Part shown: positions 1 through 64,000 of the stretch, piece after piece
Position numbering within the stretch: position 1 is the first letter of the stretch
How the letters are laid out: each line of letters opens with the position of its first letter
NCBI RefSeq assembly: GCF_036588685.1
Contig: NC_086375.1
Span: 7,998,001-8,062,000, forward strand
DNA length: 64,000 nucleotides
Direction: 5' to 3'
DNA from: Mytilus trossulus
Taxonomy: Eukaryota
Translations under genes and position numbers: made by a program
The notes under the pieces: model-generated
Told to the model about the DNA's origin: nothing
The model's input: only the letters and a program-made list of their open reading frames with translations
Databases searched by the model: none

Positions 1-3000
1 ATAATCAACCAATCACAGTGGAACTTGCTGTTTCCTGGACTTCCTGGTAAGTGCAGAAATTACTTTTTTTCTGTTTAATGTTGCAATGTCTAAGATTAAA
101 TCATAATCATTCCGAATATGTAAGAGATATTTGCAACTGAATAATAAGTACATAACAATGAACATTGATCAATCAACGCAAGTAATTTTCTTAAATCTTC
201 AAAACAATGAAAATCCGACAGATCTACCTATTCTTCATTTCTACTTTTACCAAATGGCTCCTTCTATGCACAGGGTTCACCACACTTAAAATGTTGAGGG
301 ATAATTGATGACCTAGCAGGGAGACTAGGGATTGCAATAATGTTTATGATGAATGAAATTTCGCAGCATCTATACTTTTTTTTATTTAAGGAGGCCTCTA
401 ATTTGTATAATAACTACAAAGGTTTTATTTAATTGCTTCGTGATTTGGTAGAATTTAAAATAATACATTGATTAAATGTTGCTGCTTTCCAAAGATTTTT
501 CAAACAGTGACTTATTAGATTTTCTCACAATTGCGCTTAATAACATTAAATAAAGGAAAAAACCATTGACTCTATCCCTTTTTATGAAAAAAAAATCTAG
601 TTGTTAACATAGTTTAGTAATTTTCAATTATCTATAATTTAGTTTCACTCTCTTTCATTCGCAAGCTCACAATACATCGATTTCCCTTAAGGTTGTGATC
701 TGCTATCTTTTTATATTAAAATATATTTCTGAAATCACACTTAAAAGTATTACCAAAAATGTGATTATTTAATTGTCTTATACAGAATCCTGAAACTACA
801 CTCCTGTTGGTATTTGCCATGTCAGTTATGAGTTTTCAAAGATCAAAAACTTCTAATGTCAAACCCATATATTACCTTACAGACTAAATAAATAAATCCT
901 ATATATTACACCAAAGCCCTCAACAATGATTAAAACCTATTTCTATAACAAATTAAATAGTGGTATTACAGTAAGTTTTAATGAACATGCTTGCTATTTG
1001 CTTTTACTGTTATTTCTTTTATTATCTAATGTATTTTCTAGATGTTCCCGATTCTAAAACATTCGATGTGACTTTGATGCTACTATTACTAAGGAACTTG
1101 ACTCCAATGACCCATCCTTCTTGTGGATTTGACCGTCTACCTTCTCCAACAGAAATCACACCAGCTGCAGATTTAGCTAGGATCAAAGACTACAGGAATT
1201 ACCTGGCTCATCTAAATGATGGCAAGCTAGACGCAGGGTTCTTCAATAATGCTTGGAATGATATAACTTGTGTAAGTATCTATATCAATGTCAAGTTGAA
1301 TGATTTTATACCACCTGTTGAAAAGATATTAGAAACAAACATAAGAAGTCGAATTCAGATTCATTTGCCCAAAATATACATCTTATTAATTTATCTATGG
1401 AAAAGATACATTTCTTATTTTAATTGTCATACCTGCAACAAAATTCGCAGAATACAAGGCAAAGAAATATATATATCATGTATCTTGCCCTGCTGCAGCT
1501 TTGGTGACAGCGGAAATTTTGTAAACTATTTGTTTAAAATAGCTTTATATTCCAGAAACTAAGAGACCTGCATGCTTCATTCTTTGTTTACAAATGTTTT
1601 GTATTTTCAAGTTTCAGTCTGTTATATGTCCATTGTCCTTGACCACATTTTTCATGGTTGAGCAATTTCTGGATTAAGATGTATATTTTTTTTCATGTGA
1701 ATATTTCACTTATTGTGAATTAAATTGTAGTTTTGCAGTCAACCTTGATAAGGTCTAGGTCAAAGGGACTCAAAATAATTATTTGACTCCTCTGAGGCTG
1801 AAGTCACTTGAGGTTGCACATAACATTATGGTGTCCAATTCCAAAACTGTACCTTGTAATGTCTACTTCATATTTTAGGTGGCGAACACATTCCTATTCC
1901 AAATCTTTTGGGAGTTTTGGTTCCAACTGTTTAGGAATTAGGGGCCAAAAAAGGGCCCAAATAAACATTATTTTTGGTTTTCGCACAATAACTAGTGAAA
2001 GTAAATAGAAATCAATGAAATTTAAACACACGGTTTATGACCACAAAAGGATGGTTGGGATTGGTGTTAGGAGTTGAGGTCCCAACACTTTAAGAATAAG
2101 GGGCCCAAAGAGTCCAAAATTAAACTTTTCTTTGATTTCATCACAAATTAATTAATTGGGGTTCTTTGACATGCCGAATCTAACTGTGTATGTAGATTCT
2201 TAATTTTTTTGTCCCGTTTTCAAATTGGTCTACATTAAGGTCCAAAGGGTCCAAAATAAAACTTATTTTACACAGTATTATGCAATTGCAAGAAATTTTC
2301 TACTGCACAGTATTGCGCAATAGCAAGAAATCTTCAATTGCACAGTACTGTGCAATAGCAAGTATTTTCAATTGCGCAGTATTGTGCAATAGCAAGAAAT
2401 ATCTAATTGCACAATATTGCGCAATAGCAAGAAATTTTCAATTTGAGTTATCTTTCTTTGTCCAGAATAGTAGTTGAATCAACTTAAATCATTGTTTTAT
2501 ACAATATACAATGTATATTCACTTTTACTACCAACTGATAAATTAAAACAATCTTTACCATTCAGTGATAACAAGGATTTTTTAATTACATTCTAATATT
2601 TTATGATGTATTTAAATGAGTAGTTATTGTTGCAAACTCCTTAAGAATTTTGAATTGAGATCAGTTTTGGAATAAGGGAAAGGGGGATGCGAAAAAAAAA
2701 TTGAAAAGGGTGGGGTTATCTCTGTGAACCCAAATTGAATATCTGTGTTCATAAATTGTAATCTTCGGGATTTTGTAACGATACTGTCTGTCCGTCCGTT
2801 TGTCAACTTTCGTCCGTAACACAATTGTTAACACTTTATATTCAATTGTTTCAGGATTTTGACCTCGTGAATATTTAGAATCTTTAATCATGTTGAGGGC
2901 AAAAGTCAAGGTTACTGTTAGACCTTACTTGGAATATACTTTAACCTTATGAATATCTAGAACCAAATTCATTTTCAAGTTCAGCCGTCAGAGAGTCAAT

Positions 3001-6000
3001 TGACCACAAATTGTTACACCATATACATGTAAAAGACATCAATTAAGGCGAAAAAACGCCGAGCGAAAAAAGAAATGTAATATCTTAAATATTATAGTGT
3101 TGTGTGTATGTTGAACACGCAATATGACGTTGAAAGATAAACAGGGTCGTCGGAAACTTTTTTGGAGACGTCAAAGGGACGAACTAAATGAAATAGGTAA
3201 ATTGTGTGACGGGCTTGTCACACAATGCAACTGAATGCTTATGTTTATTGGCGCGTGACTACAAAATCTTAGATTTGCATTTTAGAATAAATAGTCGAGC
3301 ATTGGGGAACTAGTTTCCAAAATTGTTCAATTCTTATTTTTATTTTTAAAAAGTTCCAGAATGAGAGTTAAACGATGTTTTTTTCTCTCGATAAGGCGGG
3401 ACAAAACTCTTGTTCCTTTCTTTTTTGCAAGAAATTGTTGATTTGGAAACTAAAATAAAAGCATGCTCCCTCTTTCCCAACCTAGGCAATAGCCTAAATG
3501 ATTTATTATATTTTTCATTCTTCAATACAAGTATCCGACGTAATTTATTTTTAAAATCATATTAAGTTATTTATGTTTAATAAAAGAACGATAAAGTATT
3601 TATACTTTTGGAGATGACCCCCACATCATATTGTATTCATCTTCCATCCTACACGTGTGCCAGCAGTAGTGTCGATTTTCCTAACACGTCTATTAAGACA
3701 AGCTACAGGTCAAGTTCGATTTTCACGATTTTAGCTTTTCTCCTTGTTCCAACTAGAATATGCACACAAAGGAAAAAAGTGATAAACCATTGTGATTTTT
3801 TGATAAACCAAGGATTCATTTGCTTTCGATGGTATCAAATTTAATTTACATGGTTGGAGAAGATTTTTGCAAGACTTAGATACTGCATTTCTTGATTTTG
3901 CATTTTCTTGCATCAACATTACAAAAACGTTTGCCAAGTATTTCAATGAGTGGTTTCCCTTATGTATAATTATAATAATATATGTATATACATTGTATTA
4001 TGCTAAAACAATGTTCTTACTTATGCAATAAAGATTCAATCATTCTTTCAATATAACCATTGCACTTTTTTTAAAAGCGTCTAATAAGGTGGTTGCTGTC
4101 TGTCATATGTGTGTGAGCTATCACATCATTCCCATTGATTATTGGTTTTTTTTTAAAGAGAGTATACCAAGACCACCTTTTGAACCTGCAAATTTTATTT
4201 AAGTTACTGTATCAAGAACGACAAATAGGAAAAAACTCGTAAAATAACTTCATTTTTTTACAGGCCATAGATAGATTAGGTGGGCAGCAAATGAAACAGG
4301 AGTGTGAACATCTGAAAAATAAACCACTAGATCAAACCAACCAAGAAATAATGATGGACATTAAACGGTCTAATGATGAAATCCAGGAACTAAAAGAATC
4401 ATTGGAAAGTTTGAAGAAATCACATACTAAGATGATAAAATCTCATGAATTACTTCAAGAACGCCATGCTGAGGTAAAGAAATCACATGATATATTACAA
4501 GATGACCATAGGAATGATACAGACGAAATGGAAAAAATTAGGATTTCTCAAAAGGACCTTGTGCCTTGGAATATAAGAGGTAAACAATCTGAGGAGATGT
4601 GTATTCATTATTTCAGTTTATTGTTAGATAAGATTGCTTCAGTGGAATGTGATCAACCATCTTTTTGATGGTAATCAAGGTACATACAACGATTGTAACC
4701 TTCATTTTGATTGCAAAACGTCACTTATTGACAATTGATGCTATGAAACGTACGCGCAAACGAAGACAATAAATAGGCGATTTTAGATACAGGTTTTAAC
4801 GTTGTTTTCTGTCAGTTTCATTAGAATGGAGACACCAATATTGTATTTTAAGCTCCTACGACATCAATTGGTGATTTGGTGCCATCGGATCTTAGAATAC
4901 AATACAGCTATCTTCCACATGAGCAAGGATAAGAATGAAATTTAACAAGAATTTTAGAGGTGAAATGATTTCAGTATTATAATATATATATGTGTGAAAC
5001 AGCAACCAGCTGGTGATTTATATAATCAAATGATAAAATGTTCCTTAATTTATATTTCAGAAATGATTAATGATACACTAAAAGATTGGAAGGACAATGA
5101 TGATAACATGTTTATAGATACAAGAGCTGCCCAGTATGTACTCAAATGTATCAAGGAAAACAGTTGTGTAACTATTACAGCTAGTTCTGGTGTAGGGAAG
5201 ACAGCTACACTGAGACATGTGGCTTTACAAATGGCTAAAGAAGAATTTGATGTCATTCCAGTTACAAACCCAGCTGACATTGTGAGGTTTTGCAATCCTA
5301 AAAAGAAAACATTGTTTGTTGTTGATGATTTATGTGGAAACTTTTCACTCCATCAGAGTGACATAAAAAGTTGGGAACCAATCATGGAGAATATAAAAAA
5401 AGCTCTTGATAAAAAACAAACAAAAATACTTGCAGCATGTCGGTTACAAGTGTACCAAGATGGAAAGTTTGATTGTTTATCAGTTTTCAAGTCATGTGTA
5501 TGTAACATGTTATCAAGGGACATTTGCTTGTCAAAAACTGAAAAAGATTCAATAGCAAAATTATATCTCAATGATAAAGCCTCTGAGATAATTGACTTTT
5601 CTGATTTATATGACTGTTTTCCACTTTTATGTAAATTGTACCCCAATAGTCCTAAACTTGTTATTACAGATTTCTTTCAGAATCCATTTTTGATTTATGA
5701 AACAGAGGTTGATAAGTTTCTAAAGAAAAGCCATTACGCTAAATACTGTGCTTTGGCATTATGTGTCATGTTTAACAACAAGTTGAAGAAAGAAATGTTT
5801 ACAGAAGATGTGAATGCAGAAACTAGAACAATTATTGAGAACACGTGCGAGGCATGCAGATTAGACAGGGGAACATCAAGACTGGTACTAAAGGATGAAC
5901 TTGAGGCACTCACACATACATTTATAAAGAAAGAACAAAACATGTACAAGATAATACATGATAAAATATTTGATTTTCTTTCAAAGATATACGGACAACA

Positions 6001-8077
6001 GATGATAGTTTGCTTGATAAGAAATGCAGATTGTGGTTTAATAAAGGAAAGATTTTTATTAGAAAAACAGGACAACATGAACCAGTTTATAACTATTATA
6101 CCTCCAGCTTATCATCAGATGTACATTCAGAGAATGATTGATGACTGGTCAAAGGGAAAAGTTCAGAATACATTTAGTAACATTAATATGAAGATACCTC
6201 AGTTCAGACAGAGATATCTCAGATATTTGATTACACTAGACATACCCATACAGAGGCAACTAGCAAACATCTGTGATGAAAACGACGTTAAGGACAATTT
6301 TTATGATAATGTCTATGATACTGCTTTATTATATTGTTGTTACATGGGATATTTTTCTTTGGTCAAGTGGTGTTGTAATCATAATGTGAATGTAAACAGG
6401 TGTACATGTAATGGTCAGTCTCCCATTTTGACTTCTTGTGAATATGGTCATACAGAAATAGTGAAAATGTTGATAGACAGAGGAGCAGACTATAATAAAG
6501 GTGATAAGCATGGTCGTTCCCCTGTAATGAAGGCCTGTGAACATGGTTATATAGAAATAGTTGAGATGTTGATAGACCGAGGAGCAGACTATGATAAAGG
6601 TGACTGGAGGGATCACACACCTGTAATGAAGGCCTGTGAACTTGGTTATACAGAATTAGTTGAGATGTTGTTAGACAGAGGAGCAGACTATAATAAATGT
6701 GACTGGAGGGATCAAACACCTGTAATGAAGGCCTGTGAACATGGGTATACAGAAATAGTTAAGATGCTGTTAGACAGAGGAGTAGACTATAATAAATGTG
6801 ATAAACATGTTCGTTCGCCTGTAATGAAGGCATGTGAACATGGTCATATAGAAATAGTAAAACTGTTGGTAAACAAAGGGGCAGACTGTCTTAAATTCAG
6901 TAATGATGGTTGTTCACCCGTAATGAAGGCTTGTGAACATGGTCATACGGAAATAGTGAAAATGTTGTTAGAAATAGGAGCAAATTATAATAAATGTGAC
7001 ATTTGGGATCAGTCATCTGTAATGAAGGCTTCTGAACATGGTCATACAGAAATAGTAAAGTTGTTGTTAGGCAGAGGAGCGGACTATAATAAATGTGACT
7101 GGAGTGGTCAGTCATCTATAATGAAGGCTTCTGAACATGGTCATACAGAAATAGTAAAGATGTTGTTAGACAGAGGTGCAGACTATAATAAATGTGATAA
7201 ATATGGTTGTTCACCTGTAATTAAGGCATGTGAACATTGTCATATTGAAATATTGAAGATGTTGATTGACAGAGGAGCAGACTATAATAAACGTGACTCA
7301 AGTGGTCAGTCACCTGTAATGAAGGCATGTGAACATGGTCATACAGAAATAGTAAAGATGTTGTTAGACAAAAGAGTAAACTATAATAAATGTGATAAAC
7401 ATGGTTGTTCACCTGTAATGAAGGCTTGTGAACGTGGTCATATAGATATAGTTAAGATGTTGGTAGACAGAGGGGCATACTTTAATAAATGTGATGATAG
7501 GGGTCAGTCATCTGTAATGAAGGCTTCTGAGCATGGTCATACAGAAATAGTAGAGTTTTTGATAGACAGAGGGGCAGACTGCCTTAAATGTAGTAATGAT
7601 GGTTCTTCACCAGTAATGAAGGCATGTGAACATGGTCATACAAAAACAGTGACAATGTTGTTAGACAGAGGAGCAAACTATATTGAATGTGATAAATATG
7701 GTTGTTCACCTATAATTAAGGCGTTTGAACATGGTCATACAGAAACCGTGAAAATGTTGTTAGACAGAGGAGCAAACTATAATGAATGTGAGGAATTCGG
7801 TTATTCACTTGTAATGAAGGCTTGTAAACTTGGTCATACAGAAATAGTAAAGTTGTTGTTAGACAGAGGAGCAGACTCTAATAAATGTGAATATTTGGAT
7901 CAGTCAGCTTTAATGATGGCTTGTGAATATGGTCATACAGAAATAGTTAAGTTGTTGGTAGACAGAGGAGTATACTATGATGGACCTGCTATAGATGGGT
8001 TTTCACCTGTAATGAAGGCTTGTGAACTAGGTCATACAGAAATAGTAAAGTTGTTGGTAGACAGAGGGGCACACTAA
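1..8077 (+). CDS. Spliced HEPN (DZIP3-like) - coiled coil - STAND (nSTAND3-type) NTPase - ankyrin repeat protein; 5' end lies outside the window
   Basis: Exons <1-46 (IINQSQWNLLFPGLP), 1042-1271 (DVPDSKTFDVTL...RIKDYRNYLAH, HEPN Rx4H motif), 4264-4579 (AIDRLGGQQMKQEC..., coiled coil) and 5061-8077. All have GT/AG ends with compatible phases. Walker A is ASSGVGKT and Walker B is LFVVDD, followed by a helical region and 17 ankyrin repeats of 33 aa. Confidence 0.85.
1890..2720. mobile_element. Non-autonomous interspersed element (probably Helentron/DINE-like) with ~158-bp subrepeats, in intron 2
   Basis: Shares the atagaaatctatgaaattt...gttgggattga...aggaattaggggccaaaa unit with 15540-15670 and 62320-62925. 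Confidence 0.6.
2271..2444. repeat. ~35-bp minisatellite, 5 copies
   Basis: Unit cacagtattgcgcaatagcaagaaatcttcaattg, head-to-tail with no spacers. Confidence 0.9.
6416..8074 (+). repeat. Coding 99-bp tandem array (17 ankyrin repeats)
   Basis: Unit xSPVMKACEHGHTEIVKMLLDRGADYNKCDxxG repeated with a 99-nt period. Confidence 0.95.
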
Positions 8078-8100
8078 CAAATGTGATGATAAGGGTCACT

Positions 8101-8310
8101 GCAGGGGCGAATTTAGGCGGGGGCGTGGCGGGCGTACGCCCCCCTCCGTAAATTTGCAAAGCATTGGTTGTCCCTAGCTCAAGAAAGTTTCTGAACAGAC
8201 GACGACTAATAATATCGTCGCATTGCATCTGTTTTATCATTCAAAGAAGTATATAAAACAGTAAGTTTAACAGAATCAACATGATTACTCATAAACTTAC
8301 CTACGGTGTA
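8101..8310. mobile_element. Terminus of a DNA transposon (hAT-like), inserted just after the ankyrin stop codon
   Basis: gcaggggcgaatttaggcggggg...cgccccc...aaatttgcaaa and aagtatata...gtttaacagaatcaa; a related copy lies at 61479-61612. Confidence 0.55.
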
Positions 8311-9293
8311 TTAGAACACACCCGTGACATCGCGGGTCCGTTACTGAATTAAAGTATATAACTATGCGCAAGCCTTACTTTAGTATTAGTATTGTCATCT
8401 GATAAAATCATGCCGATTATAAAATACACAGTTTTCTCTGCTTTCAAATCTTTCTGTTTGAACCCGTCGAACTGAAACTTATCAATTATTGGTTATGATA
8501 AATACTAATTACCGTATAGCGGGTTATTTTCGCGGGTGTAAAATTTCGCGTTTTTCATTGAATAAGGTATACGAAAAATTTTGGCGGTTATTATTTTGGC
8601 GGACTCAACATTTTTAACATTACCTTTGCATGTACACTTTTAAATTGGCGGAATTTATTTTGGCGATTTTGTTCTATCCGCGAAAATAAGCGATTTACAC
8701 TCCGCGAAAATAACCCGCTATACGGTATTTGGAAAACAAAAGGTCCTGGAATGGAGTATTTTTTTTAATCAACAGCATTGTCCTATATTAGTTATGAATT
8801 AAGTTGAATTCTTTGATTCGCTGTTTTACGTCACTCATGCCCGCTAATAAATTGAAAACTGTACCTATATGCCTTATTTTTAGTCCAGATTTTTAGTATT
8901 CGTATTGTTATCTTAAAAAGTCTTACTGATTAAAATACTACAATAGGTAACAATTTGACAATTTAGTAGTGCCAACCCTGTGATTATGACCCGTGTATAT
9001 AGCATATTAATCCTGCATACACTGTTTGGTGGTGCCCCTGTCAGATGCGGAACGTACAGATAAGATAATAAGTAACAGGTGATTATACTATTGGTATCGG
9101 TATCGGACTCGACCCGGAACTTCTTAATAATTGGCAATATCACTTACGTGGAAAACAAAAGGGCCTGGAGTGGTGTAATTTTTAATCTACACCTTTGTAC
9201 TATATAAGTTGCATATAAAGTTAAATTCTTTGATTCGTCGTTTTCACGTGATGACGGCTGACAAATTGGACCTCGTAATTTTAGTATTATAGA
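8311..9293 (-). mobile_element. Non-autonomous Helitron
   Basis: On the minus strand it starts 5' TC (TCTATAATACTAA) and ends with hairpin ACCCGCGATGTCACGGGT followed by CTAA (CTAG variant). It sits between A and T with no TSD and has an internal ~100-bp duplication (8729-8830 / 9149-9250). Confidence 0.7.
8512..8725. mobile_element. Tc1/mariner-type MITE nested in the Helitron
   Basis: TIR CCGTATAGCGGGTTATTTTCGCGG / CCGCGAAAATAACCCGCTATACGG flanked by a TA duplication. Confidence 0.9.
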
Positions 9294-9584
9294 TTATAAA
9301 TATATTATTTTTATGCTTCAAAGAAAGGTGACGAACACGGTACTTCGTTTGATGAAATACCATAGGCTTTGGCAGTTAAAGTAAAACAATTGTTACAGTG
9401 TATTTACGGATTTTATAAACAATTTCTTTGATAATCGAAGTTTCAAAACATTACTATTTCACTTTCCAACGAAGTAGGTGAGAGTGCCCTACCCGCGGTT
9501 GGGTTGGTTATTTCATCATTGTACTGCGAACAGTCCATGTAACTGGTTAGATTCTTTCTTAATAACAGATAGAAATACTGGTTC

Positions 9585-9777
9585 ATGTGATGAAAGGAGT
9601 CAGTCACCTGTAATGAAGGGGTGCGAACATGGTCATACAAAAATAGTAAAGGTGCTGGTAGACAGAGGCGGTTACTGGAATGAATGTGATGGTGATGGCA
9701 AGACACCTCTAATGAAGGCATATGCACATGGTCATACAGAAATAGTAAATACTGTTATGCCTAAGTGTAGGAGTTGA
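9585..9777 (+). pseudogene. Two stranded ankyrin repeats, the former C-terminus of the upstream gene
   Basis: CDERSQSPVMKGCEHGHTKIVKVLVDRGGYWNECDGDGKTPLMKAYAHGHTEIV has the same unit as the array and is separated from it by about 1.5 kb of inserted sequence. Confidence 0.8.
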
Positions 9778-10104
9778 GGATGATAGTTTCATATATGTAT
9801 CATGTTTCATTCTTTTCTTGTGTTGCTCAGAAAGTTCATTTCTACTTTCACTTTCATTTCCGTGTTCCGCTACTCTGAGCTGCACTGGTTTATCATGAAC
9901 GTAAGGCAATAACTTTCTTATCTGGGGGGGGGCCTGGGGTTTTTTTGAGAAAAAAAATGTTGATGGCCTAGCTGACTGAAAAATGATTATATTTTGCATT
10001 GTAGCTGAAAAAAAAATTATGCTGTCATCTGCTTGAAAAAAAAAATTGCACTGCTAAATAAAATTTGAGAATGGTGAACCTAACAACAGTTGAGACAGTG
10101 AAAT

Positions 10105-11370
10105 AGCAGATATTGATACAAATCAGAATTAAGAAACTGAATGGGTCCATCAATGCACATGCTACCTCAATCTTTAAAGACCCAAATGTTGCAAAAGACC
10201 TATCCGACCTCCATGACAAATATGTTGTTGTCCCCGCAGATAAAGCCCCAAATAAAATCGTTTTTGTGTTTATAAGTCATTACATTAACTGCTTGAGAAT
10301 TGACAATTCACTTGAAAACTCAACATATACCCTCACGACACTTACCAATCAGGAAAACCTGGATAATCATAGGTCTGTTCTATGTTCCTTTGGAATTTCA
10401 ACCAAAGATAAAGAACTAGATCTTCCATCACTGTATTGGATACCTCAACTACATAAGTGTCCTTGCAAACAACGGTATATTGCTGGGTCTTCCAAGTGCT
10501 CCACGAAACCTCTTTCTAAATTATTAACATCTATTTTATCAGCAATCAAAGACGGGCTTCAAAGTTATTGTGAAACTGCATATTCTAGGTGGCGTAAATC
10601 AGATGTGGATACTTAAAAATTCCAAAGATCTTTTAGAGTACATACAATCTAACTCTCTTTTATCTTGTAACAGTATTAAAACATTTGACTTTTCTATCTT
10701 TACACAAGTATTATACTACAGATACAGTTAAGTCGGCTTCATATCTCGACTTGCATCTATAAATTGACAATGAGGGTCGGTTGAAAACAAACCTTTACGA
10801 CAAAAGAGATGATTTCAGCTTTCCAATTGTGAACTTTCCATTTCTAAGTAGCAACATTCGATCAGCACCTGCATACGGGGTATATATCTCCCAATTAATA
10901 CGATATTCCCGTGCTTGGATTTCCTATCAAGATTTTCCTGATAGAGGGTTGCTGCTCACAAGGAAGCTATTAAACCAAGAGTTTCAAAGATTTCGTAAAT
11001 TTTACGGACGCCATCACGTGTTGGTTGAACATTATGGAATAACCGTTTCACAAATGATATCGTATATGTTCCTTACGTCGTAACTACAATCCCCTTCCCT
11101 TTCATGAATGTGACCTACCGAATTAGACTATTTACCGGATTTGTAATTACATAAGCAACACGACGGGTGCCACATGTGGCCCTTCCGGAGCACCTGAGAT
11201 CTCCCCTAGTTTTTGGTGGGCTTCGTGTTGTTTATTCTTTAGTTTTCTATGTTATGTCATGTGTACTATTGTTTTTCTGTTTGTCTTTTTTTTTTTAGCC
11301 ATGGCGTTGTCAGTTTGTTTTAGATTTAGGAGTTTGACTGTCCCTTTGGTATCTTTCGTCCCTCTTTTAT
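10105..11370 (+). mobile_element. Penelope-like retroelement fragment (5'-truncated, RT core deleted)
   Basis: VVVPADKAPN, LYWIPQLHK...RYIAGSSKCSTKPLS and LYDKRDDFSFPIVNFPFLSSNI...AYGVYISQLIRYSR. Frameshifts are present, and the YxDD region is missing at about 10710. Confidence 0.8.
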
Positions 11371-12140
11371 AAACATCTGTCCAGTCTACAGATTACGCTA
11401 AGATTTCTATTTATACAATGTACCTTATCACTTTTTGTATGTTCCTGGTTTGATCAAGAAATGTTTTAAAGCATTCAAAATCTCCCGCATATATATGTTA
11501 CTGCATTAAGAACATACTTAAAACTGCAACTGTTATCAACATAAAATGGTCATTTTATAACAGGAATAGATATGGAATCATCTGAGGGAATCATAAGCAG
11601 TCTTTTAAGGTAGCACTTATTGTGTATATGACACAGACTTGTTTACCGGTAGTATTTTCCATTTGCATCATTCTTTATACCTCTTAAATTTTATATGGCA
11701 TGTCAATTATCATAGCTAGAAACAGTGGATGTTTATAATTTGGAGATACTCACTCTTTGCCATTACATATGGAAAAGGTGGCCACTTCAATTGCAGTGTT
11801 AAAATTCAAGGACTGTGGTACCTGTATGATGGACTAAAAGAATATCATAATGTTGGAAGTGGGCTAAAAAAAAACAGAGACAATATCCAATGCCAGGATA
11901 TAGACAGAGCCATGCACTTTACATTTAACATCAATTAGAAAATTAAAATGAATTTTATGTTAATTTTATGGTTTTGTGAGAAAAAAAATGTATTTCTGTT
12001 CCACATTAATAAAAAACAAATTTTGCTTTCCCTCTCATAAGAAAAAAAAATTATCAGAGGAAGGGTCTGAAAAAAAAATTATGAACACAAAAACAATCCT
12101 TTGCTCACCTGTTCTATTCAATCACGTTAAGGGTCTTTAT

Positions 12141-13029
12141 TGTAACCAGGGTATGTTCCCACTAAGGGTTATTCATGTTATTCTTGATATGACCATATAT
12201 CTCCCCTTTTTCCTCGACAGTTGTGTATTCCTATTTGTTTTTGCGCCATTTTCTATATTGTTGCCATGGGAACTTCCGGTTTTAAGTACAAATCGGAATG
12301 GACCGAGATAACCTAGTTTCCAGAACCCGTAATTATGTATAAGTAGAATTACAACCAATCGCTACGTTAATTTTACGGACACACTTATCGTTATAGTAAC
12401 GGACACACTTTTTGTGTCCGCAAACTTCCGGACTATATAAACGGTTTGAACAGTGGTATACTACTGTTGGCCTTATGTAGCAGACGGTTCTGGACAGCTC
12501 ACATTACCCTGACCATTTTGATAGATATACCATTATTACATGACTCTATACCACTTGTGTGAACTATTGCCAGGTTAATGATAACCCCGATTTTTATGAT
12601 ATTTACGACCTGACAAGTGACCTATATTATTCACTATAATACTATTTATAGTAAAACCACTTTCCCATGTTTACGCACGACGATTAACATCCAAGGGAGC
12701 ACTGAACCGTTTTTGCTTTTGGATATTTATTTATAACATGTATATATATTGATTTATGACTGATTAAGTAGTCATTGCTAAACTTAAAACTGTTTTTGTT
12801 ATATTTTATCTTGAAATGATTAAGAAACCAGTGTCTTAGATTACTCAGTCTAGCTACCAAGGTTTGCAAATTACCATTGCATGTTTCACGCTTACCAGTG
12901 ACTGTGAAGGACTTTAAATTAAAAGGCCTGATACCAAGGTTGATTTGTATCTAGTGTTAAACAAGTAAATACACACACACATAAATATGAGCTTCGTAAT
13001 GCTATACCAGAGACGTTACACATGTTACA
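12141..13029 (+). mobile_element. 5' LTR of a Gypsy/Ty3 element
   Basis: TGTAAC...GTTACA inverted ends and an internal TATATAAA, immediately followed by a PBS. Confidence 0.7.
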
Positions 13030-13031
13030 TT

Positions 13032-13054
13032 TGGTGACCGGCGGTGGGATTCGA
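13032..13054 (+). promoter_or_regulatory. Primer binding site (tRNA-Leu-like)
   Basis: TGGTGACCGGCGGTGGGATTCGA resembles the reverse complement of a tRNA-Leu 3' end and starts 2 nt after the LTR. Confidence 0.65.
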
Positions 13055-13130
13055 TTTATAAACCTAGGTTTTTTTCTTGACATAAAGTGAAACATAAAAT
13101 TATATAATTAAATATTTATACTGACATAAA

Positions 13131-14558
13131 ATGAGTGAAAACAATTTCAGTGGATCTTAAGCTTCAAGTGCCAGAGATTCACCAATTTTAAGTAGTCAAA
13201 GTTCCCAAATGACATCTCTTGAAATATTATCACCATTTACGGTGCATGCACCTGATTTGCATACTATTGAAACCACATTTGATGTTATAACTGATTTTGT
13301 TAGCCATTTACACAAGGGTTAAGTGACCAAGCTAAAGAGAACCAAAATTTCAAAAACCAATTTGATACTTATAGTGTGTATACCAATAGAAAAATTGATG
13401 ACCTGTCATCACAATTTAATACAAGATTAAGTGACATGTGAAAAGATTTTGACACAAAATTAGAAAACCAATCTGTTGAAATTAACACAAAATTACAAAA
13501 TAATTCAGGTTCTGCATTTATATTTCTCAGAATTAGTTTTACCTGATCATATGCAAGTTGTAATGGAAAAATGGAAAATTAACCTCAAAGCGGATCAATG
13601 CAAAATTGTAGTTGACATGTTAACTAAATACTCTGGAGTTTTTGAAATGTCCAAAAATAATCTAGGTAGGACAGATATAATCCAACATAAAATAAATACA
13701 TGGAATGCTCATCCTATAAAACAAAATTCACGACGTGTACCTTTGACTCAAAGAAAGGAAGTTGATGAAGAAATACAACGGATGCTTGACGGGGGTATTA
13801 TATCTCATTCCAAGTCCCCATGGAGCTCTCCTATTGTAGTTGTTCGTAAGAAAGACCAGTCAATTCGCCTTTGCATAGATTTTCGCTTAGTCAACGATAT
13901 GTCTATCAAGGATAATTTTCCGTTACCAAGGATAGAGGACTGCCTTGATGCGCTAAGGGAAAATCAATGGTTTGGTACTCTTGATTTGGCCAGTGGGCAT
14001 GGACCCTCACGACGGTGCTAAAACACCTTTTGTTACTAGTAAGGGCATTTTTTAACTCAATCGCATGCCTTTTGGTTTGTGTAATGCAGGTGCCACTTTT
14101 TCCAGATTTATGCAGTATATCTTATCTGGGTTGCAATTGGAAATTTGTGTTTTATACCTAGATGACATCACTGTGTTTTCGAAGTCATTTGAGGAGCACA
14201 TTACCAGGCTCCAAAAAGTTTTCGATAGCATTCAAAATTGAAAATTGCCCCTAAAAGTGTTTCATTTTTCAAAAGATAGTTTCATTTCTGGGACATGTTG
14301 TGAATTCAGATGGTATTTCACCAGATCCAATTAAAATAGTAGCTGTACGGTCATGGCCTATACCAACCAATGTTAAGGATGTAAGAAGTTTTCTTTGAAC
14401 CTGTTCCTATTATAGAAAATTTATTAAAGATTTTTCAAAAATAGCTAGACCCTAACATTGACTTACAGAAAAGAATGTGAAAAGAATGTGATTTTTAAAT
14501 GGAATGCTGAATGTGAAACAGCATTCAATATTTTGAAAGAGGTCCTTATAACTAGATT
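13131..14558 (+). pseudogene. Gypsy gag remnant and reverse transcriptase (degenerate)
   Basis: SPWSSPIVVVRKKDQSIRLCIDFR, FPLPRIEDCLDAL, TLDLASG, MPFGLCNA and YLDD (14155-14166), with stops and frameshifts. Confidence 0.9.
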
Positions 14559-15634
14559 TTAAGTACAGATCTCTATAAGAACCAGGTAGTGTGCCATATA
14601 CATGTGATACATGGGGTTTTTCAGATTTTATCTATAAATGGCCTAGTAGAAGCAATATATGAAAAATGCTCAAAAAATAATTTTGAGTGGGAAATTATGA
14701 GTGGTTGCCATGGTAACGGACACACAATTTTTTGGTTGTTAAGCGTTGTAAAATCTTTCAAAAATCAACTAAATCTCCAAATTTTAGAGCCTGATTATGA
14801 ATAGAATAATGCATTTTTCATTAATTTTCATATGTAACATTGATAGAACTTGGTTTAAGCTTCATTTTAGTGAAAATTACATGTCAACCAAATTTGTATT
14901 TTTTTTGTAAAATTTTGTGAAAAAATGCATTTTTTCAACTTTTCTGAAAATGGGATTTTTGCTGAATTACCCCATTTTCTCTGGTGTTTTTCAGAAAAGT
15001 GCAAATATGTACAGAATAGTTAGCACTGTAGTTATGAAGTTTGGATACTACTTTACCAAATTTAATAGAAAAATGTGAGGGATTTTTTTTAGTTTTATCA
15101 CCATAGCAACCGAATTTTTCCTTGGAAACGGAGTTTTCAATTGCAGAATATTGCAGTTTAAGAGCTTAAATGTCCTGAATTTTTCATAATTGATAAGAAA
15201 AATACATAAAAGCTAACGCAAACTTTAAACTACAATCGTTAAGTGTTGTTGACTTCAATAGTTACCACGAACAGACATATTATCCATAGCAACATCCACT
15301 AAAAAACTGCATAAATAGAAATTTATGTGAAAAAAATAGATAAATAAAGGGTTCAAATTGGAAAATGACTTCATTCTTTGCTTCACTCACAGTCTTGTCT
15401 GGGATTTTTTCTTCAGATTGTTCAATAAATGTTATATGTCATAAAACATTAGGGTTGAGGGGGGGGGGGGCTTGGAAAAAGGGGGGAGGGGGGTAAGTTG
15501 ATTTTTTCAAATGTTGCATACAAGTAGATACTTGAAAAGATAATTGCGTTTCGTCGTCCGAAAAAACATTGGTTTTCGCACTTTAACTTTATTGTAAGTT
15601 AATAGAAATCTATGAAATTTAAACACACGGTTAT

Positions 15635-18600
15635 TTACCTCATAAAGAAGGTTGGGATTGAGAGTTTTGGTGAATCAGGGTCTGATGAAATTGGAATCAA
15701 TGGACGAGAGTTCATGATGGCTGTTGTTTCCGCCATAAAGGTGCACAGAACCTCATGTGTTAGTTTGTTGTGTCTTGCATCATAAAGAATAGAGTCAATT
15801 ATGCGGCGAGCAATGCCTATGAGTCGTTCCCACGAGCCTCCCATATGTGACGAATATGGGGTGTTGAACTTCCAAATAGTACCTTTTTCGTTAAGAAAGG
15901 TTTTCAAAGTTTTATCTTCCACACAAATTGCAGGAATTCCAAGTTCATTCGCTGCTCCAACGAAATTTGTCCCTCGGTCGGAAAAGAATTCCTTAACTTT
16001 GCCTCTTAATGACATGAATCGTCGTAGCGCATTGATAAACGATGAGGTGCTCATCTCTTCAATAACCTCAATATGTACAGCTCTAGATGACATACATGAA
16101 AATAGTACAGCCCATCGTTTTGAGTTGACGCTTCCTCCACGAGTTCGTCTAGTTACAATGTCCCAAGGACCGAAACAATCCACTCCAACATAAGTAAAAG
16201 GTGGACATGATTTCAGTCGTTCCTCCGGTAAATCAGACATTTTCTGAGTCATAAGATTGCCACGAAATCTACGGCACAGTACACATTCGGATATTACAGT
16301 GTTCACTAGTCGCTTCAGACCAATTATCCAAAATCCTGCACTTCTGATACTGCCTTCCGTTAAATGACGTCCTTGATGTCGTATTTGTTCGTGATAATGT
16401 AAGACAATAAGTTTGGCGAAGTGATGACTACCAGGAATAAGTATCGAATGTTTCTCAGCAAGTGTCAAATCTGAATGCTTGAGTCTACCTCCTACTCTAA
16501 CAACTCCGTGCTCATCAATAAACGGGTCTAGTTTCAACATTGAGCGTTCTTTTGAAATTGGTTTGTGTTCATTTAAATTGTAAATTTCCTTTTCAAAAAT
16601 CTCATTCTGAATTTGACGAATTATAAAAGATTCGGTTTCCTTTTGAAATTTTGGACTATCTTTGTCTTCGGACACTTTTTGACTAGAACTTTTTGATTTC
16701 CAAGTACGTACAAAATGTCTCAAAAACGAAACTGCCCTAATGAGAGCTTTCAAACTTGAAAAATTCGTAAAACGGTGACAACCGATCTCTGGATTTCGAA
16801 TTACTGTTTTCTTAGATAAAACTAAAGGACGAACTTCCTTGTCCTCAGTTGGTGTTACTAACGGATAAGAATTGTCTTCAATCACATCATGTGATAATAA
16901 ACATGTTGGACCTGTTATCCAACGATTAACAAGAATCATATCTGGTGAGCTTGAAAATCTAGTTCCGGCATCAGCTGGATTCTGATCAGTTGATATGTAG
17001 GACCACTGAGACGGATTTGATGTTTTGTGAATTTTTTCAACACGGTTTGTAACGTAAGTGAAAAATCGTCTTTTGGTATTGCTAATATATCCTAGGACAA
17101 CTTGACTGTCTGTGTAGTAATGACAAGTCTCCGGTAACAGATTCATGTTGTCGCATATGACTTCACCTAATTCGGCGCCTAGAACAGCAGCACAAAGTTC
17201 CAATCTAGGAATTGTGTGACCTTTCAGAGGTGCTAGTTTTGTTTTTCCCATCAGAAAACCTAAAGATGCATTTCCAGTTTCATTAACTGATTTCAAATAG
17301 GCTACTGAAGAAATTGCTTGTTCGGAAGCATCACAAAATATATGAGTCTCAAGATGGTTCGCTGTTGACACTGATTCAGGAGTAATCATTCGTGGAATTT
17401 CAAAATTGCCAAGAGATCTCAAAGACTCAAGCCAAAGGTTCCATCTATCAGCATGTTCAGAACTTAACGGTTCATCCCAGTCAGTTCCAGATGGAACTAC
17501 TTCACGGAGAATAATTTTACCACTAATCACAATAGGTGATACGAAACCAAGAGGGTCAAACAAACTGTTTATTGAAGATAGGAGTCCTCTTCGTGTTATA
17601 GGTTTGACATCATTATTTACATGAAACACAAAATTATCGGAATGAAGATCCCATGTTATACCTAGACTTTGTTGCGTAGGTAATATATCTGAACACAAGT
17701 CCAAATGTTTCAAGTCTTTACCTAAGTCATCACTGGGGAAAGCTTTCATGACGTCAATATCATTCGACACAATCTTGTGAAATCTTATATGTCCATTTGT
17801 TTTCAGATCGTTCTGAGTTCTCTTTACAAGATCGATTGCTTGTTCTTTGTTGGTAAATGAAGTGAGACCGTCGTCCACATAAAAATCATTACATACGAAT
17901 GCACGCACGTCTTCATCTGAGGTTGCAACAGCTTGTCGAAGGCCGTAAGAAGCCACAGCAGGTGAAGGTGTGTTACCAAACACGTGAGATGTCATACGAT
18001 ATTCGATGAGAGGTTTAGAAAAGTCATTATCTTGGTACCAAAAGAATCTAAGGTAGTCTCTGTGATGATTTGACACTCTGAACTGGTAGAACATTTGCTC
18101 AATGTCTCCAGTTATAGCAATAGCATTTTTACGAAATCGCATAAGAATTCCAACGAGGTTATTTGTAAGATCTGGTCCTGACATTAAGAGATTATTTAAC
18201 GATACATCTCCGTACACTGCAGACGAGTCAAATACTCCCCTTATTTGGTCTGGTTTTTTATGATGATAAACTCCGAAAAGCGGAAGGTACCAACATTCTC
18301 CTGAAATAACTTTAGGTGCAATTTCTGCTGCACCGCTGTTCAACACTTTCTCCATAAATGTCATGAAATGATCACGTTTCGTTTGATTCTTACGCAAACT
18401 AGTGTCAAGTATATGTGCTCGTTTCCAGGCTTGTGAGCGGTTGTTTGGAATAGGTGGCTTTGGTTGTTTAAACGGTAATGGCGCTGACCAATGGCCAGTG
18501 TCATCCTTTCTAAAATCGGTCTCCATCAAACTTAGAAACTGTCTATCTTCAACAGAAAGTCCTACTTTGTTGTCATTTGTCGTCCTGATGAAAATGTCAT

Positions 18601-21175
18601 CTTTGAGATCACTTATCTCTATATTATTCTCGCAAAGAGGGAACGTGGTGCATCTTCCATCGTTGAGAACATGAGTTTTACGTACACTGATTTTGTTTGG
18701 AGCATGTACTTTGCCCAAGCACACTTCTCCTATTACCACCCATCCTAGTGCTAATCTTTGAGCGAAAGGTTCACCTTTATCTCCAGTAATTTGTTCTTGC
18801 ACATGATGAATCTCAGGTATATCTCGACCAATCAAAAGTTCAACCTTGATGCTCGGATCAAGAGGAGGTAAGTATGACGAAATACGATTAAGGTGCGAGT
18901 AGGCAGATGCAACTTCTGGAGTTGCAATCTCCGGTAATTCACTGGGAATTGAATCGCATTCAATTACGTCTTGTAATTCGAATGTGGATTTTCCATCAAT
19001 TGATTGAACGCATATACTGTCAGCAACTCGACACTTCATGGTCGAATTACCATTACACGAAGACATGTTGAATTGTGCGTGTTGTCCTTGAATTCCAAGG
19101 TCATCAAAGAGTTCTGGAGTAATCAAAGTGCGATTACTTTGATCGTCTATGGCAGCATAGACTTTCTTCGACTTCTCCGGGGCGTTTGGTAAGTATACAT
19201 CTACTAGAACGGTCTTTCCACAGGAACGACCAACCCGGATGTCACCACAAAGAGTGGTACATTTGACAGTTACATTGTCCTCACTATGCTCCCCGCCATC
19301 AGCTGTGAGAGGCTTTTCATTATCGGCTTGTGTGCGATTTTGAGTATATCGGTCTATATGCATTGCTGTGGCATGGCGTTTGTTTCCACATACGGCACAT
19401 TTAACATTCACTGTACAGTTAGAGGCGAAATGTTCATTTGTTTCACAGCATTTAAAACAAATTCTCTTTTCACGTAGAAACTTCTGACGATCTTGTATTG
19501 GATATTTCCTGAATCCCCGACAGTCGTTGAGGGTTTGTCCTGCCTTGTGTAGTGGGCATCTAACTGAACTTTCGGAAGATACGTCTAGTCTCCTGGATAT
19601 CACTGACGGACGTTGTTTAGGATTAGCAGTTGAAATGACACTATTGTACGAAAAGGCAGGATCATTTCGAATTTGACACATGTCTCGAATATAACTTACA
19701 AAAAGACTGAATGGTGGAAAAGCTATGCTATGAGATTTCTTGTAAGAAGACGCATGAGTAGTCCATTTCTCTTGTAGAAAGTGAGGTAACTTGACAAGAA
19801 TCGGATTTATACCAGAGGAGGAATTGTAGTAGCTAAGCAGTGTTGTGTACTTTGGATTTAACATAGAAGATTCAATTTCAGTAAGTATGTCCAATAGATC
19901 ATAAAGTTTTGCACAGTCTTTGTTTGTAATTGTTTGAAAAGCATTTAACTTTCGTTTCAGTGCACTTTCAACCATTTCAGGCCTACCGTATCTTTCTTGT
20001 AGACGATCATATATTCTTTGTAGACCTCTAGGTGGATCATGAGCATTAGCAGCACGGATGATTTTAGCAAATATGGAAGATTCTGTACCCAACCATTTGA
20101 CCAATAAATCCATTTCTTCAAAAGGTGTAACGCCAAGCTCTCGTGTTACACTTTGGAATGATGCTCTCCATCATTCGTATGTCTCCGGTTTATCATCAAA
20201 GTTTGTGAATCTCGACAGCAGAAAGTCTTTTCTGTACATAAAACGAGTTATGTCTGTCATAGCATCATGCAGTAGAGAATTTGTAGAATTCACATTTGGT
20301 TGTACAGGATATTGTGATAAAGATGGTTGAATGTTTGGTTGACTAGATAGTGATGTGAAAACTGTATTTACAACACTCGGAAATTGAGGAACACTTGTCA
20401 AAACTGTATTAACAACACTCGGAATTTGAGGAACACTCACAGCTGCACTAAAGGCATGGGAAGCAGATGAAGCAATCACAGGAATGTCTGGTTGTTGATT
20501 TAACCATGATGCAACTGGTTCTGGAAAATGCACATTATGGACATATTTACTAATGTCATCCTTCTTTTCGCACACTTCAGAAATTATATCCTGTTCTTGA
20601 TCACCTTGTTCAAGTATACGCACCTCAGTTTCAGCTGCTGCGACTTTACTCTCCTGTTTTACAATGTTTATGTCAGCTTCAATGGCTGCTTTTTGTTTCA
20701 TAAGTTCGCCTTCCTTTCTAACAAATTCCAGTCTCACTTTTTCGGCTTCGGCCTTTGCCCGCTTACTACTTGCTTTTGAACTTCCACTTGAACTACTTAC
20801 TTGTGATAATTGTTCAACTAAGTCAGCTTTCTTTTTCTTAATTTCAGAGTTCACTTTTCTGTATGTTGCAACACACGTCACAAAATATTCATTATAGTCA
20901 TTTATCAACTGTTGTGATTCCTTTGTATCAGCTCTAGTTATAAAACTTTTGTATTCTTCGGACCGACGACAAAAGTTTTTATAGTGAATGTCAATATCTG
21001 TATTTAAATGTCTTAATGTTTCTAATGTGTTGCTAGAAGGAACAGTTATCATACGATCTTCAATTTTAGACCAAATCTTCTCACATTTTTCGCGAAGTTC
21101 GTTACTCTGTTCGTCAAACATGGTTTGTCCTTTGGGTGTAAACTTTCGATCACGCTTCTCACGCTTTTCAGACAT
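15635..21175 (-). pseudogene. BEL/Pao gag-pol polyprotein with one in-frame TGA (20171-20173) and a truncated integrase C-terminus
   Basis: The two track ORFs are in the same frame (TYE*WRASF). Motifs: Zn knuckles CFKC...H...C, protease IDDQS, RT FYVDDGL, RNase H HIFCDAS, integrase HHCC plus VDCFG/SDRGTNF/WERL. Confidence 0.92.
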
Positions 21176-21953
21176 AAGTTTACACTATCTTTTTACTATT
21201 CCGCTAAGGTACTCAGCAGATAGATAACCAGACAGTTAACTAAAACACCATTGCTCAAATTAAAGTTTATTCCTAATTCTGGCATGAATGTATAAAGACA
21301 ACTGTGTATGCAGGTAAAAAGCTGCAACAAGAATGAAAATACCATATAATATTTGGAAAGGCTATTATATTGAACCAAACATACAACAATAAAAGTGTAA
21401 TTTTCTTGCTTAAAATTGACATAGTTGAGCAAGTTTAGTAGATACAAAAACAGCATTTAATAACTTCAATATCAAATTAAATAAATGAATGTGCTTTGAA
21501 ATATTCAAACTTGACAAATGCATAAGCATAAACACTAGAAATAAAGCTCAGACGGGGTTCCTTACTCAAAATATCATAGGAAAAATGAATGTAAATACTT
21601 TGCTCTAGAACTTCATAATTAACTTATTTGCATCAAAAATAAATATGCACATACAAAATATAAACCTTAGTAATAAATATTTAACTTACATAGTGGTTTG
21701 CAATAAACGGATGATAAAGCTACGGCTTGATAAAGTTTAACATTGGTCCAATGTCATTGTGGTTCACAATTCAAAACAGGAAACAGGATATCAAGTAAAA
21801 GTAAAAGTGAAAGTGAAAGCGAAAGTGAAAGTAACTTTAAAGTGAAAGTGAAAGTACAATCACATCAAGGTTAAATGAAAGTAAACAATTAAAGTTCTCA
21901 AAAATGAAAGTTATGAATTATTGATAATAAAAATATAATATACAAACAGAACA
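15670..21953 (-). mobile_element. BEL/Pao LTR retrotransposon, 3'-truncated
   Basis: 5' LTR at about 21197-21953 (TGTTC...GAATA), followed by a gag-pol polyprotein. It is broken within the integrase at about 15670, and no 3' LTR is present. Confidence 0.9.
21793..21912. promoter_or_regulatory. (GAAAGT)n IRF/ISRE-like array in the BEL LTR
   Basis: aagtgaaagtgaaagcgaaagtgaaagt...aagtgaaagtgaaagt matches GAAANNGAAA several times. Confidence 0.45.
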
Positions 21954-22868
21954 CAAATGTAAGAAAATTCTTAATTTCTTATGGCAGATGAGATGTTATT
22001 CTACCAGCATACATCACAAAATTGATCCGTAACATAATATTAACAAACCATTAATAGAATCATTTGGTCAAAACATTTCTAAACTGAAATTGAAGTGTGA
22101 TGGACGGGTGGATATAGACGGATAGGCAAATTGAACACATTTTACGTTAGTGGTGATTTTTAAAATAATAATAGGCAATGGGTGATAGCGTATATCGGAA
22201 GTCCAGTATAATGGAATCCTCTTAATATATACATGTAGCTATTAACATATCATCAATAACTGCTTTGTTGAATTACTATCCCGCAATTGAAATTCAGGAT
22301 CTCTGAGATAGACAAATAGAATACATCTGCTAAGTTGGAATTGTGTTAATCATGGTAGAATAATTATGCTATTAACGGCAAAAGTACCAAATCAGAATTA
22401 TCAAGCAATATAATTGTATCAATAAGGAATCATTCCTTACTATGGGTCGTTCTACATATATCTCACCAGTTCTAGATTCCGATACCAGAATATCTTGTTG
22501 TTATGTGTGTTTTAGGGAGGGAGGTTCAGCTGAAGCACACTTCTTATCCTTCTGAAATCCCCCTACTCTCCTTTAAGATAGTAACCCGGTAAATAGAGGT
22601 ATCATTTTTTTAGGATGAATCTGCAAAAAAAATGTTTTGCTACTCTCAACGTTTTTGTTTTAACCTTTACATGAATTACGACCTTATTTTCTGTATCTGT
22701 CTCTGTAACCTTTACAAAAGACTGTATTAATCCCGAGATTTGGAATGAAACCATTAAGCTGAGAATGTCTGCATAAATACAAGATTAATAACAGTAATAA
22801 TTTGAATACAAATTCCATACATTCAATTTACTGCAACACTAGAAACAGCGCAGTACATACCAATTTTA

Positions 22869-23837
22869 TTTTTAGCTCACCTGGCCGAACTGGCCAAGTG
22901 AGCTTTTCTCATCATTTTGTGTCCGGCGTCCGGCGTCGTCCGGCGTTAGCTTTTACAAAAATCTTCTCCTCTGAAACTACTGGGCCAAATCAAACCAAAC
23001 TTGGCCACAATCATCATTGGGGTATTTAGTTCAAAAACTGTGTGGCGTGACCAGGTCAACCAACCAAGATGGCCGCCACGGCTAAAAATAGAACATAGAG
23101 GTAAAATGCAGTTTTTGGCTTATAACTCAAAAACCAAAGCATTTTGAGGAAATCTGACTATAAATAAAAATGTCAATCAGCTCAAGATCTATCTACCCTA
23201 AAATTTTCAGATGAATCAGTCAATCGGTTGTTGGGTTGCTGCCCCTGAGGAAATTTTGCTGTTTTTGGTTATCTTGAATATTATTATAGATAAAGATAAA
23301 CTGTAAAAAGCAATAATGTTCAACAAAGTAAGATCTACAAATAAGTCAACATAACAAAAATTGTCAGTTGACCCGTTTAGGAGTTATTGCCCTTTATAGT
23401 CGATTTTTAACCATTTTTCGTAAATTAAAGTAATCTTTTACAAAAATCTTCTCCTCTGAAACTACTGGGCCAAATTAATCCAAACTTGGCCACAATCATC
23501 TTTGTGGTATATAGTTTAAAAAATGTGTGGCGTGACCTGGTCAACCTACTAAGATGGCCGCCACGGCTAAAAATATAACATAGGGGTAAAATGCAGTTTT
23601 TGGCTTATAACTCAAAAACCAAAGCATTTTGAGGAAATCTGACAATGGATAAAAATGTTGATCAAGTCAAAGTTCATTATAGATATAATTGTAAGAAGCA
23701 AAATCGTTCAGTAAAGTAAGAACTTCAAACACATCACAATCACCAAAATACAATTTTGTCATGAATCCATTTGTGTCCTTTGTTTAATATGCACATAGAC
23801 CAAGGTGAGCGACACAGGCTCTTTAGAGCCTCTAGTT
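22869..23837 (+). mobile_element. Non-autonomous Helentron (DINE/HINE-like)
   Basis: SubTIR GCTCACCTGG...CCAAGGTGAGC, a short ccggcgt microsatellite, an internal ~490-bp repeat (22950/23437), a 3' hairpin AGGCTCTTTAGAGCCT and T-rich flanks. Confidence 0.8.
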
Positions 23838-24214
23838 CTTTGTAATTATCAATGTTTTCTAGTCCCAACAAGTTGTAAACATTCATAAATACAAGACTTC
23901 AGTGTCCCATGTGGAATAAAAAAAGTAAATTTCCAATGTCCCACTCTTTTGGTGCACACATTTGATCGATTCAAGGTACAAGGGCAAACACTAAAATAAA
24001 CACGTTCGTGCCGCAATTTTTTATTATTTTTGGGGGCGCAAGGGGGGGGGGAGGAGTTGTAGTAGGTTTAACCCATGTTCGTCAGTACATTAGTTGTCAC
24101 AAAGTTGGTTTCTTTTTTATAGTTTTGGTTTGCCTCAATCAAATCTTATGAAACATGTATACACAGATATCAAGTTTGAATTTTATTGGTTTCACTGTTA
24201 ACTGTATAATTTGC

Positions 24215-24549
24215 CTTATATGACCTGGTTAACTTAAGAAATTTCTAAAAGTTACCATTTGATCTTAGGAGAACCTTTCTGGAGCCTTCTTTTCGTCAGA
24301 CATACACTAGTATATTTTTCAACTTTCATGTAGATTTTTTTTTATCTTTTCGGAATAATGTCATGTAACCGTCTCATTAACAATTATACCACATCTTCTT
24401 TTTTAAATTAACAGAAAAAATAAAAAAAATCTACATGAAAGTCGAAAAATATAGTACTGTATGTATGACGAAAAGAGGGCTCCAGAAAGGTTCTCCTAAG
24501 ATCAAATGGTAACTTTTAGAAATATCTTAAGTTAACTGGCCCATATAGG
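24215..24549. mobile_element. Fold-back MITE with ~130-bp inverted arms
   Basis: 24215-24345 is the reverse complement of about 24420-24549. Confidence 0.8.
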
Positions 24550-24562
24550 TTACATGCTATTA

Positions 24563-24698
24563 TTCCGACAGCCCATTGGTCCGACAGTCCATTAGTCCAA
24601 CAGCCCATTAGTCCGACAGCCCTTTGGTCGGACAACCCATTAGTCCGAAAACCTATTGGTCCAACAGCCCAATACTCCGACAATCCATAAGTCCAACA
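24563..24698. repeat. 16-bp tandem repeat (tccgacagcccattag), about 8 copies
   Basis: Visible directly; resembles the subterminal repeats of a DNA transposon. Confidence 0.85.
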
Positions 24699-27600
24699 CT
24701 TATTAAGTCAAGCATAAGGTAACAGGATAAAACAAAAATGTTTGTCTGTATTATTACGTTTAGATATAAAAACATGTTTTTAAAGAAATAGTTCTGTATA
24801 TATAACATCAGGCTTAGGTAGTTCGAATACTTTCTATATACTCAATTCGAAATTTGTATATAGAATAAAACAGAACAGAAATTTCAAATTTCCAAATTAA
24901 AGGGTCTATAAAGAGCATATAAACAACCAGTGACGGTGCAAACTACTTTTTTTTAACTTGGCTGTCATGTGAAAAGTGTTCGGTAAACAGGAAGTGGTTT
25001 AGTGATGAATCTGAAAACGTATCACACTATATAGCCGACTTCAATAAACCTTTCAGGAATCCTTGTAATGTAGTTCAAAAAATTCAACGAAAATATTCAT
25101 GGGACGGAGGGGTGAACTGGACGTTTGGAAGGACGGACAGACAGACAGAGGCAAAACAGTATACCCCACTTTTTTTTGAAGCGGCGGTATAATGATTGGA
25201 ACAACATAAAGACTTTATAACAATAATAATATGATACAATTATCTTTACAGCACCATAAGCCTCAGTCACAATCGGAGCAAAAACAAAATAGAAAAAAAA
25301 AAAAACTATATTTCTCAAATAACAGTCAGTATCAATACATCTACTACATAGGAACTATTTTTTAACAGTACAATCGTCAGTATCCCCCATAAAAGTCAAT
25401 TTTTCTTGTGTTAACATCGAGATGTGCTAGAAATGTGCTGAAAGAGTTCCTCCCTCAAATTGTTATGAAGTGAGCATTCGATTGAAAAATGACACTCATC
25501 CTTAACTCTATCAGCTGTACATTTAGATTTTTCAATTTTTAATGTAATGGGCGAGCACTGATTCTTAACTAACATATGCACTACCTTTCTTAAAATCTAC
25601 GGAAGCGTATTACTGCCACATATTTTTTTTAATTTTACTTCATATGTTTGAGTTACAACGCAAACCTTTGTTTTATCTTATTTCTTATTTAAGATTCAAA
25701 GGAAACAGTTGTTATTTGTAGAAGAGGCTGTATATATTAAAATGTATCACTATTGTAGTCATTGTAAAGTAAAATCCTTACATAATTAGATCATATCATT
25801 GACTTCAATAATGAGCAGATTAATATAAGAAAATGTGGAATGAATGCCAAGAAGAAAATTCTTTATCTAAGCCCCACAGAAACGATATCCTTGTTACTAC
25901 TAGTATATATACATTACAAAGAAAATTGAGTAAATTGCGGTTATACGGGGAAAAAAAATTTAACCCTGCCAATATAGCTATAACCGAATATAAATATACT
26001 ACCAAAGTAAGCTCTCGTTTGTATAAAGTAGGTTGGCAAGAAATCTATATAGAATGAAGATGTTTTATTAATAAAATTATGTTCTCTCTATTTAAATTGC
26101 TATCCAATTTTCTTAAAAAATACTTCATTATATCGAAATGAAAATTCAATGACTTTCTATCAAAGAATCTTGATCATATTCTGAGATTTAAAAAAAAATG
26201 TTTCCCTATTAAAAATTCATTTTAAAGCAGAAAGATAAATTTGTCCATTTGACTTGGAGTTTCACAATTGTATGACATAATTTTGGATCTTTCAATTGAA
26301 ATATCAGTGGATATCGATAGGGGATTAATAAAGGAATCAAAAGATTTAAAAAATATACAGATCAATGTGCTTGATTTCGAGATATTAGCCATTGAAATTT
26401 TGGCGGGAAAATAGTCTCTCTTGACTTTTCTTAGCAAATCATTGACAAGTTTACATTCTCAAAACTATCAAAAAATAATTTGAATTTTATAAAACTTTAA
26501 CAGATTGCTTATCATTATACATGTAAAAGATTTATAAAATGATAAAAGGGGGTCAATACCATTTTATTAAGGCATTCAAATGAATAAAACCTGAGGTTTC
26601 CGAAAATCTGACAAAAAATCAAAAACATGGCAAGAGAACTGCAATGTACCTTAACTAACCTCTGAAGCTAAATCGAAGCTATAAATTATGGATCTTATAT
26701 ATATAAAATTTCTGAAAAAAAATGATTCTATTTATAATTAGGCTCTCGGACCAAACATAATCTTTTCAATAATCTACATGTATGATATATTTAAAAAATA
26801 AACCTACCACTCCCCCCCCTTTTTCTAACCTTCCAACCATAATATTACATTATATATTACATTTGTTGAACCTTATGAAATAAACAGAATAGACTGTGAG
26901 GTGAAGCAAAGCAGTCATATTCCAATTTGAAAATAAACACCCTATATTTATGTATTTTTTTACATAAGTTTCTATTTATGCAATTTCAGAGTGGATGTTG
27001 CTAAGGATAATATGTGTTTCCATGGTAAAAATTGAACTCAACAACACTTGACGATTGCAATTTAAAGTTTGCGCTAGCTTTTATGTATTTTTCTAATCGG
27101 CTATGGAAAATTCAGGACATTTAAGCTCTTAAACTGCAATGTTCTGCAAAAAAAAATCCGTTTCCAAGGAAAAAATCGGTTGCTATGGTGATAAAACTAA
27201 AAAAATCCCACACATTTTTCTATTAAATTTGGTAAAGTAGTATCCAAACTTCATAACTACAGTGCTAACTATTCTGTACACATTTGCACTTTTCTGAAAA
27301 ACACCAGAGAAAATGGGGTAATTCAACAAAAATCCCATTTTCAGAAAAGTTGAAAAAATGCATTTTTTTCACAAAATGTTACAAAAAAATTACAAATTTG
27401 ATTGACATACAATCTTCATCAAAATGAAGCTTAAACCATGTTCTATCAATGTTACATATGAAAATTAAAGAAAAATGCACGATTTGATTCATAATCAGGC
27501 TCTGAATTGTGGTGATTTAGCTTATTTTTGAAAGATTTTACCATGCTTAACAACCACAACATAGAGTGTCCGTTACCATGGCAACCACTTATATTTTCCC

Positions 27601-27714
27601 ACTCAAAATTATTTTTTGAGCATTTTTCATTTATTGCTTCTACTAGACCAATTATAGAAAAAATCTGAAACTTTCATGTATCACACTCTGCCTGGTTCTT
27701 ACAAAGAGCTGTAC

Positions 27715-29099
27715 TTAACTTATCCTTGTATTGATAAGGAATTTATTTTAGACACTGATGCCAGTGGCACAGGGGTGGGGGCAGTTTTATCACAAATTAA
27801 TGATGAGGACAAAGAGTGTGTTATTGCATATATTAGTCGTACTTTATCTAAAACTGAACGACAATATTGTGTAACTAGAAGGGAATTATTGGCTATTGTT
27901 TTAGCGGTAAAACATTTTCACCATTATTTATACGGAGTCAAATTTACTGTAGGAACTGACCATAGAGCCTTCAACTGGCTCAAAAATTTTAAGAACCTTG
28001 AAGGTCAACTAGCTCGCTGGTTAAAAATTTTAGGAACCTATACGTTTATTATAAAACACTGTGCTAGTTTAAAACATGGAAATGCTGATGGTCTTTCTAG
28101 GAGACCATGTGTTAATTGTAAACACTGTGATACCAGAGATGTTACTGAAGTTAGTTATCAAATAGAGAATCCAACCATAATGGCCATTTATATGTTGGAT
28201 GAGAAAGAAATCGAAGAAACACCTATTGTTACTAATTGGTTTAACAATAAGACCCCTGATGAATTCAAACAAGCCCAATTAGATAAACCTATTATTAGTA
28301 AAATTTTTACTTGGAAAAAGTCATCAGAAAAACCAAAGTGGCCGGAAATTTCCCATCTTAGTGAACACCATAAAACCTATTGGAGTCAAAGATAAAGACT
28401 TACTGTTGTTGAGGGAATCTTATTTAGAAAGTCGGAAAATACCACAACCAATGATATAAATTTACAGTATGTTTTACCATGTGCAGACCGAAACCATGTG
28501 CTTGTGTTGTTGCATAATGATCAGTTAGGGGGGCATTTAGGATTTAAACGAACTATAGGCAGAATTAGGCATAGGTTTTATTAGGCTGGGTATACCAGTT
28601 GTGTAGAAAGGTGGTGTAAGCGTTGCACTGAATGTCAGAAAAGGAACCAACCTTCCCATCATACCAGGGGACAAATGAAATCGTTGGAAAACCTATGAAG
28701 TGTGTATCGCGTGATATTTTAGGTCCAGTGACCAAAATCCAAAAGGGTAATAAATATGTCATTGTCCTGACGGATTAATTTACCAAATATGCTGAAGCAT
28801 ATGGGGTACCAGCTATAGAACCCCAAACTGTAGCAGATAAGCTTCTAGAAGAATTTATATGCTGTTATGCCCCCTACAAATACACACTGATCAGGGCTCT
28901 CAGTTTATTTCTGATGCAAATGTATAAAAAAAAAATATTGACAAGACCAGGAATAGTCCATTTCACCCCAAAATTAGGATTGGTGGATAGATTGAATCGT
29001 ACAATTGAGGATATGATTAGTAAATTTTTGCCTAAACACCAAAAGGACTGGAATCAATATTTATTGTACCTTATGATGGCCTATAGAAAACTCAAATGA
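27715..29099 (+). pseudogene. Gypsy RNase H and integrase (degenerate), continuation of 13131-14558
   Basis: FILDTDASGTGVGAVLSQ, YCVTRRELLA, TDH, NADGLSR, GHLG...CKRCTEC and HTDQGSQF, with several stops and frameshifts. Confidence 0.9.
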
Positions 29100-29419
29100 T
29101 ACCCCTTTCTGACAATAGAAAATTATAAATTTAACTCTTAATATGATGCTGTTAATGTAAGAGGAGAAAGCCAGACAAACCATGACCTTTTATGCAACTT
29201 GCACAACTATCTGTTATGTTCAGAATATTTGAAAAAAAAATGAATATCCTGTGGCCATGCACCTCTTCATTATGTGTATAAACATTCTACAAAATATTAA
29301 AGTTGTACCTCCAAAATTGTAGGAGGAGAAAGCCAGACAAACAATGTTTAACTATCTCAACTGAGGACATACAGACTAGCAGGGGTAAATAAACTCATCA
29401 TAGATGAGTGTGCATATAA

Positions 29420-29608
29420 GGGCTATTCCAGAAAAAAATGTATGGGGGGGTTGGAAGGCACATTGTATTAATAATACATGGGTGATGGGTATCAGAGCAA
29501 CTTTTCACACTATAATGCTCTATAATTCTCAATTACAATTGTCTGGGTGGCAGGTGCTGACAAAAACTGCCTTCCAACACCCCAATACATTTTTTTCTGG
29601 AATAGCCC
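29420..29608. mobile_element. PIF/Harbinger-type MITE
   Basis: TIR GGGCTATTCCAGAAAAAAATGTAT with a TAA target duplication. Confidence 0.85.
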
Positions 29609-29637
29609 TAAAGCATATTGGACTAAATTTAGTAAAT

Positions 29638-29682
29638 ACGTCAGACTCGCATTTCGTCTACAAAAGACTCATCAGTGACGCT
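29638..29682 (-). ncRNA. Type I hammerhead ribozyme (retrozyme/Penelope-associated)
   Basis: Minus strand: GCGTCA-CTGATGA-GTCT tttgt AGAC-GAAA-TGCGAG-TC-TGACGT. The core is intact, stems I and II pair, and stem III is weak. Confidence 0.7.
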
Positions 29683-30132
29683 AGAATCCAAAAAAGTTAA
29701 AAAGGCCAAATAAATTAATATCCATCAAAACATTTTTTGTGGGGGTATAAAAAGTGCATTTGGTATTTTTGATATTGCAATAAATGTCAACATTAAATAG
29801 GAGGATGTCAACATTCTACTACAAAATGATGGACTTGTCATGATAATTACACTAGTCATATCAGATATTTTTATTAATATAAACATGGTATATGTATCAA
29901 AAATTAAGTTTCTACAATAAGAAACCTACATAGAACAATATACCAAAGGAGGACTAAGCAACAAACAACAATAAGACCAGCTCTCTTTTAAACTAGATAC
30001 ACAAAACTATGGTACACTAAAGAATGATCTTTGAAAGGACTTACATTTAAAAATAAAAAAGTACATAACACAATAACATCAGAGTATTGTTTATAAATAG
30101 ATCACAGTTCTCTTTGGAGTATATTCATCTAT

Positions 30133-33100
30133 TTATTTCTTTTCTATACACATCTTCATGAAAGTTCTGAAAAAAGAAATAGAAAGATTGTTGTATCAAA
30201 ACATTTTTCATAAAACAGTGAGATAAACGCAAACAATTTGTTTATTCACTAAAGAGGTTGGTGTTCTTCAACCTATTGTTTAATATAGGTAGATCAAGTT
30301 AAGGGAGATCATTTAAAATCAGTAATGCATTTTCAAAATACATTTCCAGAATGTATTTTAAAAACATTTCTTGAAATCAAAATAAAAATTAGAGATGAAG
30401 TAAGCAAAGCTTACAAATGTTAACCCCTGGACCTTGCAAATGTAACATTGTGGTAAGAAAAAAAAAATATTGAGATTAAAATAAAAAAAAAGGTAAAAAA
30501 AAAAGCATTATCATTGTGGGAAAGTTTCAAAAATATGTAATATGCAGTTTAGGAAGAAAATATGATTCTAATTAAAAACAAAATATAATATCCATGATAT
30601 GATTGAGTGCGAGAAAGTTACCGTTTTAAAAGTTTTGATGATATAGAATTCTATGCCTTGGATAGGAAACCCTTGAAATCATTCTGATATAAAAGGAAAC
30701 AGGAGGTTCACATGAAGAATTAATTTCAGAAGAAAACATATTTTTTAAATTCAAGGGCAGATAATTATACTGAATTTTGTTATGACAATTTGTGTTTTAT
30801 TTTAATTTTTAGAGAAAATAAGGCCATTAATAAATGAATATGAATTTTCTCATTGAATCCAATTCTATTGTTAAAATTTCCAAAATAAGGAATTGCAGAT
30901 AGTTCTTACTTAAATATATACCAAAATAAGATCAAATGTCTTGGGTAAGAAATGTGCATGGAAAATTCTCAGTTTGGTAATAAGTTCATTATCTTAAAAA
31001 AAATTAAAAAAAATAGCACAGACTCTCAGAACAGATAACAGATGAAAAATGAGATTCTCTATTTAAATGCTACAGAGATGTTGAAATCTATTTCTGTAGT
31101 TATGCATCTTATAAAACTCTTCAGTTTTTTAAGTGGTCCTTGTCAAATATTTACAATGCCTATCTAAATGTACCTTCATCTGTATTTATTGAAACTTTGT
31201 GTTGATCCCACTCAATTATAATGGTAAAATTGTTTCTAATTGGTAGAGTGGGGGGCTCATTTTCGCCACACCTTTTCATGTTTTCTACACTTTATGTTCA
31301 GGTCTAAATGTTTTTGAAGTATACTGATATTTCTATATGAAGATAACTTCTTATGCAAAATATTATTAAGCTTGAAAATGTGTTTGTTTGAATATAATCA
31401 TCTGAAAAGTTTGATTAAAGGGTGTTTGAAATTTCCTGATTTTTTTGTCAATGGGGGACACATATTCGCCGTTTTTACACATCTATTTAAAACCATATAA
31501 CCGCAGCTTTAAACAACATTGATCAAATCAATTTCATTATAGATGAATCACAGATATTTCAAAGGTGTTAAGAACTGAAATTTAGGGCATTCAGTCATAG
31601 AATTACTTAGAAATTCTTCTTTGATTTCGTGTCTTTTCTTCAGGAAATTGGCCGAAAATCGTTGTCCATTTTTCGGACCTTTTCAGTAGGTGCCGCAATT
31701 TTGTCTCAGTTTTAAAAAATAATCATATTTGTTATATAATATCATTTACCAAAAACCCAAGCTATTCTAACTCCTTAACATAATTATAATACTTCAATAA
31801 GTAGTTTGTATGTATTTAACAAACTGGCAAAGATATTTTGAAAATTTTAAATAGCCATGGTATTTTGACCCCCTGCAGTATATTGAACCCCCTTCTATAG
31901 ACCTTGATTTTCAAAAATTCAAGCTATTCTAACTCCTTAACAGTATTATAAAACTTCAATAAGAAGTTTGTATGTATTTAACAAACTGGCAAAGATATTT
32001 TGGAAATTTTAAATAGCCATGGTATTTTGACCCCCTGCGGTATATTGAACCCCCTTCTATAGACCTTGATTTTCAAAAATTCAAGCTATTCTAACTCCTT
32101 AACATAGTAAAAATACTTCAATTTGTAGTTTGTATGTTTTCAACATGCTGGAAAAGATATTTTGAAAATTTTACTTAGCCATGGTATTTTGACCCCCTGC
32201 GGTATATTGAACCACCTTCTATAGACCTTGATTTTCAAAAATTCAAGCTATTCTAACTCCTTAACATAGTAATAATACTTCAATAAGTTGTTTGTATGTA
32301 TATAACATGCTGGAAAAGATATTTTGAAGAAAAAATATTTTCATGGTATTTTGACCCCCCTGCGGTATATTGAACCCCCTACCATAGACATTCAATTTAA
32401 AAAATTCCAGCTATTCTTAATCCTTAACATAGTAAAAATACTCCAATAAGTAGTTTGTATGCATTTAACATGCTGGAAAAGATATCTTGAAGAAAAAAAA
32501 ATTTCATGGTATTTTGACACCCCCCCCAGACCCTACCATGGCATATTGAACCCCCTACTATAGACCTTGAATTTCAAAAACCCAAGCTATTCTAACTCCT
32601 TAACATAATTATAATACTCCAATAAGTAGTTTGTATGTATTTAACAAATTGGCAAAGATATTTTGAAAATTTTACGTAGCCATGGTATTTTGACCCCCTG
32701 CGGTATATTGAACCCCCTTATATAGACCTTGATTTTCAAAAATCCAAGTTTTTCTAACTCCTTAACATAGTTTTAATACTCCAATAAGTAGTTTGTTTGT
32801 ATTTAACATGCTGGAAAAAGATATTTTGAAAATTTTACTTAGCCATGTTATTGTACCATGGTATATTGAACCCCCTACTATACATCTAAACCAAAGACTT
32901 TTCATGTTAAAATATCTTGCTACTGTAACTCCATAACATATTTATTATACTCCAATCAGTAGTTTGTATTTATTTTATTAGTTTAAAAAAATGTTTTGAA
33001 AATTTTACTTTTTAAAATCAAGTGAGCCATGGTAATTTGACCCCCTCCCCCTTTTTTACCATGGAGAATTAAAACTTAAAAGTCTACCATTCTATATAAA

Positions 33101-36100
33101 TATTTTAAATTTCAAAGAATTATAGTGTCCAAGCTACATGGTCTAGTTTTAATGCTTTAAGAAGTTTTTTTAATGAAATTTTGTTGGTTAAGATTTCAGA
33201 GCACTTATACCAAGCAAATATTTTTCTTTTAACCAATCATTGAAAATTTACCTCCCCTTCTTGTATAAATGATTTTTAATATTTGATTTGGGTTTATATA
33301 ATGTTAAACGTTTTATTAATCATCTAAAATGAAAAAAACAGGGGGGTTCAATTTTTCATACAGGGGGGGGTTCAATTTACCATAGCGGTATTTTGACCCC
33401 GGGGTCATTTTACCATGGGGTTCAAAATACCATATGACACCGGTATATGTCTTCCATTTCAGCCATCCTTTGAAGTTTTTACACCTCAAAATCATAAAAA
33501 GGCGAAATTGTGTCCCCAGCGAATAAGGGCACCCCACTCTACTCTTTATGTTTTGAAAAAGAAGGAAGTTACAGTGTAAACGCTAATCCTAAACCTACCA
33601 CCACAAACTATATTCTACAGTTTGAGCTTTTAAAGATATAACTACTACAACAATACATGTATTTCTTAGATCTCAACCCTCCCCCTATACCTCTAGCCAA
33701 TGTAGAAAAAACAAACACAAGCGTATAAATTCCTTCAGATCCAAAATAAAAAAAAATATTTACCTTCTACCATACTAATGACAAAAAGGCTGATAAGTGT
33801 CTCAAGGCAATTTTTGTATGGATGTTCTATAGAAAAAATAACTGGAGCCAAACAATCTATGATCTCCTAAAGATCTGCTAGTGTATACTAACATTATTAT
33901 CTATGTTACTTACCTAATAATTGAAGGTAACTCTGGATCTTTGTATATTTCACAATGTCTATATCCCAGATGTTTGTCAAATTCTTTATACACAGTAAAT
34001 GATCTTCCAACCTTTCCTTTTCTAAACTGTTCTACTTTATTATGCAACTACAAGAAAAAGTTACAATATATTAAATACAAAACTGAAAAGGTAATTTATA
34101 AGACTTTATAAAATGCCCATTTTAAATAATCAACCTCAATATGTTGAACATTTTACCAGATTTACAGAGTTTGTTTTTTTGCCCTGTTATAAATTATAAT
34201 ACAAACCTTAGATCTGTTTCAGCAGAATAAATAAATAAAACAATTCCAATAAGAGAGGAAAATATTTATTAAATGTTTCAGCTTATCAATTATTGTATAA
34301 AGATATGACAGAATTATATGAATTACCTCCCTTCCACATTGTACAGGTATTATATGGTCATCTGCAGCATGTAGTATTAATAATGGCTCATCTATTTCCA
34401 TAATACTGAAAAAGTATAAATAGAAAATAATAATTAACTGATGATTATTGGTTTTAATACATTTTATTTCTGTTTATATTGCATAATTGATGAAACAGCT
34501 TTGATATATAGAAGTATGTTTGACAACATCAGAAATTTAGGAATGATTCCTCAAACTGTAGAGTTCTCCAAAGAAATGTTTAAATTGTTATCCATAATGC
34601 AGCGAGTTTGAAATTCTTTCTAAAAATGCAAGAAATTTTCCTTACATTTGGACCACACAATATCTGTTTATTCTTTATAGCGAACGAACACCCCGTCTAA
34701 AATGGCCTACTCCAGGAGACAATCTAAAACTTATGTGTTTATGTTTGAATGCAATAGAACCACTGATACACTGGTTGTGAATTTAACCCTTTTTGTCCAT
34801 TTTTTTTGTTGGATAATACCAGGTTAATTTTATCATGCTTACTTATCTTCCGTACAGTAATCAACTACTTTCTTCATAGAGTCTATAAATACCCACTCAA
34901 ACCATGGTAAAAATCTGAAAGGCTGAAAATAATATATTATATATGAGAAGGACTATTTATAAAAGCAAAATATTGAAATAATCTTTTCCTAATAGCTGTC
35001 AGTTTGGATTAATTTGATCAAAAACATCACAAATGTATTTTTGGCTTGCAAGTCAATAATTGAACTAGTATTCATGTCTCTCTGACTTGACCATTTGTTA
35101 ACAGTAAGAGGTGGGTTACACATCCACTAGCATGTTCAGTTAAACAGAATATCAGCATTGAAAATATATGGAATTTTTGTAATAATCTGAAACCATAAAC
35201 GAATGGAGCATAATTAACAGACTTTTAAATTTCAATTATTTAAATCTTTAATTTACAGACAATAATTGCATATGACCCAAGTTAACTTACCAAGGACATT
35301 GGATGTCGCCTTGAGGCATCCCATAAATTGTTGAAGGGTGATTCTAGAATAAGACCATCAACACTTTCTCCTATAATTTAAATCATATAAACAACAAGAG
35401 TGCACACGATGACATGTCTCGCCTTCTTTACTAATCATAGATATTATGTTGATAGACCAAATATAAAGCTTTATTACATTAAATTAATGGTACCAATTTT
35501 CTTGCACCAGACCTGTCACATAAACTCAACATTAACCAAGAAAACGAAACATTGATCAATGAACCATGAAAATGAGGTCAAGGTCAGATAAACCATGCCA
35601 GGCTGACATGTTCAGCTAACAATTCTTCAATACATCAAATATAGTTGACTTATTGCTTATAAATTCAGAAAAACAGACCAAAACACAAAAACTTAACACT
35701 CAGCAATAAGCCATGAAAATGAGGTCAAGGTCAAATAAAACCTGCGTAACAGACATATATATCATAAAATATTTCCATACACCAAATATAATTGACCTTA
35801 TGCATAAAGTATCAGAAAAAAATGAAAAATAGACCAAAACTCCAAAACTTAACTTTGACCACTGAACCATGAAAATGAGTTCAAGGTCAGATGACACCTG
35901 TCAGCTAGACATGTACACCTTAGAATCATTCCATACACCAAATATAGAAGACCTATTGCATATAGTATAAGAAAAACAGACCAAAACACAAAAACCTAAC
36001 TATTAAACCACTGAACCATGAAAATGAGGTCAAGGTCAGATGACACCTGTCATCTAGACATGTACACCTTACAATCATTTCATACACCAAATATAGTACA

Positions 36101-39100
36101 CCTATCACATATAGTGTAAGAAAAACAGACCAAAACACAAAAAACTTAATTATAACCACTGAACCATGAAAATGAGGTCAAGGTCAGATGACACCTGCCA
36201 GTTGGACATGAACACCTTACAGTCCTTCCAAACACCAAATATACTAGACCTATAGCTTATAGTATCTGAGATATGGACTTGACCACCAAAACTTAACCTT
36301 GTTCACTGATCCATGAATTGAGGTCGAGGTCAAGTGAAAACTGTCTGACAGGCATGAGGACCTTGCAAGGTAAGCACATACCAAATATAGTTATCCAATT
36401 ACTTATAATAAGAGAGAATTTAACATTACAAAAAATCTTAACTTTTTTTTCAAGTAGTCACTGAACCATGAAAATGAGGTCAAGGACATTGGGCATGTAA
36501 CTGACGGAAAGTTCGAAACATGAGGCATCTAAAAACAAAGTATGAAGCATCCAGGTCTTCTACCTTCTAAAATATAAAGCTTTTAAGAAGTAAGCTAAGG
36601 CCGCTGCCGCCACCACCGTAGCCGCCGCCGCTGGATCACTATCCCTTTGTCGAGCTTTCTGCAACAAAAGTTGCAGGCTTGACAAAAATCATTCTTTATA
36701 TAATTCCAAAAAGTTGTAGTCAGAAAAAAAACTGTTATTTTGCATCTAGTGTTCCATTTTATTTTTTATTGGCGTCTTTTACAGTTAAAAGACAAAATTG
36801 CAAATCTTAAAGGTTATCTTGCTAAAAAAATCAAATTTAAATTGTGTAACATCATAAAAGTTACAATTGTGTTTAAGTGTAAGTGGTATTTTATGGCTGA
36901 CTATGTGGTATGGGCTTTGTTCATTGTTGAAGGCTGTATGATGACCTAAAGTTGTTAATGCCTGTGTCATGTTGTCTCATTGGCAATCATACCACATCTT
37001 CTTTTTTATATTTATTATTTATTAAAAATATATTTCTATTTTACATGTCATGAAGCCATTTGAAACAAACTATGTCAGACCTTTATCTGTGCCTATGAAA
37101 CTAATAAATAAATCTGCAAGGTGATCCATGAAGATTAGCTACCTTGAAATGCTGATGCTTTCCAGATTTGTCATTCCAGTTATTGGATTGGATTCACCAC
37201 ATGCCAGGCATTACTTTAAAATGCCTATAAATACCTTAAATGATTTCACAAACTCATAAGCAAGAGTCACTAACACAATTTGTCAAACTAAATCTCTATA
37301 AACCCAAAATTTAGATATTGATTGCATAAGTAATTACATACCTTTTTGATTTAAGTGTTTAAGTAGATTGGTACTAATTCTGTAAACAGAAATGTAAAAT
37401 TTTATCATATCCAGTTTCACATCATGGAAAGATAAGATATCAAATCCCAATTTTTATTTCAATAAAACTCAATAAACAGCTGTTCCATAACAGCATACAT
37501 ACTAAGAATGGGTAGGTGACTGTAGGATTCAAATACTGTAAACCAACATATTTTCGCAAATACTTTATTTGGCGTTTAACCCTTTCTAGTCCACCTCGCC
37601 GCTATTTAATTTCGGGATTTTCCAATTTCCAAACTTATCGCGAAAATAAGTTGGTTTACAGTATATTATTGTGTGTATGTGAAAATGTGAGTGAATTTAT
37701 GAAATTGCTTTTATAGGTGTTTAACCAATTTTTAATGTGTCTTCCATATATGTTTTATTAGATCAGCAAAGTATTTTTTTCAACAACCATTATATTAATT
37801 CTATAATTTTTATTATCATAGCTTACTTACTTATCAAGCATAGTTTATAAAAATACAAACAGTTGTCTTATTATAATATGCCAAAGCTCTCAACCAAACC
37901 AAGTCAAGTAAATCTAAATTACCTTCTAAACTGCCTTCAATAGTTATCAAAGGTACCCGGATTATAATTTAGTACGCCAGACACGCATGTCGTATACATT
38001 AGACTCATCAGTGACGCTCATATCAAAATATTTATAAAGCCAAACAAGTACAAAGTTGAAGAGCATTGAGGATCCAAAATTCCAAAAAGTTGTGCCAAAT
38101 ACAGCTAAAGTAATCTATGCCTGGGATAAGAAAATCCTTAGTTTTTCGAAAAATTCAAAGTTTTCAACACCATATTATCAAAAATGGAAGAAAACCATAA
38201 AGAAAAAAAACCAGAAGGCAACCTAAAACATAAGAATTTAATACTTACGCTGACCCTAAAGAATGTCCCCATATATACAGTGGGACTTTATCAGATCTGT
38301 CACGTATCCATTTATATGTTCTATATGTATCTTCTAATACACCCTCTTCTGTGGGGGTTCCTGAGGAATCTCCAAAACCTGTAAAATTGTAAAACTTAAA
38401 TCAAAACTTGTTATTTACTGTGTCTTTTAATGATCTGTTCACAATGGTAATTGCATGATTTCTTTCACTAAATTGGAACAATGTAAAATTCTAAAACAAA
38501 TTGTTTATTAAACCTGGTTTGACTTCTTTGTCTCTTAGAATTATATCATTTGATTTAAGTTTTAGGTTATTTGTAAGTCATGTATAATAAACCCTAGTAT
38601 AGTAAGATACAAATTCTTGGTCCCTCCATAAAACATTTCTGACATTTTTTGTTCTAATACTTTCTTGGCTTTCAAATATTTGTCATTGAACATTCCTGTC
38701 ACGCTTACAAAAAATCGGCAATCCAACGTCACACTTAGACCCCAATGAGACCCACTTGAAGGTAATCCAGAAAAGCATTTCGGGTGATCATGCATGAAAG
38801 TTAAAAGGCATTCTGTTCTTCTTTTTATTCACCTTTTCTCAGTCATAGCTTCCATTTCAAGATTTATAAATGGCAAAAAAAGTTTTGCTATTCTACTTCC
38901 TCTTTGAAATAATATAATTACCTCTATAATCTATGGCTATCACATGAAAATTCATAGAAGACAAAACTTTGTATAACTCTATTCTGTGTGGCTGTGCTCT
39001 GCAAAATTTTACAAAAAACATTGAATTGAAAATATAAAATCAAAAACACAGTCTTTAAAAGAGAATAAAAATGAATAAATAACATAATTAAAACATGTTT

Positions 39101-42100
39101 TCTTTTTCTGAATCTTTTAAAATAGACTTAAATGGAAACAATGGTTACATTTTTATTGTATTTCTTATAATAACTATATCACATATATATCATGATACAT
39201 TATTTTAATTTTAAATACTTTACAAATAGTTGTTTTTTTATTTACAATATATGGTTTGGTCGCCATCACATCACTATTAATCTATCAGTAAAAGCAATTA
39301 ATTAATTTACTTTATTTTCTGCTCTTTATGAATGCTTTTATGACAACATCAATTACTGCTGCAACAATGAATATTAATAGAATATAAAAAGAACATCATA
39401 TTCCATTCTTCATATGGATTGTTTATGTTATGTCAAATATGGCATCATGTTAGATACATGTAGTTTTGAAAAATCTAAAATCCCCAAAAGCATTAAGTTG
39501 TTGAATTAGCAAATTAACCTCAAACAAGTAGCAAAATGGCATATTTACATACAGAATCCACATGTTAGCATTATAAGCAATATCCTTTAAATAACAAGTA
39601 CTTAATTCAATAACTCACATATTTTACTAATTGTTGACAATAATTAAGAATTTCCAATATAACTTTTCAAATTTTCTTTTACATTTGTAACCCTTGTGGG
39701 TCTTCCCTCAGCTGCACATTAAAAATAATTTGTCATAGAAACCCATTTATTTTTCAATAATCTTTTGTAACTTTCCAAAAAAAACAATAATTTGAAATCC
39801 CTATTATTACTAATACATATTTATCATGTTTATCATACATTTTAAATTATTTCTAACCATATATCTTTCAACGGAAAAGGATAAATGAATCCATTTTTGT
39901 CTCAAAAACTATGTAGACCTATCTGCAATTTTCTCAACTTTAGACAAATTAAACATTATCCATTAAACCCCACCATTTATGAAAATGTTTTGCTATGGAT
40001 TTCAAAGGCAGACATCCTTTATAATAAAATTGAGAAAGGAAATGGAAAATGTGTCAAAGCAACAACAACCTGACCATAGAGCAGAAAACAGCCGAAGGCC
40101 ATCAATGTAGCGAGAAAATCCAGCACCCAGAGGCATTTTTTTTAGCTGGCCCCTTAAAAAAATGTATACTAGTACAGTGACAATGGACGTCATAGTAAAC
40201 TCTGAATTATACACAAGAAACTAAAATTAAAAATCATACAAGACTAACAAAGGCCAGAAGCTCCTGACTTGGGACAGGCCCGAAATTGCAGCGGGGTTAA
40301 ACATGTTTATGAGATCTCAACCCTCCCCTATACCTCTAGCCAATGTAGAAAAGTAAACGCATAACATTAGGCACATTAAAATTCAGTTCAAGAGAAGTCC
40401 GGGTCTGATGTCAGAAGATGTAACCAAAGAAAATAAACAGAATGACAATAATACATAAATAACAACAGACTACTAGCGGTTAACTGACATTCCAGCTCCA
40501 GACCTCAATTAAACTCATTTTCAGTGATTGAAATATTATGTCTTCATCATATGAATATCAGACACAATTCCTCCTGTTAGGGGTTTAGTATAAAACTATC
40601 TTGCAAACTTGTAAAGGTTGCATTTCAATTCAATTTTTGCATTTTAAATAAGCAGCAGTTGATTTATAAGTGCATATATTTTAAGCATGGGTAGAATGTT
40701 TATGTGCTTTACAAGATTTCAAATATATCCACCTTGTGGCAGCGTTTCCATGGAGATATAGAATGATTGGATGACCTGAGTTTAACTTTAAGTCTGGGTT
40801 ATCTCCCCTTGTCTGTTGTGGTATAGTATGCCTACAGATATAAATTAAAACCAATATAATAAAACACCTTGTTCCTGCCCTTCCATGAAGGTATAAAATA
40901 ATGGGGTGTCCTGAATCCAGCTGACTTGATTCACTTTCTAACAAATCTGCTGGTAATGTTTGCCTTCAATAAAACAAAATAAAGTACTAACTGATAAGCA
41001 ATCCTGAAGAATATATATTGTTTTCTACATCATTTTCTTGAACACCAATGGCCAGAAGAAATTCAGATAAAACTTAATTGAAAGTCATATCTCAATCACA
41101 GTGAGGTTGTTGTTCCATAATTAACGTTACTCATTTGTCTTTTAAAAGTTATACAACACATGTGTGGATAATGCTATTAAACTGTTAAAAACTCCATTCA
41201 AATAACCTTTTGTAATACTGGTAGTAGTTATTTTTTTTTTTTAAATAAAGGATTATAAATAGACAATAATTTGTCATCTCAATAACTTACCAAGCACCTA
41301 ATGTAACTTTTTCATTGACTTTGATGTAGAAATTCTTACAGCCTTTGATTCCTCTCTTGTCTGGACGCTTCAGGTCAACAAAATAGGGAAACTTTACTAA
41401 ATTAAAATTAGAAAAACGTAAAATAATATTTATATATAACAACAAACTTAACAACAGCCATACAGTACATTAAAATTATTTTCATTTACTCCTTGAGGCA
41501 TGAGTTCATAATCTGGTATAAGTGACAATTAAATACCTTGTTCACTACTGTCTTCACGATTGTCAACAAATTTTTCATGCATTTTCAAGATAAGGTTTTT
41601 GTGTGGAATAATTTGCTAACAACAGAAACATGATAAATCTTCCTGAACCTCTATCGCTATTCCAAATTGAAATCTAACAATAATAATATTATACAAATAT
41701 ATCATGCTTACAAGGGGTATTTGCCAAAAATACCGGTTGAGAGGTACAAATTTCCAGAGCTGATAGGCGAGGGAAATTTTATTACCTCGAAACAGGTATT
41801 TTTGGCAAATACCCCTTGTAAGCATGATATAATTGTTTAATTCCACCGAATGTTCTACCTTAGTGAGTTTATTATTATCAAGTATCATAAGGAATTTCTA
41901 CTTGAAAGTATATTGTTTGTATGTATTCACTGCAGCTGTGCTATTTGCGCAGTCAAATTGCATTGGTCGTATAATCATTTCTTATCATATTTTTATGTAT
42001 AGTTACTAGCTGACCTTTTTATGATAATATGCTGGTTCTCGGCTGACTACTACACTTAGTTCATCAGTTTGAGTGAAACGTAATATTAGTGGATTCCAGT

Positions 42101-44812
42101 TTTATGTGACCCGTTGACAAGTCATTTTCGTTGAGTTTTATTTATGACGTCATTAAAAGTACAGACTCGCGGAATTTTTACTTCATTCAATAATGATGCT
42201 TTTTATCCTTAATATTTCATCTGGAACTGTATATTTAGAATGACCATCAATTTGTCATATTAGAATAGAAATAATGCATTAAGTTGTTTTTAGACATGGT
42301 ATTCCCCTTCTGCCATGGTATTTGCTAGGGTATTCCCCATCTGCCATGGTATTTGCTAGCAAATACACCGGCACATGGAAATCCCTAATGACAAATACCC
42401 CGGCAGAGAAAAGAAAATCTCAATTCATAGAAATTGGTAAAAAATACAATGTTTCTCATCCAATCAAAATACAGCATTATTACATAAGGTGGAATTAAGA
42501 CAGAAAGACCACAAATTTTGAAAGTAAAAATTGTATACACATATATGTACATGCATTGAAAGCCAAAAAGACTGGTCAGAACAATCTTACTTAAGGTCCA
42601 CCTGAGCAAATATGTAGCTGGCATATTGTTGAAGCTTGCAACAATCTTTAGAAGTTGGTCTTTTTTTCTATAGTTCTTCATTTGTGAGAGAAACTTATTA
42701 ATTTGTCCATAGGCCTCTAGTGCTTATATTTAGCAAGTTTAAACAAATGAGACATGGTACTGAACTTGAGGAGCTTTTTGTTTAATAAAAATATAATGTA
42801 GATTTAATATGCTTCTAGTCCTATCTACTGTAAATTCATTAATTATTGCCAGGTTTTTATTATTGCGAAAAATGTGATAGAGTTGTAAAAGCAATAATTC
42901 AAACTCACATTTTGAAACATTTGATATGAATAAACAGGATTTTTCTCAAAATCGTAAAAATTAAAATCGCAACAATAATTAAATGCACGCAATAATTAAA
43001 TGCACGCAATAATTTCTGAAGTTACAGTATTTTGAAATACAGACATGAGTACAGTGTCATTTTACATTTTTTTGGTACTTTTACAAATACAGTAGAACCA
43101 GTATATTAAGAGCATGCAGAGGCTATAATTTAATAATGATTATGTTGTAAAACCCTTATATTCAGTAATTAAAGCCTTTATTATCATTATCATGACAGAT
43201 GATTGTAAATTCCAATGTAAAATTTAATTGACAGCTAACATTGGGAAGTGGAATTGGAGAAGAATGAAAACTACCAAAAATCTACATTATGGATAATTTT
43301 GAAATAAAGGTCACTATCAAACCTAATATCCTAATATCATGAATAATTCATAATTTTAATTTTCATATAACTTGCAAGTTTGGTTATATTTTATGTACAA
43401 ATATCTAGTTGATAGTTGTTAATGTTTGTGTCATGTTGGTCTTCTGTGGATAATTGTCTCATTGGCAATCATACCACATCTTCTTTTTTATATTCACAAT
43501 ACTTACAGAAATGTAAGAAGAGTATTTTAGAGAAGATCCATGGATTTGTCTTGACCAGTACTGGCACCACTACATACAGGACAAATAGAACAGCAGAGAA
43601 TGTCTTTGCTGCTGAGGTCAACCATGGCACATCAAACCTGAAACATACATGTAATAGACATTAGAGAATGTTTGTGCTGCTAAAGTCAATCATGGCACAT
43701 AAAACTGGTAAAACCTGAAAAAACACATACATGTTCAAGAAAACATTTAAATTAATATTTTGAAAAAAAAACTATTTAATTGTTTGACTTCCAGTTCTTT
43801 AAGTTAATATTGCAAGTCCATATCAAGAAAATGGAAGTGTTTTCTTTAATAACCTTCAACATGTTCATGATGACACGTCCCACTTAGATAGATTGTACAT
43901 GTTGTAATGGAATGTATGTATCATGGATGGATTTGTTTGCATATAAATATGAGTTTTAGGTAGCAATAGTGAATACAAAGTGTAGAGTTTGAGTTTCCTT
44001 TTTGGCCAGGGTAAAATTCTAAATATAAAATATATTGTATACATGTCCCATAATATTAAATTTAAGGCAGCTCACGATTCAAAGTTATTTAATATATTAA
44101 CATCAAGATTGTTTTTGGCATGTTTTATACATGTTGTAGTCCTTTTTCTTTTTATCATGTTTATAGAAAATAATAGTTTCATAACATTTTTATAAGATCA
44201 AACTTTTCATTTCAATGAATGGAAAATGATATGAAATGCATATGATTATTATTTGATCTTGTGATATAATAATATATACATGTACATGTAGTGTATATCA
44301 GGCGCGTTGCAACCTGTATGCAACAATGCAGTTACGTACACATTGAAAATTTCACAAAAATAAAAATACGGTAAATCTAGTAAGAATAAAACTAAAGTAA
44401 TGAAATTAATAAAAAAAAATACAAATATGTTAATGATCACTTTGCAGCTATATATTCTGTTTCGAAAACTAGTCTACCCTTTTCATTTATGAAACCAGCA
44501 TCGTGATTCTGCAGCTAAATTACGAAAGAAACGACCCAGACGTTTTGAACTCCTTGTATGCTTCTGCCGCAACTGTCAATACTGATCTGTCAATGCCCAA
44601 AAACCGTGGTGCCCAACGTAATAGGCCCAATGCACCAGCGCAAACCCCTTCTGAATACTGGAAACTGAACATGTAGATACATTTTTTGTACCTTTCGTCG
44701 ATCATTTGATAGCAGAGTTGAATACAAGACTTCTGACAGCAGAGTAGCGTTATGTCGCACAAAAGTTAATCCAAAAAAACATTGACCAACTTACTTTAGC
44801 TGTTGGGGACAT
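30133..44812 (-). CDS. ABHD12: Lysophosphatidylserine lipase ABHD12-like alpha/beta hydrolase
   Basis: Exons (minus): 44812-44795 and 44657-44524 (both tentative), 43637-43507, 41396-41291, [40963-40868 or 40831-40733], 38998-38922, 38378-38249, 37379-37342, 35370-35291, 34922-34843, 34405-34327, 34047-33914 and 30166-30133, with consistent phases. Motifs: TM anchor, PYFVDLKRP, PIILYLHG, DYRGFGDS, nucleophile WGHSLGS, LILESPF, LILHAADD, GYRH. Confidence 0.92.
31243..33542. mobile_element. DNA transposon remnant enclosing a satellite, in the last ABHD12 intron
   Basis: Inverted ends GTAGAGTGGGG / CCCCACTCTAC; no clear TSD. Confidence 0.5.
31750..33060. repeat. ~162-bp tandem satellite, about 8 copies
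   Basis: gccatggtattttgacccc recurs at 31854, 32016, 32178 and onward. Confidence 0.9.
35392..36688 (-). mobile_element. Non-autonomous Helentron-like element with ~145-bp internal repeats
   Basis: Repeated tgaaccatgaaaatgaggtcaaggtc unit and terminal hairpins; a sister copy lies in the opposite orientation at 49015-50127. Confidence 0.75.
37538..37661. mobile_element. Small mariner-type MITE
   Basis: TA-CTGTAAACCAAC...GTTGGTTTACAG-TA. Confidence 0.75.
37935..38165 (-). mobile_element. Retrozyme-like repeat with a degenerate hammerhead (37974-38018)
   Basis: Minus strand GCGTCA-CTGATGA-GTC...-GACA-TGCGTG-TC-TGGCGT: GAAA is changed to GACA and stem II has a mismatch. Confidence 0.6.
40024..40590. 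repeat. Interspersed SINE-like repeat
   Basis: aaaattgagaa.ggaaatgg..aatgtgtcaaag...accatag...gctggcccct; other copies at 55875-55980, 58480-58845 and 59470-59635. Confidence 0.7.
41699..41830. repeat. Near-perfect ~130-bp palindrome, probably the terminus of an element extending to about 42500
   Basis: atatcatgcttacaaggggtatttgccaaaaatacc...ggtatttttggcaaataccccttgtaagcatgatat. Confidence 0.85.
42828..43027. mobile_element. Mariner-type MITE
   Basis: TA-CTGTAAATTCA..AATTATTGC ... GCAATAATTTCTGAAGTTACAG-TA; a related copy lies at about 52340-52785. Confidence 0.7.
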
Positions 44813-44929
44813 AATCTTTAATGAATATGCAGATGATGCCCATGTTACATAAGACAAATTTCGATCTGAAATTCAGAGATGGTTAGCAAAATGGACTGGA
44901 GATTTTGATAACATCCCTAGCAACCTGCA

Positions 44930-45250
44930 GGAAAAATTTTTAAAATGTTTTAAACCCAGGAATCTTTCAGATACTTTTAAAGTATTTGCATTTATGCCGG
45001 TCTGACGGCAACGGCAGAACAGTCTTTTAGTTCTGAGAAGAGTGAAGACCTACTTGAGAAATACATTTGAAAAGGAATCCTTTATCCGGACTCGGTCTAT
45101 TGAACATATACTGAGAAAATTAAAGCAGACACGGTTTTGAACATCTTTAGTAGAAAAAAAGAAAGGAAATGGCAGTGATTTTTCAGAATTAACTTTGAGA
45201 GAAAAAAGCTGAAAAACACTGCTTGTTCACTCATAAAATAAAACATAAGA
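44930..45250 (+). pseudogene. hAT transposase C-terminal dimerisation-domain remnant
   Basis: Frameshifted MPV/TATAEQSFS/LRRVKTYLRNT/GLGLLNI. Confidence 0.65.
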
Positions 45251-46368
45251 TATGTGATTCAAATTTTTATTTACGTATTTTCTCAATAAAAAAAATACCA
45301 TTTAGGTTGCACAGTGTTGGCTTAGAAATTAGTTTGTGTTCTATTGTAAAGTGGGATCAGCATGATTAGGTAACAAATAAAATATACCTAATCAAGCTAT
45401 TTTAACCCACTACACATAAGAAAAAAAATTGTTAAACGCAGTACAGGTTTCTTTGTTTTTCTCTGATTATTTATTTCCAAAGTTGACTTGTTTCTCCTGA
45501 AAGTAAGATTTCTGTGAGGTCATTTTAAGTCCTCGGAAATTGTGAGAATGAAGGATTTTGCAGTATTTACCCCAGAGCTCAGGGGGCCTTAAGCGGCACC
45601 CATACCCTCTGCCGTATGACTTCCTTCTCCTGCATTGCGTTCACATCATTTTATACAGTATCAAAATTGAGTTCCTGAAATTTTCATCTGCCTTGTAACA
45701 TACATTATACAGGTCATTGATTCGAGTCCCAGTGGAGACATGCAATTTTGAAAGAAGAATCATGCTCTCTGGTTACAGGTATAAGGCATTACTACCCTCA
45801 TGAACATTAATCCTAATTTGCTTGAAAACAAGGGAAAGAGGGTGATTCAAAATTGGTTCGATATTAATTTTTTATCCTAACTGTGTATTGTCACCAAGGG
45901 CAAGGATTTGTATATGACGTATATCATTATGGATATAGTAAGAATTAAAGAAATACAAATCCTTGTTGTCACCAATGGCACGAGTATTCAACATTAGCAG
46001 ATGGTAGCAGTCCAAATGTTCGGTTTGAAATAGAAAGATAAAATATAACAAGTACAGTGTTACAGCATATAAAAATTTCTTAGTCTAAAAATTCTGGCTT
46101 AAAATCCTTACATTTTGACGTTCCAGATTTTGAAACGGGAAGATCGGAAATGATGTTAATTTTTTACGAAGTCGGAAAAACTAAGGGAATCCGGTTTATA
46201 AACATGATATAGCTTTACACATACATCCGGCAACCTAATTACATTATCAATTATTATTTAAATAGAAATATTCTATAAATTACCATAAATTTAATCTTTC
46301 AAGTAGAAGTTTAAACAATCGAAGTAAATTGCAGAGTTGGTCCGCATTTGATTCTCAAATTCTATAAA

Positions 46369-46905
46369 ATGGCGGGAGAAGGAGAAACTGTGGAAATCAT
46401 AACAGAAACAATAGCACAAAAAGATGAGACAGACATTAGTCATTTAAAGAACAGTGATGAAAATAAAACAACAAACTTAGAAAATGAATCTTTATCAGAA
46501 AAAGATGTATCAGATAATATTCCTGCAATCGAGAATGGCACTCATGAAGAAACTGAAACAAATGAAGATCAAGAAGAAATATTAGAACAAAACTCTAGCA
46601 CACAAGATCAAAATGAACCTTCAGGGACTAGCGAATCTAAGTCACCTAACTCAAATGAACGTTTAATGCGACTGCCATTATCCCGCATAAAGGTGATAAT
46701 GAAAACCGATCCTGATGTTACTTTGGCGAGCCAGGAAGCAGTTGTCGCACTTTGTAAAGCAACAGAACTTTTTATCGGAGCAATTTCTAAAGACGCAGTT
46801 GTAACCACGTTAAACAGTAAAAGAAAAACATTACAAAGAAAAGACCTTGATGTAGTGCTTGATTCCAGAGATGGCTATGCCTTTTTAGAAGGAACATTAG
46901 ATTGA
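46369..46905 (+). CDS. POLE4: DNA polymerase epsilon subunit 4 (histone-fold), intronless
   Basis: ATG in aaaATGG context. C-terminal RLPLSRIKVIMKTDPDVTLASQEA...KRKTLQRKDLD...AFLEGTLD matches POLE4; the N-terminal extension is acidic. Confidence 0.95.
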   Translation: MAGEGETVEIITETIAQKDETDISHLKNSDENKTTNLENESLSEKDVSDNIPAIENGTHEETETNEDQEEILEQNSSTQDQNEPSGTSESKSPNSNERLMRLPLSRIKVIMKTDPDVTLASQEAVVALCKATELFIGAISKDAVVTTLNSKRKTLQRKDLDVVLDSRDGYAFLEGTLD

Positions 46906-48717
46906 CAAGTTCTTGTAATATAGACATGATAGAGTATAGGGGAATTATATGAACTGACAAATCAGTTTAATTCCATGAATCTGTGAGGGACAGTACAAAG
47001 ACAATTTGTGTGATTAATGAATGGGCAAACAACTATAGCTATATGCATATCAATCAATGTAACAGTTATTAACGTTCATTCAAGCTAAAGTCAATCATAT
47101 ATCTAAAATTCTTTTTTTTTGTGTTAATTCTTTTAACATTTCCATGTAAACATGTTCTACACATTTATATTTGTATTTACCGGTATATAAATTAATAAAT
47201 ACATACATGTAACAAAAATATGTTACTAGTGCAAACTGTACATCAAGACGGACTGTATGCCATGTTATGAATTTAATATGAAAATTAGAAGCTGTGGTAT
47301 GATTGCCAATGAGACATCTCTCCACAGATGTGTATTAAAGCTAGAAAACTGAACAGACATGACAGATACACTTACAAATGCATTTATATATAATAGTTTG
47401 TACCTCTTAAGTTATGAACTTGCTGAAAGAGTCCAAAATAAAAATGTGTGTACATGCACGACATGTGTGACAAGGTACTTAAAGAAATTTTAGTTTATAC
47501 AATTGTAACGAGGTTCATGTACTGTAAAATAAATAATATCTATACTTTAACTGTATTTTTTTGTTATTTATATAACTGTGGTTTAGTGGTAGGTGTACAC
47601 GTTAATTTCAAATGTGAGTTAATTCCCAAACTAAGGCTTGTAAAAAAAATGGTATACATTTGCTGCTTCTTTGCTTTATAGCACACAGTATTTAAAACTA
47701 AAAAAACAATGTTTAATAAGAGCAAATATAAAATGAGGTATGATTGCCAATAAGACAAATGACAAAGTAGTTAACAACTATACATGTAGGTCACTGTATG
47801 GTGCCTTCAACAATGGAGGATGAGAAAAACTTATACTGTATAGTTTAAATATCGTAAAACAATTTCAAACAATAAAAAGAATAGCCTGATTTATGTAAAA
47901 AACAATGAAAAAGATTTTTTTTATAGATATATAAAGCATCAAGTTACCCACTGAATTACAGGCTCCCGACTTTGGACATGCATCTACAGAATGTGACAGG
48001 ATTAAAATGTTTGTGGGTGCCCAACCCTCCCCTATCCTCAGCAGTGGTGTAACAGCACAACATATAAACAAACTATAAAAATCATCACCAGGCATGTTGG
48101 GTAGATACAAAGCAGAAAAACAAGTATCAAAATCACAAATCAGTTGTTGCAAGTACATTACCACAGCAAAAATAGCACCAAGCCAAGATCTGAAAGAATA
48201 ATAGACAGCTAGTTCAAAGCCATGAACAACTTGGAAAACAACTCATGTATCCAAGACTAAATTATCAATCAGTACACACCCAACATCCTATGGATTTAGT
48301 GTAAAAGTCAGCGAAAAACATAACCTTGTACAATGCCAAAATACAGGTATCAACAGATTGTAGAACTATGAATGTGTATATATTAGAATACAATAATATG
48401 TTGGGTTTAATTTACTCATAGCAAAAATCAATATTTATTATATAGCAATTATAAACAATGTTTAAAGATCTTACATGTCTTATTGCAGTGTTGATTGGTA
48501 ACATTTTTAGAATATTTTTTTTAAGAGCATTGATAAGTTTACCTTATCTAACATGTCTAAATTTCTAGGGTTGGCTTAATGAATAGTGTCTCTGTTTTTG
48601 TTAATTTACTTTTGATATTTCTTCCATTAGACTGTTACCTTGCAATTGTTAAATACATGTAACACATTAAAAAGTCTGATTCAGCTTGTTGGCCTAGTCC
48701 AAAGAGAGATTCAGATC

Positions 48718-48907
48718 CACAGGCACTCGTCTCAGAAAAAAAAATCCTATACTGTGGATTCATTGATATTCTTTGGATACCAATTTTCATGAATTTCATG
48801 GATACAAGAGAACCACGAATTCAACTGTTCAACGAATTACAAAATTTCTAAAGGAATGACTGTAGACTTGTATATAGGATTTTTTTTTCTAAGACGAGTG
48901 CCTGTGT
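48718..48907. mobile_element. MITE
   Basis: TIR CACAGGCACTCGTCT.AGAAAAAAAA.TCCTATA at both ends, inverted. Confidence 0.75.
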
Positions 48908-49014
48908 TCAAATCACATCAACAAGTTCTTGTGCTATATGCAGGACCTTCATCAAATATGTAAAAGTACTGGTACCATCTTAACTGGAGGGAAAAACAAT
49001 TCTTCTGAGAGTAA

Positions 49015-50127
49015 TTTTTGTTAAAGAAAGCTTAGCATAGGGATAGTAATCAGGCGACATCAACTAACTTCTTTAAAGCTTTATTTTTTAGAAAGTGAAA
49101 GACCTGGATTCTTCACACTTTGTATATAGGTGTCTCATGCTAGGAAGTTTCTGTCTGTCACATGTCCATTGTCCTTGACCTCATTTTCCTGGTTCAGTGA
49201 CTACTTTAGATTTTTTTGCATTTTTATTTCTCTCTATTTTGAGTAATAGGATAATTATATCAATTATTTGGTACAATGTATGTGCATACCTTGCAAGGTC
49301 CTCATACCTGTCAGACAGTTTTCACTTGATCTCCACCTCATTTCATTGATCAGTGAACAAGGTTAAGTTTTGTGGTCAAGTCCCTATCTCAGATATAATA
49401 ACCAATGGTGTATAGAAGAATTGGAAGGTGTACTTGTCCATCTGACCATGACCTCGTTTTCATGGTTCAGTGGTTAGAGATAAGTTTTGTGTTTTGGTCT
49501 GTGTTCCTTATTCTGCATGCAAAAGGTTTTCTGTATTTGGTGTATGAAATGGTTGTAAGGTGTACATGTTCAACTGACAGGTGTCATCTGACCTTGACCT
49601 AATTTTCATGGTTCAGTAGTCAAAAGTTGTTTTGAGTTTTGGTCCTTTTTATTCATACTTTATGCAATAGATTAACTATTTGGCGTATGGAAATATTTAA
49701 TGATGTACATATCAGTCTCAAAGTGTTTATTTGACCTTGACCTCATTCTGACAGTTTATTGTTCAGTGTAAAATTGTTGTGTTTTGATCTGTTTTTCTTT
49801 AAACCATAACTAGTAGTTCAACTATATTTGTTGTATGGAAGGATTGTAAGCTGTACATGTCTGCCTTGAAGCTTGACCTCATTTTCATGGTTAATTAGTC
49901 AATGTTTAGTTTTATTGGTTTAGTCTGTTTCTGATAAAGTGTACGCAAGAGGTCAACTATATTAAGATGTACAGGATTGCTTGTTTGGTTTAAATGACCT
50001 TGAGCTCACTTTTCTCTGTATCATGTTAAGTTTATTTTATAGTTGTAGTAAAGCTTTATATTTAGGACTATCAACATAATATCAGTGGGTAGTAAAGGTG
50101 AGACATTTCAGTGTGTACACTCTTGTT
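49015..50127 (+). mobile_element. Helentron-like element, sister of 35392-36688
   Basis: Reverse-complement similarity (gaccttgacctcattttcatggttca units; ends with cactcttgtt). Confidence 0.7.
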
Positions 50128-51310
50128 AGAATTTAGGACTGCAGAAAAGATTTTTTTTTTTAAATGCTTTTTGTCTTTTATTAAATAGTCAAGATAAGGT
50201 CCAACCAACTTGATTAGCATCTATCCTATAACACCTGTATGTAGTTGATATTTGTGTGACAATCCAAAATAAGGCATATGGTGCTTTTATGAATTTACCT
50301 GAGAACTGTCGTAGATATTTCCACTGCATTCTTCCTATATATACATTTTGAAGTTTTCTCACAATGGTAAAATTTACTTCCTTTTCAACACCCTTCTTTA
50401 TTTATCCTTCTGTCACAATTTCAGGCATTCAATGGAGACATCTGTTCAATTTCAAGTTTCATCCATTATATTTTGAAGGAAGTTTTTGGTTCATCTTTAT
50501 TTTAATATGTCTATTACTTTAATACCTTAAGCTTGTACCTGTATAGACATCTTATTAGCAAAGTTGATAACTTTTTGAACATATATTTTCTTTGCAATAT
50601 TGAATCGCATGAACAATGAAATTGCTATCTTTGTTTTAAAGTTGTATGACTTTAACTTACCAGTTTTCAAATCAACATATTTAAGCAAGATGCCAAAAGA
50701 TCAGAACAAAATTCGAACTTGATCTGTAAATTGTCATGATAAAACAATATGACAATATCAAAGTTAATATCCTCAAGGATGACCAAAAAAGTGCAAGAAA
50801 CTGATTATTTGAGTGAATATTCTTAGTCCAAGTACTTGTCTTAGTGTAAAGTTGTATTGTTGTTGGGCATATAAAAAATAGACAACTTCAAGTAATTAAA
50901 TCAATATAATTTTATTTCAAAATTAACAGTATTAATCTCTGAATGACGATAAAAAGACTGGCATTGTGGAACAAACTTTTTTTTCTCTTTACATTATTTC
51001 TCATGGTTTCAGTTCAATTGTCAGAATCAGTAAAACAGCATTTCAGGCTTATATAGCTCAATTTGGTTATTTAAGTTCAATTGTGATTATCTCCCTTAGA
51101 ATTTGTAGAGTAAAATTTTTATTTAGCAGAAATAATTAAAGAAGAAATACTTTAAATTCTACTAATTTTTTACCTTTTCATGAAAACACAATTCTAACAA
51201 AACTTAATAAATGTCAAGCCATTGGACTATTTTTCTTTAGAACCCTGTTAAGTTATGCACTGTCATGCCTGAACATTTTAAAGGGAGATAATTCTTGTAT
51301 ATCCTGATTA

Positions 51311-51504
51311 GGGCTGTTCCAGAAAATACTATGTCCCCCCCGGGAAGGCAATTTTTTTAAATATTATGTGAGTGGTTGTATTTGAAATACCAAAATGCAA
51401 AGGGAGTGCTGTTCTAATTAAATTTTATTTCTGTGGGTGGTGGGGGTTAAAAAAGTGCCGTCCCTGGGGGGGGGGGGGGGGCATAGTATTTTCTGGAACA
51501 GCCC
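51311..51504. mobile_element. PIF/Harbinger-type MITE
   Basis: TIR GGGCTGTTCCAGAAAATACTATG with a TTA target duplication. Confidence 0.85.
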
Positions 51505-53151
51505 TTAGTATATATAGCCAGATCAAGTTATATTAGCCCAAAATGCAGATATACAGAACCTGTTAGTATAATTAAACACAGAATATTAAAACAAATACAC
51601 ACTGCATTTAAAAACAAATCTAGGATTTAACTGCAAGTAATGTTGCTAATTTGAACATTTATTTCCTATTCTATAATTCAATAATAACTAACAGCAACTT
51701 TAATATCGACTACAGTAGTGGTCTTCACATGTTGCAACAGCTTCTTTGTAATGTGAAACAAATAAATAATACCAAAGATCTGTATTACTGCAAAATACTC
51801 TCAAGACAAAACAATGAATGTGAAAAACATAATATTCAATGACTCTTGAAAAAAAGAAAAATTCACAAAACAAAGACTAGCTTGCTCACAAAGCTTTCAT
51901 GATAGTACTGAATTATACAATACTCTACCAGTATACCTGAAATGAATTCACTAATGACTTTTAGGGATATCCAGATTTATAACTGACAAATTTTCCCATA
52001 TTATTTTTCTATATTCCAATTGATTCAACATACAATAGATTCTACAATTACTCTTTTATTACATTAAATATAGGATATGCAAGAACACAAAATGTCTTAA
52101 GGCATATCCTGTATTCAATATGGTGCATATTTTTCAGCTGATTCACACAATAAATATGGCTTCCAATAACCAAAAAAACTTCCATTTGGAGCTACTGTGT
52201 TTAGAGACCACTTTTGTCTATATATCATTTAATTTACTCATCTACTCTTTCTTGTCTTTCAAACTTAAGCAAAATATGGTGTTATAACCTATCAAATAAG
52301 TTAAATATGAATTATAACACATTCATCCACTCATCCAAATACTGTAATTTTAGAAATTAATGTGTGTATTTATGACTAAAGATGCAATTTTTTTTTTTGT
52401 GATGTTGAGAAAAAATCCTGTTTAATTCATATAAAAACAAGAATTTGTTCTAAGTACAAGGATGCCCCATCCCACTATCATTTTCTATGTGTTCAGTGGA
52501 CTGTGAAAATGGGATTAAATCTATAATTTTGCATTAAAATTAGAAAGATCATATCATAAGGAACATGTTTACTTGTTTCAAGTTGACCAGTCTTCAACTT
52601 CACATAAAACTACCTCAATAAAAAATTTAACCTGAAACAGGACAAACAAAAGAACAGACGAACGCAGAGACCAGAAAACATAATGCCCATAAATGGGGCA
52701 TAAAAATTCTAAATATGAATTCAAATTATTGCGATCATATTTTTCTTAATAATAAAAACATCAAAATAATTTCTGAATTTACAGTTTATAAAACATTCAA
52801 ACACCCATTCATTAATACAGTGAGTGGACATTAGTATTCTAATATTTTATTTTATTTTCATCTTTATTTTCTGTAAGACCTGATGATAAGCTTATTATCT
52901 TCCCAACAATTAATCTTCATTTCTACAAAAGTTAACCATTCAACAAAGCACTCTTTATTATTTTTAAGATATTATATTGTTCAACAAATTTTTTGGCTAC
53001 CTCATCTGCAAATTAAATGTGTAAAAAACTTAATAAAAAAAATTCTTGTAATTATTTTGTTTGCAAATTACTTTCATGATTTTGTGAGAAAAAATAACCA
53101 TTTTTTACAACCAGAAGATATCTGACTAAAGACTATTGTCCACTGCCTGTA

Positions 53152-56100
53152 TTAAGAATCACAAATGAACAAGTTAGTAGTTAGTAATGCATTAGCAGTG
53201 AGTAAAGAAGTGTTCACAGAATTGACACACATGTCTAACTGATCTATCACTATAGTTCTCTTCATCACTGAAGTGTTGTAATCTTCTTGTAGTTTAGTAT
53301 TCACTGGGTTACCAAGATCCTCATTGTCTAAGTCTACCAGTTCTGTAGTTTCCAAACTATATATTCCACAACTGCAAATTACCTCCCCTTCTTCAACTTC
53401 CTTTGGAACTTTCCAAAAATGATGGTAGGTACAATCAGTCTTGCCATCTTCCGAGTCCTTGACAACAGTTTTTGCAATATTCTGTAAACTTTTACAAACC
53501 ACATCTAATGCTGATAATATAGCAGACCTTGTACAATAAAACTCTTCAACAAGACTTGGCATTTCAGACAGCACCTGTAAAAAACAAAACATATTAAAAA
53601 TACTGATGTAAATATATCAACATCCACCTTTATTCATATTAATTTTGCCATCCAACAAGTAAAATGTTTTATCAACTTTTAAAGATTAAATAAAATCAAT
53701 TTATAAATAAATTCTACTTATGACACCACCTCAATTTAAACTTGATCTGTGTTTTGTGGAAATAAAGAGTTGTGTTCAAGTCGCATTACAACTGGTTGAA
53801 ACAAACTAAAGGTAGAGAGATACGATAGAGACACAAAAAGATTTGATACTGATATATATTAGGTTGGGTATTAGAAAGTATTGACTATATATCTAGAAAG
53901 CACAGAATTTTTGCAAAGAAAATAAATTAATCATCAATATCGTAGAAAATCTTTGAAAGAAGTAATACTTTTTTCCTGAGATTGAAACATGTCTTCATTT
54001 CCCAGCATCCTCCTCCAGGAAGTACATATGATGAGAAAGCTAATCTCTCCATGGAATGTAGCGCACTTGAACATACTGCCTGAAAAAATAAGAGTTATCT
54101 TTTTTTAAACACTGTTCAGAAATATTGATCTCTACAGTACCCTTCAAGAGGATCGATTCGATATGTTTTTTCTCTGATTTCCGTGTTTCTCAGAATCACA
54201 CCGAGTACCGTGGATTTCACTCTTAAAATCCTCCAAAGATTCTCTCCCAACACTGTGTGGCTGTTAATTGGTTTATTGTCCATCGGATGTATTAAAAATA
54301 AATGATTGTGTGACAACATAATCGGATTACCCAGATAATTGACCAGAACATTTAATTGATCTTGGTTGCACAGGTGTGCTTTAAAATCACGGTATTAAAA
54401 ATTGAACAAATGTTTTCCTTTCTTTGACATATAAAGATGCGACAATATAATTTAAAATAAGATAATTATTATCTTTAATATTTGTTTTTGTATTATGCCA
54501 TTATCTTCGAAATAAAATGTACATACCAAAAAATATGAAGAAAATACTTGTTATTTTGTGTTTCTATTACAGTCCAGTCATGTCATACATTGTGTTCTTT
54601 CAACAAGGACGATTTTGCCACAATTAGAATCTGTTATGACTTACTCAATTCGCAATATCAGTGCATTAATTGTTCATTATTTAAAAATAAACTGGCTAAT
54701 AAAATCATGTTGTTTTTACGGTAACACGATTCATCGGATCAACAAGTAAACTTATTTATTGAGCAATGAAAAATATTATGTTTCACCAACTCGGTATATT
54801 TATACAGACTTGAATAATTTAGATTTCGAACAGAAACTGTAAAGTTGAACAAAGGAAATAACTTCAAGTGATATTGATAGCGTTGTCATTTTCGTATTTT
54901 ACAAATGTATTTCAAAGGCAACTACTGAAGACTGTACCATTAAAACACGCATGGTACCTAGGAAAGGCACTTTTAAAATGGAGAAACTAACTGTAGAGGC
55001 AAATTAATGTAAATTACACTAAAACTTTCATTATGCAATAACATAGATGAACCCAACCTTAGTTGAAATTTTGATGTGCCTTCCCATGGTCCCATGTATA
55101 TGTTTGTGGAACAGCCATTTAAAGGTGTATGCCATCTCATATGTGTTGTGTAAATATTAATATGTTTTTTTTCTTTTTTTAAAATCCATATCAAATCAAT
55201 ATCCTGGATAAATTCTATTTATGAAAATTGTTTTTACAAATTCTCAGTTATAACTTTTTCTGGAGTGTAATATATATATTCAGGTCTGAAGATTTGTTCA
55301 GGAAATATTTTAATTTTCTAAAAACATGCCCACTAACTATTGGAGAAAGCTGGCTACAATTCATACGTTCATAAATCACTTTCTCAATAACATATTTCAT
55401 TAATATTAATTGAATGAAAGGAGATGTGCACCATCAATACATCACCACCGAATGAAACCAACCTTTAATTCCTGTACTGATTCTTCATGATCACTGGTTA
55501 ACCTTAATGTTCCAACAGGAGATTCCTGTCTCTTCAGGGAAAGATAACTCTTTTTGTTGATATTTTGATGTTCTATAGAATCTAGGTGTCCAATATCTGA
55601 TGCTATTACAGTAAAACTTCTCAAAGATTGTGCTCCTGCAATAAATATGGAAAGTTCTGTTTAAAATTAACCTATTAGAATATTTAGTTCAGGCAATCTT
55701 AGGGGCTATTTATTGATTTATTACTGTAGCCTGGAAAGAATATACAGTGAAAACTAATAAATGTTTAGTTTCTCTACACATTGTATTGCAATTCTTTTGA
55801 AGTAAGATAATTTATCTTTGTCCTAATCTTTATTCTATACGAGTTTAACCCTCAAGTTTTTATATTCAATCTTTAAAATTGAGAATTGAAATGAAAAATG
55901 TGTCAAAGAGACAACAACCCGACCATAGAAAAAACAACAGCAGAAGGTAACCAACAGGTCTCCAATGTAGCGAGAAATTTTGTATTGTTTTGCTTTTCCT
56001 CTTTTTCTTGCTGAAATGTTGTCTAAATTTGATAGACTTACAAGTGGTTATCTATTTTGTGTTAGCCTTTGGTATCTTGCCTAGTTTTGTCTTTTTCATA

Positions 56101-57260
56101 AAACATGAAATATTCATCTCATTTATCTCAAGAATCTACCTAATTATTCTCTAGATGTGACAGGAATTTAGAAGATTACAATAGAGCTGGTAAAGAAACA
56201 ACAGTCAAAGTTTGGTCACAGTTTTAGACACAACCGAGTTTGACTCAGCAAGGTTTGACTGTACTTAATAATGTGAATGGATCCTTATCTACCAACCTGT
56301 TAATTTCAGTATGAATGGAATCATCTGTGAACCAAGACGTTCTACAGGTAAAATATTCTGTTTATAAAGGTAACTTTTCACTGAAGGATGAATAACTTTC
56401 TGACAGAAAAGGACTCCAACATTCAATTCTGCACATCTGTCACAAAACTTCATTATTCTACTTAAAACTGTTTTTTCTTCTGACAGCTCATTAAAAACTT
56501 CATATTCTGCATCCATAATTTCTTCTGAATCACCTGTCATGGAAATGGTTACCATGGCAACATTGATCCGATTGTTTACTTTTTTTACATTGTTTAAAGC
56601 GGCCAGAGGAAGTTGATAACCTTGTAATAGCAATCCTTGATATAATTTAGAATCAGAAACAGGAAGTCCTTCAACTGGAATTAAATATATGTTCTCTTCC
56701 CAGCTACCAGACCTTCCCTCACAAGGGAGATAACTTGCAAAAACTTGGACCAGAAGCTTAGAAAAGTTATCTAAATCATATGAATTCAGTTTACACAATG
56801 GTTTTCTACCAATTATAGTTTTAACAAAATTAGTCATTTGATTAAGACTGGAAATATCTATATTCATTTTTGAAGATTCAGCAGTAATGTCTTCAACAAC
56901 TATTGTTAAAAATCTGTCATATAACTCTGTTAAGTAAGAATTGGTGACGTTAAGATTCATCGACTTAGTCAATAATAAAACAGGTAACATAGAAACAAAA
57001 TGTCCTCCATCGGAAAAGTGTTGAAGATGACCTTGAACGGCTGTTACAATGAGTCGAATAACAGGTTTAGACACAGACAATGACTGTAGCAGACGACAAG
57101 AGGTAGAGGTCATAGTTAGATGACCTCCAACAGAATTCTGAACCATCTGGATACATCCTTTACGACATGATGCTGTTATCTTCAGGAATAAATTAAGGGC
57201 ATCTACTATATCAGGACTCACAAGGTTCTGTAATTGTAAAGTTCCAACTGATTGGTCCAT
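53152..57260 (-). CDS. MKKS: McKusick-Kaufman/Bardet-Biedl chaperonin-like protein (BBS6)
   Basis: Exons 57260-56297, 55635-55463, 54079-53969 and 53574-53152, with consistent phases. Motifs GGHLTMTSTSCRLL, HLQHFSDGG, LFCQKVIHPSVKSYL, VERLG and LPGGGC; the four-coding-exon layout resembles vertebrate MKKS. Confidence 0.93.
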
Positions 57261-58056
57261 AATTATCTACAATAAAACATGTCAATTTATTAAACTCTAT
57301 TAAACAGTGGTCCTTTAAAATGACATCAATGTCTGAGTTAATCTAGAATTTTCTCTTACTTCATGTACTTAGACTAGTTTCATGTCAGAAAACATTAAAT
57401 ATCCAATTGCACCTGGGTTTGAATAAAATTTCCTAAAACATTCTGACTCTATATGCCTATATATTCTTTAATACGAAATTCAATTACATGATATAGTTAT
57501 CATTAAACATATAGTGTAGGTTTGGAGTTTTGAATAATATTACAATAACCATTAGCTTCATTAAAACATTGGTGGATACCGGTACATTATAGTTGTCTCA
57601 ATGGTATTCATACAGGTCACATCTTCTTACACTACAGCTCAGGTGGATTTTGCTTTTTCCACTTGCCCACCATGGGCAGCCTAACCATTCCCACTCTAGC
57701 TATATTCTGTTTTATTTGAAAAAATATTGAGTACAAATGCTTATCTGCTTATTTCAATTGATTGTTCTTGAAAGTCTTTTGATAAAACAAAAGAAATTAC
57801 ATGCCCACATTAGACCAGTCATCCACTGAGGCCCCACTTATAGGGTACCAGGGATAGAACTTAAACTTTAGCAATGTAGCCCACAGCTTATATTTTGTAG
57901 CCCATATATATAGTTCTATACAAGAAAAGCAGAAATTTGAGTAGCCCAAACCAAATTTTAGGGGCCATTGGCCTGTGGGCCCCTGCTAATTTCATACCTT
58001 GGACCGTACGTAAAAATAATAAAACTTACTTTAGCAAGTACCTCATTATTTCTATT

Positions 58057-61000
58057 CTAACTCTCTGATTCTTGTTTCTTTGTTTTATTTAATTTCTTCA
58101 TTTGTCTTAGTCTTTCAGCACTTCTCTGTTGTCCAGTGCTCAGTTGCATGTACTTGTAATAAGCATATGGTAGTGTTAAAATGGAGCCGCCACCAACAAT
58201 AAGAATAAAGGAAAATATTTTGTTCTGATTTGTCCAATTACTCAGCTGCCAGAATGATGCTGAAATCCTGCAAAACAAAATAAAATCAATTTTATAATAA
58301 GTTTTCAACTGGTTATCCATCATCTAGAGGGAATAACAGATACATGTGAAGAATCTGCAAAATAGTGAGGAAAAAATCCTTAGGAAAATATTCAAGAAAG
58401 GAGAAGATTTTCAAACTTTAACAGTTGTAGTTCACTTAAAGAGATAAAATCCAGTGAACAGCAAAGAAAGAAACCAATAATAAAATTGAGAATGGAAATG
58501 GGGAATGTGTCAAAGAGACAACAACCCGACCATAGAAAAAAACAACAGCAGAAGGTCACCAACAGGTCTTAATGTAGCGAGAAATTCCCGCACCGGAAGA
58601 TCCTTCAGCTGGCCCCTAAACAAATATATACTAGTTCAGTGATAATGAACGCCATACTAATTTCCAAATTGTACGCAAGAAACTAAAATTAAAATAATAC
58701 AAGACTAACAAAGGCCAGAGGCTCCTGACTTGGGACAGGCGCAACAATGAGGCGGGGTTAAACATGTTTGTGAGAATTCAACCCTCCCCCTATACCTCTA
58801 GCCGAGTAAACGCATAACAATACGCACAATTAAATTCAGTTAGTCTAATTACTTAAGGTAAAGTATCTTGAGTGCCCAAATACAAAAATCAATTAGTATG
58901 ATAAAATCTTAGTCCTGTGGTCTGCAGAGAAATTTTTACGAAATACTAATGTTCAAATGTATATATTGGATTATGAAACACTTTCATTTGACTTTGTCAT
59001 GTTTGTATACTAGCTAATTCATACTTTTTAAACATTTTTACAATCTCTGTGTTCTTCTTCTTAATTTACAAGTAATGTTGTGCTTTAGTAGTTTGTCATC
59101 CATCAACCATCTCTTGTCATAAAGTTTAAAGGAAAATCTGAAAATAAATAACTCATATATCATCATGATAACTTTAAAAGCACCAATGCATTAACAATAA
59201 ATGGTTACAAATTAAAGACAAACTACAATAACATACATACAATGAAGGCGTGACAGTGGATAATTATGAAAAAAATATATGAAAATAAAAGAGAAGCATA
59301 CAGTATAAATTATTACAGAAATGAAGTAACTTTTAATAATGATATTCTCACCATGATATGATATGATATGAATTACAGATAAATAAAAAAAACAAGGTTA
59401 ACTAATAATTAGTAAGGTAACTGCATTTAACAGCAGACAAAACTGGATGTAGGAATGTGTTACCTATGAATAAAATTGAGAATGGAAATGGGGAATGTGT
59501 CAACAATGGTTAAAGAGACAACCACCCAACAACAGCAGAAGTTCACCAATTGATAGGTCTACAATGCAGCGTGGAATTCCCGCACCCAGAGGCGTCCTTA
59601 AGCTGGCCCTTAAACAAATATATATATTAGTTCATTGATCATTGTCTATTTGACTACTGGTCCCTGCATGTGGGGTTTGCAGACACTCAGATATCCCCTA
59701 ATAATTCCTCTTACATATTTAACCAACATAACCAAGGTGGTCAACTTGACAGAAAGCTCTCTACCTAAGTCTACCTAAGTGTTTCCAAACGCAGGAGATC
59801 AGTTTGCTCCTCTATATTTGGCTCTGGTTCATCGTCACTAACTACACTTGTGCTACTTCCGGTGTTATAGGTGTATTCAGTGTCAAAGTTATATATCGTT
59901 GGGTGTTCTTTCCAATGCTTGTCTAAGCGATTTCCAAAAATCTTTACATTCTTTGCGATCACTACGTTATCTGGTAGGCTGTTCCATACTTCCACTACTC
60001 TGTTAGAAAAGTAGTATTTTCTAATGTCTAGTTAGTCCAAATAATTATGACGTCTTGAAAGGCTATTATAATTTTTTTCTTTGACGCCTTACTTCGACTG
60101 TAAGGCGTCAAAGAAAAAAATTATAATAGCCTTACAAGACGTCATAATTATTTGGACTAAATGTCTAGTCTGCTTCTATATTTTACCAATTTCATAGAGT
60201 TGCCTCTTGTTGGCAAGCTGGTATTACGAGTAAATAGACCTTCTGTCACTTTTGAGTCATATACACCTGTTCATGCTGTTGTTATTTTGTATGTTTCTAT
60301 CATGTCGCCTCTTAGCCTTCTAAATTTTAAAGTTGGAATTTTCGTATGACAAATCTTTAAGGTTGGGTAATATCTTTGTTGCTATATGTTGGACATTTTC
60401 AATTGTCTTAATATCTTTCTTTTTGTGGGGGTTCCATACACTACTAGCATATTCAAGATGAGGACGGGCTAATGCCTTATAAATAGTAGGCAGAAGCTTT
60501 TATAATCGAAATATTTGAAAGTTCTCCCTAAACAAAAATTAATTATCAGACATGGAAGTTCAAAGTTTAATTTCTGTATACATGTAGTTAAGCAGGAGTT
60601 TAGATGACCCCCAAATAATTTTCTCATATATATTTCTGTCCATATAATTTACAAATTATGTACTTTTTACTCAATGAATGTAGTTAAGACTCCAATTCAT
60701 TTGTCAAATAGTGACTCAAGGTTCATTTATCTGGGTAAAGATTAAAAGCTACAACTACCCAACTACTATCTGATAACCTTGGTCGCCTGATTGCAAATTC
60801 ACCAGCTAAATAATTTCTTCAATGTTATAATTAAACTTGTGATGAGTGTATATTTTATGTTAGGAAAAGCGCAAACGTAACTCTTAAAATCGGAACCTCT
60901 CTAGAGTATTTATGTGAATAGTGAAAAGTCTTAAATCTGTATTTAAGGGGCAATAACTCATTTTACCCGCACTTTTCGATGGGCAGCGAATTCTTCACAA

Positions 61001-63067
61001 AGTATTTACAAGTACAACATCATTCCTAGTATTTACCAAACAATGTGAAAATCTGTTTCTTGATCTGTTGCAAAACAGTAGATCATGTTTCGATGGACAG
61101 CTTGGAACAACAGGCATTTACTAAAAACAGCTGAAATATACATTTTTTTTTATCAACATATGCAATAATTTTTTTTTAAAACAAGACACATCTACACAAT
61201 ACTTCTTAATATGTTGGGCTGCCATATGTTAAAAATTACAAGAAGTCACATGCTAGGGAATTTTTAATTTGAATCTAAACTAGTTCAAATGATTATGAAG
61301 TGTTGAAAGGCTTTCAATATTTTTCTTTTTTTTTCTTTGACGCCTTACAAATTGGCGTACAAATTTGCATACAAGCGTAAATAAGGTGTAATGAATGAAT
61401 ACATAAGTCCTGGACAATGCTAGAGAAGACCATTCGCTCCTGGTCATTTCAAAATCAATAGCTTCCATGCATGGCCATTGCAGGGGCAGATTTAGGCAGA
61501 GGTGTGGCAGGCGTGCGCCCCCCTTTAAATTTGCAAAGACGATCGTCTTCAACAAGAGACCATTCCATCTTTTTTAACAAAGTATATATAACTGTCAGTT
61601 TAACAGAATCAAATCTTTTTTAAGACAAACTTATTGACTTCATTTACCAGTAAAAACTGGCCACTATATCTAATAGTGCTTTTAAAAAGTAGTATAAAAC
61701 AGGAACATCAATCATTATGATGAGTTTATTTCAGGTTGGTGCAAGATTGGTCTGTCAAATAGAAATTCATTCTTTGGATGAAAAAAAGTCCAACAAAAGA
61801 TGGCTTCAGCGACATCAACTAAAGGTTGGTGGATATTCCAAGTAGAAAGTGCAGTACTTAAGGAGCTTTTTAATTGTAATCTCTGTCCTGCCTTTTTATT
61901 TTTCACTCTATCCGGCCCTGTTTTTTTTTTATAGTTTATCCTGACTTTTCTTACATAAATTGTCATCCTGACTTTTTTTTTTGCAAGTGTCTCATCCTGC
62001 CTTTTTTTTTTACTCAAAACTCCTGTCCTGCCTATTTTTTTCAAATTTCATCCTAGCCCCCCCCCCCCCCCCCCCCATTAAAATCAAATGATAGCTCTCT
62101 TACATGTATTACTGAATGTACATTCATTAAATAAAATATATAACTATACATTGTATTAAACTATTAAATTTGTTTGTAAAAGGCTTAGAAACAGGTTAAA
62201 CATGTTAAATGCAAGCCACATAGTTAAAGGTCTGCATCCTTAAGATATTTTGGAATTGAAAGAGTTTGAATTACAAAATTTGTATACGACTGTAAAATTT
62301 GAAAAAAATTTCGTCGTATATATATTGCTATCACATTGGCATCGTCAGCATCGTCGTCCGAATACTTTTAGTTTTCGCATTCTAACTTTAGTAAAAGCGA
62401 ATAGAAATCTATGAAATTTTAACACAAGGTTAATGACCACAAAAGGAAGGTTGGGATTGATTTTGAGAGTTTAGATCCCAATAATTAAGGAATTAGGGGC
62501 CAAAAAGGGCCCAAACAAGCGTTTTCTTGTTTTTCGCACAGTAACTTTAGTTTTAGGAAATAGAAATCTATGAAATTTTGACACAAGGTTTATGACCACA
62601 AAAGGAAGGTTGGGATTGATTTTGGGAGTTTTGGTTCTAACAGTTTAGGAATTAGGGGCCAAAAAGGGGTCCAAATAAGCATTTTTCTTGGTTTTCGCAC
62701 CATAACCTTAGTATAGATAAATAGAAATCTATGAAATTTTAACACAAGGTTTATGACCATAAAAGGAAGGTTGATAATGATTTTATGAGTTTTGGTCTTA
62801 ACAGTTTAGGAATAAGGGGCCAAAAGGGGCCAAAATTAAACTTTGTTTGATTTCATCAAAAATTGAAAAATTGGGGTTCTTTGATATGCCGAATCTAACT
62901 GTGTATGTAGATTCTTAATTTTTGGAAAGATTAGAACTTGTTCTACATCTTTACTTAGGCACCACCCTCCCTAACAACAGGACAGGTTACCTACTGTTAC
63001 TAAATGGATTCACACTAAAATGTAGTTCCCTATGGTTCTCATGTATTTGCACATAATACACATATAA
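58057..63067 (-). CDS. Putative spliced upstream ORF encoding a small transmembrane protein in the MKKS leader; start lies outside the window
   Basis: Exon 58267-58030 (ttttgttttgcag / gtaagt) has a stop at 58057. Candidate exon 63067-62991 (attttgttttcag / gtaacc) joins it in frame: LYVYYVQIHENHRELHFSVNPFSNSR-ISASFWQLSNWTNQNKIFSFILIVGGGSILTLPYAYYKYMQLSTGQQRSAERLRQMKKLNKTKKQESES*. Confidence 0.6.
59770..60530 (-). mobile_element. CR1-clade LINE 3' remnant
   Basis: YKALARPHLEYASSVWNPH, RRLRGDMIETYKI and YFSNRVVEVWNSLP. Confidence 0.85.
60032..60160. mobile_element. 129-bp fully palindromic MITE with an 8-bp TSD, inserted in the LINE
   Basis: TTAGTCCAAATAATTATGACGTCTT...AAGACGTCATAATTATTTGGACTAA flanked by ATGTCTAG on both sides. 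Confidence 0.9.
62320..62925. repeat. ~158-160-bp tandem subrepeats of a non-autonomous element
   Basis: atagaaatctatgaaatttt at 62401, 62559 and 62721; same family as 1890-2260. Confidence 0.8.
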
Positions 63068-64000
63068 CTGAAAACAAAATGGGTATATTATTGGAGCAGT
63101 TCATTCAAGAATGTATGTCATTAAGGTGTGTTGATGTGCAGGCTTTTAAAAAAAAATTGATTAGGTAAGTGGGTATTGATTCAACTAGTATGATTGACAA
63201 CTGTCATTATCACTTAACAATCAGAGACAAGGTGGACCTTTAATTACAATGCCCCACCTCCTAAACTGCCAATCAAATTGACCACATTACCTATCAACCT
63301 CAGTCTTACATAATTACACAAACCACTCCAATATGCATCTAATTCTTAATAAAGAAGTAGTTGACCTCATAACTGAATACACAAATGTGTATATTAGATA
63401 TTTGATATTTATAAGGGTGATATATTTTTTTATTGCAAATTACTTTTGATCTACATTACATAAAGTGATTCTGTAAATTATATCTGAAAGATAAATGATT
63501 AATGGATTAACAAGATCTTAAAAAAAAAAATATGAATATATAAAAGGTATTCAAGTATGGCCTATAATTTACTTGATAAATAGCCAATAATCGTCAGTAA
63601 TTAATCAACAATTTAGATTAGTTCACTTTTTTTTTTATCAGGTATTGGCTTGAAACAGTTTTGAAATTTTAAAACTTTTAATTATAACTAACCATTGTTT
63701 ATTTCCCATCAATCATAACATGCATTATGTCTATTTTAGTCATTTGAATTTTTATTAAAAGTAAATATATATTTTTGCAATCAAGAAACAATCCACATTT
63801 CAATAAAATAAGTTTTTTAATTGGTTGACGTCGAAAAAGTACATTTTCAATGCCCTGTGTCGAAAAATACTTTAAAAATTGATCAAAAGGCACTTTAAAA
63901 CTTTTAATCTTCAATGCCATATAACCTCTGTTTCAACTTACAAAATGCCCAAAAACAACATTTTTCGATTTTTTTTTGCTGGCACTTTAAAGTTTTTAGC

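What the first reader, a model, noticed from the sequence alone, without database searches (positions are those of the whole stretch)
40733..40963. ABHD12 has tandem duplicated, probably mutually exclusive exons that swap the oxyanion-hole loop
Seen in sequence: two homologous exons, A (40963-40868, 96 nt, QTLP...DSGHPIILYLHGRAGTR) and B (40831-40733, 99 nt, HTIP...NSGHPIILYLHGNAATR). Both have AG/GT ends in the same phase and are only 36 nt apart. The core GHPIILYLHG is identical in protein but differs at most synonymous positions, which suggests both copies are under selection. Established knowledge: the HG motif forms the oxyanion hole of alpha/beta hydrolases, and very short spacers sterically prevent two exons being joined. 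Inference: two isoforms differing next to the active site (HGR vs HGN) may differ in lipid specificity. I am not aware of this arrangement in vertebrate ABHD12.
Basis: partly seen in the sequence, partly recalled or inferred. Interest (0 to 1): 0.75.

Follow-up and report, generated by a model that had tools for sequence, protein, structure and literature searches.

The report
Mussel lipase swaps substrate-pocket exon
A mussel fat-splitting enzyme gene carries two duplicate exons that RNA data indicate are used one at a time, and they differ at a residue that mouse experiments tie to lipid binding, so the two forms likely prefer different lipids; this is a familiar kind of splicing switch, already present in database annotations but apparently not described in print.

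Summary
Exons A (40963-40868) and B (40831-40733) of a Mytilus ABHD12-like lipase are tandem duplicates 36 nt apart, in the same phase. The window matches the M. trossulus RefSeq isoforms X2 (exon A) and X1 (exon B) exactly, and the same pair is annotated in three more Mytilus species. RNA contigs show B spliced to its flanks. In 3 of 4 runs a contig lies along A with the spacer uncovered, and flanking contigs break exactly where A and B diverge; A's own junction rows were not printed. The shared core is under purifying selection (pS 0.91, pN 0.11). New here: the swapped residue (Arg in A, Asn in B) maps to Asn177 of mammalian ABHD12, whose mutation spares the catalytic serine but nearly abolishes lyso-PS hydrolysis (bioRxiv 2025.02.19.639194). 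B is the ancestral form; A is derived. A substrate switch is therefore likely but untested, and the mussel enzyme has also lost Lys373 and other lyso-PS determinants, so its substrates are uncertain. It is a new member of a well-known class (tandem duplicated exon substitution near an active site: KHK, ACSL6, coq-2). Interest 0.4.

The parts
40868..40963 (-). Exon A (derived copy), 32 codons, ends HGRAGTR; used in RefSeq isoform X2
   Evidence: one RNA contig along it in runs X1, X15, X21
40879..40881 (-). Arg108 codon of exon A, at the position of mammalian Asn177
   Evidence: codon position; mapping
40832..40867 (-). 36-nt spacer, GT...AG; any branch point is at most about 27 nt from A's donor
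   Evidence: uncovered in RNA contigs by depth arithmetic
40733..40831 (-). Exon B (ancestral type), 33 codons, ends HGNAATR; used in RefSeq isoform X1
   Evidence: splice joints
40744..40746 (-). Asn109 codon of exon B (= mammalian Asn177)
41291..41396 (-). Common upstream exon (KFPYF...TLGAW)
38922..38998 (-). Common downstream exon (AQPHR...IDYR), carries the His185/Arg186 equivalents
38249..38378 (-). Exon with the nucleophile motif; catalytic Ser at about 38260-38262
33952..33954 (-). Cys codon after the catalytic His, at the position of mammalian Lys373 (common to both isoforms; position computed from the tblastn offset)
30130..46210 (-). Whole ABHD12-like gene, approximate ends; coding exons at about 43637-43507, 41396-41291, A/B, 38998-38922, 38378-38249, 37379-37342, 35370-35291, 34922-34845, 34406-34327, 34047-33913, 30167-30136; candidate first exon ending near 46112 (not tested with RNA)

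Best explanation
This Mytilus ABHD12-like lipase gene holds two tandem copies of one exon, 36 nt apart, which are spliced in one at a time (shown for B, inferred from contig geometry and database models for A), likely because the spacer is too short to be removed, and the swap likely changes which lipid head group the enzyme accepts. Steps: (1) the exon encoding the first core strand, a surface loop and the HG-X loop was duplicated (shown by homology); (2) the 36-nt spacer blocks A-to-B joining by steric interference (inferred from the under-50-nt rule); (3) each mRNA carries A or B, giving 328- or 329-residue proteins with the same triad and predicted fold (models); (4) B keeps the ancestral Asn177 and has Ala at 179, A has Arg177 and keeps the common Gly179; (5) since Asn177 governs lyso-PS turnover without touching serine reactivity in the mouse enzyme, both forms would be active hydrolases with different head-group preference (inferred, untested). 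Odds: mutually exclusive splicing about 0.95; a real specificity difference given that, about 0.6.
For: Database models: of 17 Mytilus proteins retrieved, 8 carry the A motif, 9 the B motif, none both; 5 of 5 isoform pairs compared (four RefSeq X1/X2 pairs and one GenBank pair) are identical outside the swapped exon. RNA contigs: joint 38998>40733 in 4 of 4 runs, 40830>41290 in 3 of 4; one contig along A in 3 of 4 runs; bin depths fit A and B covered and the spacer empty (X1 observed 7.51, expected 7.66 without and 10.95 with spacer; X15 6.24 / 6.29 / 9.66; X21 4.63 / 4.57 / 6.85). In X1 the upstream contig ends exactly after the 3 letters that A and B share at their start, and in X1 and X21 the downstream contig begins exactly at the 5 letters they share at their end, the shape expected if both exons join both flanks. 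Selection: pS 0.91, pN 0.11; Arg kept in exon A of all 4 species. Position: 22 of 22 published residue numbers match a great-ape ABHD12 at one offset and place Asn177 on R108/N109; N177A keeps probe labelling of Ser246 but loses almost all lyso-PS lipase activity, and Asn177 contacts docked lyso-PS (bioRxiv 10.1101/2025.02.19.639194). Asn stands there in 112 of 117 non-Mytilus homologues (2 Thr, 1 Arg, 2 unread; mostly vertebrates). Steric rule: PMC5740500 and PMC4165533.
Against: A's two junction rows were not among the 15 printed (56 hidden), so A's splicing is read from geometry, not from a printed joint; joints A>B or skip-both, if present at low depth, would be hidden too. The runs are only guessed to be RNA (spliced joints argue that they are) and are contigs, so no isoform ratios or tissues. 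Run X4 showed B only. No enzyme data exist for either form. The mussel protein differs from mammalian ABHD12 at several tested positions in both isoforms (Lys373>Cys, Gln97>Phe, Glu281>Ala, Phe287>Met, no Asn123 sequon), so the mouse result may not carry over. Among distant relatives position 177 varies more (24 of 114 representatives are not Asn). The exons also differ over about 15 loop residues, which could be what selection keeps.
Confidence: 0.57

Rival explanations
1. The exons are mutually exclusive but the two enzymes have nearly the same substrates; selection keeps both for stability, membrane or partner contacts of the variable loop, or for tissue-specific splicing control.
For: Most differences lie in the loop before the conserved core; position 177 is not Asn in 24 of 114 diverse representatives; both isoforms model equally well (pLDDT 86.7 and 88.1).
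Against: The loop varies between species while Arg is fixed in 4 of 4; Asn177 is a tested substrate determinant.
Confidence: 0.22
2. Isoform A is a weak or dead enzyme (a long Arg side chain blocks the pocket), and including exon A is a way to turn activity down.
For: N177A already abolishes lyso-PS turnover in mouse; Arg is rare at this site (1 of 117 non-Mytilus; 0 of 80 metagenome loci).
Against: A dead isoform would hardly keep the whole core unchanged at saturated synonymous sites; unrelated full-length homologues carry Arg or Lys here with an intact triad (P0121, P0203, P0181, P0233).
Confidence: 0.16
3. Not a splice switch: A+spacer+B is one exon, or exon A is a pseudo-exon, or A and B transcripts come from two gene copies.
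For: The spacer is in frame and stop-free; M. galloprovincialis has a second annotated locus with an A-type protein (P0013); one M. edulis model joins the first 21 nt of A to B through an inner GT at 40942 (P0002).
Against: Stop-free spacers arise in 42% of shuffles; spacer uncovered in RNA contigs; 0 of 17 Mytilus proteins carry both motifs; isoform pairs are identical outside the exon; only one gene copy in the 64-kb window; pN far below pS.
Confidence: 0.05

Closest known systems
Tandem duplicated exon substitution / homologous mutually exclusive exons (PMC9741552, PMC7954323, PMC5740500)
   Same: Two homologous same-phase exons in tandem, one per mRNA, fold kept, differences at a functional site; steric block by a short intervening intron (9% of human clusters, PMC5740500 passages; 30-37-nt introns in C. 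elegans let-2, gly-5, bet-2, PMC4165533 passages).
   Different: This gene is not in the human lists I could search (the first supplement held was only 15,271 characters); the event looks young or narrow (four Mytilus species), whereas most human ones are ancient (abstract of PMC9741552).
coq-2 exons 6a/6e (PMC7434440, passages read)
   Same: Homologous mutually exclusive exons remodel an enzyme's active site and switch its substrate; occurs in molluscs; one exon is the universal type, the other lineage-specific.
   Different: Different enzyme family; the switch is proven genetically and is spread over several phyla. Here it is untested and seen in one genus.
ACSL1/ACSL6 fatty-acid gate exons (PMC1543647, abstract) and KHK A/C (listed in PMC9741552 supplement; substrate affinity difference recalled)
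   Same: Lipid or small-molecule enzyme in which an exon swap changes one key pocket residue.
   Different: Vertebrate-wide and biochemically studied; not alpha/beta hydrolases.
Mammalian ABHD12 lyso-PS lipase and Drosophila CG15111 (bioRxiv 10.1101/2025.02.19.639194)
   Same: N-terminal hydrophobic helix, Ser-Asp-His triad, His185/Arg186/Tyr205/Trp243/His245/Asn277/His285/Asp332 equivalents kept, about 45% identity.
   Different: No such exon pair found for it; mussel protein has Cys for Lys373, lacks the Asn123 sequon, misses the paper's acyltransferase-motif filter, and sits on a long branch whose place among ABHD12s is weakly resolved.
Oyster alternative oxidase AOXA/AOXB from a duplicated exon (PMC5589949, search listing and start of abstract only)
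   Same: Bivalve enzyme isoforms from alternative splicing of a duplicated exon.
   Different: Other gene; details not read.

Membership tests
Homologous mutually exclusive exons | Two adjacent exons homologous in sequence | tested here: met
   E 2e-8, 11 identical core residues
Homologous mutually exclusive exons | Same phase, frame kept with either exon, canonical splice sites | tested here: met
   96 and 99 nt, AG/GT ends
Homologous mutually exclusive exons | Each exon is spliced to both common flanks | tested here: met
   B by printed joints; A by contig cover and branch geometry plus database models, not by a printed joint
Homologous mutually exclusive exons | The two exons are not joined, nor both skipped, at notable levels | tested here: inconclusive
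   No such joint among 15 printed rows, 56 hidden; spacer uncovered; 0 of 17 proteins with both motifs; contigs drop rare forms
Steric-interference class | Donor-to-branch-point distance under about 50 nt | tested here: met
   Whole spacer is 36 nt; threshold from PMC5740500; the minimum intron size in Mytilus was not measured (other introns of this gene are about 279 nt or longer)
ABHD12 (criteria of bioRxiv 2025.02.19.639194) | N-terminal transmembrane helix | tested here: met
   Kyte-Doolittle 19-mer peak 2.19 at residue 11 and a modelled helix 5-31; no dedicated TM predictor run
ABHD12 (criteria of bioRxiv 2025.02.19.639194) | Ser-Asp-His triad; length 250-550 | tested here: met
   S178, D264, H305 in the 329-residue form
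ABHD12 (criteria of bioRxiv 2025.02.19.639194) | Nucleophile motif with at most 3 mismatches | tested here: met
   3 mismatches, at the limit
ABHD12 (criteria of bioRxiv 2025.02.19.639194) | Acyltransferase motif with at most 3 mismatches | tested here: not met
   6 mismatches against the great-ape protein, and 6 against the motif printed in the paper; His and Asp kept. Hence filed as ABHD12-like, not as a strict ABHD12.
ABHD12 (criteria of bioRxiv 2025.02.19.639194) | One-to-one orthology to vertebrate ABHD12 | tested here: inconclusive
   Mytilus plus three unnamed Logan proteins form a clade (100/98) on a long branch apart from other bivalves; deeper nodes weak (72/90)
ABHD12 (lyso-PS lipase) | Hydrolyses lyso-PS | not testable with these tools
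   Needs an assay; Lys373, whose loss abolishes it in mouse, is Cys here
alpha/beta hydrolase fold | Fold and Pfam domain | tested here: met
   PF00561 E about 1e-21 for both isoforms; VIA Z up to 25.8, rmsd 2.9, 255 aligned

The most novel reading that the evidence does not exclude
Mussels lost the head-group lysine (Lys373) of ABHD12 and regained a cation in the same pocket through the duplicated exon: exon A's Arg177 makes an anionic-lysophospholipid lipase, exon B's Asn177 a neutral monoacylglycerol lipase, so one splice choice toggles between lyso-PS-type and endocannabinoid-type signalling lipids, activities that a single mammalian ABHD12 combines. Hint: all 4 non-Mytilus representatives with Arg/Lys at 177 lack Lys/Arg at 373, against 44 of 110 others (Fisher p 0.03, post hoc, no phylogenetic correction); but 12 of 20 with other non-Asn residues lack it too, and no further case turned up in 80 metagenome loci.
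Probability: 0.18. Interest if true: 0.62.

Novelty: new member of a known kind. Interest (0 to 1): 0.4.

Why it matters
If the isoforms differ in substrate, this is a natural, selection-tested pair of variants at Asn177, a residue so far probed only by an alanine mutant, in an enzyme without a solved structure whose human loss causes PHARC. It would show how the ABHD12 pocket reads head groups and give a splice-level control point for lysophospholipid and monoacylglycerol signalling in a farmed bivalve. It does not change how splicing is understood: exon swaps at enzyme pockets, held exclusive by a short intron, are established.

Tried and rejected
No whole genome is held for this window, so paralogues and intron-size distribution could not be checked. 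No RNA holder was listed as on-record RNA; the four runs laid are contigs. Pfam scan of the A+spacer+B read-through gave only a weak SIR2_2 hit below cut-off, ignored. The repeat finder shows no repeat or long hairpin tied to the exon pair, so no sign of a docking/selector RNA structure; not pursued further. Searches for an A-type exon outside Mytilus: region search gave 4 proteins, 3 Mytilus and a Daphnia protein with HGN; isoform lists of 20 other clusters showed isoform pairs in Haliotis and Dreissena, and the X2 forms I fetched (one each) keep the same HG exon as their X1; metagenome scan with the exon peptide found nothing; with the alignment it gave 80 loci, of which three with two HG motifs (L055, L061, L078) are tandem whole-gene copies, not exon copies. 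These blanks do not show absence, since 90% clustering hides isoforms and no other bivalve genome could be read. Dating by exon-peptide trees failed: A+B as one clade 83/82 in one tree, unresolved in another, and B grouped with three related Logan proteins is not rejected (p-AU 0.15). The 177/373 covariation could not be replicated. Structure jobs return no coordinates, so the Arg side-chain position was not examined. Literature: 'ABHD12'+'mutually exclusive exon' (5 papers, none on this by title/abstract start), 'ABHD12'+'Mytilus' (3), 'ABHD12'+'alternative splicing'+'mussel' (0), 'mutually exclusive'+'exon duplication'+'bivalve' (2), 'ABHD12'/'exon duplication'/'duplicated exon'/'mollusc' (12 of 171 listed), 'lysophosphatidylserine'+'Mytilus' (5): no description found; subscription journals are mostly outside this library. 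Four look-ups of earlier scan findings gave nothing relevant.

Full report
Observation. Their last 17 codons differ at 12 synonymous and 4 replacement positions (pS 0.91, pN 0.11, p 1e-7). The duplication is old enough for silent sites to be saturated, and both copies have kept the protein core. The open frame through the spacer means little: 42% of shuffled spacers are stop-free.

Identity. A protein search with the region returned only Mytilus ABHD12-like proteins. The window matches M. trossulus XP_063425442 (X1, exon B) and XP_063425443 (X2, exon A) residue for residue in the exons compared. X1/X2 pairs with the same swap exist for M. californianus, M. edulis and M. galloprovincialis; 5 of 5 pairs compared are identical outside the exon, and of 17 Mytilus proteins 8 carry A's motif, 9 carry B's and none both. 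One M. edulis model joins 21 nt of A to B through an inner GT (P0002); I have no RNA support for it. So the arrangement is already in automatic annotation.

RNA. Four runs from four studies were laid on 38200-41450 (contigs, RNA status guessed by the tool but with spliced joints). B joins the downstream exon in 4 of 4 runs and the upstream exon in 3 of 4. The joint table was swamped by an intronic repeat and printed 15 rows with 56 hidden; A's joints are not among the printed ones. Three other lines show A's use. One contig lies on A in X1, X15 and X21. Bin depths fit A and B covered with the spacer empty. And the flanking contigs break where the graph must branch if both exons join both flanks: in X1 the upstream contig stops after the three letters shared by the starts of A and B, and in X1 and X21 the downstream contig starts at the five letters shared by their ends. 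In X4 the B contig runs into the upstream exon without a break and most of A is uncovered; contigs drop rare forms, so this is no proof of regulation. Depths (A about 10, B about 17 in X1; 10 and 6 in X15; 7 and 7 in X21) cannot be read as expression levels. Of five base differences listed in exon A of two runs, three are silent and two conservative, none at the Arg codon (78 rows hidden).

Why exclusive. Both exons are multiples of three, so nonsense-mediated decay would not remove a double inclusion. The spacer is 36 nt; possible branch adenines lie at most 27 nt from A's donor. A donor-to-branch distance under 50 nt is the accepted criterion for steric interference (PMC5740500, passages), and C. 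elegans pairs with 30-37-nt introns are described the same way (PMC4165533, passages). The threshold has not been measured for Mytilus; this step is inference.

What is swapped. Both isoforms model as the same alpha/beta hydrolase (pLDDT 86.7 and 88.1). The exon supplies the end of strand 76-82, a variable loop, strand 101-106 and the HG-X loop. All 22 residue numbers published for human/mouse ABHD12 match a great-ape protein at one offset, and Asn177 falls on R108 of A and N109 of B. [quoted passage not shown] Asn is found in 112 of 117 non-Mytilus homologues, so B is the ancestral type and A the derived one, with Arg in 4 of 4 species. A backbone role would be indifferent to the swap; the side chain is what changes. 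The second difference, Gly (A) against Ala (B) two residues on, lies in the same loop.

Against over-reading. The mussel enzyme is divergent in both isoforms: Lys373, whose loss also kills lyso-PS turnover in mouse, is Cys; Gln97, Glu281 and Phe287 differ; the Asn123 glycosylation site is gone. It fails that paper's acyltransferase-motif filter (6 mismatches) and sits with three unnamed Logan proteins on a long branch of uncertain place. I file it as ABHD12-like. What either isoform hydrolyses is not known. The loss of Lys373 suggested a charge swap. Of 292 aligned proteins 251 had HG and the triad; these reduced to 115 representatives, 114 without Mytilus. All 4 with Arg or Lys at 177 lack Lys/Arg at 373, against 44 of 110 others (p 0.03), but so do 12 of 20 with other non-Asn residues, the alignment near His372 is shaky in some rows, and 80 metagenome loci gave no further case. 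It stays a hypothesis.

Spread and age. No exon pair was found outside Mytilus, but the tools hold no other bivalve genomes. The three closest non-Mytilus proteins carry a B-like exon; trees of the 32-40-residue peptides cannot say whether the duplication came before or after that split.

Comparison and verdict. It works like other tandem duplicated exon substitutions, whose variable residues cluster at functional sites (PMC7954323, abstract), notably coq-2 (PMC7434440, passages) and the ACSL gate exons (PMC1543647, abstract). ABHD12 does not occur in the supplements of two human surveys as held here (one is short), and six literature searches found no account of this pair. Real, conserved across four Mytilus species, sitting on a tested substrate residue, but of a known kind and functionally untested: new member of a known kind, interest 0.4.

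Noticed in passing
window 43705-43663 vs 43637-43595 (-): A decayed tandem copy of the start of the first large coding exon lies about 70 nt upstream, with its own AG near 43714 and a stop codon; a second, failed local duplication in the same gene.
   Followed up: partly
window about 46369-46902 (+) and 46112-46210 (-): An intronless histone-fold gene (PF00808; POLE4-like by recall) lies head to head with the candidate first exon of the lipase, only about 150-250 nt apart, suggesting a shared promoter.
   Followed up: partly
P0013 (XP_076100244.1): M. galloprovincialis has a second annotated ABHD12-like locus with an A-type protein and a few substitutions; a gene duplicate or an uncollapsed haplotype.
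   Followed up: no
P0016 (VDI73745.1): A-type protein fused to a GTPase-like region in one annotation; probably a gene-model merge.
   Followed up: no
window 40942 (-): Inner GT in exon A that one M. edulis model uses to join 21 nt of A to B (111-nt intron, in frame); run X4 has unexplained cover in bin 40925-41033 while 40903-40930 is empty.
   Followed up: partly
window about 34020 (-): Mytilus proteins differ by a 3-residue stretch (KVG present in M. trossulus and M. californianus, absent in M. edulis and M. galloprovincialis) inside one exon near the C-terminus.
   Followed up: no
window 39950-40600, 38640-38800 and 41688-41841: High-copy intronic repeats (very deep RNA contig cover) and a 59-nt inverted repeat, MITE-like, in the introns around the exon pair.
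   Followed up: no
window 975-8074 (+): HEPN_DZIP3, nSTAND3 NTPase and long ankyrin-repeat gene, an immune-receptor-like architecture.
   Followed up: no
window 15638-21184 (-), 27658-29096 (+), 53155-57266 (-): Pao/BEL retrotransposon, a Ty3-like RNase H fragment, and a TCP-1/cpn60 family gene (MKKS-like by recall).
   Followed up: no
L055, L061, L078: Tandem whole-gene duplicates of ABHD12-like genes in crustacean-like metagenome contigs; in L078 the second copy has HGV in place of HGN, so gene duplication diversifies the same residue elsewhere.
   Followed up: partly
P0121, P0203, P0181, P0233: Unnamed full-length homologues with Arg or Lys at the 177 position and no Lys at 373.
   Followed up: partly

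What the first reader, a model, noticed from the sequence alone, without database searches (positions are those of the whole stretch)
57260..63067. Probable bicistronic MKKS transcript: a spliced upstream ORF encodes a small transmembrane protein
Seen in sequence: the MKKS ATG is only 6 nt into an exon with a clean acceptor (57266), so MKKS needs an upstream exon. The nearest strong donor (GTAAGT, 58029) ends an exon that is open almost throughout and encodes a hydrophobic helix plus basic tail (NWTNQNKIFSFILIVGGGSILTLPYAYYKYMQLSTGQQ...KKLNKTKK), stopping 27 nt before the donor. A further 77-nt candidate exon (63067-62991) is open and in phase. Established knowledge: human MKKS mRNA carries conserved uORFs encoding small mitochondrial membrane proteins (uMKKS1/uMKKS2). 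Inference: this peptide resembles uMKKS2 as I recall it (W-x3-N, LLVAGISF, YFLQRS; unverified recollection), so the microprotein-plus-chaperonin arrangement may date to the bilaterian ancestor, possibly as one longer ORF here.
Basis: partly seen in the sequence, partly recalled or inferred. Interest (0 to 1): 0.85.

Follow-up and report, generated by a model that had tools for sequence, protein, structure and literature searches.

The report
Mussel MKKS mRNA carries microprotein uORF
In the mussel Mytilus trossulus, the messenger RNA for the ciliopathy chaperonin MKKS carries, just ahead of the MKKS start, a spliced 73-codon reading frame for a small membrane protein that is kept by selection in mussels, which mirrors the human MKKS gene and may share its origin.

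Summary
The core observation holds. The window is Mytilus trossulus. The minus-strand exon with its ATG at 57260 is MKKS. Spliced contigs from 4 public runs (3 organisms, 4 studies) join 58030 directly to 57266, so the open exon 58267-58030 belongs to the MKKS 5' leader.

It lies in a dispersed repeat, and the real upstream exon is 59137-59025. That exon closes the frame with stops and supplies the ATG (59035). The result is a discrete 73-codon uORF ending 33 nt before the MKKS ATG, not a longer ORF.

The frame is under selection. Of 9 differences among Mytilus contigs, 7 are synonymous (P about 0.001). A 63-aa relative exists in another mussel-like genus, where splicing itself builds the start codon, and it probably shares a contig with that animal's MKKS.

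The peptide has one hydrophobic helix and a basic tail, with no Pfam family and no paralogue.

Three short colinear matches exist, but only by eye. A library-wide HMMER search found no vertebrate relative.

The parts
59025..59137 (-). Leader exon A (113 nt). It has an AG acceptor at 59139-59138 and a GT donor at 59024-59023. In the uORF frame it carries four stops and then the uORF ATG at 59035-59033 (context AAAATGT). It also holds three short upstream ORFs of 4 to 21 codons.
   Evidence: Contigs X2 record 8 and X3 record 21 lie on 59137/59139-59024 and continue at 58266. Translation. Splice contexts. Single copy in the genome.
58030..58267 (-). Leader exon B (238 nt). It holds most of the uORF, with the junction codon AA|G, and 27 nt of spacer after the stop. 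The donor is AAA|GTAAGT.
   Evidence: Contigs of X1, X2, X3 and X24. Translation. Single copy in the genome.
58057..59035 (-). Span of the spliced uORF: 59035-59025 joined to 58267-58057, 73 codons plus a TAG stop. The intron 59024-58268 lies inside this span. The product has a short basic N-terminus, a hydrophobic helix at about residues 21-39, and a basic K/R/Q-rich tail.
   Evidence: Read exon by exon. Hydropathy maximum 1.82 over 19 residues. All-helical model with mean pLDDT 69. 7 of 9 differences are synonymous in this frame, against 0 and 1 of 9 in the other two frames.
57267..58029 (-). Intron between leader exon B and the first MKKS coding exon (GTAAGT...TTGTAG).
   Evidence: Skipped in contigs X2 record 8, X24 record 14 and X1 record 1.
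56295..57266 (-). First MKKS coding exon. The ATG is at 57260-57258 (context ATAATTATGG), 33 nt after the uORF stop and in the same frame. The 3' end is approximate.
   Evidence: Pfam Cpn60_TCP1 7e-28. 100% identity to M. trossulus MKKS-like residues 1-322.
53152..55642 (-). Remaining MKKS coding exons, at about 55642-55463, 54085-53890 and 53660-53152.
   Evidence: tblastn of P0001 against the window.
62991..63067 (-). It is NOT part of the transcript and is a piece of a dispersed repeat.
   Evidence: Window 63000-64000 matches at least 40 other places in the genome at 86-98% identity. High-depth repeat contigs end here, and no MKKS contig joins it.

Best explanation
The mussel MKKS gene is transcribed with at least three non-coding-for-MKKS leader exons: an unplaced 5' exon, exon A at 59137-59025 and exon B at 58267-58030. 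Splicing of A to B creates a 73-codon upstream ORF. Its ATG comes from exon A and its body from exon B. The uORF encodes a single-pass, helical membrane microprotein with a basic C-terminal tail. It ends 33 nt before the MKKS ATG, so the mRNA is functionally bicistronic. Shown: the splice structure, the ORF, purifying selection on its amino-acid sequence within Mytilus, and a diverged homologue with the same build in another mussel genus. Inferred: the peptide is made and inserts into a membrane (mitochondrial by analogy with human uMKKS1/2), and translating it lowers initiation at MKKS, together with the mini-uORFs before and after it. MKKS would then be reached by leaky scanning or re-initiation.
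For:: intron-less contigs from 4 runs (3 organisms, 4 studies) join 59025>58267 and 58030>57266 at canonical GT-AG sites. One 1202-nt contig carries exon A, exon B and about 850 nt of the MKKS exon; both leader exons are single copy, so the contigs do not come from a retrocopy; there are stops and then an ATG in exon A, the frame is open to TAG 58059-58057, and the uORF ATG has A at -3; all 9 differences seen in the contigs inside the exon B part of the frame were scored. Seven are synonymous third-position changes and two are conservative (L>I, Y>H). The chance of 7 or more synonymous is about 0.001, and the other two frames give 0/9 and 1/9. HMMER against 1.84 billion representatives gives one small-protein hit, P0014 (63 aa, E 9e-4), covering residues 5-64; pairwise BLASTP gives 2e-11; this is a family of 63-aa forms that begin with M, and 80-81-aa genomic ORFs that are identical except that they read R at the acceptor and run on into intron translation. 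This pattern appears in three sequence variants, so the start codon there is assembled by splicing (AT|G); the peptide ORF P0020, MKKS exon 1 (P0044, 61% identical to Mytilus) and the MKKS last exon (P0035) all list the same longest contig, 171,898 nt; one hydrophobic 19-mer (KD 1.8-2.0) in all members, a tail with 9 K+R, and an all-helical model; no paralogue in the genome.
Against: There is no ribosome profiling, mass spectrometry or localisation data. The runs are only guessed to be RNA and are contigs, so they show presence but not abundance, ends or full-length isoforms. Three short uORFs precede the ATG in exon A, and at least 126 nt of further leader (X3 record 21) is unplaced. Conservation of the ATG itself in other Mytilus species was not visible in the listed differences. 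Openness of the frame alone is not rare here (14%).
Confidence: 0.78

Rival explanations
1. The mussel peptide is the orthologue of vertebrate uMKKS2, so the microprotein-plus-MKKS unit predates the split of protostomes and deuterostomes. This extends the best explanation rather than opposing it. Its alternative is independent origin.
For: Both lie in the leader of the same gene (PMC11837024). Human uMKKS2 (50 aa, supplement of PMC7066179) has one hydrophobic helix. By eye it shares with Mytilus, in the same order, W-x3-N-W before the helix, S-F inside it (S-F is invariant in the mussel family), and QRSA after it (Q-R is invariant in mussels), followed by a K/Q/S-rich tail with an acidic end. 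My hand BLOSUM62 sums are about 23 and 27 for the two ungapped blocks, which is roughly E 0.3 and 0.1 for this one pair. The peptide evolves fast: 33% identity between mussel genera where MKKS keeps 61%. Weak similarity at the distance between phyla is therefore expected even if the peptides are homologous.
Against: HMMER over the whole library listed no vertebrate protein at E<=0.001. The alignment needs an indel of about 16 residues between the helix and QRSA. The W-x3-N-W motif is absent from the other mussel genus. The motifs were chosen after the fact. No intermediate taxa could be examined. A review describes uMKKS conservation only 'across mammals'.
Confidence: 0.35
2. The frame acts only as a regulatory uORF, or is simply a leader exon. 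The peptide itself has no function, and conservation reflects constraints on the RNA or on translational control.
For: uORFs commonly act in cis. The leader has several other mini-uORFs (and direct reading). There is no protein-level evidence. Open frames of this length are not rare in this window.
Against: The excess of synonymous changes is specific to this frame. The hydrophobic helix, the G-x-Q-R motif and the basic tail are kept at 33% identity in another genus while the nucleotide sequence must have diverged widely. RNA-level constraint would not give that pattern.
Confidence: 0.12
3. The microprotein is a separate gene with its own short polyadenylated transcripts, and the joined contigs are read-through or conjoined isoforms. 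MKKS protein would come mainly from other transcripts.
For: In human, a short transcript made by alternative polyadenylation within the leader carries only the uORFs. Contigs cannot show ends or proportions. X2's contig stops exactly at the start of exon A, which hints at alternative upstream exons.
Against: The MKKS coding exon starts at an acceptor 6 nt before its ATG, so it needs an upstream exon, and the only one seen in four runs is exon B. No contig showed another 5' exon joined to 57266.
Confidence: 0.1

Closest known systems
Human uMKKS2 (MKKS uORF2, 50 aa; Akimoto et al. 2013 as cited in PMC11837024; sequence in the supplement of PMC7066179)
   Same: It is encoded in the MKKS 5' leader upstream of the main ATG. 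It is a small protein with one hydrophobic helix, a short N-terminal part before it and a polar K/Q/S-rich tail after it. It shares the colinear short motifs W-x3-N-W, S-F and QRSA with the Mytilus peptide (by eye).
   Different: 73 aa against 50 aa, with about 16 extra residues between the helix and QRSA. The mussel ORF is split by an intron and gets its ATG from the upstream exon. No significant match was found in a library-wide HMMER search. Translation and mitochondrial location are shown for human only.
Human uMKKS1 (MKKS uORF1, 63 aa; PMC8448870, PMC10908861)
   Same: It lies in the same leader, is of similar size, and has one hydrophobic helix near the N-terminus. It is in frame with the MKKS coding sequence, as the mussel uORF is.
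   Different: No shared motif was found by eye. The human tail is acidic or neutral, while the mussel tail is strongly basic. The mussel leader exons seen here hold only one long uORF.
Other uORF-encoded membrane microproteins of bicistronic animal mRNAs (SLC35A4 uORF, MIEF1 uORF; PMC10908861, PMC7530721)
   Same: A conserved peptide-coding uORF that both yields a small, often mitochondrial, protein and damps translation of the main ORF.
   Different: These sit in unrelated host genes and have unrelated sequences. The functions of the mussel peptide are only inferred.

Membership tests
Vertebrate uMKKS2 microprotein | ORF lies in the 5' leader of the MKKS mRNA, upstream of the MKKS ATG | tested here: met
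   Spliced contigs join the uORF exon to the MKKS start exon. The downstream ORF is MKKS.
Vertebrate uMKKS2 microprotein | Small protein with a single hydrophobic (membrane) helix | tested here: met
   73 aa. Best 19-residue hydropathy 1.82, at residues 17-35 of the exon B part. Helical model.
Vertebrate uMKKS2 microprotein | Recognisable sequence homology to uMKKS2 | tested here: inconclusive
   phmmer over 1.84 billion representatives listed no vertebrate hit at E<=0.001. By eye against the published human sequence there are three colinear short motifs, which need a large gap. A formal pairwise or profile test was not run, because there is no reference for the human peptide.
Vertebrate uMKKS2 microprotein | Translated in vivo and found in mitochondrial membrane fractions; represses MKKS translation; short uORF-only transcripts by polyadenylation in the leader | not testable with these tools
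   These are reported for human cells. For the mussel only contigs were available.
Vertebrate uMKKS1 microprotein | Sequence similarity to the 63-aa human peptide | tested here: not met
   The human sequence was read in the supplement of PMC8448870. None of the columns invariant in mussels (S-F, V-G-x-G, L-x2-P, G-x-Q-R) has a counterpart. This was a by-eye comparison only.
MKKS/BBS6 chaperonin-like protein (downstream ORF) | Group II chaperonin (Cpn60_TCP1) domain, with the nearest named relatives being MKKS rather than CCT subunits | tested here: met
   PF00118 at 7e-28. The named hits are Mytilus 'MKKS-like' and vertebrate MKKS at 26-30% identity, E 1e-26 to 1e-35.
Pfam DUF7197 | Score above the curated cut-off (27 bits) | tested here: not met
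   15.2 bits, E 0.018, and only for the 88-aa genomic ORF that includes intron translation. There was no hit at E<=10 for the exon part or for any family member.

The most novel reading that the evidence does not exclude
The mussel peptide and human uMKKS2 descend from one ancestral uORF. If so, a membrane microprotein has been co-transcribed with MKKS/BBS6 since before protostomes and deuterostomes split (more than 550 million years ago), which would imply a functional tie between the microprotein and the ciliary chaperonin. A further, less likely, twist: the uORF is in frame with MKKS and separated from it only by one TAG and 11 sense codons, so stop-codon read-through could give a membrane-anchored MKKS isoform (my estimate under 0.05).
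Probability: 0.35. Interest if true: 0.8.

Novelty: new member of a known kind. Interest (0 to 1): 0.6.

Why it matters
Human MKKS is one of the textbook cases of an animal mRNA that encodes microproteins ahead of its main protein, but what uMKKS1 and uMKKS2 do, and how old they are, is unknown. A selected membrane microprotein in the MKKS leader of a mollusc shows that the arrangement is not peculiar to mammals. If the two are homologous, this would be one of the oldest bicistronic units in animals. It would give a second, distant model for asking why this peptide travels with a cilia chaperonin. If the two arose independently, the repeated gain points to a functional reason for pairing them. 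The peptide is not in any named protein set: the family is represented only by unnamed small ORFs from metagenome and run assemblies. The locus also shows a start codon that depends on splicing, which ORF finders working on genomic DNA miss.

Tried and rejected
It lies in a repeat and is not joined to 58267 in any MKKS contig.

(2) 'Last exon of a longer gene' and 'one longer ORF' were rejected. There are in-frame stops in exon A and the exon is spliced onward to MKKS.

(3) The DUF7197 lead was rejected. It is below the cut-off and disappears without the intron-derived residues.

(4) The word-based protein search with the 88-aa genomic ORF found nothing. P0012 and P0013 from HMMER are long repeat proteins that match the G-rich helix in several stretches, so I took them as chance. 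P0030 and P0031, listed as cluster mates of the small peptides, are unrelated by sequence.

(5) The ESM Atlas was searched with the Mytilus peptide and with P0016. The best scores were 0.82 and 0.81, which is noise level.

(7) Two scans of metagenome contigs, with P0044 and P0020, found no confirmed locus.

(8) The joined 73-aa model was not sent to any search tool. Exons were searched by reference only.

(9) The unplaced 5' exon (126 nt in X3 record 21) could not be located.

(10) The supplement of PMC7530721, which gives the taxonomic range of the MKKS conserved uORF, is not held.
Full report
WHAT IS THERE. The minus strand of the window holds a 323-codon ORF (57260-56289) with a Cpn60_TCP1 chaperonin domain (7e-28). 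It is 100% identical to the NCBI protein 'molecular chaperone MKKS-like [Mytilus trossulus]'. It is 26-30% identical to fish and frog MKKS. The window is therefore Mytilus trossulus and the gene is MKKS/BBS6. The remaining coding exons lie at about 55642-53152.

TRANSCRIPT STRUCTURE. I laid the contigs of four public runs (three coded organisms, four studies) on 57095-63090. The runs are only guessed to be RNA, but the contigs lack introns.
- X2 record 8 (1202 nt) lies on 59137-59024, then 58266-58030, then 57266-57095, and runs on for about 680 nt more into the MKKS exon.
- X24 record 14 and X1 record 1 show the 58030>57266 junction.
- X3 record 21 shows 59024>58266 and carries 126 further 5' letters that lie nowhere on the laid stretch.
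All junctions are canonical once the one ambiguous G is assigned: the introns are 59024-58268 and 58029-57267, GT...AG. Both leader exons are single copy in the 1.3-Gb genome, so the contigs do not come from a processed copy.

The proposed 77-nt exon 63067-62991 is not. Window 63000-64000 is a dispersed repeat with at least 40 near-full-length copies at 86-98% identity. The contigs on it are high-depth repeat contigs, and none joins 58267.

THE READING FRAME. I read the exons one by one by reference and sent no joined model to any tool.
- In the frame that continues into exon B, exon A (59137-59025) reads through four stops. It then reaches ATG at 59035-59033 (A at -3), followed by two codons and the first two bases of a junction codon, AA|G.
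- Exon B continues open for 69 codons to TAG 58059-58057.
- The ORF is thus a discrete 73-codon uORF whose start depends on the A-B splice. It is not part of a longer ORF.
- Three shorter uORFs (4, 5 and 21 codons) precede it in exon A.
- After its stop come 27 nt of exon B and 6 nt of the MKKS exon. That is 33 nt, so the uORF is in frame with MKKS with no other stop between them.
- A 6-codon mini-uORF (ATG 58046) crosses the junction and stops 2 nt before the MKKS ATG, which itself has a strong context (A at -3, G at +4). These last points are read directly.

IS IT CODING? Openness alone says little, because 14% of random 237-nt pieces of this window have 69 or more open codons. Two other lines carry the case.

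First, substitutions within Mytilus. The contigs differ from the window at nine sites inside the exon B part of the frame, and the counts per contig in table 8 show the list is complete. Seven are synonymous third-position changes and two are conservative (L>I, Y>H). Placing the same base changes at random gives 7 or more synonymous about once in 1000 trials. The other two frames score 0/9 and 1/9.

Second, a distant homologue. phmmer of the exon B peptide against 1.84 billion cluster representatives gave three hits. Two are long repeat proteins that match the glycine-rich helix several times. One is a 63-aa protein, P0014, aligned over residues 5-64 (E 9e-4 for the whole library; pairwise BLASTP 2e-11). 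A profile search then found its close kin. The invariant columns across the family are S-F, V-G-x-G, L-x2-P, M, G-x-Q-R, R and two K.

The family comes in two forms. The 63-aa forms begin with M-F-K-R. The 80-81-aa forms are identical from F-K-R onward, but read R in place of M and continue upstream through what looks like a translated polypyrimidine tract, as the 88-aa genomic ORF does in Mytilus. The pairing recurs in three sequence variants (P0014/P0015, P0019/P0032, and P0016 with P0020-like members). An R codon cannot serve as a start. The simplest reading is that the long forms are genomic and the short forms are spliced, with the start codon assembled as AT|G across the junction. In both genera, then, the start of the uORF is supplied by the upstream exon.

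The other animal is unnamed. Its MKKS exon 1 (P0044) is 61% identical to Mytilus. P0044, the MKKS last exon (P0035) and the peptide ORF (P0020) all report the same longest contig, 171,898 nt.

THE PRODUCT. All members have one hydrophobic stretch (Kyte-Doolittle 1.8-2.0 over 19 residues) followed by a tail with nine K+R. AlphaFold2 with the small alignment gives an all-helical model of modest confidence (mean pLDDT 69). No Pfam family matches. The weak DUF7197 hit depended on intron-derived residues. There is no paralogue in the genome. The ESM Atlas gave only noise-level neighbours.

HOW IT MOST LIKELY WORKS. The following are shown:
- a spliced leader carrying a selected 73-codon ORF immediately before MKKS;
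- a start codon that exists only after splicing;
- a conserved one-helix architecture.

The following are inferred from the human precedent. There, uMKKS1 and uMKKS2 are translated, sit in mitochondrial membrane fractions and repress the main ORF (PMC11837024; PMC10908861; PMC7530721; PMC12573267). By analogy, the mussel peptide would be made and inserted into a membrane, and ribosomes that translate it would largely fail to start at MKKS 33 nt later. MKKS output would then depend on leaky scanning or re-initiation.

COMPARISON WITH THE HUMAN PEPTIDES. uMKKS1 (63 aa) was read in the supplement of PMC8448870. It shares only the general build, has no mussel-invariant motif, and has an acidic rather than basic tail.

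By eye, Mytilus and uMKKS2 share the following, in this order:
- W-x3-N-W before the helix (mussel residues 10-15, human 6-11);
- S-F in the helix, one residue out of register with the first motif;
- an exact QRSA after the helix (mussel 51-54, human 30-33);
- a K/Q/S-rich tail with an acidic end.

My hand-summed BLOSUM62 scores for the two ungapped blocks are about 23 and 27, which corresponds to single-pair E-values of roughly 0.3 and 0.1. That is suggestive together, but it is post hoc. Against homology:
- a gap of about 16 residues is needed;
- the W motif is absent from the other mussel genus;
- the library-wide HMMER run listed no vertebrate protein.

The mussel peptide falls to 33% identity between genera where MKKS keeps 61%, so weak similarity across phyla would be expected even for true orthologues. 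I put common ancestry with uMKKS2 at about 0.35.

VERDICT. The 'bicistronic MKKS with a spliced membrane-microprotein uORF' reading is supported for mussels. The bilaterian-ancestor claim remains an open and testable possibility. It concerns different DNA, and I did not test it. This scan had not reported the MKKS locus before.

Noticed in passing
window 58057-57258 (minus strand): The uORF is in the same frame as MKKS. After its TAG there are 11 sense codons and no other stop before the MKKS ATG, so read-through of one stop would fuse the membrane peptide to MKKS. Human uMKKS1 is also reported to be in frame with MKKS. This may be chance: roughly 1 in 7 by my estimate.
   Followed up: partly
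window 58046-57263 (minus strand, across the 58030|57266 junction): A 6-codon mini-uORF starts in exon B and stops 2 nt before the MKKS ATG. Exon A holds three more short uORFs (4, 5 and 21 codons).
   Followed up: no
window 63000-64000: Dispersed repeat with at least 40 near-full-length copies in the genome at 86-98% identity. It has no long ORF in this copy.
   Followed up: partly
window 58480-58800 and 59295-59700: Two intronic stretches with extreme contig depth in all four runs (up to about 1e5). This looks like an abundant, transcribed short repeat family flanking leader exon A.
   Followed up: no
window 62363-62843: Three tandem copies of a 161-nt unit (80-83% identity). They are also very deeply covered in the runs.
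   Followed up: no
window 60032-60160: Inverted repeat with 61-nt arms, 98% complementary and 7 nt apart. It resembles a MITE or hairpin. A related piece recurs near 61300-61360.
   Followed up: no
P0014, P0016, P0019 versus P0015, P0020, P0032 (other mussel-like genus): The spliced and genomic forms of the same small ORF differ only by M versus R at the acceptor. This implies a start codon assembled by splicing (AT|G), which is invisible to ORF finders working on genomic DNA.
   Followed up: partly
window 62060-62083 (minus strand listing): A run of about 24 G next to a repeat with reiterated AAAAAGGCAGGA-like units (61900-62050).
   Followed up: no
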